From Podarcis muralis (taxonomy: Eukaryota), in contig NC_135667.1 in assembly GCF_964188315.1 (NCBI RefSeq), forward strand, positions 11,408,001-11,472,000: a stretch of DNA of 64,000 nt, read 5' to 3'. The notes below the pieces were generated by a model that was not told where the DNA came from, did no database searches, and worked only from the letters and a program-made list of their open reading frames with translations. Position numbers and translations under genes: made by a program. Below are positions 1 through 64,000 of the stretch, one piece after another (position 1 is the stretch's first letter; every line of letters starts with the position of its first letter).

Positions 1-157
1 ATTTCTCTACTTGCACTTAGGGGTGCTTTCGAACTGCTAGGTGGGCAGGAGCTGGGACCGAACAATGGGAGCTCACCCCGCCGCAGGGATTCAAACCGCT
101 GACCGATCGGCAAGTCCTAGGCGCTGAGGTTTTACCCACAGTGCCACCCGCGTCCCA
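1..157 (-). mobile_element. Sauria SINE 5' part (cut by window edge)
   Basis: Reverse complement of GGGACGCGGGTGGCACTGTGGG head. Confidence 0.85.
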
Positions 158-255
158 TATATATCAATGACTGTCTAGTTTAAAGGACTATCCCACTGCT
201 TCTGTGGAATCTTTAAGTGAATCTTGCCTTATGTGTTTGAGAATTCATCTCATCC

Positions 256-2211
256 GACTTCCGGGTTAGCGCCATCGACTAATGGCGGATTCCCTCCGAG
301 CTCCAGAGGGAATCGGCTCTGTAGGAGACGGGTCCTGCCGCGGCGACGACACAGGGACCCTCAGAAACTACAGGCGCTGAAGCCTGTGGACCTGGTGACT
401 CGGCAGGCACCATTTGCGCCCCCCAACCCGCGAAGGAGCCTTTTTAAAGGCTTCGGAACGGGGGATGGGGTGAGCGGCGCGGTGCTGAGAGTCGACTGCT
501 TCTCCTGCGGAGTGAAGCCGCATGCCATGGTCGGAGAGCGCTGACTTCTTCCTTTGAACAATCGGACCTCAAAATCAACAACCCGTGAGTAGTACGGAAA
601 TTGGACTTCAAAGGAAAAATTTTTGAAAGGAAATTGGACTTGAAAGGAAAAATTTCTCTGAATTTGGCACGATCGGGGAAGGCGCAAAAAGGAAGTCCGT
701 CTCCCCGTCCTGTAAAAAATTCAAAGCAAGGAATAGATAACTAAGGTCGAGAGAACTTCTTCTTCTTTATTGGATAAAAGCCATTAATTTCACGATTTGG
801 CAGTATAAGTAATTTTACTGGAGGATAAGAGCCAATTTTGAGAGCTGAAGCGCCACCCCCCCGGACCCGGGAGTGATCCGCGAGAGAGCCTGTTGAGGAG
901 ATATAGAAGAGTTTGACAGCTGTCAAATTAGCTGTCAAAGCTGAAAAAAGAGAACTTTGTTTCTATTGTCTCTGCTGGTTATATTTGTTACAATTTAGTT
1001 ATAAATTGTTGAAAACAAGGAAGAACTGATACAAACTAACTTGACTTTTGGTTTTGAACTGGAAGGAATATTAAGCAACCAGAATCCCTCTAGAGGGGGT
1101 TTTCGGACATTACAAGAATGGCTGAAGGAGGAAAAATTCAGGCTAAATTGGACAGAGTGTTTCTTCTCTTGGGAAAGTTACAAGGCCAAAGTGATGTTTT
1201 GGCTACAAATGTTGCAACCCTGAACTCAACAGTAAATAAACTCATTGAATTTGATAAGGACTTGACTCAGGAAGTTTATGCAGCTGGACAAGAAGACAAA
1301 ATTGAGAACATTGAGAGAGTGGAGAAAGAGATATATGTTGTTCCAGAGGAAAGGGAAGGAGGAGCTGCAATGCTGCAAATGACAAAGGAGAGCCAGAGGC
1401 CTGTCAAGATGGATATAAAAGAAAATAAGAACTGGATGATGAAAATCTGGTTTGAGCTGGAGAATGAAGAATGGAGAGATCTCCTTATGGGGAGATCTGA
1501 AGACCTATGGATTACAAATCTGATCAAGGTGGAAGCTGGAGCTTTTGGGACATTTGGACTTAAAAGGGGCAAGAAACAAGATTTGGGCTCCACTTTTAAA
1601 TATGGAGGTCTGGCTGGAAGAAACATGGACCCTATCGGGACAGAGCTTCTCCGAGATTTGGTGTTTAATATAAAGGACTATCAAAAAAACCGGCAGAGAG
1701 GAATTGAAAGAGAATTAAGAGCCTCGGACGTGAGGTCTCCAGGCTGATAGCAGATAGACTAGTCAATGGACACTCGTTGGGGATCAGAACCGGGAAAGGG
1801 GTGGGGTGGGGTTTGGGAATCCAAAGGGTGTACAATTATATTCTGTTTCTTTTTATTCTGTTTTGTTATTAGTATAAAAATTGGGTAATTCGTGGACGGA
1901 ATTTGGGTCGACTTTAGAAAAGGGTTTTAAGAATGAGCACTGACGTACAAATATTGATGTTTATAAGTTAAAATTGGTTAACTAAAATGAATTAAATATA
2001 ATAAGGTTAAAAATTGGGGACAAGAACTTGTTAAACTAACAATTTTGAACTGGAATACAAGAAGGGGAGGTGTGGGGAAGTCAGGGAAATATGTTATTGA
2101 AAATAAGGATTGCAAACTTTATGTGTTTTTAACTTTTTTGTTTTCTTCTTTTTTGATTTTTTTTAAATGTATTGTGGAAAATCTCAATAAATATCTTAAA
2201 AAAAAAAAAAA
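256..2211 (+). mobile_element. Full-length non-autonomous L1-type retroelement (~1.96 kb, single ORF), copy 1
   Basis: 17-bp TSD GAGAATTCATCTCATCC (239-255, 2212-2228), 5' end GACTTCCGG, CpG-rich 5' region, ORF 1118-1747, AATAAA + poly-A. Confidence 0.85.
1118..1747 (+). CDS. 209-aa element-encoded protein with N-terminal heptad (coiled-coil) pattern, function unknown
   Basis: Homologous ORF in the copy at 18673-19301 (broken there by one frameshift); no recognisable RT or endonuclease motifs. Confidence 0.6.
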   Translation: MAEGGKIQAKLDRVFLLLGKLQGQSDVLATNVATLNSTVNKLIEFDKDLTQEVYAAGQEDKIENIERVEKEIYVVPEEREGGAAMLQMTKESQRPVKMDIKENKNWMMKIWFELENEEWRDLLMGRSEDLWITNLIKVEAGAFGTFGLKRGKKQDLGSTFKYGGLAGRNMDPIGTELLRDLVFNIKDYQKNRQRGIERELRASDVRSPG

Positions 2212-2244
2212 GAGAATTCATCTCATCCAACAGGGGTTTAGTGT

Positions 2245-2475
2245 GTTTTTAACATTTTGTGGGGAGCTGCCCAGAGTGGCTGGGGCAACCCAGCCAGATG
2301 GGTGGCGCACATATAAAAACATAAGAAAACATCAAACATTAAAAACTTCTGGATACAGGGCTGCCTACAGATGTCTTCTAAAAGTTTTGTAGTTCTTTAT
2401 ATCCTAGATATCTGAAGGGAGGGTGGTACCCAGGGAAGGTGTTACTACCAAGAAGGCCCTCTGCCTGGTTCCTAC
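2245..2475 (-). mobile_element. L2 3' remnant (paralogous at 17870-17918/19767-19830 and ~60620-60810)
   Basis: CAGATGTCTTCTAAAAG...GAAGGCCCTCTGCCTGGTTCC is the reverse of the L2 3' end. Confidence 0.65.
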
Positions 2476-3101
2476 TTGATAGATAGATGATAGATAGATA
2501 GATAGATAGATGATAGGTTTCAAAGCTGCTAGAAATGTTCAAAAATTGTTCATTTGTGCTATACTTTAATAAAATAGAATTGGTCTCTGCTCCAGCTAAA
2601 TCTTTGTCATTTTTGCATGGTAAAATCACAAATTTCATAGTCTGTTTTTTAGTAAACTAAAAATCCTCTGCTTATTTGGGGCTACCCCACATTTTCTTCG
2701 AAAAATTGCTTTGCTACCTTACAGTTATCAAAATTTTCAAAAGCAGGGGTTCCTTGGTTTAGCTCTTGAAAAATAGTGGAAACTCAGTAATTAGCTAATT
2801 AGCAACCACTGGTCTAATTAAATGCCAGTTGAAATACTGGAACAGTGCCAGTTTAAATAGCAGCGTATTTTTAGAACAATTATTAACCTTTCAAGTAGTT
2901 GCTGCTATTCTGTCACTTATGAAAGTCTGTGTAATCTAAAGTCTGTTTAGTGTAGGAAATAAAATAATTTAAGGTTAATCTTTCATGTATTTATTACTAT
3001 TAATTATTTACTTATAGATGAATGCCAACTCATATTATAGATCAATACAGCGCACAACACCGAATACTGCAAGGTGAACACTTTATAAGAGGAAACATTA
3101 C

Positions 3102-3977
3102 CTGCCAAGGCTCTACATTCTGAGAAGAGAGTCTGTCTCCACCTTTTGTCCTTTTGCTGATGGCTTCAGAGGAGTACCTAATATGTAAGGCCTGTGCCAG
3201 AGCATAGACAGCATTATAGATACTGTAGCTGTGACCGGTCAAGCTCATTTCAAAATATGGTGCAGGAAGGCTCTCCAGCATCTCCTCTCCAGTACATATG
3301 TCTGCTGACCCAGTGGAATTTGAAAGTGAACACATGAATGCTTGTTCCCAGAAATTATTGGTAAAACCATCCGCATCTGCCCAGGAAGGCTTTACATTCC
3401 TCAGAAAGTCTGAGAAGTCTTGAATGTCCTTGGAGTGAATGGCAAAGGAGAACGCACCATGGCATATTTGTATATTTATTTCAATGGGTTTTTTAAAAAA
3501 AGCTAATGAGAAATCAGTTTGGGCTGTTGTAATCCATACTTTTCCTACACGTTGCTTCCTCTTAGATGGAGGCAATAGCAGCTGAATCATATTCCTTGCC
3601 TCTATAGCAATAGTTACCCACAAAATAGATTCTCCATATATAACAACCACATTTGCTTTGCTTGACATGAAAGCTGGGGTCAAAATCCCTGTGTCATCCA
3701 ACATATCCAGGATGTTACCCGTGAAATGCAGATGGCAATCAACTTTTTCAGTGAATTCTGAACAGATTCCATTCTGGAAAAGCATTGGTTCAATGATCTG
3801 CAAGAAACGTTCTCCAGCTTCATTAATTGGAGTCATGAGCCCGACCCATTTCCATCCAAAATGCAGAAGTAACTGGATAATTCCCTTGAACTGAAGATCT
3901 TCATTGGGGACCATGCGGTAGAAGAAACCACGTTTGATTTGATCATTTGTGGCTGGTTCAAATGAACCATATGAAAT
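3102..3977 (-). CDS. V2R-A exon 3
   Basis: 876 bp open frame inside ORF 3042-4085, canonical splice sites. Confidence 0.92.
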
Positions 3978-6900
3978 CTGAAAAAGGAAAAATCCAAACC
4001 TTTCCATGTGAAAACAAGAATTCAAAACACACTCATTTATCTGAATATACATCCTGTATATCCCATATTTACTAATCTCCGCCATGGCGAACCCCCATTT
4101 ACATAGAAAATATATTGCTCAAAAACCAAACAAACAATATTTCTCATTTAATTTTGTAGATATTAATTCCTATTATTATGAGAGTCATCACAGATGCATA
4201 CTTGTACACAAGGATTATCTCCAGGAACAGGAGAGCTTTTATCCTTGCACTGCCTTCAACAATACTCTAAAGTGGACCAGGAGAAAGCAATTGATCAGGA
4301 TCTTAGTGTCTATAATCTTTAAAACACTTGTAGAGAGAGGTTGATGGCATTTGTACTAAGAACTCTGCTGGATCTCCTGGAAATCCTGAAGATTTCCTGG
4401 CCATTATGCATTTTATTATTATGTGACCACAATAAACCATATCCTATAAAAGTAAAATACCAGCAAATATTAAGGCAACTAAACAGAAGTCTAGTAATGC
4501 AGCAGAAGAACACCATATTGGTAACACTATATCCCTCCCCAAATGCCTCAAAAACAACAAGAAATTTGTTTTCGATTAGCCTCTGAAAATAGACAGTACT
4601 AAACATCATCATACGTATACAGGGAGGGGATCTTATGATTCCTAGGGAGAGGGACATTGTTGTCTCAAGTTATTTATGGATTTGTAAGCCAGCTTCAGGG
4701 GGACGTGGATGGCGCTGTGGTCGAAACTACTGAGCCTCTTGGGCTTGCCGATCAGAAGGTCGGTGGTTTGAATCCCCACGATGGGGTGAGCTCCAGTTGT
4801 TTGGTCCCAGCTCCTGCCAATCCAGCAGTTTGAAAGCATGCCAAAAAGTGCAAGTAGATAAATAGGTACTGCTCCAGCAGGAAGGTAAATGGTGTTTCCG
4901 TGCAGTGCTTTGGTTTCGCCAGAAGCGGCTTAGTCATGCTGGCCACATGACCTGCAAAAACTGTCTGTGGACAAACGCCGGCTCCCTTGGCCTGTAAAGC
5001 GAGATGAGCGCCGCAACCCCAGAGTTGTCTGTGACTGGACTTAACTGTCAGGGATCCTTTACCTTTACCTTTTTTTAAAAGCCAGCTTCATCACTATGAA
5101 TGGGGACTGGTATATCTCTCTCATGCAGCTTTCAGGAATGATGTAATGTGAAATTTATCAAACTGGAATATTCAAACAATTTCCCATTAAATATACTGTA
5201 CACACATTCTATGGAACCTGGGTCATTTCATGTACGTTGTTGGGTACTAATATTATACCCCCCAAAATATATCCATATATGGCAACCCATTTCCCTTTTC
5301 CATTTTACCACTTCATATTGATGTATCAACAGATTCCTATTGGAAGGAGAAAAGAGTGAATTATAATATGAAATACCAGTTTTTCAATACACATATTCTA
5401 CCTGTGGAATCTTGTAAAGACCTAAGACATCTGCCATGGATGAGGAGGTTTCAGAGCTAAGTCCCCCAATGACTCCTACTACATTTTTCTGAATGCCACA
5501 TATGTAGTTGGGGACAAAGTGATGTGATTTAAAGAGCAGATCCAGAGTGGTTCGGTAGGCCATCTTTGAATCAGAATAGCTATCATAGATGTGGAATCCA
5601 AGAGTGACATTGGGCAAGATCTTGGGATTCTCATTGATCTCATCAACAGCAAACACCAAGGCAAGGAGGTGTTGGTAGGACTTGGTCGTCACTCTGCAAA
5701 TAAAGTGCCTTATTATTTTATGGGCAATTAAACAGTGCACAACACCTAGATCTGAGGGATACAACTGCCTCAATTAAATTGTGTTGGAAATATAGAAATT
5801 GTTTTCTGCCTTTAGAGCTAATGTTTGGATCTCTCTTCCATCCGAGACAGATTTTTTCCCCTTTTCCGAACACATATATTGAGAAGTGATCTTCACTTGT
5901 TTTTCTAACCATGCTGCTTTTTATCACTAGCAACATGCGCCGTTATTGACATCATTAAAGGTAAAGGTACCCCTGCCCGTACGGGCCAGTCTTGACAGAC
6001 TCTAGGGTTGTGCGCCCATCTCACTCTATAGGCCGGGGGCCAGCGCTGTCCGCAGAGACTTCCGGGTCACTTGGCCAGCGTGACAAGCTGCATCTGGCGA
6101 GCCAGCGCAAAACACGGAACGCCGTTTACCTTCCTGCTAGTAAGCGGTCCCTATTTATCTACTTGCACCCGGAGGTGCTTTTGAACTGCTGGGTTGGCAG
6201 GCGCTGGGACCGAGCAACGGGAGCGCACCCCGCCGCGGGGATTCGAACCGCCGACCTTTCGATCGGCAAGCCATAGGCGCTGAGGCTTTTACCCACAGCG
6301 CCACCCGCGTCCCATTGACATCATTACTACACCCCTTTTGTCAGTTGTTGTCCCTAGCAAAGTAACTGGTATGAAATGAAAATAATTTAGATATCCCTTC
6401 AGTTTTATACCATCCTTCAACAAAGCAGCTGAAGCTGGTTTTCATAGCTTTTCTCTCTCCCCTTGCATACTCATGAAAGCCCCTAGGGTGTAGCTGGCCA
6501 AGTAAATGGAGATTTGAACCCTGATCTCCTCAATGCAAGGCTGCCATGTGATATTACTGTGGGCAGGAGGATCAATGACTAGAGAGCAAGTGGTGGTGAT
6601 CTGAAACAGAATCAGCTCAAACATGGTTGAGGTTTCATTTCTGTACCTGGTAATGGAAGGGAAGGGGCAGTGGTAAAGACAGCCTACTTCTTCACCACAA
6701 TTGTGTCCACAACTAGCTGCCTGGAAGAGCTTTTCAATGCTGAATATACACTTGTTATCTGGCCAGGAGAGCATTTTTCTTATAACGTTAGCAACCTCCT
6801 ATTATAACTTTAGAAACTCTTTAGGGATGGAATCAATCAGATTCAGAGTTGCATACCATGATTAGAGCCAGTCAAATGGTATTCACAAAAAGTGTCCTCT

Positions 6901-7807
6901 TTGTTCCATCTTTGCTGGATCAGTTTAGATTATCGTGGCCTGAGGATGTAGTGAATGGGATTTGAGAAATGAAGCTGTCCAATGGACCCCATGACCCTTG
7001 CCTATCTTGGCTTTTAAAAACTAGCTATATGGGATTGACCGACAGTGGCAGACTTTGGTACTATAGCACCCTGGGCAAGGCCAAAATTTTGCTCCCACTT
7101 GGCCCTTCCTAAAGGTGGGTAAAGCTGTGCCAGGCTTCAGGAAGGAGACACAAGGCTCGCTTGGGTGGGATCCAAGAGCCCCCTCCCCCCCCGGTTCCCA
7201 AAGCTGGGGAAGTGCTAACTAGGCTTTGGGAAGGAAGGAGGAGGACTCCAGGACCTCGTCAGAGCCCATGACTCCTTCCCAAAGCCAAGTGCCTTGCTTA
7301 CCAGGTTTGGGGACAGCAATCCAATGGCTCTGTGTCCAATGTGTGCACACTGCTCGCAGATGCTAAACATCACCCTTGCGACTAGTGAGGTCTAGTGAGT
7401 GATCTTTGCTTCATCGGAGGATAGAGAGATACCATGAATCTTGAAGCAGGTTATAAAATAGTCTTCTAAAATCTTACTATTGGGTTTCATCTTACTTTGG
7501 GTTTCAAACTAAACCAAGTGCTTTATAGTCAGATATAAATGTAGAAAGAATAAATGAAATGATCTTAAGAGCCATTTACTTACATTGGGCTGTTAATAAA
7601 GGCCCGAGATGGGTGTTCATCAAAGGAAATGCTGGGCAATAGGTAATAGATATGAGACATTATCCCACCAATGATAAGGTCACCTTGTTCATACCATTCA
7701 TGTGGAATATGGACAGGATTATTTCCACTGCAAAGAACAGTATGCACTTGGCGCACCATATTGGGAAGCAGCAGGAGAAGCAGCAGCAACAACAACAGCA
7801 TCCTCAT
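3102..7807 (-). CDS. V2R gene A, 5' part (exons 1-3; exons 4-6 expected left of the window)
   Basis: Exon 1 7584-7807 (MRM-L11 signal peptide), exon 2 5402-5693 (292 bp, [25 protein letters not shown]...YKIPQ), exon 3 3102-3977 (876 bp, ISYGSFEP...VEPWQ). GT-AG sites and phases fit the V2R pattern; no stops. Confidence 0.93.
4698..5078 (+). mobile_element. Sauria SINE (older subfamily), intron 2 of A
   Basis: TSD AAGCCAGCTTCA, (ACCTTT)n tail. Confidence 0.9.
5402..5693 (-). CDS. V2R-A exon 2
   Basis: 292 bp, TGCAG acceptor, CAG|GTAG donor, Venus-flytrap N-terminal motif. Confidence 0.92.
5958..6313 (-). mobile_element. Sauria SINE (young subfamily), intron 1 of A
   Basis: 13-bp TSD ATTGACATCATTA; empty site in B at ~24006. 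Confidence 0.92.
7584..7807 (-). CDS. V2R-A exon 1 (signal peptide)
   Basis: ATG AGG ATG + poly-Leu, [12 protein letters not shown] motif, donor AT|GTAAGT. Confidence 0.88.
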
Positions 7808-8260
7808 CACAACTATCCTTCTACACATGCAAACTCCTTTGACTCTCTACAATATTGTTGCTATCACCAGCCTAACTTGAACAGGATGTATTTGGTGAAA
7901 GCTGATTCTGCCAATTCTGTACTTAAAGAGGAAGGTATCTGCCTTCTCATTAACTTCAACACTGCCACAAAAAAGTCACTGAATGCTATGATATGACATC
8001 TAACCAATACAATGAAAAGCAAAAGCTGGCCTCACCTCTCCTCCCTTAGCTCTCTATGGGACACCAGGGTGCTTTTAATCATTTCAGATTTAATTATTTT
8101 TTCTTATTTCACATTCTGCCTTTTGGAGCTTTTCTAGGTGAATTGATTACCATAATTTTAATAATTATAGAGAAGATAATTACTTTTGCAATGTTGTTGG
8201 ACTCTGTGTTGCAACACCAGTAGGAGAACGGCCAAAGTAAACATATTTGTCACATTGCAG
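7808..8260 (-). promoter_or_regulatory. Conserved upstream (putative 5' UTR/promoter) block of A; paralogs 25236-25700 (B) and 40328-40800 (C)
   Basis: High similarity upstream of all three exon 1s; position only, no TSS data. Confidence 0.45.
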
Positions 8261-8383
8261 AATCAAAGGATAGGAAGAAGCCTCCAAGGTGATCTTGTCC
8301 TATCTGCTTGCTGTTGCAGGACATCCAGAACTAAAAACAAACCAAGAAAAAGAAGAACACTCTACCCGTAGACAGGCATCCAT

Positions 8384-9626
8384 CTTTTTTTCCCCATATA
8401 AATTTTTTATTAAAGTTTCCATAATTTTTATAACAACAAAAACAAAACAAAACAATACAATAGACACAACAAACAAAAAACAAGTACAATTTCAAAATCT
8501 TATTTTCTTATAATTTACTTCCCCGACTTCCTCGTACCTCCCCTTTCTGTATTCCAATTTCTAATCAATTATTCAGCAAATCCTTCCCTTATTTTAACTT
8601 GAATTTGATCTTACTTATTCTCTTTAGCTTATCCATTACCGCTGGTAACCACTTATTTTCTACTCCAACATCATTTTAACATTCATTGATTTTACAATAT
8701 TTCTTTAAGTAGTCCTTAAATTTTTTCCAATCTTCTTCCGCTGTTTCTCTTCCCTGGTTTCGGATTCTGCTCGTCATCTCTGCCAGACCCATGTAGTCAA
8801 TCACCTTCATCTGCCATTCTTCCAAGGTGGGTAGATCTTGTGTCTTCCAGTACTTTGCGATGAGTATTCTTGCTGCTGTTGTAGCATACATAAAAAAAGT
8901 TTTATCCTTCTTTAACACCCCCTGGTCGACAATACCCAAGAGAAAGGCCTCTGGTTTCTTCGGGGAGGTATATCTAAATACCTTTTTCAATTCATTATAT
9001 ATCATTTCCCAGAAAGCCTTAATCTTTGGGCATGTCCACCAAAGGTGAAAGAATGTACCTTCATTTTCTTTACATTTCCAACACTTATTATCAGGCAAAT
9101 GATAGATTTTTGCAAGCTTGACTGGGGTCATGTACCACCTGTAAATCATTTTCATAACATTTTCTCTTAAGGCATTACATGCCGTAAATTTCATCTCGGT
9201 GGTCCACAACGTTTCCCAGTCAGCAAACATGATGTTATGACCAATGTCCTGAGCCCACTTAATCATTGCTGATTTAACCGTTTCATCCTGTGTATTCCAT
9301 TTCAGCAGCAAGTTATACATTTTTTACAAGTTTTTAGTACTGGATTCTAACAACTCAATCTCCAATTTTGATTTTTCCACCTGGAAGCCGATTTTCCTGT
9401 CCATCTTAAAGACCTCCATTATTTGATAATAATGAAGCCAATCTCTCACTTTCCCTTTTAATTTCTCAAAACTCTGCAATTTCAGTCTGTCCCCTTCATA
9501 TTCTAGGATTTCCCAATATCTCGGCCATTTAGACTCCATATTAAGCTTCTTAACAGCTTTAGATTCCATTGGCGACAACCACCTTGGGGTTTTATTTTCC
9601 AACAAGTCTTTATATCTAGTCCAGAC
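8384..9626 (-). mobile_element. 5'-truncated L1 (ORF2 C-terminus with Cys/His motif, plus 3' UTR)
   Basis: CWKC...GTFFHLWWTC motif; in-frame TAA between ORFs 9324-9647 and 8676-9320; 14-bp TSD AGACAGGCATCCAT; empty sites at ~25804 and ~40889. Confidence 0.9.
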
Positions 9627-9911
9627 AGACAGGCATCCATATTTCACTTAAAAACTTCTCTATCAAAATGTGTTTAGAGGTGAGGCAACTGCATCCTTTC
9701 CCCATTTGTCTAATTTCTGACTGCTATTGGCCCTGACACTCTCTGACATATGTAACATTGATTCCAGTTGCCACATGTTGGAAACAGAGATGGAAATGTT
9801 CCAAACCATATCAGGATATAGAATCCCTGGATAATACAGTCCAGCTACTTTTGAAAGAACATGTATATACTGTTTGAAGCAGAGTGACATGCTTGGGAAC
9901 TCCTAAGACAG

Positions 9912-10355
9912 TGTCAGGGCCTGGCTGGACGAGGAGAGTAGTGTCAGCCGGTGGCCCAGGAGGCACCTGAGGGGGAAGGAGACTTTGAACAGGTTCAGAC
10001 AGGTGGGACAGAGAGGAATCATCAGCAGAGACTGAACATGAAAGGGAGAGGCTCAAGGTAGCCACAGAGGTGATAGAGAAGGAGTAGAGGGTGTCCTGCT
10101 CTGCCATACAGAACTGATTCATCTCCTTCCCCTTCCCCATTCTCAGTGCAGGAACAAAGAGTTGAGAAAAGGCTGGAACAGTTAAGAATGGAGGTATAAA
10201 TGGGGGGGGGGTGAAAGGGGGAGGAATTTAACTCATGGCTGTGTCACGTGATGTCTCCTTGGTTACTGAGCTATGAAGTTGATTACTCTCAAGAACTGCC
10301 TTTTTCTGCTTACATGTTGAACCACAAATGGAAGGGCTTTTCTGGCAGCCTTACA
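9912..10355. mobile_element. Solo LTR (444 bp)
   Basis: TGTCAGG...CCTTACA termini, 5-bp TSD GACAG. Confidence 0.7.
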
Positions 10356-11674
10356 GACAGAGGCTTTTGAGTCCATGGGTCGCTTCTCCAACTACATTCT
10401 TTCTGTGGTACCCCTGTGAGGCTCAGGACCCCAGTTATGTTACCCCTTGCCTGCAGAGCTGGCAGCCTCCCACCTTTTTTTAAACACCCACCCTTGTGGT
10501 GTTTTCCCTCAGCCTCCTCTCCTCTGCCCTCTCCTTGGGAGTCCTCCAGGAAGCTGATGCTGCTGACCCTGGTTTCTGAGCTGCCCCCTTACCCCAAACA
10601 GCCCTACTGCTAGGAAGCACCCCCTGACCTGTCCCAGAGACACCATTCATCTGGAGAGCATGTAGCCAAGGCTGTGGAACCCTTTGGGAGACCGAGTCAC
10701 AAGAGGGCATCAGGGGAGGGAGGGAAGGAAAGAGGAACAGAGGCTGGTGTTGTCCGCGGCACCCCTGACCATCATTCAAGGCACCCCAGTGTAAGGCACT
10801 GATAGGCACTGTTATGCCGTCCAGATGTTTTTGGTCTACAGCTTCCATCATCCTTGATAGCAATGGTCTGTTGCAAGCTGGTGGGAGCTGCAATTCAGCT
10901 GGAGGGCCACAGATTGATGACCCCTGGTGCAAATAAGAGTGGAGTGTAGAATAAGGCTCCATCGCTAGGATGATATTGATCCACTAGGGGTATGTTAGGT
11001 ATTAGAGACCTCTGAATCTGGAGCAGTCTCTACATATGGCAAGGTGAGTCACTTCCTGGCTCCCTGCACAGTCTTATGTTGATTGAGTTAAGAGAATCCA
11101 GGTTTATACTGGGAATTCTAAAATTGGTTAGAGGTGTCTTTTTGTGCCTGGAATTTCTAGTGGAATGTCCGTATGATTTTCAGTTTGCAACACTTTTAAA
11201 TGTTCTGCTTCCACATATAAAGAACATAGTCAATGAATACGTACATAAATGTAAACTCTTCAAAATGAATCACACAAAACATGACCCATGGTTTAATGGA
11301 ACTACTGGTACCATGAAATTCTCACTTTCCATTCATTTCTTAAAATAATCAGTACATGTAGGGGAATGGTTGGGTTGGTAATGAACATGGAGTCATTTCT
11401 TGATTGGCTTCCTTGAGGTGTGATGACACAAGCTGCAAACTGAATCTTGAGAGTGGCAGTGGGCAAGCAATCTTTGGCCGTTACTACTGGATTCTTACCT
11501 TCTTCTTCATCCTTACCTAAACATAAAGTATCTTTACTGCCTGGCTCCCTTCATTTACCTGCGCGAATTTTTTGAAATGGCTCAGCCTCTTTGCTAGTGC
11601 AGTTAGGCATATAGTGAAGACAAAGTATCTCAGATCCAATCTGCTGCACTTTTATGGCTGTCTAACATGAACTT

Positions 11675-11748
11675 CCTTCCAGTAGCACCAGTAGGAATTT
11701 TGTTTTGTTTTGTTTTGACTATGGCAGACCAACATGGCTACCTATCTG
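11675..11748 (-). mobile_element. Mini Penelope-like insertion
   Basis: Reverse GATAGGTAGCCATGTTGGTCTG; 12-bp TSD TAACATGAACTT; absent at the paralogous site ~27901. Confidence 0.55.
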
Positions 11749-12386
11749 TAACATGAACTTGATAGACGGTCACCCAAAATAGGGACAATATGGCTTGGGG
11801 CATGGTCAAATCTGTAGCACAGCCCTGCTGGATAGACTCATGGACTCATAAGACAGCTTCTCAATTTTGTGTGTGTTCCTTTTCATCTCTTCTCTCTGTA
11901 CCCCATCACCTCCTCCTCAGGAGAGGTTCAGGGCCTCTTGGGGGTCATTTCTTTGGATGCAGGAGAAGAAGAGAAACGGAATGTATAGGCATTCAAAGTT
12001 TTTGCATATAATCCATGGTTTCTTAAATAAACATAATCCCGTTTCATTTACATCTCACATGCAACTATGCTGGATATCAAGAACATAGATGATAACACCA
12101 GTGATCCCCCCCCCCCCCAAGGGGACGCAGGGAGATGCATAACCCTAAACATTTTGTGAATCTAAGTTTGGCCTCATTAAGGGGCAGAATTTCAATATGA
12201 GTAGGAAAATGAGAGTACCACTAAACATTTTCTCTCCTTTTTATAAAATAAGCACTGGATAAGACAATCTCTTCTGTTATTTTCATCATTTCATTTAACT
12301 TCCCTTCTTGAAAAAACACACAGTGAAATTACCATGCCAACAAGTCTACAGAGTCTAAATACAGAAACGACAAACTATTCTGTTAT

Positions 12387-13288
12387 TTACATCTTTCTAC
12401 GTATCAGCTGCTCTCTGTTATTCAGCTCAGGCCTCACCACAATAATGTAGCATTTAGGGGAAAAGATGCAACCCAGCAGCCCAGCACTGGAAGCCAAGAT
12501 GGAGAAGATCTCCACAGCCACCATGTATTTCCCTCTGGTGCTCAAGTATGTGGGAATAAAGGAGAACCAAACACTGCAGAAGACCAGCATGCTGAAGGTG
12601 ATGAACTTGGCTTCATTGAAGCTGTCCGGCAACTTCCTGGCTAAGAAGGCCACAGTGAAGCTGATAATGGCCAGGAAGCCCATGTAGCCTAAAACAGCAT
12701 AGAACATTAGAACTGACCCCTCATTACATAAGAATATAATTTCTTCAGTCATTGAGTGCATGTCCACATCTGGGAATGGGGCAGAGGTTGCCAGCCAGAA
12801 GGCACAGATTCCCACTTGAATCACAGAGCAGGAAAGGACGATGGAGTAAGCCAGTTTTTTGCCTACCCACTTCCTGATTGTGGAATCTGGCTTGGTAGCC
12901 ATGAATGCCAAAACCACTGAAATCGTCTTGGCCAAGATGCTGGAGAGGGCCACAGAGAAGACAATACCAAAAGCCGTTTGTCGGAGTGGGCAGGTTGCCT
13001 TATTAGGCATTCCAATGAACATCAAGGAGCACAGGAAACACAAGAGGAGGGAGATGAGGAGAATGTAAGTGAGGCTTCTGTTATTGGCTTTGACGATGGC
13101 AGTGTCCCGGTGCTTAATGAAAATGCCAAGTACCATAGCTGTGATCAGAGAGAATAAAAGCGCAGAGAAAGTTGAAACAATGGTCAAAGTTTCCCCAAAG
13201 CCTAGGACGTGTGGTTTCTTGGGAATGCACTGATTCTGCTCTTCATTTGGATATTGCTCTGGAGGACATCTGGCACAGATTTCCAATC
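12387..13288 (-). CDS. V2R-B exon 6 (7TM)
   Basis: 902 bp, class C GPCR 7TM motifs, ends LIRRKM*. Confidence 0.95.
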
Positions 13289-16200
13289 CTGAAAAAAGGT
13301 GGTATGACAGTTGGAAACAATCCAGTATATGCTTAAGAGTTTTTTTTAAATCATGACTTCCCTTACAGTAGTTTTTCCACGAGGATAAGTTTCCAAACTT
13401 CTAGTCGAAATGCTTGTGCCCTAGAAGCTTTGAAGATAAAGTTCCCGAGGAACCTTGTTCTTAGAATAAAGACCCCTATTCTTTTCCATCCTCCCTCCCC
13501 CAAAACCTTGGTTTCTTCCAGGGCAGAATGCATGTACAATTTTTATGTCTTTTTGCATCAAAACAGAGGGGCGGATCTACACTCATGGTGTATATCATTA
13601 AAATGTGTTATTAAAATGTGGCAGCACAGCAGTGAGCCACCATCAATGAGAAACTGCATTAAACATTAGAGAATATTACAACAAGGAAACTAGCGCTAAT
13701 ACACCCAGGAACCTCACCAAAATGCTGAAGAGGGTGCACCTCCACAGGCACATACCTACACATGTGGTGGGAATGCCCCCAAATCCAACTATTCTGGACA
13801 ACAGCCATACAAGAAATGTAAAATAACTAAGCAAGCATTAGAAATCACCCCAGAACTGGCCCTACTAAACATATTCCAAGACAACAATGCCCACTCACAT
13901 CACAAAGAACTCATAACCCACCTACTCTCAGCAACCACAAACATCATAGTCAGACACTGGAAAGACCTGTCAGGAGTAAGCATGGACCAATGGTACCAAA
14001 TAGTATGGGAAACAGCGCTACTAGAAAAATTAACCAATAAACTGAAAGTGACACGATGACAAATAGAAGAAGATACCTTCATTCCGCTGTGGCTCCCCTT
14101 TATCACATACACAGCCCAACAAGACAATGACAAGAATCCACCAACAGCATATGAATCAATATGGCTAACCTGATCCAAAGCACCCACGTACTCACACTCA
14201 CACACGAAAACAAAGTTCACCACAACCAACCACAAACAAGCAACTGCACCCTAGGCCAACCCCAATCTCTCTCACCACCAAAGGAACACATGCGAATAGC
14301 AAAGAGCACCTGCACAATCTACACTGACACAAAACCCAACACATACATTAAGCAAAATTAACCTTTGTAAACCAAGAAAATTTTAATACAATTTTTTTTA
14401 ATACAATATTATATGCAGTAATGTTTAGAATGGGACGCGGGTTGCGCTGTGGTCCTAACCACAGAGCTTAGGACTTGCCGATCAGAACGTCAGCAGTTTG
14501 AATCCCCGTGACGGGGTGAGCTCCCGTTGCTCGGTCCCTGCTCCTGCCAACCTAGCAGTTCAAGAGCATGTCAAAGTGCAAATAGATAAATAGGTACCGG
14601 TCCAGCGGGAAGGTAAACGGCGTTTCCGTGCGCTGCTCTGGTTCGCCAGAAGCAGCTTAGTCATGGTGGACACATGACCCTGAAGCTGTACGCCGGCCCC
14701 CTTGGCCAATAAAGTGAGATGAGCGCCGCAACCCCAGAGTTGGCCATGACTGGACCTAATGGTCAGGGGTCCCTTTACCTTTAATGTTTAGAATATCAAT
14801 GTATGTAGGTACACTGATGGAAAATCTTTATATTACAGATTATGGTCACATCCTCATGGTATGCTCTCTTGAAGGTTAAGATAATTTCTTCATAGTGGCA
14901 GCTTTTACAGAGACAGAAGGGAGATTATTCTACTACAGTGGTACCTCGGGTTACATACTTAATTCGTTCCGGAGGTCCGTTCTTAACCTGAAACTATTCT
15001 TAACCAGAAGCACCACTTTAGCTAATGAGGCCTGCTGCTGCTGCCACGCCGCTGGAGCACAATTTCTGTTCTCATCCTGAAGCAAAGTTCTTAACCCAAG
15101 GAACTATTTCTGGGTTAGCGGAGTCTGTAACCTGAAGCATATGTAACCTGAAGCGTATGTAACCCAAGGTACCACTGTATTGTTAATAAACAATATGAAT
15201 TGAGACCATACAGAGCAAACCTCATTGCCAATTTGCTCAGAATTTACTATAATAGCTTGTATATGGTGATATGGCATCTCTCACCCTTCTCATTTGAGAA
15301 CATCCCACTAGGACATGGATCACAATCATAACAACAGAACTTCTTCCCCTCCTTCTTTTTCTTCTCATAACCGGGAAGGCAGTTGGCATTACATAATGAA
15401 AGGGGTGGCACCTATCCAAAGAGACACGAAGAGGATAATATTAAGACAACGTTTTAGGGGATTCATCTAACATCAGGTGATCAACCAGTAAGTAGGAGGG
15501 CCAGAAATGTTAACTATAGGTTTTCTATGTGCCAAAGCAGCACATACACAGTGGGAGAAAAAGTTCTGTGTCCAGGGCAGCTGTCTACCAGCTCTATCTG
15601 GTATTCCAGCTGAGACCCTACCTGCCTGTGCACTGTGCATCATACAAACACAAGAAGATTACAATGTTCATACCTAGATTGACCATTGCTACAACCATCA
15701 GATAATTTGATCTCATACACTACTGGTTATTTCTTTTTATGGTACTACAGCCTCATGCTCTTTGCTGCAGGAATTTCACTTGATGTCCCCTTAGTGAGCT
15801 TCAAGGAGTTGGGATTTGGAGGTAGTGAATTACTGTGGTTTTGCTCCTATAACTTATACCATTGGAAAAAAGAGAGGCAGCGAAGATGGTGCACAGATGT
15901 ATTGGGGTGTGGTGGACTGCTTTTAGAAAACCAACTTCATAAAAAGCAGGGAACTACAATACAATGTGTACATAAAATAAGTTGCAACTTTTTCAAAAAG
16001 AAATATTTCCAACATTTTTCCGATGACCTTTTAAAAAAATATATGATTTTGTAGGCAACTAGGGCTGATAAGCCTTGGATTGAATAAATCGGAAACATGA
16101 GGCTTTGAGAGGAGCCTGCATGCCTTGCCCACAGCTGATGGAGTATATTGGTAACCACTCTGAGCAAGCCATGATTTGGGGGGGCTCAACCTGGGCCTGT

Positions 16201-19200
16201 GGTAGGAGCCAACCTGACACACAATTACGTAGAGGTGGAAGCCGCCCAGAGTGGCTAGGGAAACCCAGCCAGATGGGCGGGGTATAAAGAATAAATTATT
16301 ATTATTATATTATTATTATCATCCCAGCTTCTAGCATTCCAACTCGACACTAGAGTTACAAGAGGCACCAGAAGATTACAATGTTAGCAATCTATCTAAT
16401 GCTACTAACTGGAAAACCGCCTTGGACCAACAAGCATGTTGGACAACACTGTCTGATAGCCATTGGTCCTTCTTGGTGTGACATGCCTTCTGTGCATATT
16501 GCTCTTTTGATTACGTGGTTCATTTGTTATTAATATAATTATTAGTAGCATCATTATTAGTAGTGGCAGCAGCAGTTGGGCAGCACCTGCCCTCACAGTG
16601 ATTTCCTTACCTGAGTGAAGAGTCTGTGCCATTGGATTCCGTTCCCATTAATGATGAGTTCTTTGCCAGGAGGGGCCTGAGGATCCAGCTTTCCGACTTT
16701 GACCCTGACAAAGGAATTATTTGGGAAAGTGACCAGGTTTGCAATATCAAAGCCAGCTGCTATTTCTCCATGTTCATTCAATGTGATTTCATCCCCAGCA
16801 CTGCTATTGAATGAGATCCTTTGTAGCAATGAGTGGACCTAGGTGGAAAGAGAATCAGAAGGCCTAGAAAATGTTGTAATAGTCTTAAATCCCAGAAGGA
16901 TTTAAGTTATTTTTCTACAAGAGTTATCCACTTCAAGCAATCTTTTTTTATTACCATCGTAGACGAGCATAGGTAGGGTGGGGTACTGTCATATAAAATC
17001 TGTAAAATGGTTTGGAAAGCTAGAATCATAGAACCATAGAATCATAGAGTTGGAAGAGACCACAAGGGCCATCGAGTCCAACCCCCTGCCAAGCAGGAAA
17101 CACCATCAGAGCACTCCTGACATATGGTTGTCAGGCCTCTGCTTAAAGACCTCCAAAGAAGGAGACTCCACCACACTCCTTGGCAGCATATTCCACTGTC
17201 GAACAGCTCTTACTGTCAGGAAGTTCTTCCTAATGTTTAGGTGGAATCTTCTTTCTTGTAGTTTGGAGCCATTGCTCCGTGTCCGCTTCTCTGGAGCAGC
17301 AGAAAACAACCTTTCTCCCTCCTCTATATGACATCCTTTTATATATTTGAACATGGCTATCATATCACCCCTTCACCTCCTCTTCTCCAAGCTAAACATT
17401 AAAAGTATTTAAACAGAAGGCACCGTATTTTTCCATGTATAAGACGATGCTCGTCTTATATGTGGGTAGGCATATGCCCATGCACCCCTCAATATTCTGC
17501 AGCCAGAAGGGCTCTGGTGGGCCTGTCTGCTACAGCAGTGGATTCCTATGGAGCAGTGGGAACGGGCGATGAAGTCCCTTATAGACTCTGAAGGCTATTA
17601 GGAGATACCCTAAAAAGGCCTCTGAAAAGCCCGGAGGGGGCATTTGGGGCTCCTCCCAGTGTGTGACAACACATGGAGCATGTGACATCACACATGTGCA
17701 TGGGACACCCACAATGTGGGTAGGAACATGGTATATGTGGCCCCAAGCATCATTTTTGACAGCTTCAGATACATTCTACTTGGCACATTGATGCCATTAA
17801 CATCATACAACTAGTTGTCTAATTCAGTGGTTCACTTAGTGCTCTTTAAATTGGAGAGTGGGAGGGAGAAAAAGTTTTGTAGTTCTTTATGTCCTTGACC
17901 TCTGAAGGGCAGGTGTTATGCCGCGGCAACGACGCGGGGACCCTCAGAAACTACAGGCGCTGAAGCCTGTGGACCTGGTGACTCGGTGGGCACCATTTGC
18001 GCCCCCCGACCCGCGAAGGAGCCTTTTTAAAGGCTTCGGAACGGGGGACAGGGAGCGGTGCGGTGCTGAGAGTCGACTGCTTCTCCTACGGAGTGAAGCC
18101 GCATGCCATGGTCGGAGAGCGCTGACTTCTTCCTTTGAACTTTTGGACTAAAAGTATCAACCCGTGAGTAATACGGAAATTGGATTTATAAAAGGGAAAA
18201 TTTTTCTTTGGATTAGGCACAATCGGGGAAGGCGCAAAGAGGAAGTCCGTCTCCCCGCCTTGTAAACAACTTAAAGCAAGGACTAGATAACTAAGGTTGA
18301 GAGAACACCTTCTTCTTTGGTGGATAAACGTAATTAATTTCACGTTTTGGCAGTACAAGCGATCTTGCTGGAGGATAAGAGTTAACTTTGAAAGCGGAAG
18401 TGTCACCCCCCCGGGACCCGGGAGTGATCCGAGAGAGAGCCTGTTGAAGAGACATAGAAGATTTTGACAGCTGTCAAACTAGCTGTCAAAGCTGGGGGGA
18501 AAAAGAGAACTTTGTTTCTGTTTTCTTTGCTGGTTAGATTTGTTACAATCTGGTTATAAATTGTTGAAAACAAAGAAGAACTGAAACAAGTTCACTTGAT
18601 TTTTGGGTTGGAACTGGAAGGAATACTAAGTAACCAGAATCCCTCTAGAGGGGGTTCAGGGACATTACAAGAATGGCTGCAAGTGGAAAAATACAGGCTG
18701 AACTGGATAGGGTTTTCTTTCTCTTGGGAAAGTTACAAGGCCAAAGTGATGTTTCGGCTACAAATGTTACAACTCTGAATTCAACAGTAAATAAACTCAC
18801 TGATTTTGATAAGGACTTGACTCAAGAAGTCCATGCAGCTGAACAAGAAAAGAAATCTGAGAAATCTGAGAAAGTGGAGAAAGAGATACATGCTGATCCG
18901 GAGGAAAGGGAAGGAGGAGCTGCAATGCTGCAGATGATTAAGGAGAGCCAGAGGCCTGTCAAGATGGACATAAAGGAAAATAAGAACTGGATGATGAAAA
19001 TCTGGTTTGAATTGAAGAATAAGAATGGAGAGATCTCCTTATGTGGAGATCTGAAGACCTATGGATTACAAATTTGACCAAGGTGGAAGTTGGAGTTTTT
19101 GGGACATTGGGATTTAAAAGAAGCAAGAAACAAGATTTGGGCTCCACTTTTAAATATGGAAGTCTGGCTGGAAGAAACATGGACATTATTGGGACAGAGC

Positions 19201-22200
19201 TTCTCCGATATTTGGTGTTTAATATAAAGGACTATCAAAAAAACCGGCAGAGAGGAATTGAGAGAGAATTAAGAGCCTCGGACGTGAGGTCTCCAAGCTG
19301 ATAGCAGACTAAGACTGATGGACATTTGTTGGGGATCGAAACCGGGAAAGGGGGGGTGGGGTTTGGGAATCCAAAGGGTGTACAATTATATTTTGTTTCT
19401 TTTTATTCTGTTTTGTTATTAGTATAAAAATTGGGGAATTCGTGGAAGGGAATTGGGGTCGACCTTAGAAAAAGATTTTAAGAATGAGTACTGATGTATA
19501 AAGACTGATGTTTATAAGTTAAAATCGGTTATATAAAATGAACTAAATATAATAATGAACTAAATATAATAAGGTTAAAAATTGGGGATAAGAACTTGTT
19601 GAACTAATAATTGGAATTGGAATACAAGAAGGGGAGGCGTGGGGAAGTCATGGAAATAAGTTATTGAAAATAAGGTTTGTAAATGTTGAGGTTTTTTTTA
19701 AAAAAATTGTTTTTTCTTTTTTTCTTCCTTGAAAATTTCAATAAATATCTTTTTTTTTAAAAAAAATGAAGGGCAGGTGTTACCCAGGGAAGGCGTCACT
19801 ACCAAGAAGGCCCTCTGCCTGTTTCCTACTTAGATAGATGATAGATAGATAAATGACAGATGATAGATAGATAGATAGATGATAGATAGATGATGACACA
19901 TGACAGATGACAGATGACAGATGATAGATGATAGATGATAGATGATAGATGATGATAGATGATAGATAGATAGATAGAGCGAGCTAGATATATGGATAAA
20001 GGTTTTGAAGCTGCTAGAAATGTCAAAATTTGTTCATTTGTACTATGCTTTAATGGGGACGCGGGTGGCGCTGTGGGTAAAACCTCAGCACCTAGGACTT
20101 GCCGATCGTTAGGTCGGCGGTTTGAATCCCCGCGGCGGGGTGAGCTCCCATCGTTCGGTCCCAGCGCCTGCCAACCTAGCAGTTCGAAAGCACCCCCGGC
20201 TGCAAGTAGATAAATAGGGACCGCTTACCAGCGGGAAGGTAAACGGCGTTCCGTGTACTGTGCTGGCTCGCCAGATGCAGCTTTGTCACGCTGGCCACGT
20301 GACCCGGAAGTGTTTGCGGACAGCGCTGGCTCCCGGCCTATAGAGTGAGATGAGCGCACAACCCTAGAGTCTGGCAAGACTGGCCCGTACGGGCAGGGGT
20401 ACCTTTACTTTTTACCTTTACTATGCTTTAATAAAATTGAATTGGTCTCTGTTCCAACTAAATCTTTGTCATTTTTGCATGGTAAAATCACAAATTTNNN
20501 NNNNNNNNNNNNNNNNNNNNNNNNNNNNNNNNNNNNNNNNNNNNNNNNNNNNNNNNNNNNNNNNNNNNNNNNNNNNNNNNNNNNNNNNNNNNNNNNNNNN
20601 NNNNNNNNNNNNNNNNNNNNNNNNNNNNNNNNNNNNNNNAAAGGTTTTGAAGCTGCTAGAAATGTCAAAATTTGTTCATTTGTACTATGCTTTAATGAAA
20701 TTGAATTGGTCTCTGCTCCAACTAAATCTTTGTCATTTTTGCATGGTAAAATCACAAATTTTATGGTCTGTTTTTAGTAGACTAAAAATCCTCTACTTAT
20801 TTAGGGCTACCCCACATTTTCTTCTTAAAATTGCTTTGCTACCTTACAGTTATCAAAATTTTCAAAAGCAGGGGTTCCATGGTTTAGCTTTTGAAAAATA
20901 GTGGATCCTCACTAACTAGATAATTAGGAACCACTGGTCTAATTAAATGCCAGTTGAAATACTGGAACAGTGCCAGTTCTAAATGTTTAAACAGCAGCGT
21001 ATTTTTAGAACAATTATTAACCTTTCAAGTATTGGTTGCTATTCTGTCACTTAGGAAAGTTTGTGTAATCTAAAGTCTGTTTAGTGTAATTGTAGGAAAT
21101 AAAATAATTTAAGGTTAATCTTTCATGTATATATTACTTTCAGTTAGTTACTTATAGATGAATGCCAACTCACATTATATATCAGTACAGCACACAACAC
21201 TGAATACTTTGCAAGGTGAACACTTTATAAGTTACCTGCCAAGGCTCTACATTCTGAGAAGAGAGTCTGTCTCCACCCTTTATCCTTTTGCTGATGGCTT
21301 CAGAGGAGTACCTAATATGTAAGGCATGTGCCAGAGCATAGACAGCATTATAGATACTGTAGCTGTGACCGGTCATGCTCATTTCAAAATATGGTGCAGG
21401 AAGGCTCTCCAGCATCTCCTCTCCAGTACATATGTCTGCTGACCCAGTGGAATTTGAAAGTGAACACATGAATGCTTGTTCCCAGAAATCATTGGTAAAA
21501 CCATCCGCATCTGCCCAGGAAGGCTTTACGTTCCTCAGAAAGTCTGAGAAGTCTTGAATGTCCTTGGAGTGAATGGCAAAGGAGAACGCACCATGGCATA
21601 TTTGTATATTTATTTCAAAGGGTTTTTTAAAAAAAGCTAATGAGAAATCAATTTGGGCAGTTGTAATCCATACTTTTCCCACATGTTGCTTCCTCTTAGA
21701 TGGAGGCAATAGCAGCTGAATCATATTCCTTGCCTCTATAGCAATAGTTACCCACAAAACAGATTCTCCATATATAACAACCACATTTGCTTTGCTTGAC
21801 ATGAAAGATGGGGTCAAAATCCCTGTTTCACCCAGCATATCCAGTATGTTACCAGTGAAATGTGGAAGTTCTTCATTTTTATCTGTGAATTCTGAACAGA
21901 TTCCATTCTGGAATAGCATTGGTTCAATGATCTGCAAGAAACGTTCTCCAGCTTCATTATTTGGAGTGATGAGCCCGACCCATTTCCAACCAAAATGCAG
22001 AAGTAACTGGATAATTCCCTTGTACTGAAGATCTTCATTGGGGACCATGCGGTAGAAGAAACCACGTTTGATTTGATCATTTGTGGCTGGTTCAAATGAA
22101 CCATGTGAAATCTGAAAAGGAAAAAGTCAAACCTTTCCATGTGAAAACAAGAATTCAAAACACACTCATTTATCTGAATATACATCCTGTATATCCCATA

Positions 22201-25200
22201 TTTACTAATCTTAGACATGGCGAACCCCCATTTACATAGAAAATATATTGCTCAAAAACCAAACAAACAATATTTCTCATTTAATTTTGTAGATATTAAT
22301 TTGATTATTATCGGAGTCATCACAGCTGCATACTTGTACACACAGATTCTCTCCAGGAACAGGAGAGTTTTTATCCTTGCACTGTCTTCAACAATACTCT
22401 AAAGTGGACCAGGAGAAATACAAGCTATTGATCAGGATCTTTTTGTCTATAACCTTTAAAACACTAGTAGAGAGAGGTTGATGGCATTTCTACTAAGAAC
22501 TCTTGTGGGAGGATCTCCTGGAAATCTCCTGGAAATTAGTTAAGGCAACTAATATGAAGTCAAGTAATGCAGCAGAACAACACCATATTGATAAGAATAC
22601 ATCCATTCCCAAATGCCAGAAAGATAACAAGAAATTTGTTTTCGATTAGCTTCTGAAAATGGACAGTACTAAACATCATCATACGTACACATGGAGTGGA
22701 TCTTATGATTCCTAGGCTGAGAGACATTGTTGTCTCAAGTTATTTATGGCTTTGTAAGCCAGCTTCAGGGGGACGTGGGTGGCGCTGTGGTCTAAACCAC
22801 TGAGCCTCTTGGGCTTGCTGATCAGAAGGCCGGTGGTTCGAATCCCCGCAACGGGGTGAGCTCCAGGTGTTTGGTCCCAGCCCCTGCCAACCCAGCAGTT
22901 CGAAAGCACGCCAAAAAGTGCAAGTAGATGAATAGGTACTGCTCCGGCAGGAAGGTAAACAGTGTTTCCGTGCACTGCTCTGGTTTCGCCAGAAGCGGCT
23001 TTGTCATGGTGGCCACATGACCCGGAAAAACTGTCTGTGGACAAACGCCGGCTCCCTCGGCCTGTAAAGCGAGATGAGCGCCGCAACCCCAGAGTTGTCT
23101 GTGACTGTACTGTCAGGGATCCTTTACCTTTACCTTTTTTTAAAAGCCAGCTTCATCACTATGAATGGGGACTGGTATACCTCTCATGCAGCTTTCAGGA
23201 ATGATGCAATGTGAAATTTATCAAACTGGAATATACAAACAATTTTCTATTAAATATACTGTACACACATTCTATAGGACCTGGGTCATTTCATGTACAT
23301 TGTTGGGTACTAATATTATACCCCCCAAAATATATCCATATGTGGCAACCCATTTCCTTTTTCCATTTTACCACTTCATATTGATGTATCAACAGATTCC
23401 TATTGGAAGGAGAAAAGAGTGAATTATAATATGAAATACCAATTTTTCAATACCCATATTCTACCTGTGGAATCTTGGAAAGACCTAAGACATCTGCCAT
23501 GGATGAGGAGGTGTCAGAGCTAAGTCCCCCAATGACTCCTACTACATTTTTCTGAATGCCACATTTGTAGTTGGGGACAAAGTGATGTGATTTAAAGAGC
23601 AGATCCAGAGTGGTTCGGTAGGCCATCTTTGAATCAGAATAGCTATCATAGATGTGGAATCCAAGAGTGACATTGGGCAAGATCTCGGGATTCTCATTGA
23701 TCTCATCAACAGCAAACACCAAGGCAAGGAGGTGTTGGTACAACTTGGTCGTCACTCTGCAAATAAAGTGCCTTATTATTTTATGGCCAATTAAACAGTG
23801 CACAACACCTAGATCTGAGGGATACAACTGCCTCAATTAAATCATGTTGGAAATATAGAAATTGTTTTCTGCCTTTGAGCTAATGTTTGGATCTCTCTTC
23901 CATCCGAAACAGATTTTTTTACTTTTCTGAACACATAGATTGAGAAGTGATCTTCACTTGTTTTTTCAACCATGCCACTTTTTATCACTAGCAATATGCA
24001 CCGTTATTGACATCATTACTAAACCCCTTTTGTCAGTTGTTGTCCCTAGCAAAACAAACAAATGAAAATAAAGAAATTTAGATATAGCTATATGGGATTG
24101 AATGGGACGCAGGTGGCGCTGTGGGTTAAAGCCTCAGCACCTAGGACTTGCCGATCGAAAGGTCGGCGGTTCGAATCCCTGCGGCGGGGTGCGCTCCTGT
24201 CGTTCGGTCCCAGCGCCTGCCAACCTAGCAGTTCGAAAGCACCCCCGGGTGCAAGTAGATAAATAGGGACCGCTTACTAGCGGGAAGGTAAACGGTGTTC
24301 CGTGTGCTGCCCTGGCTTGCCAGAGCAGCGATGTCACGCTGGCCACGTGACCCGGAAGTGTCTGCGGACAGCACTGGCTCCCGGCCTATAGAGTGAGATG
24401 AGCGCACAACCCTAGAGTCTGGCAAGACTGGCCCGTACGGGCAGGGGTACCTTTACCTTTATATGGGATTGACTGGTAGTGCAGACTTTGATACTATAGC
24501 ACCCTGGGCAAGGCCAAAATTTTGCTCCCGCTTGGCCCTTCCAAAAGGAGGGTATAGCTGTGCCAGGCTTAAGGAAGGAGACACAAGGCTCGCTTGGGTA
24601 GGATCCAAGAGCCCCCCTCCCCCCCCGGTTCCCAAAGCTGGGGAACTGCTAACTAGGCTTTGGGAAGGAAGCAGAAGGACTCCAGGACCTCGTCAGAGCC
24701 CATGACTCCTTCCCAAAGCCAAGTGCCTTGCTTAGCAGGTTAGGGGACAGCACTCCAATGGCTCTGTGTCCAATGTGTGCACACTGCTCGCAGATCTTAA
24801 ACATCACCCTTGTGTCTACTGAGGTCTAGCGAGTGAACTATGCTTCATTGGAGGATAGAGAGATACCATGTATCTTGAAGCAGGTTACAAAATAGTCTTA
24901 TAAAATCTTATTATTGGCTTTAATCTTCCATTGGGTTTCAAAGCAAACCAAGTGCTTTATAGTCAGATACAATTGTAGAAAGAATAAATGAAATGATCTT
25001 AAGAGCCCTTTACTTACATTGGGCTGTTAATAAAGGCCCGATATGGGTGTTCATCGAAGGAAATGCTGGGCAATAGGTAATAGATATGAGACACTATCCC
25101 ACCAATGATAAGGTCACCTTGTTCATACCACTCATGTGGAATATGCACAGGATTATTTCCGCTGCAAACAACCGTATGCACTTGGGGCACCATATTGGGA

Positions 25201-25235
25201 AGCAGCAAGAGAAGCAGCAGCAACAACATCCTCAT
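12387..25235 (-). CDS. V2R gene B, complete six-exon vomeronasal type-2 receptor, 880 aa
   Basis: Exons 25018-25235, 23465-23756, 21236-22111, 16611-16838, 15285-15411, 12387-13288 sum to 2643 bp (881 codons incl. stop). Venus-flytrap, Cys-rich (CCYDCDPC) and 7TM ([32 protein letters not shown]) domains. Confidence 0.95.
13679..14405 (+). mobile_element. L1 3' fragment in gene B intron 5
   Basis: Degenerate [14 protein letters not shown]2 C-terminus; same insertion as 29827-30705. Confidence 0.8.
14432..14782 (+). mobile_element. Sauria SINE (older subfamily), intron 5 of B
   Basis: TSD AATGTTTAGAAT; shared with C, absent in D. Confidence 0.9.
14936..15177. mobile_element. Tc1/mariner (Tigger-like) MITE
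   Basis: TIR CAGTGGTACCTCGGGTTAC, TA TSD; empty in D and E. Confidence 0.85.
15285..15411 (-). CDS. V2R-B exon 5 (Cys-rich domain)
   Basis: 127 bp, hand-translated [42 protein letters not shown]; the ORF track shows only another frame here. Confidence 0.92.
16200..16320 (+). mobile_element. L2 extreme 3' tail with (ATT)n
   Basis: GGAAGCCGCCCAGAGTGGCT...GATGGGCGGGGTATAAAG...ATTATTATT. Confidence 0.6.
16611..16838 (-). CDS. V2R-B exon 4
   Basis: 228 bp, [18 protein letters not shown]...WHRLFTQ. Confidence 0.92.
17021..17398 (-). mobile_element. CR1 LINE 3' end
   Basis: RTRSNGSKL...[14 protein letters not shown]...[10 protein letters not shown]1 C-terminus and (TTCTATGA)-type tail. Confidence 0.9.
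17919..19766 (+). mobile_element. Same non-autonomous L1-type element, copy 2 (~80 bp 5'-truncated, ORF frameshifted)
   Basis: 16-bp TSD TGAAGGGCAGGTGTTA (17903-17918, 19767-19782); ORFs 18673-19077 and 19041-19301 join to the copy-1 protein; A-rich tail. Confidence 0.85.
19830..19985. repeat. Compound (GATA)n/(GACA)n microsatellite (shorter paralog at 2478-2515)
   Basis: Direct reading. Confidence 0.95.
20055..20418 (+). mobile_element. Sauria SINE (young subfamily), intron 3 of B
   Basis: 14-bp TSD TACTATGCTTTAAT. Confidence 0.92.
20498..20639. other. Assembly gap (142 N)
   Basis: N run. Confidence 1.
21236..22111 (-). CDS. V2R-B exon 3
   Basis: 876 bp, ISHGSFEP...VEPWQ. Confidence 0.92.
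22768..23141 (+). mobile_element. Sauria SINE, paralogous to 4698-5078
   Basis: Same flanks and TSD as in gene A. Confidence 0.9.
23465..23756 (-). CDS. V2R-B exon 2
   Basis: 292 bp, canonical splice sites. Confidence 0.92.
24102..24459 (+). mobile_element. Sauria SINE (young subfamily), intron 1 of B
   Basis: TSD TATATGGGATTGA; empty site in A at ~7026. Confidence 0.92.
25018..25235 (-). CDS. V2R-B exon 1
   Basis: MRM-L9 signal peptide, phase-2 donor. Confidence 0.88.
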
Positions 25236-26087
25236 CACAACTATCCTTCTACAGATGGAATCTCCTTTGCTTCTCTACAATATTGTAATTGTCATCAGCC
25301 TAACTTGAACAGGATGTATTTTGTGACCACTGACTCTGCCAATTCTGTACTTAAAGGGGCAGGTATCCACCTGCTCATTAACTTCAATACTGCCACAAAA
25401 AAGTCATCGAATGCTATGATATGACATCTAACCAATACAATGAAAAGCAAAAGCTGGCCTCACCTCTCCTTAGCTTACCTTAGCTCTCTATGGAACACCC
25501 GGGTGCTTTTAATCATTTCAGATTTAATTATTTTTTCTTATTTCCCATTCAGCCTTCTGGAGCTTTTCCAGGTGAATTGATTACCATAATTTTAATAATT
25601 ATAGAGAAGATAATTACTTTTGCAATATTTTTGGACTCTGTGTTGCATCAGCAGTAGGTGAACTGCCAACGTAAACATATTTGTCACATCGCAGAATTAA
25701 TAGTTAGGAAGAAACCTCCAAGGTCTTCTTGTCCTATCTTCTGTCTATTGCAGGACATCCAGAACTAAAAACAGCCCAAGAAAACAAAAAACACTCTACC
25801 TGTAGACAGGCATCCATATTTCACCTAAAAACTCCTCTATCAAACTGTGTTTATAGGGAGCCAACTGCATCCTTTCCCCATTTGTCTAATTTCTGACTGC
25901 TATTGGCCCTGGCACTCTATGACATATGTAACATTGATTCCAGTTGCAACATCTTGGAAACAATGCTGGAAATGTTCCAAACCATATCAGGATATAGAGA
26001 CCCTGTATAATACAGACCCAATACGTTTGAAAGGACATGTATATACTGTTTGAAGCAGAGTGACATGCTTGGGAACACCTAAGACAG

Positions 26088-26552
26088 TGTCAGGGCCTGG
26101 CTGGACGAGGAGAAGGAGTGGCAGCTGGTGGCCCAAGAGGCACCTGAGGGGGAAGGAGACTTTGAACAGGTTCAGACAGGTGGGACAGAGAAGAATCATC
26201 AGCAGAGAGTGAACAGGAAAGAGAGAGGTGTGAGGGAGCCACAGAGGTGATAGAGAAGGAATAGGGGGTGTCTTCTGCTCTGCCATACAGAAGTGATTCA
26301 TTTCCTTCCCTTTCCCCATTCTCGGCGCAGGAACAAAGAGTTGAGAAAAGGCTGGAACAATTAAGAATGGAGGTATAAATAGGGGGTGAAAGGGGCAGGA
26401 ATTTACTTTCTGCAACTGACCTGCTTAGCTCATGGATGTGCCATGTGATGTCTCCTTGGTTACTGAGCTATGAAGTTGATTACTCTCAAGCCCTGCCTTT
26501 TTCTGCTTACATGTTGAACCACAAATGGAAGGGCTTTTCTGGCAGCCTTACA
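26088..26552. mobile_element. Solo LTR (465 bp), paralogous to 9912-10355
   Basis: Same termini and GACAG TSD. Confidence 0.7.
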
Positions 26553-28531
26553 GACAGAGGCTTTTGAGTCCATGGGTCGCTTCTCCAACTACATTCTTTC
26601 TGTGGTACCCCTGTGAGGCTCAGGACCCCAGTTATGTTACCCCTTGCCTGCAGAGCTGGCAGCCTCCCACCTTTTTTTAAAACACCCACCCTTGTGGTGT
26701 TTTCCCTCAGCCTCCTCTCCTCTGCCCTCTCCTTGGGAGTCCTCCAGGAAGCTGATGCTGCTGACCCTGGTTTCTGAGCTGCCCCCTTACCCCAAACAGG
26801 GGTACCTCCTAACACAGCCCTACTGCTAGGAAGCACCCCCTGGCCTGTCCCAGAGACACCATTCATCTGGAGAGCATGTAGCCAAGGCTGTGGAACCCTT
26901 TGGGAGACCGAGTCACAAGAGGGCATCAGGGGAGGGAGGGAAGGAAAGAGGAACAGAGGCTGGTGTTGTCCGCGGCACCCCTGACCATCATTCAAGGCAC
27001 CCCAGTGTAAGGCACTGATAGGCACTGTTATGCCGTCCAGATGTTTTTGGTCTACAGCTTCCATCATCCGTGATAGCAATGGTCTGTTGTAAGCTGGTGG
27101 GAGCTGCAATTCAGCAACATCTGAAGGGCCACAGATTGATGACCCCTGGTGCAAATAAGAGTGGAGTGTAGAATAAGGCTCCATCTCTAGGATGGTATTG
27201 ATCCACTAGGGGTATGTTAGGTATTAGAGACCTCTGAATCTGGAGCAGTCTCTACATATGGCAAGGTGAGTGACTTCATGGCTCCCTGCACAGTCATATG
27301 TTGACTGAGTTAAGAGATTCCAGAAATGTAGAAATCCAGGTTTATACTGGGAATTCTAAAATTGGTTAGAGGTGTCTTTTTGTGCCTGGAAATTCTAGTG
27401 GAATGCCCATATGATTTTCAGTTTGGAGCACTTTTAAATGTTCTGCTTCCACATATAATGAACATCGTAAATGAATACGTACATAAATGTAGGCTCCTCA
27501 AAATGAATCACACAAAACATGACCCATGATTTAATAGAATTACTGTTACCATGAAATTGTCACTTTCCATTCATTTCTTAAAATAATCAATACATGTCGG
27601 GGAATGGTTGGGTTGGTAATGAACATAGAGTCATTTATTGATTGGCTTCCTTGAGGTGTGATGACACAAGCTGGAAACCGAATCTTGAGAGTGGCAGTGG
27701 GCAAGCAATCTTTGGCTGTTACTACTGGATTCTTACCTTCTTCTTCATCCTTACCTAAACATAAAGTGTCTTTACTGCCTGGCTCCCTTCATTTACTTGA
27801 GTGAATTTTTTGAAATGGCTCAGCCTCTTTGCTAGTGCAGTTAGGCATATAGTGAAGACAAAGTATCCCAGATCCAGTCTTCTGCAATTTTATGGCTGTC
27901 TAACATGAACTTGATAGATGATCACCCAAAATAGGGACAATATGGCTTGGGGCATGGTCAAATCTGGAGCACAGCCCTGCTGGATAGACTCATGGACTCA
28001 TAAGACAGCTTCTCAATTTTGTGTGTGTTCCTTTTCATCTCTTCTCTCTGTACCCCATCACCTCCTCCTCAGGAGAGGTTCAGGGCCTCTTGGGGGGCAT
28101 TTCTTTGGATGCAGGAGAAGAAGAGAAATGGAATGTATAGGCATTCAAAGTTTTTGCATATAATCCATGGTTTCTTAAATAAACATAATCCCGTTTCATT
28201 TACATCTCATACGCAACTATGCTGGATATCAAGAACATAGATGATAACACCAGTGATCCCCCCCCCCACCGAGGGGACACAGGGAGATGCATAACCCTAA
28301 ACATTTTGTGAATCTATGGCCTCATTAAGGGGCAGAATTTCAATATTAGGAAAATGAGAGTACCACTAAACATTTTCTCTCCTTTTTATAAAATAAGCAC
28401 TGGATAAGACAATCTCTTCTGTTATTTTCATCATTTCATTTAACCTCACTTCTTGAAAAAACACACAGTGAAATTACCATGCCAACAAGTCTACAGAGTC
28501 TAAATACAGAAACGACAAACTATACTGTTAT

Positions 28532-29433
28532 TTACGTCTTTCTCCGTATCAGCTGCTCTTTGTTATTCAGCTCAGGCCTCACCACAATAATGTAGCATTT
28601 AGGAGAAAAGATGCAACCCAGCAGCCCAGCACTGGAAGCCAAGATGGAGAAGATCTCCACAGCCACCATGTATTTTCCTCTGGTGCTCAAATATGTGGGA
28701 ATAAAGGAGAACCAAACACTGCAGAAGACCAGCATGCTGAAGGTGATGAACTTGGCTTCATTGAAGCTGTCTGGCAACTTCCTGGCTAAGAAGGCCACAG
28801 TGAAGCTGATAATGGCCAGGAAGCCCATGTAGCCTAAAACAGTATAGAACATTAGAACTGACCCCTCATTACATAAGAATATAATTTCTTCAGTCATTGA
28901 GTGCATGTCCACATCTGGGAATGGGGCAGAGGTTGCCAGCCAGAGGGCACAGATTCCCACTTGAATCAAAGAGCAGGAAAGGACGATGGAGTAAGCCAGT
29001 TTTTTGCCTACCCACTTCCTGATTGTGGAATCTGGCTTGGTAGCCATGAATGCCAAAACCACTGAAATAGTCTTGGCCAAGATGCTGGAGAGGGCCACAG
29101 AGAAGACGATGCCAAAACTTGTTTGTCGGAGAAGGCAGGTTGCCTCCTTAGGAGTTCCAATGAACATCAAAGTGCAGAGGAAACACAAGAGAAGGGACAC
29201 AAGGAGAATGTAAGTGAGGCTTCTGTTATTGGCTTTGACAATGGCAGTGTCCCTGTGCTTAATGAAAATGCCAAGTACCATAGCTGTGATTAGAGAGAAT
29301 AAAAGCACAGAGAAAGTTGAAACAATGGCCAAAGTTTCCCCAAAGCCTAGGACGTGTGGTTTCTTGGGAATGCACTGATTCTGCTCTTCATTTGGATATT
29401 GCTCTGGAGGACATCTGGCACAGGTTTCCAATC
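28532..29433 (-). CDS. V2R-C exon 6 (7TM)
   Basis: 902 bp. Confidence 0.95.
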
Positions 29434-32400
29434 CTGAAAAAAGGTGGTATGACAATTGGAATCAATCCAGAATATGCTTTAGCGGGTTTTTTTTTAAATC
29501 ATGAGTTCCCTTACCGTAGTGTTTCCATGAGGATAAGTTTCAAAACTTCTAGTCGAAATGCTTGTGCCCTAGAAGCTTTGAAGATAAAGTTCCCAAGGAA
29601 CCTTGTTCTTAGAATAAAGACCCCAATTCTTTTCCATCCTCCCTCCCCCAAAACCTTGGTTTCTTCCAGGGCAGAATGCATGTACAATTTTTATGTCTTT
29701 TTGTATCAAAACAGAGGGACGGATCTACACTCATAGTGTATATCTATAAAATGTGTTATTAAAATGTGGCAGCACAGCAGTGAGCCACCATCAATGAGAA
29801 ACTGCATTAAACATTAGAGAATATTACCTAACAACAAGGAAACTAGCGCTAATACACCCCGGAACCTCACCAAAATGCTGGAGAGGGTGCACCTCCACAG
29901 GCACATACCTACACATGTGGTGGGAATGCCCCAAAATCCAACTATTCTGGACAACAGCCATACAAGAAATGTAAAATAACTAAGCAAGTATTAGAAATCA
30001 CCCCAGAACTGGCCCTACTAAACATATTCCAAGACAACAATGCCCACTCACATCACAAAGAACTCATAACCCACCTACTCTCAGCAACCACAAACATCAT
30101 AGTCAGACACTGGAAAGACCTGTCAGGAGTAAGCATGGACCAATTGTACCAAATAGTATGGGAAACAGCGCTACTAGAAAAATTAACCAATAAACTGAAA
30201 GTGACACCATGACAAATCGAAGAAGATACCTTCACTCTGGTGTGGCTCCCCTTTATCACATACACAGCCCAACAAGACAATGACAAGAATCCACCAAGAG
30301 CATATGAATCAATATGGCTAACCTGATCCAAAACACCCATCTACTCCCACTCACACACAAAAACAAAGTTCACCACAACCAACCACAAACAAGCAACTGC
30401 ACCCTAGGCCAACCCCAATCTCTCTCACCACCAAAGGAACACATGCAAATAGCAAAGAGCACCTGCACAATCTACACTGACACAAAACCCCACACATACA
30501 TTAAGCAAAATAGAAATATCTCCTCCTGACCCCACCCCCACACACCATGGCCCCCTCCACCTCTTCCCCCCTTTTCTCTTCCTAATGTAACCCTAATGTC
30601 TCAACAAATGAACTGACCTATGGAAAATGTAACTTGAAAAAAGAGACACTGCACATACCTTTGTAAACCAAGAAAACTTTAATAAAAATATATTTTTTCA
30701 AAAAAATTAGAGAATATTATATGCAGAAATGTTTAGAATGGGACGCGGGTGGTGCTGTGGGTTAAACCACAGAGCTTAGGGCTTGTGAGATGAGCGCCGC
30801 AACCCCAGAGTCAGCCACTGCACATACCTTTGTAAACCAAGAAAACTTTAATAAAAATATATTTTTTCAAAAAAAATTAGAGAATATTATATGCAGAAAT
30901 GTTTAGAATGGGACACGGGTGGTGCTTAGGACTTGCCGATCAGAACGTCGGTGGTTTGAATCCCCGTGACGGGGTGAGCTCACTTTGCTCGGTCCCTGCT
31001 CCTGCCAACCTAGCAGTTCAAGAGCACGTCAAAGTGCAAGTAGATAAATAGGTACCGCTCTATCGGGAAGGTAAACGGCGTTTCCGTGCACTGGTCTGGT
31101 TCGCCAGAAGCAGCTTAGTCATGCTGGACACATGACCCTGAAGCTGTACGCCGGCTCCCTCAGCCAATAAAGTGAGACGAGCGCCGCAACCCCAGAGTCA
31201 GCCACGACTGGACCTAATCGTCAGGGGTCCCTTTACCGTTACTTGTAATGTTTAGAATATCAATGTATGTAGGTACACTGATGGAAAATCTTTACATTAC
31301 AGATTACGGTCACATCCTCATGGTATGCTCTCTTGAAGGTTAAGATAATTTCTTCATAGTGGCAGCTTTTACAGAGACAGAAGGGAGATTATTCTACTAC
31401 AGTGGTACCTCGGGTTACGTACTTAATTCGTTCCGGAGGTCCGTTCTTAACCTGAAACTATTCTTAACCAGAAGCACCACTTTAGCTAATGAGGCCTCTT
31501 GCTGCTGCCACGCCGCTGGAGCATAATTTCTGTTCTCATCCTGAAGCAAAGTTCTTAACCCAAGGTACTATTTCTGGGTTAGCAGAGTCCGTAACCTGAA
31601 GCGTATGTAACCCGAGGTACCACTGTATTGTTAATAAACAATATTAATTGAGATTATACAGAGCAAACCCCATTGCCTATTTGCTCAAAATTTCCTAAAA
31701 TAGCTTGTATATGGTTATATGGCATCTCTCACCCTTCTCATTTGAGAACATCCCATGAGGACATGGATCACAATCATAACAACAAAACTTCTTTCCCTCC
31801 TTCTTTTTCTTCTCATAACCAGGAAGACAGTTGGCATTACATAAGGAAAGGGGTGGCACCTATCCAAAGAGACACAAAGAGGTGAATATTAAGAAAAAAG
31901 TTTAAGGGGATTCATCTAACATCAGGTGATCTATCAGTAAATTGGAGGGCCAGAAGTGTTAGCTGTAGGATCCGTATGTGCCCAGGTAGCACAAATAGTT
32001 TGAGAAAAAGTTACAGTTCGAAGCATCATGTAAACACAAGCAGATTATAATGTTCATATCTAGATTGACCATCACTGCAAACCATCAGATTTTTTAATCT
32101 AATACTACTACTGGTTATTTCTTTTGATGGAACTACTTTCTCGTGCCCTTTGCTGCAGGAATTTCACTTGATGTCCCCTTAGTCAACTTCAGGGAGTTGG
32201 GATTTGGAGGTAGTGAAATATTGTGGTTCTGCTCATATTTGGACGGTCCCTACCACTTATACCATTGGAATAAAGTGAAGATGAAGTGAAGATGGTGGGC
32301 AGATGTATTGGGGTGGTGATGGACTGGCTTTACAAAACCAGCTTCATGAAAAGCAGGGAACTACAATACAACGTGCACATAAAATAAGTTGGGACTTCTC

Positions 32401-35400
32401 TACAAAGTCAATGTATAGAGTCTGGTGTCATTTTACAAAAAGAAATATTTCCAATATTTTTCCAATGACCTTTTAAAAAAATATGATTTTGTAGGCAACT
32501 AATGCTTACAAGTTATGGATTGAAAAAAAATGGAAAGATTTGTTAAACTATGGCAGCCGAGATACTCTCAACATATGCAAAAGAATCTCTCCATCCTTCA
32601 TATACAAGGAAATGGGAATGAGATTTATCAAATATTGGTTTAACAATCCTAAAAGCAAAAGGGATGTGGGCATTAAAGTATTGTAAATATGTTTATTACT
32701 TTGAACCTGAAATAGTCAATATCCAAATGGTACTTAAATTTACATTTTATTTATTTATTTATTTTGCACAAACAGGCATTGTTTGAGGTATAACTCAATT
32801 AAGGTAAATCTAATAAATATCTGTTGAAATTTTAAATAATATTGCCATTGAATAGAAAATCAAAAAGTTTGAAACGGGGCCATGGAACAGAAACTCAAAA
32901 AGTTTGCATCTTGTAACCAGTGACTTTCTCCTTGACCATCGGCTCCTGTCCTCCTTGGTCTGTCTATCTACCTTCTTATCTGAATCCCTCCTTCACTTAC
33001 CGCCTTCCTTCCTTCCTTCCTTCCTTCCTTCCTCTGCTGCCCCCCCCCCCACTCTCCAAGTCCTTCTTGGCAGTCTGCTCACACTTATAATAGTGCCACT
33101 GGGCAATTGGGGATGCAGAACCACGCAGATCCTCTGATGACCAATGGCAGCAGCTGGATTCCTCCACTGAGGCACAGAGAGGATCATTCATGCCTTGCCC
33201 AGCAGCCCATGGAGTACATCAAGGGGCAGCTGGGCTCTTAGCCACTCTGAGCAGGGCGTGATTTTGGAGGCTCCTTCTGGGCCTGGGCCCGTGGCAGGGG
33301 CCAACCTGGCAAACAACAACATACACCCCTGCTTCTATCATTCCAACTCAACAATAGTGTCACAAGCAGTATCAAAGAAAACTCATGAAGATTACAATGT
33401 TCATTCACAATGATACAGTTAGCTTAGCATTCTATCTAATGCCACTATGTAGAGAGCTGCCTTGAACAAACAAACATGTTGGACAACACTGTCTGATAGC
33501 CACTGGTCCTTCTTGGTGTGACATGTCTTTTGTGTATATTGCTCTTTTTATGATGTGGTTCATTTGTTTATTTATTAATCAAATTATTAGTAGCAGCATT
33601 ATTAATAGTGGCAGCAGCAGTTGGCAGCACTTCCCTTTTCATCTCATATGGCAAAACTACACGCTCTCCCACTTGTGTGCAGTGATTTCCTTACCTGGGT
33701 GAAGGCTCTGTGCCATTGGATTCTGTCCCCATTTATGGTGAGCTCTTTGCCAGGAGGGGCCTGGGGATCCAGCCTTCCGACTTTGACCCTGATATATGAA
33801 TTATTCGGGAAAGTGACCAGGTTTGTAATATCAAAGCCAGCTGCTAATTTCCCATGTTCATTTAATGTAATTTCATCCCCAGCACTGTTGTTGAATGAGA
33901 TTCTCTGCAGCAATGAGTGGAGCTAGGTGGAAAGAGAATCAGAAGGCCCATCAAATGTTGTAATAGTCTTACAAAGATAAATAGCTTTCCTAGAAGGATT
34001 TAAGTTATTTTCCTCCAGGAGTTATCCACTTCAATCAATATTTCTTTATTACTGTTGTAGACCAACATAAGTAGGGTGGGGTACTGTTATTTAAAACCTG
34101 TAAAATGTTTTGGAAAGCTAAAAAGTATTAAAACAGAAGGTACCGTATTTTTCCATGTATAAGACGATACTCGTCTTATATGCGGATAGTGAATGCAGAA
34201 GGGGGATGTGCGATTAATGGCAGCAGCAAGCAGGGGATTGGCTGTGGCTGCGGCAGTTGGGCAGATGATTGGCGGTTGCAACAAGTGGGCAGGTGGGCTG
34301 TTGGTGGCGGTGAACAGGCAGACAATTGATGGCTGTGGTGAGGTGTGTGATTGGCAGGGGCTGTGGTAAGCGATTGGCAGTGGTGGACAGGCGGGTGAGC
34401 GATTGGCAGAAGTGACCCCCCCCCCCTAAAAGCTAAACAACTTAATTTCTTAATTTTGGGTTTAAAAATATAGGGGTTGTCTTATATATGGAGCGTCTTA
34501 TACATGGGAAAATACGGTATATGAAAAAGTATATAAGAAGCTAAAAGAAGCTAAAAGAAAGGTTAGGAGCATTAAATGTGTGCGGAAGAACATGAAAGAT
34601 TAGTATATAAAAGACTATGGTTATCAATTTACAGAACACTTTGATATGAGTGTTCATTAAATCTGGTCTGTGGCACAGGTTAACCACTTCAGTTCATATT
34701 GGAGAGAAGCCAAATTTCAGTGGTAGGTACAGGAAGAGAGGAAAATCATGAATCAGCATAAACTTAGCAGTCAAGAGACTTCCACGAAGAAGAAGAAGAA
34801 GAAGAAGAAGAAGAAGAAGAAGAAGAAGAAGAAGAAGGAAGAAGAAGAAGAAGTAGAGTAGTTTGGAGTTGATATTCTGCCTTTCACTACCCTAAGGAGT
34901 CTCAAAGCGGTTAACAATCTCATTTCCCTTCCTCCTCACAACAAACACTCTGTGAGGTGAGTGAGGCTGAGAGATTTCAGAGAAGTGTGACTAGCTGAAG
35001 GTCACCCAGCATCTGCATGTGGAGGAGCGGGGAAGTGAACCCAGTTCACCTGATTACGAGTCCACCGCTCTTAACTGCTACACCATGCTGAAAAATATAT
35101 AATAGAGGCATAAGGCTATAGACCTGCTTGTTTCAGATCACCCTTTGTAAATAATTAAGAATTGGAAGGGATTTGAGTTGATGTTCTGGAGACTGAACCC
35201 ACCCTGGTCATGCTGGTCAATGATTTCTGGTGGGACAGAGGTGAAACCTGGTCCTGCNNNNNNNNNNNNNNNNNNNNNNNNNNNNNNNNNNNNNNNNNNN
35301 NNNNNNNNNNNNNNNNNNNNNNNNNNNNNNNNNNNNNNNNNNNNNNNNNNNNNNNNNNNNNNNNNNNNNNNNNNNNNNNNNNNNNNNNNNNNNNNNNNNN

Positions 35401-38400
35401 NNNNNNNNNNNNNNNNNNNNNNNNNNNNNNNNNNNNNNNNNNNNNNNNNNNNNNNNNNNNNNNNNNNNNNNNNNNNNNTAGGTTTAGAAGCTGCTAGAAA
35501 TGTCTAAATTTGTTCACTTGTACTTTACTTTAATAAAATTGAATTTGTCTCCGCTCCAACCAAAACTTTGTCATTTTTGCATGGTAAAATCACAAATTTT
35601 ATGGTCTGTTCTTTAGTAGACTTAAAATCCTTTGCTTCTTTTGGACTACCCCACATTTTCTTCAAAACATTGGTTTGCTACCTACAGTTATCAAAATTTT
35701 CAAAAGCTGGAGTTCCATGCTTTAGATTTTGAAAAATAGGGGGTTCTCAGTAATTAGCTAATTGGAAATCACTGGTCTAATTAAATGCCAGTTGTAAGAC
35801 TGGAACAGCGCCAGTTTTTAATCTTTAAATAGCAGTGAATTTTCCAAACTATTATAAACCTTTCAAGTAGTTGCTGCTATTCTGTCACTTATGAAAGTCT
35901 GTGTAATTTAAAGTCGGCTTAGTATAATTATAGGAAATAAAATAATTTAAGGTTAATCTTTCATGTATTTATTACTTTTAATTATTTAGGTAGGTAGCCA
36001 TGTTGGTCTGACGAAGTAGAAATATATATAAAAAATTATCTAGTAGCATCTTAGAGACCAACTTAGTTTGTTCTTGGTATGAGCTTTTGTTTGCATGCAC
36101 GCTTCTTCAGATACACATCAGATACACTTCTTTTAACTATTAAGGGTTAAGTATTTAATTCGTTCCGGAGGTCCGTTCTTAACCTGAAACTGTTCTTAAC
36201 CTGAAGCACCACTTTAGCTAATGGGGCCTCCTGCTGCCGCCACACCACTGGAGCACGATTTCTGTTCTCATCCTGAAGCAAAGTTCTTAACCTGAAGCAC
36301 TATTTCTAGGTTAGCGGAGTCTGTAACCTGAAGCGTATGTAACCTGAAGCGTATGTAACCCGAAGCACCACTGTAGATGAATGCCAACTCACATTATATT
36401 ATCAACACAGTGCAGAACACTGAATACTTTGCAAGGTGAACATTTTATAAGAGGAAACATTACCTGCCAAGGCTCTACATTCTGAGAAGAGAGTCTGTCT
36501 CCACCCTTTATTCTTTTGCGGATGGCTTCAGATGAGCACCTAATATGTAAGGCCTGTGCCAGAGCATAGACAGCATTATAGATACTGTAGCTGTGACTGG
36601 TCATGCTCATTTCAAAAAATGGTGCAGGAAGGCTCTCCAGCAACTCCTCTCCAGTACATGTGTTTGCTGACGCAGTAGAATTTAAAAGTGAACAACTGAA
36701 TGCTTGTTCCCAGAAATCACTGATAAAACCATCTGCATCTGCCCAGGAAGGCTTTACACTCCTTAGAAAGTCTGAGAAGTCTTGAATCTCCTTGGAGTGA
36801 ATCGCAAAGGAGATAGCACCATGGAACATTCGTATATTAACCTTCACCATTTTTTCAAAATAATATAATATGAAATCAGTTTGGGCTGTTGTAATCCATA
36901 CTCTTCTTTCAGGTTGCTTCCTCTTAGATGGAGGCAATATCAGTTGAATTGTATTCCTTACCTCTATAGCACATGACAACCATAAAATAGATGTACTTTC
37001 TCCATATATAACAATTGCATTTGCTCTGCTTGCCATGAAAGCTGGGGACAAAATCCTTATGTCACCCAGCATATCAAATACGCTACCAGTGAAACGCATA
37101 TTGTTTTCACTTTTTTCTGTGAATTCTGAACAAATTCCATTCTTGAAAAGAATTGGTTCAATGTTCTGAATGAAACGTTCTCCAGCTTCGTTATCTGGAG
37201 TGATGAGCCCGACCCATTTCCATCCAAAATGCAGAAGTAACTGGATAATTCCCTTGTACTGAAGATCTTCACTGGGGACCATGCGGTAGAAGGAAGCAAC
37301 TTTGCTTCGATCATTTGTGGCTGGTTCAAATGAACCATATGAAATCTGAAAAATAAAAAAAGCCAAACCCATCCAAGTGGAAACAAGAATTCACAACACA
37401 CTCATTTATCTGAATATAAATCCTTTATATCTCATATTTCCTAATCTTAGACAGGGCCGACCCCCATTTACATAGAAAATATATTGCTCATTTATTATTG
37501 CAGATATTAATTCCTATTATTATGGGAGTCATCACAGCTGCATACTTGTACACACAGATTCTCTCCAGGAACAGGAGAGCTTTTATCCTTGCACTGCCTT
37601 CAACAATACTCTAAAGTGGACCAGGAGAAAGACAAGCAATTGATCAGGATCTTTTTGTCTATAATCTTTAAAACACTTGTAGAGAGAGGTTGATGGCATT
37701 TCTACTAAGAACTCTTGTGGGAGGATCTCCTGGAAATCCTGTACATTTCATGAATATTGTACATTTTATTTTTCTTTGACCACAATAAACCATATCCTAT
37801 AAAAGTAAAATACCAGCTAAAATTAAGGCAACCAATATGAAGTCCAGTAATGCAGCAGAAAACACCAAATTGGTAGCACCATATCCCTCCCCAAATGCCA
37901 GAAAAAATAACAAGAAATTTGTTTTCGATTAGCCTCTGAAAGTGTATAGTATTAAACATCACCATACATATACAGGGAGTGGATCTTATGATTCCTAGGG
38001 AGAGGGACATTGTTGTCTCAAGTTATTTATGGCTTTGTAATCCAGCTTCAAGGGGATGCAGGTGGCGCTGTGGTCTAAACCACTGAGCCTCTTGGGCTTG
38101 CAGTTCAGAAGAGTTAAAGTAAATTACCAAACCTTCAATTCCAGCATGCGCCAGGCCACCTAAATTAAGTAATTGGGTATTTGATTGATTCATATTGGAA
38201 CTGATGTTATAATTTGGTATTGATACGAGGTGTATATTGGAATTTTGTATTTGAAAACTGATAAAATTATATTTTAAAATTAATGATAATATGTCCCTTT
38301 TATCAAACTGAAACTTTTTGAATAATCCTCCATTAAATATATTATATAAACTTTCTTTAGAACCTAGGTCCTTTCATGTATATTTTTGGGTACTAATATT

Positions 38401-38783
38401 ATACACTTCCGGGCATAATTCAAAGTGTTGGTGCTGACCTTTAAAGCCCTAAATGGCCTCAGTCCAGTATACCTGAAGGAGCGTCTCCACCCCCATCATT
38501 CAGCCTGGACACTGAGGTCCAGCACCAAAGGCCTTCCCTCACTGCGAGAGGCAAAGTTACAGGGAACCAGGCAGAGGGCCTTCTTGGTATTGGCACTCGC
38601 CCTGTGGAATGCACTCCATTCATGTCAAAGAGAATAATAACTACCAGACTTTTAGAAGACATCTGAAGGCAGCCCTGTTTAGGGAAGCTTTTAATGTTTG
38701 ACACACTATTGTATTTTAATATTTTGTTGGAAGCTTCCCAGAGTGGCTGGGGAATCCCAGCCAGATGGGTGGGGTAAAAATGA

Positions 38784-38841
<58 letters not shown>

Positions 38842-40327
38842 CCCCTAAATATATCCATATATTGCAAGCTGTTTCCCTTTTCCTTTTTCCCACTTCATAT
38901 TTATGCATCAACAGATTCCTAGTGGAAGGAGAAAAGAGTGAATTATAATATGAAATACCAGTTTTTCAATACACATATTCTACCTGTGGAATCTTGTAAA
39001 GACCTAAGACATCTGCCATGGATGTGGAGGTGTCAGAGCTAAGTCCCCCAATGACTCCTACTACATTTTTCTGAATGCCACATTTGTAGTTGGGGACAAA
39101 GTGATGTGATTTAAAGAGCAGATCCAGAGTGGTTCGGTAGGCCATCTTTGAATCAGAATAGCTATCATAGATGTGGAATCCAAGAGTGACATTGGACAGG
39201 ATCCTGGGATTCTGATTGATCTCGTCAACAGCAAACACCAAGGCCAGGATGTGTTGGTAGAACTTTCTAATCACCCTGCAAATGAAATGCCTTAATATTT
39301 TATAGGGAATTAAAAACTACACAACACTTAGATCTGGGCGATACAACTGCCTCTATTAAATCATGTTGGATATATGGAAACGGTTTGATTCCATTAGAGT
39401 TAATGTTTGGATCTTACTTCCATCTGAACCGGATTTTTTTATATGTCTGAATACATAGATTGATAAGTGATCTTCACTTAATAACATTCGTTTTTTCTAA
39501 CCATGCTGCTTTTTATCCCTAGAAACATGTACAGTTATTGAAATCATAACTACACCCTTTTGTCAGTTGTTGTCCCTAGCAAGACAAACTGGTATGAAAT
39601 GAAAATAATAGAATTGGCAGTTGTCATTTTGAAAATGAAGGGATACAGGAAGCAAGGAAGGCAGACAGACGAAGGAGGGCAAGAAGCAGAGCCTATGGCC
39701 AAGGTGAAAGTCACTGGAGGAGCACAAAAAGTGACAAAAAGCAAACCTTGACAGAGCCCACGCCTCCTTCCCAAAGCCCAGTGCCTTGCTTACCAGGATT
39801 TGAGACAGCAGTCCCATGGCTCTGTGCTCAATGCGTGGCTACTTCTCGCAGAACCCTAACGCTGCCCCTGTGACTGGGGAGGTCTAGTGAGTGATCTGTG
39901 CTTCATTGGAGGATGGAGAGATACCATGTATCTTGGAGCAGGTTATGGTGTATCCCCGCTTTCTAACTACTGCTCTGAACCATAAATGAAATAGTCTTAT
40001 AAAAATCTTACTGTTGGGTTTAATCTTCAAAGAAAACCAAGAGCAGTTTAGTCAGATATAAATGGAGAAAGAACAAATGAAATGATCTTCAGAGCTGTTT
40101 ACTTACATTGGGTTGGGAATAAAGACCTGAGATGGGTGTTCTTGGAAGGAAATGCTGGGGAATATGTAATGGATATGAGACACTATCCCACCAATGGTAA
40201 GATCACCTTGTTCATACCACTCATGTGGAATATGCACAGGATTATTTCCGCTGCAAACAACAGTGTGCACTTGGGGCACCATATTGGGAAACAGCAGGAG
40301 AAGCAGCAGCAACAACAACATCCTCAT
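28532..40327 (-). CDS. V2R gene C, complete six-exon receptor, 883 aa
   Basis: Exons 40107-40327, 38984-39275, 36464-37345, 33695-33922, 31733-31859, 28532-29433 sum to 2652 bp; all open, GT-AG. Confidence 0.95.
29827..30705 (+). mobile_element. L1 3' fragment in gene C intron 5
   Basis: 14-bp TSD ATTAGAGAATATTA, AATAAA and A tail. Confidence 0.82.
30740..31246 (+). mobile_element. Sauria SINE with local tandem duplication (deleted copy 30740-30818, near-full copy 30910-31246)
   Basis: Flank ACTGCACATACC...AATGTTTAGAATGGGAC occurs twice. Confidence 0.8.
31400..31625. mobile_element. Tigger-like MITE, paralogous to 14936-15177
   Basis: Same TIRs and site. Confidence 0.85.
31733..31859 (-). 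CDS. V2R-C exon 5
   Basis: 127 bp Cys-rich exon. Confidence 0.92.
33695..33922 (-). CDS. V2R-C exon 4
   Basis: 228 bp. Confidence 0.92.
34143..34517. mobile_element. Tc1/mariner-type MITE (CCGTATTTT TIR family)
   Basis: TIR CCGTATTTTTCCATGTATAAGACG / CGTCTTATACATGGGAAAATACGG, TA TSD; left-end stub at ~17422-17462. Confidence 0.85.
34787..35090 (-). mobile_element. tRNA-derived MIR/Ther-1-like SINE (Squam3-type) with (CTT)n tail
   Basis: Minus strand reads CAGCATGGTGTAGCAGTTAAGAGC...GGGTGACCTT (A box, CORE-like) and ends in (TTC)n. Confidence 0.7.
35170..35257 (+). mobile_element. L2 fragment in gene C intron 3 (runs into N gap)
   Basis: Homologous to 49855-49950. Confidence 0.6.
35258..35478. 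other. Assembly gap (221 N)
   Basis: N run. Confidence 1.
35990..36130 (+). mobile_element. Penelope-like element terminal fragment
   Basis: GTAGCCATGTTGGTCTG...TTAGAGACCAAC...GAGCTTT...CTTCTTCAGATAC resembles reptile Penelope pseudo-LTR sequence (from recall). Confidence 0.55.
36144..36373. mobile_element. Tigger-like MITE (left end damaged)
   Basis: Same internal sequence as 14936-15177, right TIR present. Confidence 0.75.
36464..37345 (-). CDS. V2R-C exon 3
   Basis: 882 bp open frame. Confidence 0.92.
38051..38101 (+). mobile_element. Sauria SINE 5' stub, paralogous to 4698 and 22768
   Basis: Same left flank (CCAGCTTCA), head only. Confidence 0.7.
38115..38280 (+). mobile_element. Short L1-like 3' tail fragment shared by genes C and D (also ~52700-52865)
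   Basis: Same ~165-bp sequence in intron 2 of C and D, absent in A, B and E; ends in an A/T-rich tail. Confidence 0.45.
38412..38840 (+). mobile_element. L2 3' end with (ATT)n tail, intron 2 of C
   Basis: CAATTCAAAGTGTTGGTGCTGACCTTTAAAGCC...GGAAGCTTCCCAGAGTGGCTGGGG. Confidence 0.8.
38984..39275 (-). CDS. V2R-C exon 2
   Basis: 292 bp. Confidence 0.92.
40107..40327 (-). CDS. V2R-C exon 1
   Basis: MRM-L9-F signal peptide, phase-2 donor. Confidence 0.88.
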
Positions 40328-41134
40328 CACAACTATCCTTCTACACCTGGAATCTCCTTTGCTTCTCTACAATATTGTAATTGTCATCAGCCTAACTTGA
40401 ACAGGATGTATTTTGTGACTCTGCCAATTCTGTACTTAATGGGGCAGGTATCCACCTGCTCCTTAACTTCAACACTGCCACAAAAAAGTCATTGAATGCT
40501 ATGATTTAAAATCTAACCAATACAATGAAAAGCAAAAGCTGGCCTCACCTCTCCTTAGCTTACCTTAGCTCTCTATGGAACACCGGGGTGCTTTTAATCA
40601 TTTCAGATTTAATTATTTTTTCTTATTTCCCATTCAGCCTTCTGGAGCTTTTCCAGGTGAATTGATTACCATAATTTTAATAATTATAGAGAAGATAATT
40701 ACTTTTGCAATGTTGTTGGACTCTGTGTTGCATCACCAGTAGGAGAACGGCCAGAGTAAACATATTTATCACACCGCAGAATCAAAAGTTAGGAAGAAAC
40801 CTCCAAGGTCATCTTGTCCTATCTACTTGCTATTGCAGGACATCCAGAACTTAAAAACAAACCAAGAAAAAGAAAAACATTCTACCTGTAGACAGGCATC
40901 CATATTTCACCTAAAAACTCCTCTATCAAGGCTGGCCTCACCTCTCTTCCTTTACCGTAGGTGTCTATGGAAAACCGGGTTACTTTTAATCATTTCATTC
41001 CCCCCCCCCTTTTTCCCCATTCTGCTTTTCTGGAGCTTTTCCAGGTGTATTAATTATAATAATTATAATAATTACGGAAGAGATAATCACTTTTGCAATG
41101 TTGTTGGACTCTGTGTTGCATAACCAGTAAGAGT

Positions 41135-41456
41135 GTAGAGGGTGCAAAACACAACACAGATAATTACAAAATTGTATTATTTGCAGATTATATTCTTTTA
41201 TTTATTACAAAACCAGAAGATACAATTCCAAAAATTATGGAGATAATAAAACCTTTGGCAGAATATCAGGATATTCTATAAATTGGACAAAATCAGAGAT
41301 TTTACCAATTGGGCCAAGGTGTAGTCATAGGTATATCAGTACTCAAATCTGAATTGTTAAATTGTGTTATTAGTGTTATTGTAGTTTTTGTTGTATGTGT
41401 TTTTTGTGGTTGTTCTTTGTGTTGAAAAAATGATTAAATAAATTTTTTTTAAAAAA
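41135..41456 (+). mobile_element. Internally deleted L1 (RT-core snippet fused to 3' UTR and poly-A)
   Basis: KIVLFADYILLFITKP resembles the L1 RT (F/Y)ADD region; followed by GT-rich UTR and A tail. Confidence 0.6.
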
Positions 41457-41484
41457 GGTATGAGTGTAGAAATCCAAGCATATC

Positions 41485-42699
41485 GACTTCCTGTTTCCGG
41501 CGGTGGGAAATGGTGAACTCCCACATGATCGGACTCCAGTCGTTCCGATAATTCAGGGCTAATATGGGGGTAATTAGCCCTGGAGCCTCCCCAGGGCAGG
41601 GGAGGGCTGTCTCGACGACCCGCTGTTTGCCCCAGATTGCCGATGTGGTAGGCGGCAGGGTCACTGGGTCATGGAGCAAGGGACGGACTGATACTCCTGC
41701 AATGCCACCCCATAGCCGGATGCATCTGTTTGGGAAAATATAAAGATTTGAAAAACAAACAGACACGCTCTGAACTGACGAAGCTGGAAAAAAACCTGCA
41801 GTATGTACAGTGTCTGGTGTAAAAGATTGAACTTCAAAGAGATCCTCATCATGATGTTTGGAATCTGGAGGGGCTTGATTTGAAATGCCTGTTAAAGACG
41901 AAAATAAAGAACAAAATGGCGCCTACTACGCAGTTATGGAATATCTGAAATACCTCCCTGATTAAGAGAAACAGGAGCTAAGCGATGGCTGGTTATAACG
42001 ATTGAAGACAATATTAAATATGCAACTGTTTGCAAAAAGAATTTTTTTCATTATGAGTGAGAGAAAAGGCTAAATGGATGTCTAACAGCCCCCCTCCAGG
42101 ACCTGGAGGGGGGACTCGGTGGATTCCAAAGGCTAATTGATCGTCATGTCTGATATATGGCTACATAGCAAGCAGTTTGCTTAAGAATAAATCAACAAGG
42201 AGTCTTTGAAGGAGGTTTCCCCCCCGTTTCTCTGATAACAGCTGGACGGGAAAGACTAACGATTTGGGAGTTGCCAAAACAATCATCTTTAAAGAGCTGG
42301 ACAGAAGCCTGGAATGGAGGCAATTAGATGAATTAGATGAAGCGGCGTGATCGAAAAACAAAAACAGTTGAAAGAGTACAACACACTGGCAAATCTGCAC
42401 TCCATGAGAAAAAAAGCATTTATCTTCTGATATGATTGAGGGTCACAGAGCCAGAGACAAACATGGAGGATAAAATCACAATACGGAATTATGAAAACAT
42501 TGATGACAAGATGCAGGACTATGATGTTGAAAACACATTGGAAATCAGACCATGGGAAGTCAAAAAAAATTAAGATTACAATTTGGAAGACAATTGGACT
42601 TTTGTATTTTAGTTTTTTATTTTTATTGGATTGATTTGATATGTTAATTAGATGTTCTTATTGGAAAAGTAATAAACACTTTAAAAGGGGGGGGGGGGG
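41485..42699 (+). mobile_element. 1.2-kb non-coding retroelement with L1-type hallmarks (second family)
   Basis: 17-bp TSD AGAAATCCAAGC(A/T)TATC (41468-41484, 42700-42716), starts GACTTCC, AATAAA at 42671, A4G13 tail; empty site at ~27330. Confidence 0.75.
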
Positions 42700-43745
42700 A
42701 GAAATCCAAGCTTATCCTGAGAGTTATCAAATTGGCTAGAGGTGTCTTTTTGTGTGTAGAATTTCTAGTGGAGTGCACATGTGATTTTCACTTTGGAGCA
42801 CTTTTAAATGTTCTGCTTCAACATATTATGAAGAATGTAAATGAATACATACATACTTGTAGGGGCTTCAAAATGGATCACACGAAACATGACCCATGGT
42901 TTAAGAGAACTACTGTTGCCATGAAATTGTCACTTTCCATTCATTTCTGAAAATAATCAGTACATGTCGGGGAATGGTTGGGTTGATAATGAACATAGAG
43001 TCATTTCTTGATTGGCTTCCTTGAGGTGTGATGACACAAGCTGCAAACTGAATCTTGAGAGTGGCAGTGGGCAAGAAATCTTTGGTTGTTTCTACTGGAT
43101 TCTTACCTTGTTCTTCATCCTTATCTAAAAATAAAGTGAGTATCTTTATTGCCTGACTCCCTCCATTTACCTAGCCTTACTTTGTGAAGTTTGGTTGCTA
43201 GTGCAGTTAGGCATGTAGTGAAGACAAAGTATCTCGGATCCAACCTGTTGCAATTCATGGCTGTCTCACATGAACTTGATAGATGCCCAGCTCACCCAAA
43301 ATAGGGACAATTTGGCTCAGGGCATGGTCAAATCTCGTGCACAGCCCTGCTAGATAGACTAATGGAATCAGCAAAAGGCAGCTTCTCAAGTTTTTGCACT
43401 GCTTTTCTTCTCTTCACTCTGCGCCCCATCATCTCCTCAGGAGAGGTTCAGGGCCTCTTGGGAAGATATGGGAGGTCAACCCTTTGGATGCAGGAGAAGA
43501 AGAGTAGGAGACGAGTAGGGTTTCAAGCTGTTTGAGTTCATCTATAGTTTCTTTCATACACACAATCCCAGTTCATTTACACCGCACAAGCAACCACGCT
43601 GGATTTCAAGACCATAATTGATAAGAGAATCTCTTCTGTTATTTTGATCGTTCCAGGTAACTTCCTTTCCTAAAAATTACAGTGAAATTACCATGCCAAC
43701 AAGTCTACAGAGTGTAAATACAGAAATGACAGACTATACTGTTAT

Positions 43746-44647
43746 TTACATCTTTCTCCGTATCAGCTGCTCTCTGTTATTCAGCTCAGGCCTCACCACA
43801 ATAATGTAGCATTTAGGGGAAAAGATGCAACCCAGCAGCCCAGCACTGGAAGCCAAGATGGAGAAGATCTCCACAGCCACCATGTATTTTCCTCTGGTGC
43901 TCAAGTATGTAGGAATAAAGGTGAACCAAACACTGCAGAAGACCAGCATGCTGAAGGTGATGAACTTGGCTTCATTGAAGCTGTCTGGCAACTTCCTGGC
44001 TAAGAAGGCCACAGTGAAGCTGATAATGGCCAGGAAGCCCATGTAGCCTAAAACACCATAGAACATGAGAACTGACCCCTCATTACATAAGAATATAATT
44101 TCTTCACTGCTTGAGTGCATGTCCACATCTGGGAATGGGGCAGAGGTTGCCAGCCAGAAGGCACAGATTCCCACTTGAATCACAGAGCAGGAAAGGACAA
44201 TGGAATAAGCCAGTTTTTTGCCTACCCACTTCCTGATTGTGGAATCTGGCTTGGTAGCCATGAATGCCAAAACCACTGAAATAGTCTTGGCCAAGATGCT
44301 AGAGAGGGCCACAGAGAAGACAATGCCAAAAGCCGTTTGTCGGAGTGGGCAGGTTGCCTTATTAGGCATTCCAATGAACATCAAGGAGCACAGGAAACAC
44401 AAGAGGAGGGAGATGAGGAGAATGTAAGTGAGGCTTCTGTTATTGGCTTTGACAATGGCTGTGTCCCGGTGCTTAATGAAAATGCCAAGTACCATAGCTG
44501 TGATCAGAGAGAATAAAAGTGCAGAAAAAGTTGAAACAATGGCTAAGGTTTCACCAAAGGCTAGAACGTTAGGTTTCTTGGGAATGCACTCATTCTGCTC
44601 TTGATTTGGATATTGATGCGAAGGACATCTGGCACAGATTTCCAACC
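43746..44647 (-). CDS. V2R-D exon 6 (7TM)
   Basis: 902 bp. Confidence 0.88.
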
Positions 44648-45269
44648 CTGAAAAAAGGTGGTATGACAATTGAAAATCATCCAGAATATGCTTATGAGAG
44701 TTTTTTTTAAAAAAGTCCTCTTACCATTGTGTTTTCGTGAGGAAAAGTTTCAAAACTTCTATTTGAAATGCTTCTGGCCTAGAAGCTTTGAAGATAAAGT
44801 CTCCAAAGAACCTTGTTCTTAGAGAAAACGCCACCAATTATTTTCCATCCTCCCTCCCCCAAAACCTTGGTTTCTTTCAGGGCAGAATGCATGTACAAAT
44901 ATTATGTCTTGGTGCATCAAAACAGACCTGGTGGACCTACACTCATGGTTTCTAACTTTAAAATATGTTATTAAAATGTGGCAACACAGAAGTGAACCCC
45001 TGGCAATTGGAAACTTAATCAAACATTATAAAACATTATATGCAATAATGTTTAGAAGATCAATGTACATAGATACAGTGTTGGAAAATTATAGATTAAT
45101 CTCAGTTCCTTCACTCTTGAAGGTTAAGATAATTTATTCATAATTTATTGATAGCATTTACTCAGAATGAAGATTATTCTACTATTGTTACTATACAGAG
45201 CAAACCCCATTGCCAATTTGCTCATAATATGCTAAAATAGCTTGAATATGGTGATATGGCATCTCTCAC

Positions 45270-45396
45270 CCTTCTCATTTGAGAACATCCCATGAGGACA
45301 TGGATCACAATCATAACAACAGAACTTCTTCCCCTCCTTCTTTTTCTTCTCATAACCAGGAAGGCAGTTGGCATTACATAAGGAAAGGGGTGGCAC
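45270..45396 (-). CDS. V2R-D exon 5
   Basis: 127 bp Cys-rich exon. Confidence 0.85.
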
Positions 45397-46134
45397 CTAC
45401 CCAAAGATACGTGAAGAGGTCAATATTAAGAAAATGTTTTAGGGGATTCATCTAATATCAGGTGATCTCCCATTAATAGTAGGATCCATATGTGCCCAGG
45501 TGGCACAAATAGTGGGAGAAAATGTTACAGTTTGAAGCATCATGGAAACACAAGCAGATTATAATGTTCATACCTAGATTGACCATTCATGCAACCATCA
45601 GATATTGTGATCTAATACTACTACTGGCTATTTCTTTTGATCGAACTACATCCTCATGCCCTTTGCTGCAGGAATTTCACTTGATGTCCCCTTAGTCAAC
45701 TTCAGGGAGTTGGCGTTTGGAGTTAGTGAAATATTGTAGTTCTGCTCCTATTTGGATGCTCCCTACCACTTATACCATTGGAATATGGTGAAGATGAAGT
45801 GAAGATGGTGGGCAGATGTATTGGGGTGGTGATGGACTGGCTTTAGAAAACCAACTTCATGAAATGGAGGGAACTGCAATACAATGCGCACATAAAATAA
45901 ATTGGAACTTTTTGTTCTCTACAAAAACAATTCATAAAGTCTGGTGTCATTTTTCAAAAATGAATATTTCCAACATTTCCCTCCCTATGTCTTATTTTTT
46001 AATATATGATTTTTTAGGCAACTACTTCTGAAAAGTTATGGATGAAGGAATTGGAAAAATATGTCGAACTATAGCAGCAAAGATCTTTTTAATACTCTCA
46101 ATATATGCAAAATAACCTCTTCATCCTTCATATA

Positions 46135-47962
46135 CAGTGGTGCCTCGCAAGACGAAATTAATTCGTTCCGCAAGTTTTTTCTTCTTGCGAGTTTTTCGTC
46201 TTGCGAAGCACGGTTTCCCATAGGAATGCATTGAAAATCAATTAATGCGTTCCTAGGGAAACCGCTTGCCAGGCTGGCGGTGCGGAGAAGGGCTTTTCTC
46301 CCCACCGCAAGCCTTCAGCACAGGTACGGGAACAGAGGGGAAGGCACGCAGCGCTTTCCCTCTGTTCCCGGGGCTTGCGTGGGAGGAGGGTTTTTCCTCC
46401 CCACCGCCAACATTCAGAACAGCATTCTGAATGTTGGCGGTGGGAAGGAAAACCCTTCTCCCACCCCAAGTCTTCAGGACAGCCATCCGAAGGCTGGCGC
46501 GGGGAGAAGGTCTCTCCGCCCCCCCCCCACGCCAGGCTTCGGTGCATCCTTCAGAGGCTGCTGCCATAGTCACGCGTCACTTCTCCAGCTGGGAGAGGGT
46601 CGCGGGGCTATGGCTTCTTTAGCCCCGCGCGCGCTCTCCCGGCTGGAGAGGTGACGCTCGGCTATGGAGGCTCCTGCCATAGGCGCGCGTCACCTGGGAG
46701 AGGGTCGCGGGGGGCTGCTTTAGCCCCGCGCGCGCTCTCCCGGCTGGAGAGGTGACGGGCGCCTATGGAGGTTCCTGCCATAGGCGCGCGTCACTTCTCC
46801 AGCTGGGAGAGGGTCGCGGGGGGCTGGTTTAGCCCCGCGCGCGCTCTCCCGGCTGGAGAGGTGACGGGCGCCTATGGAGGCTCCTGCCATAGGCACGCGT
46901 CACTTCTCCAGCTGGGAGAGGGTCGCGGGGGGCTGGTTTAGCCCCCCGCGCGCTCTCCCGGCTGGAGAGGTGACGGGCACCTATGGAGGTTCCTGCCATA
47001 GGCGTGCGTCACATCTCCAGCTGGGAGAGGGTCGCGGGGGGCTGGTTTAGCCCCGCACGCGCTCTCCCGGCTAGAGAGGTGACGGGCGCCTATGGAGGCT
47101 CCTGCCATAGGCGCGCGTCACTTCTGCAGCCGGGAGAGGGTCGCGGGGGGCTGGTTTAGCCCCGCGCGCGCTCTCCCGGCTGGAGAGGTGACGGGCGCCT
47201 ATGGAGGTTCCTGCCATAGGCGCGCGTCACTTCTGCAGCCGGGAGAGGGTCGCGGGGGGCTGGTTTAGCCCCGCGCGCGCTCTCCCGGCTGGAGAGGTGA
47301 CGGGCGCCTATGGAGGCTCCTGCCATAGGCGCGCGTCACTTCTCCAGCTGGGAGAGGGTCGCGGGGGGCTGGTTTAGCCCCGTGCGCGCTCTCCCGGCTG
47401 GAGAGGTGACGGGCGCCTATGGAGGTTCCTGCCATAGGCGCGCGTCACATCTCCAGCCGGGAGAGGGTCGCGGGGGGTTTCTTTAGCCCCGCGTGCGCTC
47501 TCCCGGCTGGAGAGGTGACGGGCGCCTATGGAGGCTCCTGCCATAGGCGCGCGTCACTTCTCCAGCCGGGAGAGGGTCGCGGGGGGCTGGTTTAGCCCCG
47601 CGACCCTCTCCCGGCTGGAGAGGTGACGGGCGCCTATGGAGGCTCCTGCCATAGGCGCGCGTCACTTCTCCAGCCGGGAGAGGGTCGCGGGGGGCTGGTT
47701 TAGCCCCGCGTGCGCTCTCCCGGCTGGAGAGGTGACGGGCGCCTATGGAGGTTGCTTCGCCGCCAGGCTTCGGAGGAGGTCCGAGGACAGTGGGGAAGAC
47801 GCGCTGCGCTTCCCCGCTGTCCCGGAGATTTCCCTATGGGCTTTCGTCTTGCGAAGCAAGCCCATAGGGAAATTCGTTTTGCGAAGCGCCTCCAAAACGG
47901 AAAACCCTTTCATCTAGCAGGTTTTCCGTCTTGCGAGGCGTTCGTCTTGCGGGGTACCACTG
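46135..47962. mobile_element. 1.83-kb Tigger-like non-autonomous DNA transposon carrying an internal minisatellite
   Basis: TIR CAGTGGTGCCTCGCAAGACG / CGTCTTGCGGGGTACCACTG, TA TSD; empty site CTTCATATACAAGG in C (~32600) and E (~57637). Confidence 0.88.
46572..47750. repeat. GC/CpG-rich tandem array, 109-bp unit, about 11 copies
   Basis: TCACTTCTCC recurs at 46791 and 46900 and onward; the unit is two hairpins. Confidence 0.92.
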
Positions 47963-48119
47963 TACAAGCAAATGGGAATGGGAGTTAGCAAATATTGGGT
48001 TAACAATCCTGAAAGCAAAATGGATGTGGGCATTAAAATATTCCAGAAATGTTTATTAGTGTGAACCTGAAAGAGAACTATCTTAAGTCAATATTGCAAT
48101 GCTACTTAACTTTACACAG

Positions 48120-48122
48120 AAT

Positions 48123-48169
<47 letters not shown>

Positions 48170-48172
48170 TTT
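48120..48172. repeat. (ATTT)n microsatellite
   Basis: Direct reading. Confidence 0.95.
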
Positions 48173-48629
48173 GACAGAAACAGGCATTGTTTGAGGTACA
48201 ATGGATTTAAGACAGAGCTAATAAATATATTTTGAAATTTAACATAATAATGCCATTCTAGACTGATGCACTGAAGGTTTCTCCTTCGTAAGTCAGCTGT
48301 GGTTGAGCTTTTCCCTGTGATGTTTTCCTTTACCAATATATATTCGCAAAGCTGGAGCAATTATGTTGCTACACTTAGTTCCAGTAAAACTGAGATCTGC
48401 TTGTGAGGATACTGATGCCTTCAATGCAGATGTGTACCTAGGCTCCCCTGTGCCCTTGGCAAGGAGATATATCAGTGCCTCCAAAGTCATGAGGGATCAT
48501 GGAACAGAAAATTGAAAAGTTTCCATCTTGTCACCAAAACTTTTTCCTTGGCCATCAGTTCTGCCTCATGCCCTCTTTGGTCTGTCTGTCTGCCTGCCTT
48601 CCTTCCTGCATCCACCCTTCACCCATCAC

Positions 48630-48700
48630 CTTCCTTCCTTCCTTCCTTCCTTCCTTCCTTCCTTCCTTCCTTCCTTCCTTCCTTCCTTCCTTCCTTCCTT
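48630..48700. repeat. (CCTT)n microsatellite (paralogs ~33005-33030 and ~58670-58712)
   Basis: Direct reading. Confidence 0.95.
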
Positions 48701-49333
48701 CTCTTCCCACTCTCAATCTCCCTCTCTTTTCTTCCATCCAAGCCCTGCTTGGCGCTCTGTTCAAATTTATAATAGTGCCAGAGGCCCACCGGAGATGCGG
48801 AACCACACAGCTGCTCTGATGGCCAATGCCAGCAGCTGGATAAACCCACCAAGAAACTGAGATGAGCCTGTATGCCTTGCCCAGCAACCCATGAAGCCTA
48901 TGGAGAACATGAATGGACCACTGGGCTCCTAGCATGATTTTTGGGGAGGGTCCCCATGGGCCTGGGCCCATGGCAGGGGTCAACCTGACAAACACCTCCT
49001 TACACCCCTGCCTCTATCATTCCAACTCAACAATAGTGCCGCAAGCGGTATCAAAAAAAACTATCTCATTCTATCTCATGCTACTAACTGGAGAGCTGCC
49101 TTGGACAAACAAGCATGTTGGACATGTTGTCTGATAGCCATTGGTCCTTCTTGGTGTGACATGTCTTCTGTGCATATTGCTCTTTTTATGGTGTGGTTCA
49201 TTTGTTTAGTTATAAAAAGAACTATTAGTAGCAGCATTATTAATAGTGGCAGCAGAAGTTGGGCAGCACTTCCCTTTTCACCTCATGTGGCAAAATTACA
49301 CGCTCTCCCACTTGTGTGCAGTGATTTCCTTAC

Positions 49334-49561
49334 CTGAGTGAAGTCTCTGTGCCATTGGATTCTGTCCCCGTTAATGGTGAGCTCTTTGCCAGCAGAGGCC
49401 TGGGGATCCAGCCTTCCGACTTTGACCCTGATATATGAATTATTTGGGAAAGTGACCAGGTTTGTAATATCAAAGCCAGCTGCTAATTCTCCATGTTCAT
49501 TTAATGTGATTTCATCCCCAGCACTGTTGTTGAATGAGATCCTCTGCAGCAATGAGTGGAG
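49334..49561 (-). CDS. V2R-D exon 4
   Basis: 228 bp. Confidence 0.85.
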
Positions 49562-49854
49562 CTAGGTGGAAAGAGAATCGGAAGAAATAGAAAATATTGT
49601 AATTGACTTATAATGATAAATAGCTTTCCTAGAAGGATTTAAGTTATTTTCCTCCAGGAGTTCACCACTTCAATTAGCAATGGAGAGAATCCAAATTTTA
49701 GTAGGGGATACAGGAAGAGAGGGATATCATGAATTAGCATAAACTCAGCAGCCAAGAGACCTCCAGGAAGATACATAATGGAGGCATAAACCTTTAGGCC
49801 TGCTAATTTCAGATCACCCTTTGTAAATTATTAAGAAATGGAAAGGATTTGAGT

Positions 49855-51403
49855 TGATGTGCAGGACACTGAATCAACCCTGGTCATGCTGGTCAATCAT
49901 CTCTGGTGGGCCTGGGACAGAGGCAAAAGCTGTTTCCTGTTCCTGCTAGATCTCTCAGCTGCTTTTGATACTGTCAACCATGCTATCCTCCTGGAGCATC
50001 TTGGAGTGCTGGGAGCTGGAAGCACTGTTATGCAGTGGTTCTACTCCTTCCTCCTGGGTCATGTCCAGAAAGTAGTAGTGGGGGATGAGTGTTTGGACCC
50101 CTGTGAACTCATTTGTGGGGTGCCTTAGGCTTCTGTCGTCTCTCCTATGCTTTCCAGATATATTTGAAACTGCTGGAAGAAATCATTGAAGGCTTGTGCT
50201 GGGTGTTCACCAAAATGTGTATGATACTCAGCTCCACCACCTAGCATTTAATTCATAACCCGTGAAGGCAGTGAACATCCTGTTAGGGTGTCTGAAGACA
50301 GTTAGGGGGTGGGTGGTGGCTAATGGATTGAGATTCAATCCCAACAAGACAGAAGTAGTGTTTCTGGGGGACAGGGGGCAGGTAGGTGTGGGGAATTCCT
50401 TAAGCCCTGTGGCCTTAAAGGACCAGGTGTGCAGCCTGGGAGCCATTTTGGACTCACAGATGTTTATGAAGGTCCAGGTCAATTCTGTGTCCAGGGCAGC
50501 TTTCTACCAGCTCTATCTGGTATTCCAGCTGAGACCCTACCTGCCTGTGCACTGTCTCGCCAGAGTGGAACATTCTCTGGTTATCTCCTGCTTGGAATAC
50601 TACAATGCACTTTATGTGGGGCTACCTTTGAAGTTGACTCAGAAACTAAAACTAATCCAAAACACAGCTGCCAGACTGTTGACTGGGAAGACTGTTTCCT
50701 AGTTCTGCTGGATCTCTCAGCGGCTTTTGATACCATTGACTATAACATCCTTCTGGACTGTCTAGAGGGGCTGGGAGCAGGGGGCACTGGTGGTTCTGCT
50801 CCTTTCTCCTGGGCCGTGTCCAGAAAGTGGTGGTGGTGGGTGAGTGTTCAGACCCCTGGGCTCTCACTTGTGGGTTGCCATAGGGTTCCGTTCTCTCCCT
50901 CATGCTTTTAAACATCTATATGAAGCCCCTGGGAGAGATCATCAGGGGGTTTGGGTTGGGTGTCACACAGCTGCTAGACTGGTGACTGTGAGTGGCTGCC
51001 AGGACCATATAACATGGGTCTGAAAGGAACTCCATTGGCTCCAGTATGATTCCAAGCAAAATGCAAGTGTTGATGCTGACCTTTATAGCCCTTAAGCGTC
51101 TTTGCTCCTGTATATCTGTAGGAGCATCCACACCCCAATCATCCAGCCCCGACACTGAATGCAAAAAGTGAGGTTACAGGGATCCAGGCAGAGGGCTTTC
51201 TTGATACCCACACCTGCCCTTTGGAAAACCCACCCATCAGATGTCTAGGAAATGAACAACAATCTGACTCTTAGAATACATTTGAAGGCAGCCCTGTATG
51301 GGGATGTTTATAAAACTTTTTTATAAACGTTTCATATCTTGTTCTGTTTTAATTTGTTGGAAACTTCCCATAGTGGCTGGGATACCGTAATTAGATGAGC
51401 GAC

Positions 51404-51460
<57 letters not shown>
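49855..51460 (+). mobile_element. L2 LINE fragments (at least two pieces) in gene D intron 3, with (AAT)n tail
   Basis: LDLSAAFDT RT motif twice, GVP(Q)GS, SxLxYx[10 protein letters not shown]. Confidence 0.85.
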
Positions 51461-51634
51461 TTTTATATTTTGGAATCCCTGCATTGCATTGAACACTGTA
51501 AAATGGCATCATTTTCCTTTGTAGTCAAACAGCATGGCTCTGTTTGCTCGAGTTACCATAGAAACCAGACATTCTCATTAGTGCACAATACTGAACACTT
51601 TGCAAGGTGAACACTTTATAAGAGGAAGCACTAC

Positions 51635-52522
51635 CTGCCAAGGCTCTACATTCTGAGAAGAGAGTCTGTCTCCACCCTTTATCCTTTTGCGGATGGCTTC
51701 AGAGGAGTACCTAATATGTAAGGTGTGTGCCAGAGCATAGACAGCATTATAGATACTGTAGCTGTGGCCGGTCATGCTCATTTCAAAAAATGGTGTAGGA
51801 AGGCTCTCCAGCATCTCCTCTCCAGTACATGTACCCATAATGAGTGCTAATGCAGTGGAATTTGAAAGTGAACAACTGAATGCTTGTTCCCAGAAATCCT
51901 TGATAAAACCATCTGCATCTGCCCAGGAAGGCTTTACACTCCTCAGAAAGTCTGAGAAGTCTTGAACATCCTTGGATTGAATTGCAAAGGAGATAGCACC
52001 ATGGAACATTTGTATATTAACCTCCCCATTTTTTTCAAAACGGTCTAATATGAAATCAATTTGGGCGGTTGTAATCCATACTTTTCTTTCAGATTGCTTC
52101 CTCTTAGATGGAGGCAACATCAGCTGAAATATATTTCTTATCCCTATAGAAGATAACAGCCATAAAATAGATGTACTTTCTCCATATATAACAACCGTAT
52201 TTGCTCTGCTTCTCAGAAAAGCAGTGGACAAAATCCTTGTGTTACCCAAATCAAATATGTTACCAGTAAAATGCAGGTGGTATTCAAATTTTTCTGTGAA
52301 TTCTGAACAGATTCCATTCTTTAAAAGCATTGGTTCAATGATCTGTAAGAAATGCTCTCCAGCTTCATTATCTGGAGTGATGAGCCCGACCCATTTCCAC
52401 CCAAAATGCAGAAGTAACTGGATAATTCCCTTGTACTGAAGATCTTCACTGGGGACCATGCGATAAAAGGAAGCAACTTTGATTTGATCATTTGTGGCTG
52501 GTTCAAATGAACCATATGAAAT
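51635..52522 (-). CDS. V2R-D exon 3
   Basis: 888 bp open frame. Confidence 0.85.
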
Positions 52523-53136
52523 CTGAAAAAATAAAAAAGCCAAATCTTTCCAAGTGGAATCAAGAATTCACAACGCACCCATTTATGCTTTCAGGAATGA
52601 TGTAATGTGAACCCATTAAGGTGCCCCATTTATAATATTGGAACATTTCAAACAATCTTCCATTAAATATAATATACACACATTAATATACACACATATT
52701 AAAATAAATTATCAAACCTTCAATTCTAGCATGTGTTGGGTCACCTAAATTAAATAATTGGGTATTTGATTGATTGATATTGGAACTGATATTATGATTT
52801 GGTATTGATACAATGAGGCGTATATTGGAATTTTGTAACTGAAAACTGCTAAAATTATTTTTTAAAATAATAATAATAATGTGCCCCATTTATCAAAATG
52901 AAACTTTTTGAACAATCCTCCATTAACAATATGATATAAATTGTCTTTAGACCTTATGTCCTTTTATGTAAATTGTTGGGTACTAATATTATACCCCCCA
53001 AATATATCCATATACTGCAACCCATTTCCCTTTTTCATTTTGCCACTTCATATTTACGCATCAACAGATTCCTAGTGGGAGGAGAAAAGAGTGAACTACG
53101 GCATGAAAAAGCCATTTTTCAATACCTATATTCTAC

Positions 53137-53428
53137 CTGTGGAATCTTGTAAAGACCTAAGACATCTGCCATGGATGAGGAGGTGTCAGAGCTAAGTCCC
53201 CCAATGACTCCTCCTACGTTTTTCTGAATGCCACACATGTAGTTGGGGACAAAGTGATGTGATTTAAAGAGCAGATCCAGAGTGTTTCGGTAGGCCATCT
53301 TTAAATCAAAATAGCTATCATAGATGTGGAATCCAAGAGTGACGTTGGGCAAGATCTTGGGATTCTCATTGATCTCATCAACAGCAAACACCAAGGCCAG
53401 GATGTGTTGGTAGAACTTTCTCATAACC
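53137..53428 (-). CDS. V2R-D exon 2
   Basis: 292 bp, [10 protein letters not shown]...YKIPQ. Confidence 0.85.
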
Positions 53429-54548
53429 CTGCAAAGAAAGTGCCTTTCCATTTTATAGGGAATTAAACAGTGCACGACACTTAGATCTGAGGGATACAAC
53501 TGCCTCAATTAAATCATGTTGGAAATATGGAAATGGTTTTGTTCCTTTAGAGTTAATGTTTGAATCTCTCTTCCACCCGAATCAATTTTTTTATTTGTCT
53601 GAACATGAAGATTGAGAAGTGATCTTCACTTAATAACATTCTGTTTTTCTAACCATGTTGCTTTTTATTACTAGTAACATGTACAGTTATTGAAATCATT
53701 ACAGCGCCACTTCATCGGTTGTTGTCCCTAGCAACACAAACTGGTATGAAATGAAGATAATGGAATTGGCAGCTGCCATTTTGAGTATGAAGAATGCCGA
53801 TTGACTAAATGGCTCTCATCCTATTATTGTTATGTGCACTTGAAGCTTGTCCCTGATTGTTTTCAATGTGCTTTAGACATGACTTCAGTTATATATAAGC
53901 CTTCACCAAAGCAGCACAAGCTGGGTTTCATAGGTCTCAGTTATCCCTTTGCATACTCATGAAAGTAAATAGGAGGGCCAGAAGTGTTAGCTGTAGGATC
54001 CGTATGTGCCCAGGTAGCACAAATAGTGGGAGAAAATGTTACTGTTCGAAGCATCATGGAAATAGCTCCTAGATAATAGTTGGCCAAGAAAAGAAAAATT
54101 GGACCCCATATCTCCATAATGAAAGCCTGCCATGCTAAATTACTGTGGGCAGGAGGATCATGGCTAGAGAGCAAGTGCTGGTGACCTGAAACTGAATGAG
54201 CTCAAACATGGCTGAGGTTTCATTTCTGCACCTGGAAAGTGGAAGGGAAAGGGCTGTGGTGAAGACAGCTTACTTCTTCACCACAATTGTGTACACAACT
54301 AGCTGCATGGAAGAGCTTTTCAATGTTGAATACAGGTTTGTTATCTGGCCAAGAACACATTTCTCTTATAACATTAGCAGCCTGCTATTATAACTTTAGA
54401 AACTTTTTAGGGATGTAATCAATCAGATTTGAAGTTGCATGCCATGATTGAAGCAAGTCAAATGGTATGCAGTGCACTCTCTGTTCCATCTTTGCCAGAT
54501 CAGTTTAAATTATTGTGGCCTGAGGATGTAGTGAATGGGATTGGAGAA

Positions 54549-54869
54549 CACAATTCAAAGTGTTGGTGCTGACCTTTAAAGCCCTAAACGGCCTTGGTCC
54601 AGTATATCTGAAGGAGCATCTCCTCCCCCATCGTTCTGAGGTCCAGCTCCGAGGGCCTTCTGGCGGTTCCCTCACTGCGAGAGGCCAAATTACAGGGAAC
54701 CAGGCAGAGGGCCTTCTCGGTAGTGGCGCCCGCCCTGTGGAACGCCCTCCCATCAGATGTCAAAGCGATAAACATCTACCTGACATTCAGAAGACATCTG
54801 AAGGCAGCCCTGTTCAGAGAAGTTTTTAATATGTGACATTTTAGTGTATCTTTCATCATTGTTGGAAGC
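54549..54869 (+). mobile_element. L2 3' fragment at the gene D exon-1 deletion junction
   Basis: Same family as 38412-38840, truncated at GTTGGAAGC. Confidence 0.8.
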
Positions 54870-55384
54870 ATATAGCAAAGACAAAGTATCTTGCATCCAA
54901 TGTACTGCAATTCATGGCTGTCTCACCTGAATTTGATAAACGCCCAGATCACCCAAAATAGGCTCAATTTGGCTTGGGGTCATGGTCAAATCTGGTGCAC
55001 AGCCCTGCTGGATAGACTAAAGGACTCAGTAAAAGGCAGCTTCTCAAGTTCTTGCATTCCTTTTCTCTTTGTACCCCATCATCTCCACAGGAGAGGTTCA
55101 GGGATTCTTGGGAAGATAGGTGGCATCCCTTTGGATGCAGGAGAAGATGAGTAAGGGGGCATGTAGGCATTCAAGTGGTTGGATATCATCCATTATTTCT
55201 TTCATACACATAAGCCCAGTTCATTTAAACCTCATGCTGGATATCAAGAACATAAATGATAAGACAATCTCTTTTGTTATTTTGATCATTTCAGGTAACT
55301 TCCTTTCTTGAAAAACCACAGGGAAATTACCATGCTAACAATTCTACAGATTCTAAATACAGAAATGACAGACTCTACTGTTAT

Positions 55385-56286
55385 TTACATCTTTCTCCGT
55401 ATCAGCTGCTCTCTGTTATTCAGCTCAGGCCTCACCACAATAATGTAGCATTTAGGGGAAAAGATGCAACCCAGCAGCCCAGCACTGGAAGCCAAGATGG
55501 AGAAGATCTCCACAGCCACCATGTATTTTCCTCTGGTGCTCAAATATGTAGGAAGAAAGGAGAACCAAACACTGCAGAAGACCAGCATGCTGAAGGTGAT
55601 GAACTTGGCTTCATTGAAGCTGTCCGGCAACTTCCGGGCTAAGAAGGCCACAGTGAAGCTGATAATGGCCAGGAAGCCCATGTAGCCTAAAATGCAATAG
55701 AACATGAGAACTGACCCTTCATTACATAAGAATATAATTTCTTCACTGCTTGAGTGCATGTCCACATCTGGGAATGGGGCAGAGGTTGCCAGCCAGAAGG
55801 CACAGATTCCTACTTGAATCACAGAGCAGGAAAGGACAATGGAATAAGCCAGTTTTCTGCCTACCCACTTCCTGATTGTGGAATCTGGCTTGGTAGCCAT
55901 GAATGCCAAAACCACTGAAATAGTCTTGGCCAAGATGCTAGAGAGGGCCACAGAGAAGACAATGCCAAAAGTTGTTTGTCGGAGTGGGCAGGTTGCCTTA
56001 TTAGGCATTCCAATGAACATCAAGGAGCAAAGGAAACACAAGAGGAGGGAGATGAGGAGAATGTAAGTGAGGCTTCTGTTATTGGCTTTGACGATGGCAG
56101 TGTCCCGGTGCTTAATGAAAATGCCAAGTACCATAGCTGTGATCAGAGAGAATAAAAGCACAGAGAAAGTTGAAACCATGGCCAAAGTTTCACCAAAGCC
56201 TAGCACGTTAGGTTTCTTGGGAATGCACTGATCCTGCTCTTCATTTGGATATTGATCCGGAGGACATCTGGTACAGGTTTCCAATC
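55385..56286 (-). CDS. V2R-E exon 6 (7TM)
   Basis: 902 bp; the longer 360-aa ORF call runs on into intron 5. Confidence 0.95.
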
Positions 56287-59200
56287 CTGAAAAAGGTGAT
56301 ATAACCATTGGAAACAACCCAAATATGCTTATGAGGTCTTTTGTGTTTTTGTTTACACAAGTCCCCTTATGATAGTTTTTCAAAACTTTTTGCCCAAATG
56401 CTTGTGCCCTTGATGCTTTGAAGATAAGGTCCCCAAAGAGCTTTCTTCTTAGAGAAAAAACTACCACTTCTGTTGCATCCTCCCTCCCCCAAAACTATAG
56501 TTTCTTCCATGTAAAATTTTTATGTCTTGTTGCTTCAAAACAGAGCGGGCGGACATACACTCATGGTTTAGATTGTTAAAATGTTTTATTAAGATGTGGC
56601 AGTACAGCAGTGAGACACTGGCAAGAGGAAACTGTATGGATACAGTGTTAGAAAATCTTTACATTACAGATCAAGCTCACATCCTCATGGCATACTCCCT
56701 AGAAGGTTAAGATAATTTCTTCATAGTGGCAGCTTTTACTGAGACTGAAGTGAAATCATTCTACTATTGTTAATAAACAATATAAATTGGTATCAGACAG
56801 AGCAAACCCCACTTCCGATTTGATCAGAATATGTTAAAATAACTTGTATATGCTAATATGACATCTCTCACCCTTTTCATCTGAGAACATCCCATGAGGA
56901 CATGGATCACAATCATAACAACAAAACTTCTCCCCCTCCTTCTTTTTCTTCTCATAACCAGGAAGGCAGTTGGCATTACATAAGGAAAGGGGTGGCACCT
57001 ATCCAAAGCGACACGAAGAGGTTAATATTAAGAAAATGTTTTAGGGGATTCATCTAACATCTGGTGATCTACCATTAAGTAGGTGGGCCAGAAATGTTAA
57101 TGTGCCAAAGCAGCACATATAGTGCGATAAAAAGCTACAGTTCTAAGCATCATACAAACACAAGAAGATTACAATTTTTCATATCTAGATTGATTAATGC
57201 TGCAACCATCACATAATTCAATCTAATACTACTATTGGTTATTTGTTTTGATGGAAGTGCAACCTCATGCCCTTTGCTTTAGGAAATTCACTTCATGTCC
57301 CTTTAGTGAGGTTCAAGGTGTTGGGATTTGGAAGTAGTGAAATATTGTGGTTCTGCTCATATTTGGACGGTCCCTACCACTTATACCATTGGAATAAAGT
57401 GAAGATGAAGTGAAGATGGTGGGCAGATGTATTGGGGTTGTGATGGACTGGCTTTATAAAACCAGCTTTATAAAAAGACAGGGGACTACAATACAATGTG
57501 TACATATAATAAGTTGGAACTTTTTGTTCTCTACAAAATCAATTTATAAAGTCTGGTGTCATTTTTCAAAAAGAAATATTTCCAACATTTCCCCCAATGA
57601 TTCTCAATACATGAAAAAATAACCTCTTCATCCTTCATATACAAGGAAATGGGCATGGTATTTAGCAAATATTGGTTTAACAATTCTGAAAGCAAAATGG
57701 ATGTGGGCATTAAAATATTCCAAAAATGTTTATCTATGTGAACCTGAAAGAGGACTATCTTAAGTCAATATTCCAATGGCACTTTACTTTATAAAGAATT
57801 TATTTATGTATTTATTTTGAGAAAACATGCATTGTTCAAGGCATAACGGAATTAAGGCAGATCTAATAAATAATAAATAATAAATAATAAAGCGCGGGTG
57901 GCACTGTGGGTAAAACCTCAGTGCCTCGGACTTGCCGATTGCATGGTCGGCGGTTCGAATCCCCGCGGCGGGGTGCGCTTCCGTCGTTCGGTCCCAGCGC
58001 CTGCAAACCTAGCAGTTCGAAAGCACCCCCGGGGTGGAAGTAGATAAATAGGGACCGCTTACCAGCGGGAAGGTAAACGGCGTTCCGTGTGCTGCGCTGG
58101 CTCGCCAGATGCAGCTTGTCACGCTGGCCACGTGACCCGGAAGTGTCTGCGGACAGTGCTGGCTCCTGGCCTATAGAGTGAGATGAACGCACAAACCTAG
58201 AGTCTGGCAAGACTGGCCCGTACGGGCAGGGGTACCTTTACCTTTACTTTAATAAATATCTTTTAAAATAATAATTCCTTTCTGGACCAAAGTACTGAAG
58301 ATTTCTCCTTCATAAGTCAGCTGTGGTTGAGCTTTTCACAGTGCTGATTTTCTTTACCAATATATATCCTGAAAGCAAGAGCGATCATACTGCCATCAGT
58401 ATAACTGAGATCTGCTTGTGAGGATATTGATGCCTTCAATGCAGTGGTGTACCTAGGCTCCCTTGTGCCTTCAATGCAGTGGTGTACCTAGGCTCCCTCA
58501 GTGCCTCCAAAGTCGGGAGGGACCATGGAAAAGAAACTCAAAAAGTTTGCTTTTTGTCACCTTTTGTGCTTCTTTGGTCACTTTCTCCTTGGCCATCGGT
58601 TCTGCCTCCTGCCCTCCTTGGTCGGTCTGTCTGCCTTCTTTCCTGCATCCCCCTTCCCTCCCTCCCTCCCTTCCTTCCTTCCTTCCTTCCTTCCTTCCTT
58701 CCTTCCTTCCTTCCTCTTTCCCTCTCTTTTCTTCCCTCCAAGCCCTGCTTGGCACTCCGCTCACACTTATAATAGTGCCACTGACCAACTGGGGATGATG
58801 GCCAACGCCTGCAGCTGGATTTCTCCACCAAGGCACAGAGAAGATCCTGCATGCCTTGCCCAGCAGCCCATGGGGTACATGGATGGGCAGCTGGGCTCCA
58901 AGACACTCTGAGCAAGGCATTTTGTGGTCTTCTCCTGGGCCTGGGCCCGTGGCAGAAGCCAATCAAACACCTTCATACACCTCTGCTTCTATGATTCCAA
59001 CTCAACACTCAAATTCATGAAGTCTTTTGTGCATAATGCTATTTTTTATGAATGTGGTTCATTTGTTTACTTATTAATAAAATTATTAGTAGCATTATTA
59101 GTAGTGGCAGCAGCAGTTGGGCAGCATTTCTCTTTTCACCTCAAGTGGCAAAACTAGAAGCTCTCGCACCTGTGTACAGTGATTTCCTTACCTGAGTGAA

Positions 59201-62200
59201 GACTCTGTGCCATTGGATTTTGTCCCCATTAATGGTGAGCTCTTTGCCAGGAGGAGCCTGCGGATCCAGCCTTCCAACTTTGACCCTGACATATGAATTA
59301 TTTGGGAAAGTGACCAGGTTTGTAATATCAAAGCCAGCTGCTAATTCTCCATGTTCATTTAATGTGATTTCATCCCCAGCACTGTTGTTGAATGAGATTC
59401 TCTGCAGCAATGAGTGGAGCTAGGTGGAAAGAGAGTCAGAAGACATCCTGTTTGGGTGTGAACATCCTGTTTGGGTGTCTGAAGGCAGTTAGGGGGTGGA
59501 TGGTCGCTAATGGATTGAGATTCAATCCCACCAAGATGGAAGTAGTTTTTCAGGGGACAGGGGGCAGGGGGCAGGGGGCAGGTAGGTGTGGGGGGGATTC
59601 CCTAGCCCTGAATGGTGTAATTGTGGCCTTAAAGGACCAGGTGTGCAGCCTGGGAGCCATTTTGGACACACAGATGTTTATGAAGGTGCAAGTCAATTCT
59701 GTGTCCAGGGCAGCTGTCTACCAGCTCTGTCTGGTATTCCAGCTGAGACCCTACCTGCCTGTGCTCTGTCGCCCCAGAATGGAAAATGCTCTGGTTATCT
59801 CCTGCTTGGATTATTGCAGTGCGCTTTATGTTGGGCTACCTTTGACATTGACTCAGAAACTAAAACTAATCCAAAACACAGCTGCCAGGCTGGTGACTGT
59901 GAGTGGCTGCCAGGAACATATAACACTGGTCTTAAAGGAACTCCATTGGCTCCCATTATATTTCCAAGTAAAATGCAAAGGGTTGATGCTGACCTTTATA
60001 GCCCTTAGTGTCTGCTCCTATATACCTGAAGGAGCATCCGCACCCCAATCATTCAACCCAGATGCTAAATGGAGAAAGCACGGAGCCACCTGCCCTGCTG
60101 AATGCCCTCCCATCAGATGTCTAGGAAATGAACAACAACCTGACTTTTAGAAAACATCTGAAGGGAGCCCTGTATAGGGAAGTTTTAAATGTTTCATGTC
60201 TTGTGTTTTAATTTGACAGAGACTTCCCAGAGTGGCTATGGTGCCCCAATCAGATGAGCAGCTGTAGTCAAACAGCCTGGCACTGGCACCGGCACCATCA
60301 CTGCATGGCCCTGGGTTTCCAGGCACCCACAAAATTTTTAATGATGGGGCCAGGAGCCCTCAATATTCTGCAGCTCCATCACTACCTCCTGCTGCAGCAG
60401 TGGGTGATGGAGCCCCTTACAGACCCTTTGGGAGAAGCCTTAGAGATCCCTCTAAAAGGCCCGGATAGGCCTGCCCGGGCGCCTCCAAATCTGTGACATC
60501 ACATGTAGCACATGACATCACACATGCGCACCAGACCCCCACAATGTGGGTTGAAACATAGTGTACCTGGCTAGAACGGTCATTTCAGGCAGCTTGAGAT
60601 ACACTCTCAAGTGGCTGAGGCATCCCAGCCAGAGGAGTTGTGCATATAAATAATAATAATAAAATATCAAACATTAAATACTTCCCAATGCAGGGCTGCC
60701 TTCAGATGTCTTCTAAAAGTTTTGTAGTTCTTTATCTCCTTGACATCTGAAGCGAGGGCGTTCCACAGGGAGGGCGTCACTACAAAGAAGGCCCTCTGTC
60801 TGGTTCCTGGTATATATTTCATTATAGTACAATGAAGAAATTATGACATTTCTAGCAGCATGTGTATGTGTGTCATAATTTCTACATTATACTATACTTT
60901 AATGAAATTAAATTTGTCTCCCCTCCAACTAAATCTTGGTCATTTTTGCATGGTAAAATCACCAATTTTATGGTCTATTTTCCAGTATACTTAAAATCCT
61001 TTGCTTATTCTGGGCTACCCCACATATTCTTCAAAACATTGCTTTGCACAGGTAACTACCATAGAGTTATCAAATTTTTGAGAAGCAAATTAGGAACCAC
61101 TGGTCTAATTAAATACCAGTAGAAATACTGGAATGGGACACGGGTGGCGCTGTGGGTTAAAGCCTCAGCACCTAGGACTTGCCGATTGAAAGGTTGGCGG
61201 TTCGAATCCCCGCGGCTGGGTGCGCTCCCGTCGCTCGGTCCCAGCGCCTACCAACCTAGCAGTTCGAAAGCACCCTCAGGTGCAAGTAGATAAATAGGGA
61301 CCGCTTACTAGCGGGAAGGTAAACGGCGTTTCCGTGTGCTGCGCTGGCTCGCCAGATGCAGCTTGTCACGCTGGCCACGTGACCCGGAAGTGTCTCCGGA
61401 CAGCACTGGCTCCTGGCTTATAGAGTGAGATGAGCGCACAACCCTAGAGTCTGGCAAGACTGGCCCGTACGGGCAGGGGTACCTTTAGAAATACTGGAAC
61501 AGTGCCAGTTGTAGAAAAATTATTAGCTTGTCAAGTAGTTGCTGCTTGTGTGTCACTTATGAAAGTCTGTATAATCTAAAGTCTGCTTAGTATAATTATA
61601 GGAAATGAAATAATTTAAAGTTAATCTTTGAAGTATTTATTACTTTAGTTATTTACTTATAGATGAATGCCAACTCACATTATATTATCAACACAGTGCA
61701 GAACACTGAACACTTTGCAAGGTGAACACTTTATAAGAGGAAACATTACCTGCCAAGGCTCTACATTCTGAGAAGAGAGTCTGTCTCCACCTTTTGTCCT
61801 TTTGTGGATTGCTTCAGAGGAGTACCTAATATGTAAGGCATGTGCCAAAGCATAGACAGCATTATAGATACTGTAGCTGTGGCCGGTCATGCTCATTTCA
61901 AAAAATGGTGCAGGAAGGCTCTCCAGCAACTCCTCTCCAGTACATGTGTCTTCTGACGCTGTGGAATTTGAAAGTGAACAACTGAATGCTTGTCCCCAGA
62001 AATCGTTGATAAAACCATCTGCATCTGCCCAGGAAGGCTTTACATTCCTCAGAAAGTCTGAGAAGTCTTGAATCTCATTGGAGTGAATCGCAGACGAGAT
62101 AGCACCATGGAACATTTGTACATTAATTTCAATAATTTTTTTAAAAGCATATAATATGAAATCAATTTGGGCTGTTGTAATCCATACTTTTCCTCCAGGT

Positions 62201-64000
62201 TGCTTTCTCTTAGATGGAGGCAATATCAGCTGAATCATATTCCTTACCTCTATAGTACTTGATAGCCATAAAATAGATGTACTTTCTCCATATATAACAA
62301 CTGCATTAGCTTTGCTTGACATGAAAGCTGGGGTCAAAAGCCTTGTGTCACCCACCATATGAAGTATGTTACCAGTGAAATGCAGATGGTATTCTATTTT
62401 TTCAGTGAATTCTGAACAGATTCCATTCTGGAAAAGCATTGGTTCAATGATCTGCAAGAAATGTTCTCCAGCTTCATTATTTGGAGTCATGAGCCCGACC
62501 CATTTCCATCCGAAATGCAGAAGTAACTGGATAATTCCTTTGTACTGAAGATCTTCATTGGGGACCATGCGGTAGAAGGAAGCAACTTTGATTTGATCAT
62601 TTGTGGCTGGTTCAAATGAACCATATGAAATCTGAAAAAGGAAAAAGCCAAACCTTTCCAAGTGGAAATAAGAATTCACAATGCACCTATTTTCTGAGTA
62701 TAAATCCTGTATATCCCATATTTACTAATCTTAGTCAGGGCCGACCCCCATCTACATAGAAAATATATTGCTCAAAAACCAAAGAAACAATATTGCTCAT
62801 TTAATTTTGTAGATATTAATTCCTATTATTATGGGAGTCATCACAGCTGCATACTTTTACACACAGATTCTCTCCAGGAACAGGAGAGCTTTTATCCTTG
62901 CACTGCCTTCAACAATACTCCAAAGTGGAACTGGAGAAATACAAGCAATTGATCATGTTCTTTTGGTCTATAATCTTGTAGAGAGAGGCTGATGGCATTT
63001 CTACTAAGAACTCTTGTGGGAGGATCTCCTGGAAATTCGGAAGATTTCCTGAATATTGTGCATTTTAATTTTATGTGACCACAATAAGCCATAACTTATA
63101 AAAGATGCAGAGATACCAAAGGAGCAGAAACGATTATTTATGTATGCGACTACAGCAGCACGGATACTACTGGCCCAGAGATGGAAAGAAGTCCCGACCA
63201 GAGAGGAATGGCTGCTGAAGTTGATGGACTACGCTGAAATGCTGAAAATGACCGGGAAAATCAGAAGAGAAGAACTTTAAAAAGGAATGGGAAAAAATCA
63301 TAATGGATTTAAGAGAACAAGGAAAACAACTAAAAACTCTGACAGGATTTGAATAATGCTTGTAATGTATGAAAACCTATGGTAAAAATGGAATAGAGAA
63401 AGTAAGAGAAACAGTTGGGGGGGGGGGGAAAGATTGATAATAGTAACCATGGAATGGTGGAAGGAATGGAAGGATTCAGGGGATCTTAAAGGATGATCCA
63501 GGAAAGATTAAGGCAACTAAAAAGTAGTCTAGTAATGCAGCAGAACAACACCATATTGGTAAAAATATATCCATCCCCAAATGCCAGAAAAATAACAAGA
63601 AATTTGTTTTCAATAAGCCTCTGAAAGTGGACAATACTAAAGATCATCATACCTGTGCAGGGAGGTACCCCATTTATAATATTGGAACATATCAAAAAAT
63701 CTTTCATTAAATATATTATACACACATTCTTTAGAACCTAGGTCCTTTCATGTACCCGGTTGGGTAATAATATTATACCTCCCCCCCAAAATTCCATAAA
63801 TTGCAACCCATTTCCCTTTTCCATTTTGCCACTTCAAATTTAGGAATCAACAGATTCCTAGTGTGAGGAGAAAAGAGTGAACTACGGCATGAAATATCAA
63901 TTTTTCAAAACCCATATTCTACCTGTGGAATCTTGTAAAGACCTAAGACATCTGCCATGGATGAGGAGGTGTCAGAATTAAGTCCCCCAATGACTCCTAC
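55385..64000 (-). CDS. V2R gene E (exons 3-6 and 3' part of exon 2; the rest lies right of the window)
   Basis: Exons 63923->64000, 61750-62631 (882), 59192-59419 (228), 56872-56998 (127), 55385-56286 (902); all open. Confidence 0.93.
56872..56998 (-). CDS. V2R-E exon 5
   Basis: 127 bp. Confidence 0.92.
57891..58249 (+). mobile_element. Sauria SINE (young subfamily), intron 4 of E
   Basis: Diagnostic tail GGCCCGTACGGGCAGGGGTACCTTTA. Confidence 0.9.
59192..59419 (-). CDS. V2R-E exon 4
   Basis: 228 bp. Confidence 0.92.
59445..60250 (+). mobile_element. L2 LINE fragment in gene E intron 3
   Basis: SCLDYCSAL...IQNTAARLV...LKELHWLP. Confidence 0.85.
61134..61486 (+). mobile_element. Sauria SINE (young subfamily), intron 3 of E
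   Basis: 13-bp TSD AGAAATACTGGAA; empty site in A at ~2831. Confidence 0.92.
61750..62631 (-). CDS. V2R-E exon 3
   Basis: 882 bp. Confidence 0.92.
63105..63480 (+). mobile_element. Degenerate L1 ORF2 C-terminal / 3' UTR fragment in gene E intron 2
   Basis: [19 protein letters not shown] resembles the L1 at 8384-9626; boundaries approximate. Confidence 0.7.
63923..64000 (-). CDS. V2R-E exon 2 (partial, cut by window edge)
   Basis: Encodes ...[24 protein letters not shown] followed by GT donor. Confidence 0.88.

What the first reader, a model, noticed from the sequence alone, without database searches (positions are those of the whole stretch)
256..2211. Full-length ~2-kb non-autonomous L1-type retroelement with one 209-aa coiled-coil ORF (half-L1-like, in a lizard)
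Seen: 17-bp TSD, 5' GACTTCCGG (ETS-like) and AATGGCGG (YY1-like) motifs, ~860-bp CpG-rich leader, one ORF, 3' UTR with AATAAA and poly-A, no RT or endonuclease. The N-terminus has a clear a/d heptad pattern ([16 protein letters not shown]), but I see no RRM-type RxxNxRxxG(I/L)PE motif typical of vertebrate L1 ORF1p. A second diverged copy keeps the same protein. Known: ORF1-only HAL1 elements mobilised by L1 are described in mammals. Inference: this is a lizard L1 parasite encoding its own shortened ORF1-like or novel protein.
Basis: partly seen in the sequence, partly recalled or inferred. Interest (0 to 1): 0.78.

Follow-up and report, generated by a model that had tools for sequence, protein, structure and literature searches.

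The report
Lizard half-L1 retroposon with mini-ORF1
This is a young, complete copy of a lizard jumping-gene family that keeps the two ends of the L1 retrotransposon and a shrunken version of its first gene, has lost the copying enzyme, and so must borrow that enzyme from full L1s: the lizard counterpart of the mammalian "half-L1" (HAL1) parasites.

Summary
The anatomy is real. Window 256-2211 is a 1,956-bp retroposed unit. It has perfect 17-bp target-site duplications, AATAAA, a 14-A tail, an 862-nt leader and one intact 209-codon ORF, and no endonuclease or reverse transcriptase.

A second copy (17919-19766) has its own 16-bp duplication. It is 5'-truncated, and a 1-bp deletion breaks its ORF.

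The first ~500 nt, including the exact 5' terminus ACTTCCGG...AATGGCGG, and the last ~350 nt are homologous to Podarcis L1 elements that carry endonuclease and reverse transcriptase.

The protein has no Pfam or PDB match. An exhaustive search found only ~130-215-aa relatives: lizard-type short contigs and one Podarcis lilfordi hypothetical protein.

Profile comparisons in both directions link the family colinearly to lizard L1 ORF1p, covering the coiled coil and the first half of the RRM (22.9 bits, 0 of 1000 shuffles). The RNP motif and most of the C-terminal domain are gone. A new, highly conserved C-terminal tail is present.

Selection is evident: dN/dS is 0.2-0.7, the ORF is intact in seven diverged subfamilies, and the leader is ATG-free.

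Verdict: a HAL1-type non-autonomous L1 derivative with a reduced ORF1p. Mobilisation by L1 ORF2p is inferred, not shown.

The scan already found this family on other DNA of this genome (s1-152581, s1-175921).

The parts
239..255 (+). 5' target-site duplication of copy A (GAGAATTCATCTCATCC)
   Evidence: Identical 17-mer at 2212-2228.
256..1117 (+). L1-type 5'UTR / internal promoter region. It holds the ETS-like ACTTCCGG (257-264), the YY1-like AATGGCGG (281-288), a CpG-rich head (256-560), a 17-nt tandem repeat (596-650) and an ATG-free stretch (528-1117).
   Evidence: The first ~500 nt are 63-79% identical to the 5'UTRs of Podarcis lilfordi L1s and share their 5' terminus. CpG obs/exp is 0.88. 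There are 0 ATG in the last 590 nt against 12.2 expected, and 0 of 2000 shuffles are that low. TRF found the repeat.
1118..1747 (+). Single ORF, 209 aa plus stop: a reduced ORF1p derivative ('mini-ORF1p').
   Evidence: ORF list. Family of ~130-215-aa relatives only. dN/dS is 0.39 against copy B and 0.2-0.7 among subfamilies. Profile links to lizard L1 ORF1p.
1124..1285 (+). Codons 3-56: N-terminal coiled coil.
   Evidence: AF2 helix with pLDDT 78-89 over residues 1-40. Modelled parallel homotrimer: ipSAE 0.76, best control 0.01, runs agree in at least 84% of contacts, partner pLDDT at least 74, interface residues in an a/d pattern at 3-56. This supports self-association but does not show it.
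1199..1579 (+). Codons 28-154: the stretch colinear with L1 ORF1p coiled coil, degenerate RNP motif and first half of the RRM (DLWITNL...FGTFGLKRG against DFWQQDL...VSAFRLGRG).
   Evidence: hmmsearch alignments and hhalign.
1643..1744 (+). Codons 176-209: the most conserved part of the family, a basic C-terminal tail ending ...RASDVRSPG.
   Evidence: Invariant A202 S203 D204 P208 G209 and near-invariant R179 K186 R192 R206 in 17 sequences. No counterpart was found in L1 ORF1p.
1748..2197 (+). 3'UTR. The proximal ~115 nt are family-specific. The distal ~350 nt (about 1863-2197) are L1-like. AATAAA lies at 2186-2191.
   Evidence: blastn to L1 3' ends in L002, L008 and L009 at 62-70%. Alignment A6 and the identity matrix.
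2198..2211 (+). Poly(A) tail, 14 A.
   Evidence: Sequence.
2212..2228 (+). 3' target-site duplication of copy A.
   Evidence: Identical to 239-255.
17903..17918 (+). 5' TSD of copy B (TGAAGGGCAGGTGTTA).
   Evidence: Repeated at 19767-19782. A paralogous uninterrupted site lies at about 2412-2428.
17919..19766 (+). Copy B: 5'-truncated (starts at about element position 81), 86% identical to copy A, and its ORF (18673-19301) is broken by a 1-bp deletion near 19020/19021.
   Evidence: blastn and tblastn, ORF list, alignment.
19767..19782 (+). 3' TSD of copy B.

Best explanation
Window 256-2211 is a recently inserted, full-length member of a lizard family of non-autonomous L1 derivatives of the HAL1 ('half-L1') type.

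Proposed mechanism:
1. The element is transcribed from an L1-type internal promoter at its exact 5' end (ETS-like and YY1-like motifs, CpG-rich head).
2. Its long, AUG-free leader lets scanning ribosomes reach one ORF.
3. That ORF encodes a 209-aa descendant of L1 ORF1p. It keeps the trimer-forming coiled coil and a vestige of the RRM. It has lost the RNP motif and most of the C-terminal domain. It has gained a conserved basic C-terminal tail.
4. The protein probably coats or marks its own RNA.
5. The polyadenylated RNA, with an L1-like 3'UTR, is then reverse-transcribed and inserted in trans by ORF2p of autonomous L1s. This gives 16-17-bp target duplications, poly(A) tails and 5' truncations.

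Shown: the anatomy, the L1 homology of both ends, the absence of ORF2, family diversification, purifying selection, and the statistical link to ORF1p.

Inferred: promoter use, translation, RNA binding, trimerisation in vivo, and trans-mobilisation by L1.
For: 1. Retroposition hallmarks appear in two independent insertions: TSDs of 17/17 and 16/16, poly(A), AATAAA, a 5' truncation with junction microhomology, and a paralogous empty site.

2. The ends come from L1.
- L009:3433-9453 in Podarcis lilfordi is a near-complete L1. It has Exo_endo_phos at 4.9e-11 and RVT_1 at 5.7e-36. Its ORF2 matches human LINE-1 ORF2p at 3.9e-105, against 1e-21 for R2.
- Its first 373 nt are 73% identical to the element's, starting at the same (G/A)ACTTCCGG, with AATGGC invariant. 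Its last ~240 nt align at 65%.
- Family-to-L1 identity in the 5' 380 nt (65-77%) is no lower than the identity between L1 lineages (67-68%).

3. It is a propagating ORF2-less family, not a one-off. An exhaustive profile search of 1.84 billion representatives found 11 clusters, all 129-215 aa, and no ORF1p- or ORF2p-length protein. Their contigs show ORF, then ~450-nt 3'UTR, then poly(A).

4. Selection is visible.
- dN/dS is 0.39 (p=0.004) even against the dead copy B.
- dN/dS is 0.2-0.7 among seven intact subfamily ORFs with dS 0.6 to above 1.3.
- There are 0 ATG in the last 590 nt of the leader against 12.2 expected.

5. ORF1p descent.
- An HMM of lizard L1 ORF1p hits family member P0005 at 18.7 bits, colinear. 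None of 2000 local shuffles exceed 8.7.
- An HMM of the window's subgroup hits the 370-aa L1 ORF1p P0023 at 22.9 bits and P0024 at 21.1 bits. None of 1000 shuffles exceed 13.9.
- hhalign gives P=7.6e-4. Cognate halves score P=0.027 and 0.0094; crossed halves score 0.65 and 0.21.
- The N-termini are alike: MA(A)DGK in the family and MADGK in L1.

6. Coiled coil: AF2 helix and a modelled homotrimer scoring 0.76 against 0.01 for the best control.
Against: - No experiment or expression data: transcription, translation and trans-mobilisation are all inferred.
- The window protein alone scores only 4.4 bits against the ORF1p HMM (12 of 2000 shuffles reach it). BLASTP gives E=0.084 at best. The ORF1p link therefore rests on family profiles and an intermediate member.
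- hhalign probability is only 25%.
- Coiled-coil composition can inflate such scores, although local-composition shuffles and reversed sequences did not reach them.
- AF2 gives no confident fold beyond residue ~55 (pLDDT 47 overall). No RRM-like structure could be confirmed.
- The L1s compared come from Podarcis lilfordi, not from this genome. The partner L1 lineage is not identified.
- The downstream 360 nt of the leader is not demonstrably L1-like (46-62% against 46% for a shuffled control).
- Copy number was not measured. Dfam and Repbase could not be checked.
Confidence: 0.78

Rival explanations
1. The family is real and L1-mobilised, but its ORF does not descend from ORF1. It would be a captured host fragment or a de novo gene placed between L1 ends, as the earlier follow-up's phrase 'a small gene of its own' suggests.
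For: Pfam, PDB sequence and Atlas searches are blank. The exhaustive search returned no ORF1p at E<=0.001. The window protein alone is only marginally similar to ORF1p. The most conserved part, the C-terminal tail, has no ORF1p counterpart.
Against: Reciprocal profile hits are colinear with ORF1p and exceed every one of 1000-2000 composition-preserving shuffles. Only the cognate halves match in hhalign. The start residues are shared. The lizard's own ORF1p also fails Pfam and PDB, so those blanks carry no weight.
Confidence: 0.14
2. These are sporadic internally deleted L1 copies, dead on arrival, and not a self-propagating lineage.
For: Such deletion products exist. L002:5348-7485 is an L1 whose ORF1 N-terminus is fused in frame to the ORF2 C-terminus. 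The element shares both ends with L1.
Against: Two independent insertions in this window have the same ORF2-less structure. Earlier notes record further copies in this genome. Eleven clusters at 50% identity have the same architecture and intact ORFs, with dN/dS below 1. No part of the ORF matches ORF2.
Confidence: 0.05
3. These are processed retrocopies of an ordinary host mRNA that encodes a small coiled-coil protein.
For: TSD, poly(A), AATAAA and a single ORF are also what a processed pseudogene looks like. The ETS/YY1-type start resembles housekeeping promoters.
Against: The 5' end coincides to the base with the L1 5' terminus, and about 500 nt of leader and about 350 nt of trailer are homologous to L1 UTRs. 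No longer or annotated host protein is related. The family has many diverged subfamilies that all carry the UTRs.
Confidence: 0.02

Closest known systems
HAL1 (half-L1) non-autonomous L1 derivatives of mammals (Smit 1999; Bao & Jurka 2010, as cited in PMC5753468; the primary paper was not held)
   Same: L1-derived ends, an ORF1-derived gene only, no ORF2, propagation as a family with L1-type insertion hallmarks, and independent origins from the local L1.
   Different: The host is a lacertid-type lizard, so the origin is independent of the mammalian HAL1 lineages. From my own knowledge, not tested here, mammalian HAL1 encodes a recognisable full ORF1p. Here ORF1p is cut from about 370 to 209 aa, the RNP motif and most of the CTD are lost, and a new conserved C-terminal tail is present.
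Lizard (Podarcis) L1 ORF1p, e.g. P0023 (UniRef name 'L1 transposable element RRM domain-containing protein') and the ORF1 of L009:4385-5432
   Same: N-terminal MA-DGK, a long coiled coil, and colinear similarity through the first half of the RRM.
   Different: The N-terminal ~50-90-residue basic/Ser-rich region is missing. NLRIRAVPE is degenerate. The second half of the RRM and the CTD are reduced to at most a weak vestige. There is a different C-terminus. No hit passes library-wide significance.
HeT-A of Drosophila telomeres (own knowledge; gag/ORF1-only non-LTR element that depends on the RT of TART/TAHRE)
   Same: A non-LTR retroelement that keeps only the gag-like first ORF and borrows reverse transcriptase in trans.
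   Different: A different LINE clade (Jockey), telomere-specific, with a host-beneficial role. No sequence relation was tested or is expected.
Sporadic internally deleted L1 (example in hand: Podarcis lilfordi L002:5348-7485)
   Same: The same L1 5' terminus and 3' end, about 2.1 kb long, and one ORF.
   Different: That ORF is an in-frame ORF1-N/ORF2-C fusion, 72-77% identical to ORF2 C-termini. The window's ORF has no ORF2 part and belongs to a diversified family.

Membership tests
HAL1-type (ORF1-only) non-autonomous L1 derivative | The termini and UTRs derive from L1. | tested here: met
   The same 5' terminus and 63-79% identity over about 500 nt. The distal ~350 nt of the 3'UTR is 62-70% identical to Podarcis L1s that carry EN and RT.
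HAL1-type (ORF1-only) non-autonomous L1 derivative | It lacks ORF2 (endonuclease and reverse transcriptase). | tested here: met
   There is only one ORF of 60 aa or more with coding signal. Pfam is blank. The family contigs go from the ORF straight to the 3'UTR and poly(A).
HAL1-type (ORF1-only) non-autonomous L1 derivative | The retained ORF descends from L1 ORF1. | tested here: met
   Reciprocal HMM hits of 18.7-22.9 bits, colinear, with 0 of 1000-2000 shuffles reaching them. hhalign P=7.6e-4 but probability 25%. The link is weak for the window protein alone, so 'met' holds at family level.
HAL1-type (ORF1-only) non-autonomous L1 derivative | It propagates as a family with L1-type insertions. 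| tested here: met
   Two independent TSD-flanked, poly(A) copies lie in this window, one of them 5'-truncated. A diverged copy lies in P. lilfordi at L002:8930-10723. There are 11 clusters at 50% identity. The genome-wide copy number was not measured.
HAL1-type (ORF1-only) non-autonomous L1 derivative | It is mobilised in trans by L1 ORF2p. | not testable with these tools
   Inferred from the poly(A) tail, the 16-17-bp TSDs, the loosely Y-rich/R-rich nick sites (TCTC/AAAC, TTCA/GAGG) and the L1-like 3'UTR.
HAL1-type (ORF1-only) non-autonomous L1 derivative | It is already catalogued (Dfam or Repbase entry). | not testable with these tools
   Neither library is on hand. Three full-text searches found no lizard HAL1-like report.
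L1 ORF1p (coiled coil + RRM + CTD; Pfam Transposase_22 type) | N-terminal trimeric coiled coil. | tested here: met
   AF2 helix over residues 2-71. Modelled parallel trimer scoring 0.76 against 0.01 for the best control, with an a/d interface at residues 3-56. This is a prediction only.
L1 ORF1p (coiled coil + RRM + CTD; Pfam Transposase_22 type) | An RRM with the RxxNLRIxGxPE-type motif. | tested here: not met
   The motif is degenerate ([11 protein letters not shown]). There is no Pfam hit. Only the first half of the RRM region aligns. AF2 gives no confident fold there.
L1 ORF1p (coiled coil + RRM + CTD; Pfam Transposase_22 type) | The C-terminal domain. | tested here: inconclusive
   Only a non-significant colinear vestige is seen (HMM 146-177 against ORF1p 260-294, -2.3 bits). 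About 150 residues of ORF1p have no counterpart.
Processed pseudogene or retrogene of a host gene | The sequence corresponds to a host mRNA with a parent gene. | tested here: not met
   The UTRs are L1 UTRs. No related host-length or named protein is in 1.84 billion representatives.

The most novel reading that the evidence does not exclude
The mini-ORF1p would be more than a decayed ORF1p. It would be a specialised hijacking factor. Its coiled coil, still L1-like, would co-assemble with L1 ORF1p or form its own trimer on the parasite RNA. The new, near-invariant basic C-terminal tail (...[24 protein letters not shown]) would replace the RRM/CTD as the module that binds RNA or recruits L1 ORF2p or a host factor. 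That would be a minimal, previously undescribed ORF1 architecture that suffices for L1-dependent retrotransposition. It would also mark the first HAL1-type lineage outside mammals.
Probability: 0.25. Interest if true: 0.75.

Novelty: new variant of a known kind. Interest (0 to 1): 0.55.

Why it matters
ORF1-only parasites of L1 are known from mammals. A lizard lineage that arose independently and diversified deeply would show that the strategy recurs wherever L1 is active.

It also offers a natural deletion experiment on ORF1p. Selection has kept the coiled coil and a new basic tail while discarding the canonical RNA-binding motif and most of the C-terminal domain. This bears on two open questions: what ORF1p must minimally do for cis-preference and RNP formation, and how non-autonomous RNAs gain access to ORF2p.

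For annotation, the family produces 'hypothetical protein' gene models (for example CAI5779343.1 in Podarcis lilfordi) that should be masked as transposable elements.

A practical warning also follows. Lizard L1 ORF1p itself escapes Pfam Transposase_22, so domain blanks are uninformative in these genomes.

Tried and rejected
- Searches of the 209-aa protein against Pfam, PDB sequences and the ESM Atlas found nothing meaningful.
- The word-index search found one relative only. An exact look-up of the window protein in public assemblies found nothing.
- AF2 with 2 sequences gave pLDDT 31. With 17 sequences it gave pLDDT 47, and only the N-terminal helix was confident. No fold search was run, because a low-confidence model gives meaningless matches.
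- Pairwise BLASTP of the window protein against L1 ORF1 was not significant (E=3.1 and 0.084).
- tblastn of family proteins on L1 loci was only suggestive (P0005 and P0009 at the ORF1 locus, E about 0.6).
- Rfam found no RNA family in 1-2600.
- Pfam did not recognise the deleted-L1 fusion ORF, the ORF2 C-terminal fragments or the true lizard ORF1p. PDB sequence search did not recognise the ORF1p either.
- Literature: no report of a lizard HAL1-like element was found. Bao & Jurka 2010 is not held.
- The idea that both copies mark one orthologous or paralogous insertion was rejected. They have different TSDs and different sites, and the site of copy B is uninterrupted in the neighbouring repeat copy.
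- The host-retrogene and one-off deleted-L1 readings were rejected, as set out under the rival explanations.
- Species identity (Podarcis) comes from earlier notes and from the relatives' sources. I did not establish it independently.
Full report
**Observation**

The stretch is exactly as described.
- A perfect 17-bp direct repeat, GAGAATTCATCTCATCC, lies at 239-255 and at 2212-2228. It brackets a 1,956-bp unit (256-2211).
- The unit starts GACTTCCGG, carries AATGGCGG at 281-288, and has an 862-nt leader.
- It has one 209-codon ORF (1118-1747), a 450-nt 3'UTR with AATAAA (2186-2191), and a 14-A tail.
- The leader has CpG obs/exp 0.88, against 0.21 in the flank. Only its first 305 nt are G+C-rich.
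- No other credible ORF exists, and Pfam finds no endonuclease or reverse transcriptase.

**Second copy**

blastn and tblastn within the window find one more copy.
- Its real limits are 17919-19766, flanked by its own 16-bp duplication TGAAGGGCAGGTGTTA (17903-17918 and 19767-19782).
- It starts at about element position 81, with microhomology at the junction.
- A neighbouring copy of the interspersed repeat it landed in shows the uninterrupted site.
- It is 88%, 91% and 87% identical to copy A in the 5'UTR, ORF and 3'UTR respectively.
- Its ORF is broken by a 1-bp deletion near 19020/19021.
- Even against this dead copy, dN/dS is 0.39 (36 non-synonymous against 21 synonymous changes, p=0.004).

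**Relatives of the protein**

- The word-index search gave one 176-aa relative.
- Family scans and that search left the protein open, so I ran the exhaustive profile search. It returned 11 clusters at 50% identity, all 129-215 aa, and nothing of ORF1p or ORF2p length.
- All but one come from short Logan contigs. The exception is a 'hypothetical predicted protein' of Podarcis lilfordi (CAI5779343.1).
- The contigs have the same layout as the window element: ORF, about 450 nt of related 3'UTR, AATAAA, poly(A).
- In the 17-sequence alignment, the N-terminal ~55 residues and the last ~35 residues are conserved. A202, S203, D204, P208 and G209 are invariant, and every protein ends ...RASD(V/L)R.PG. 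The middle is variable and tolerates indels.
- Seven subfamily ORFs for which I had DNA are all intact, although dS is 0.6 to above 1.3. Pairwise dN/dS is 0.2-0.7.

**The ends are L1 ends**

The 20-kb P. lilfordi locus around CAI5779343 (L002) holds a diverged, broken family copy (8930-10723). Next to it lies a 2.1-kb element (5348-7485) with the same 5' terminus.
- The ORF of that second element is an in-frame fusion of an ORF1 N-terminus to an ORF2 C-terminus.
- It is 72-77% identical to Podarcis proteins that UniRef names 'reverse transcriptase zinc-binding domain-containing'.
- It is therefore a one-off internally deleted L1.

Following one of those proteins gave L009, where 3433-9453 is a near-complete L1.
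- It has ORF1 with RNLRLRAVPE, Exo_endo_phos at 4.9e-11 and RVT_1 at 5.7e-36.
- Its ORF2 matches human LINE-1 ORF2p at 3.9e-105, against about 1e-21 for R2.

The window element compares with these L1s as follows.
- The first 373 nt of the L009 L1 are 73% identical to the first 373 nt of the window element.
- All family and L1 copies begin at the same (G/A)ACTTCCGG, and AATGGC is invariant.
- In the first 380 nt, family-to-L1 identity (65-77%) is as high as identity between L1 lineages (67-68%).
- Homology is clear for about 500 nt. It fades to shuffled-control level in the last ~360 nt of the leader.
- At the 3' end, about 350 nt are shared with L1 3'UTRs at 62-70%, including the GGAATACAAGAAGGGGAGGTGTGGGGAAGTCA block, a T-rich run and AATAAA. 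The first ~115 nt after the stop are family-specific.

**Leader**

On the sense strand, the last 590 nt before the ORF contain no ATG, against 12.2 expected (0 of 2000 shuffles). Copy B, two other subfamilies and the autonomous L1 show the same depletion. The reverse complement does not. This is what selection for scanning-dependent translation of the first ORF would give.

**Is the protein ORF1p?**

Pfam, PDB and Atlas are blank. However, the true lizard ORF1p (P0023, 370 aa) is also blank in Pfam and PDB, so those blanks say nothing.

Direct comparisons give the following.
- BLASTP of the window protein against ORF1 sequences is not significant. The best result is E=0.084, in the coiled coil.
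- hhalign of the family alignment against four lizard ORF1p sequences gives one colinear alignment: P=7.6e-4, probability 25%.
- When both alignments are split, N-half with N-half gives P=0.027 and C-half with C-half gives P=0.0094. The crossed pairs give 0.65 and 0.21.
- An ORF1p HMM hits family member P0005 at 18.7 bits, with HMM positions 81-212 aligned to residues 22-148. None of 2000 shuffles that keep local composition exceeds 8.7. The window protein gets 4.4 bits, which 12 of 2000 shuffles reach.
- In the other direction, an HMM of the window's own subgroup hits P0023 at 22.9 bits and P0024 at 21.1 bits. None of 1000 shuffles exceeds 13.9, and reversed sequences score about 0.

The aligned stretch runs through three parts.
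- The coiled coil.
- The place of the RNP motif: KEKQTNLRIRAVPELE in L1 against [15 protein letters not shown] here.
- The next helix and strand: DFWQQDLGEEEFKIVSAFRLGRG against DLWITNLIKVEAGAFGTFGLKRG.

A weak, non-significant colinear match follows in the CTD. The N-termini (MADGK... against MA(A)DGK...) also agree.

I conclude that the ORF is a strongly reduced ORF1 descendant. That conclusion holds at family level and is not proven for every segment. The conserved C-terminal tail has no ORF1p counterpart that I could find.

**Structure**

- AF2 is confident only for the N-terminal helix (pLDDT 78-89 for residues 1-40, mean 47 overall).
- A three-copy model of residues 1-75 supports, but does not show, a parallel in-register trimer.
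- Its score is 0.76 against 0.01 for the best of three controls. The runs agree in at least 84% of contacts, and partner pLDDT is at least 74.
- In the tool's calibration the mark was reached by 21 of 30 solved homo-pairs and 0 of 23 single chains. That calibration used two copies and mostly microbial proteins.
- Contacts follow an a/d heptad pattern from residue 3 to 56.

**Mechanism (inferred)**

1. The element is transcribed from the L1-type head.
2. The mini-ORF1p is translated after scanning an AUG-free leader.
3. The protein assembles on its own RNA through a trimeric coiled coil and a basic tail.
4. L1 ORF2p is captured at the poly(A) and L1-like 3'UTR.
5. Target-primed reverse transcription follows. 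It gives 16-17-bp TSDs at loosely Y-rich/R-rich nick sites (TCTC/AAAC and TTCA/GAGG on the bottom strand) and occasional 5' truncation.

**Comparison and novelty**

- The closest known kind is mammalian HAL1, described in PMC5753468 as a non-autonomous L1 derivative that encodes only ORF1p and arose several times in mammals.
- The lizard family meets the testable defining features of that kind. It differs in host clade and in how far ORF1p has been reduced and remodelled.
- I found no paper describing such elements in lizards. I could not consult Dfam or Repbase.
- The scan had already followed up another copy of this family 18 kb upstream of this window (s1-152581) and noted one elsewhere (s1-175921).
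- I re-tested that follow-up's claims of L1 ends, no RT and selection, and they hold. What I add is the evidence that the 'own gene' is a reduced ORF1.

**Context**

Both copies lie on the + strand. They sit within what look like equivalent introns of tandemly duplicated minus-strand class-C GPCR (V2R-type) genes: an ANF_receptor exon at 3045-4085 and a 7tm_3 exon at 12390-13286.

The N runs at 20498-20639 and 35258-35478 were left alone.

Noticed in passing
window 528-1117; also L003, L002:8930-9744, L009:3433-4384: The sense strand of the 5'UTR is almost free of ATG, both in the family and in an autonomous lizard L1. Copy A has 0 in 590 nt against 12.2 expected. This suggests selection for cap-dependent scanning to the first ORF.
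   Followed up: yes
L002:5348-7485 (Podarcis lilfordi OX395132): A one-off internally deleted L1. It has an L1 5'UTR, a 268-aa in-frame fusion of the ORF1 coiled-coil N-terminus to the ORF2 C-terminal zinc-knuckle region, an L1 3'UTR and poly(A). It lies 1.4 kb from a family copy.
   Followed up: partly
P0023, P0024, L009:4588-5307: Bona fide lizard L1 ORF1p does not reach Pfam Transposase_22 or any PDB ORF1p by sequence; only coiled-coil noise appears. Domain scans will therefore miss ORF1 in these genomes.
   Followed up: partly
window 3045-4085 (-), 12390-13286 (-), and repeats at about 21.1, 36.4, 51.5 and 61.7 kb: Tandem units of 10-18 kb carry class-C GPCR (V2R-type) exons (ANF_receptor 7e-19, 7tm_3 1e-82). 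Both retroposon copies sit antisense in apparently equivalent introns.
   Followed up: partly
window 1-150 (-), 20051-20250, 24100-24299, 61131-61330 and others: Many copies of a SINE that, by eye, looks tRNA-derived (GGGACGCGGGTGGCGCTGTGGG...). No tRNA or SINE scan was run. One copy abuts the 5' flank of copy A.
   Followed up: no
window 46582-47861: A 109-bp tandem array of at least 10 units. Another first-reader note (s1-153152) already covers it.
   Followed up: no
window 17900-17918 against 317-335: The 5' junction of truncated copy B shows microhomology between the target (CTCTGAAGGGCAGGTGTTA) and the element sequence just upstream of the truncation point (CTCTGTAGGAGACGGGTCC). This is consistent with microhomology-assisted 5' joining.
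   Followed up: no
P0025, P0026 (Podarcis muralis gene models): 'TRIM39-like' gene models share 63% identity with about 65 residues of the L1 ORF1 N-terminus. This is probably a transposable-element fragment annotated into, or exonised in, a TRIM gene.
   Followed up: no
window 596-650: A 17-nt unit (GGAAATTGGACTTGAAA) is repeated about 3.3 times in the leader of copy A. The array is shorter in copy B.
   Followed up: no
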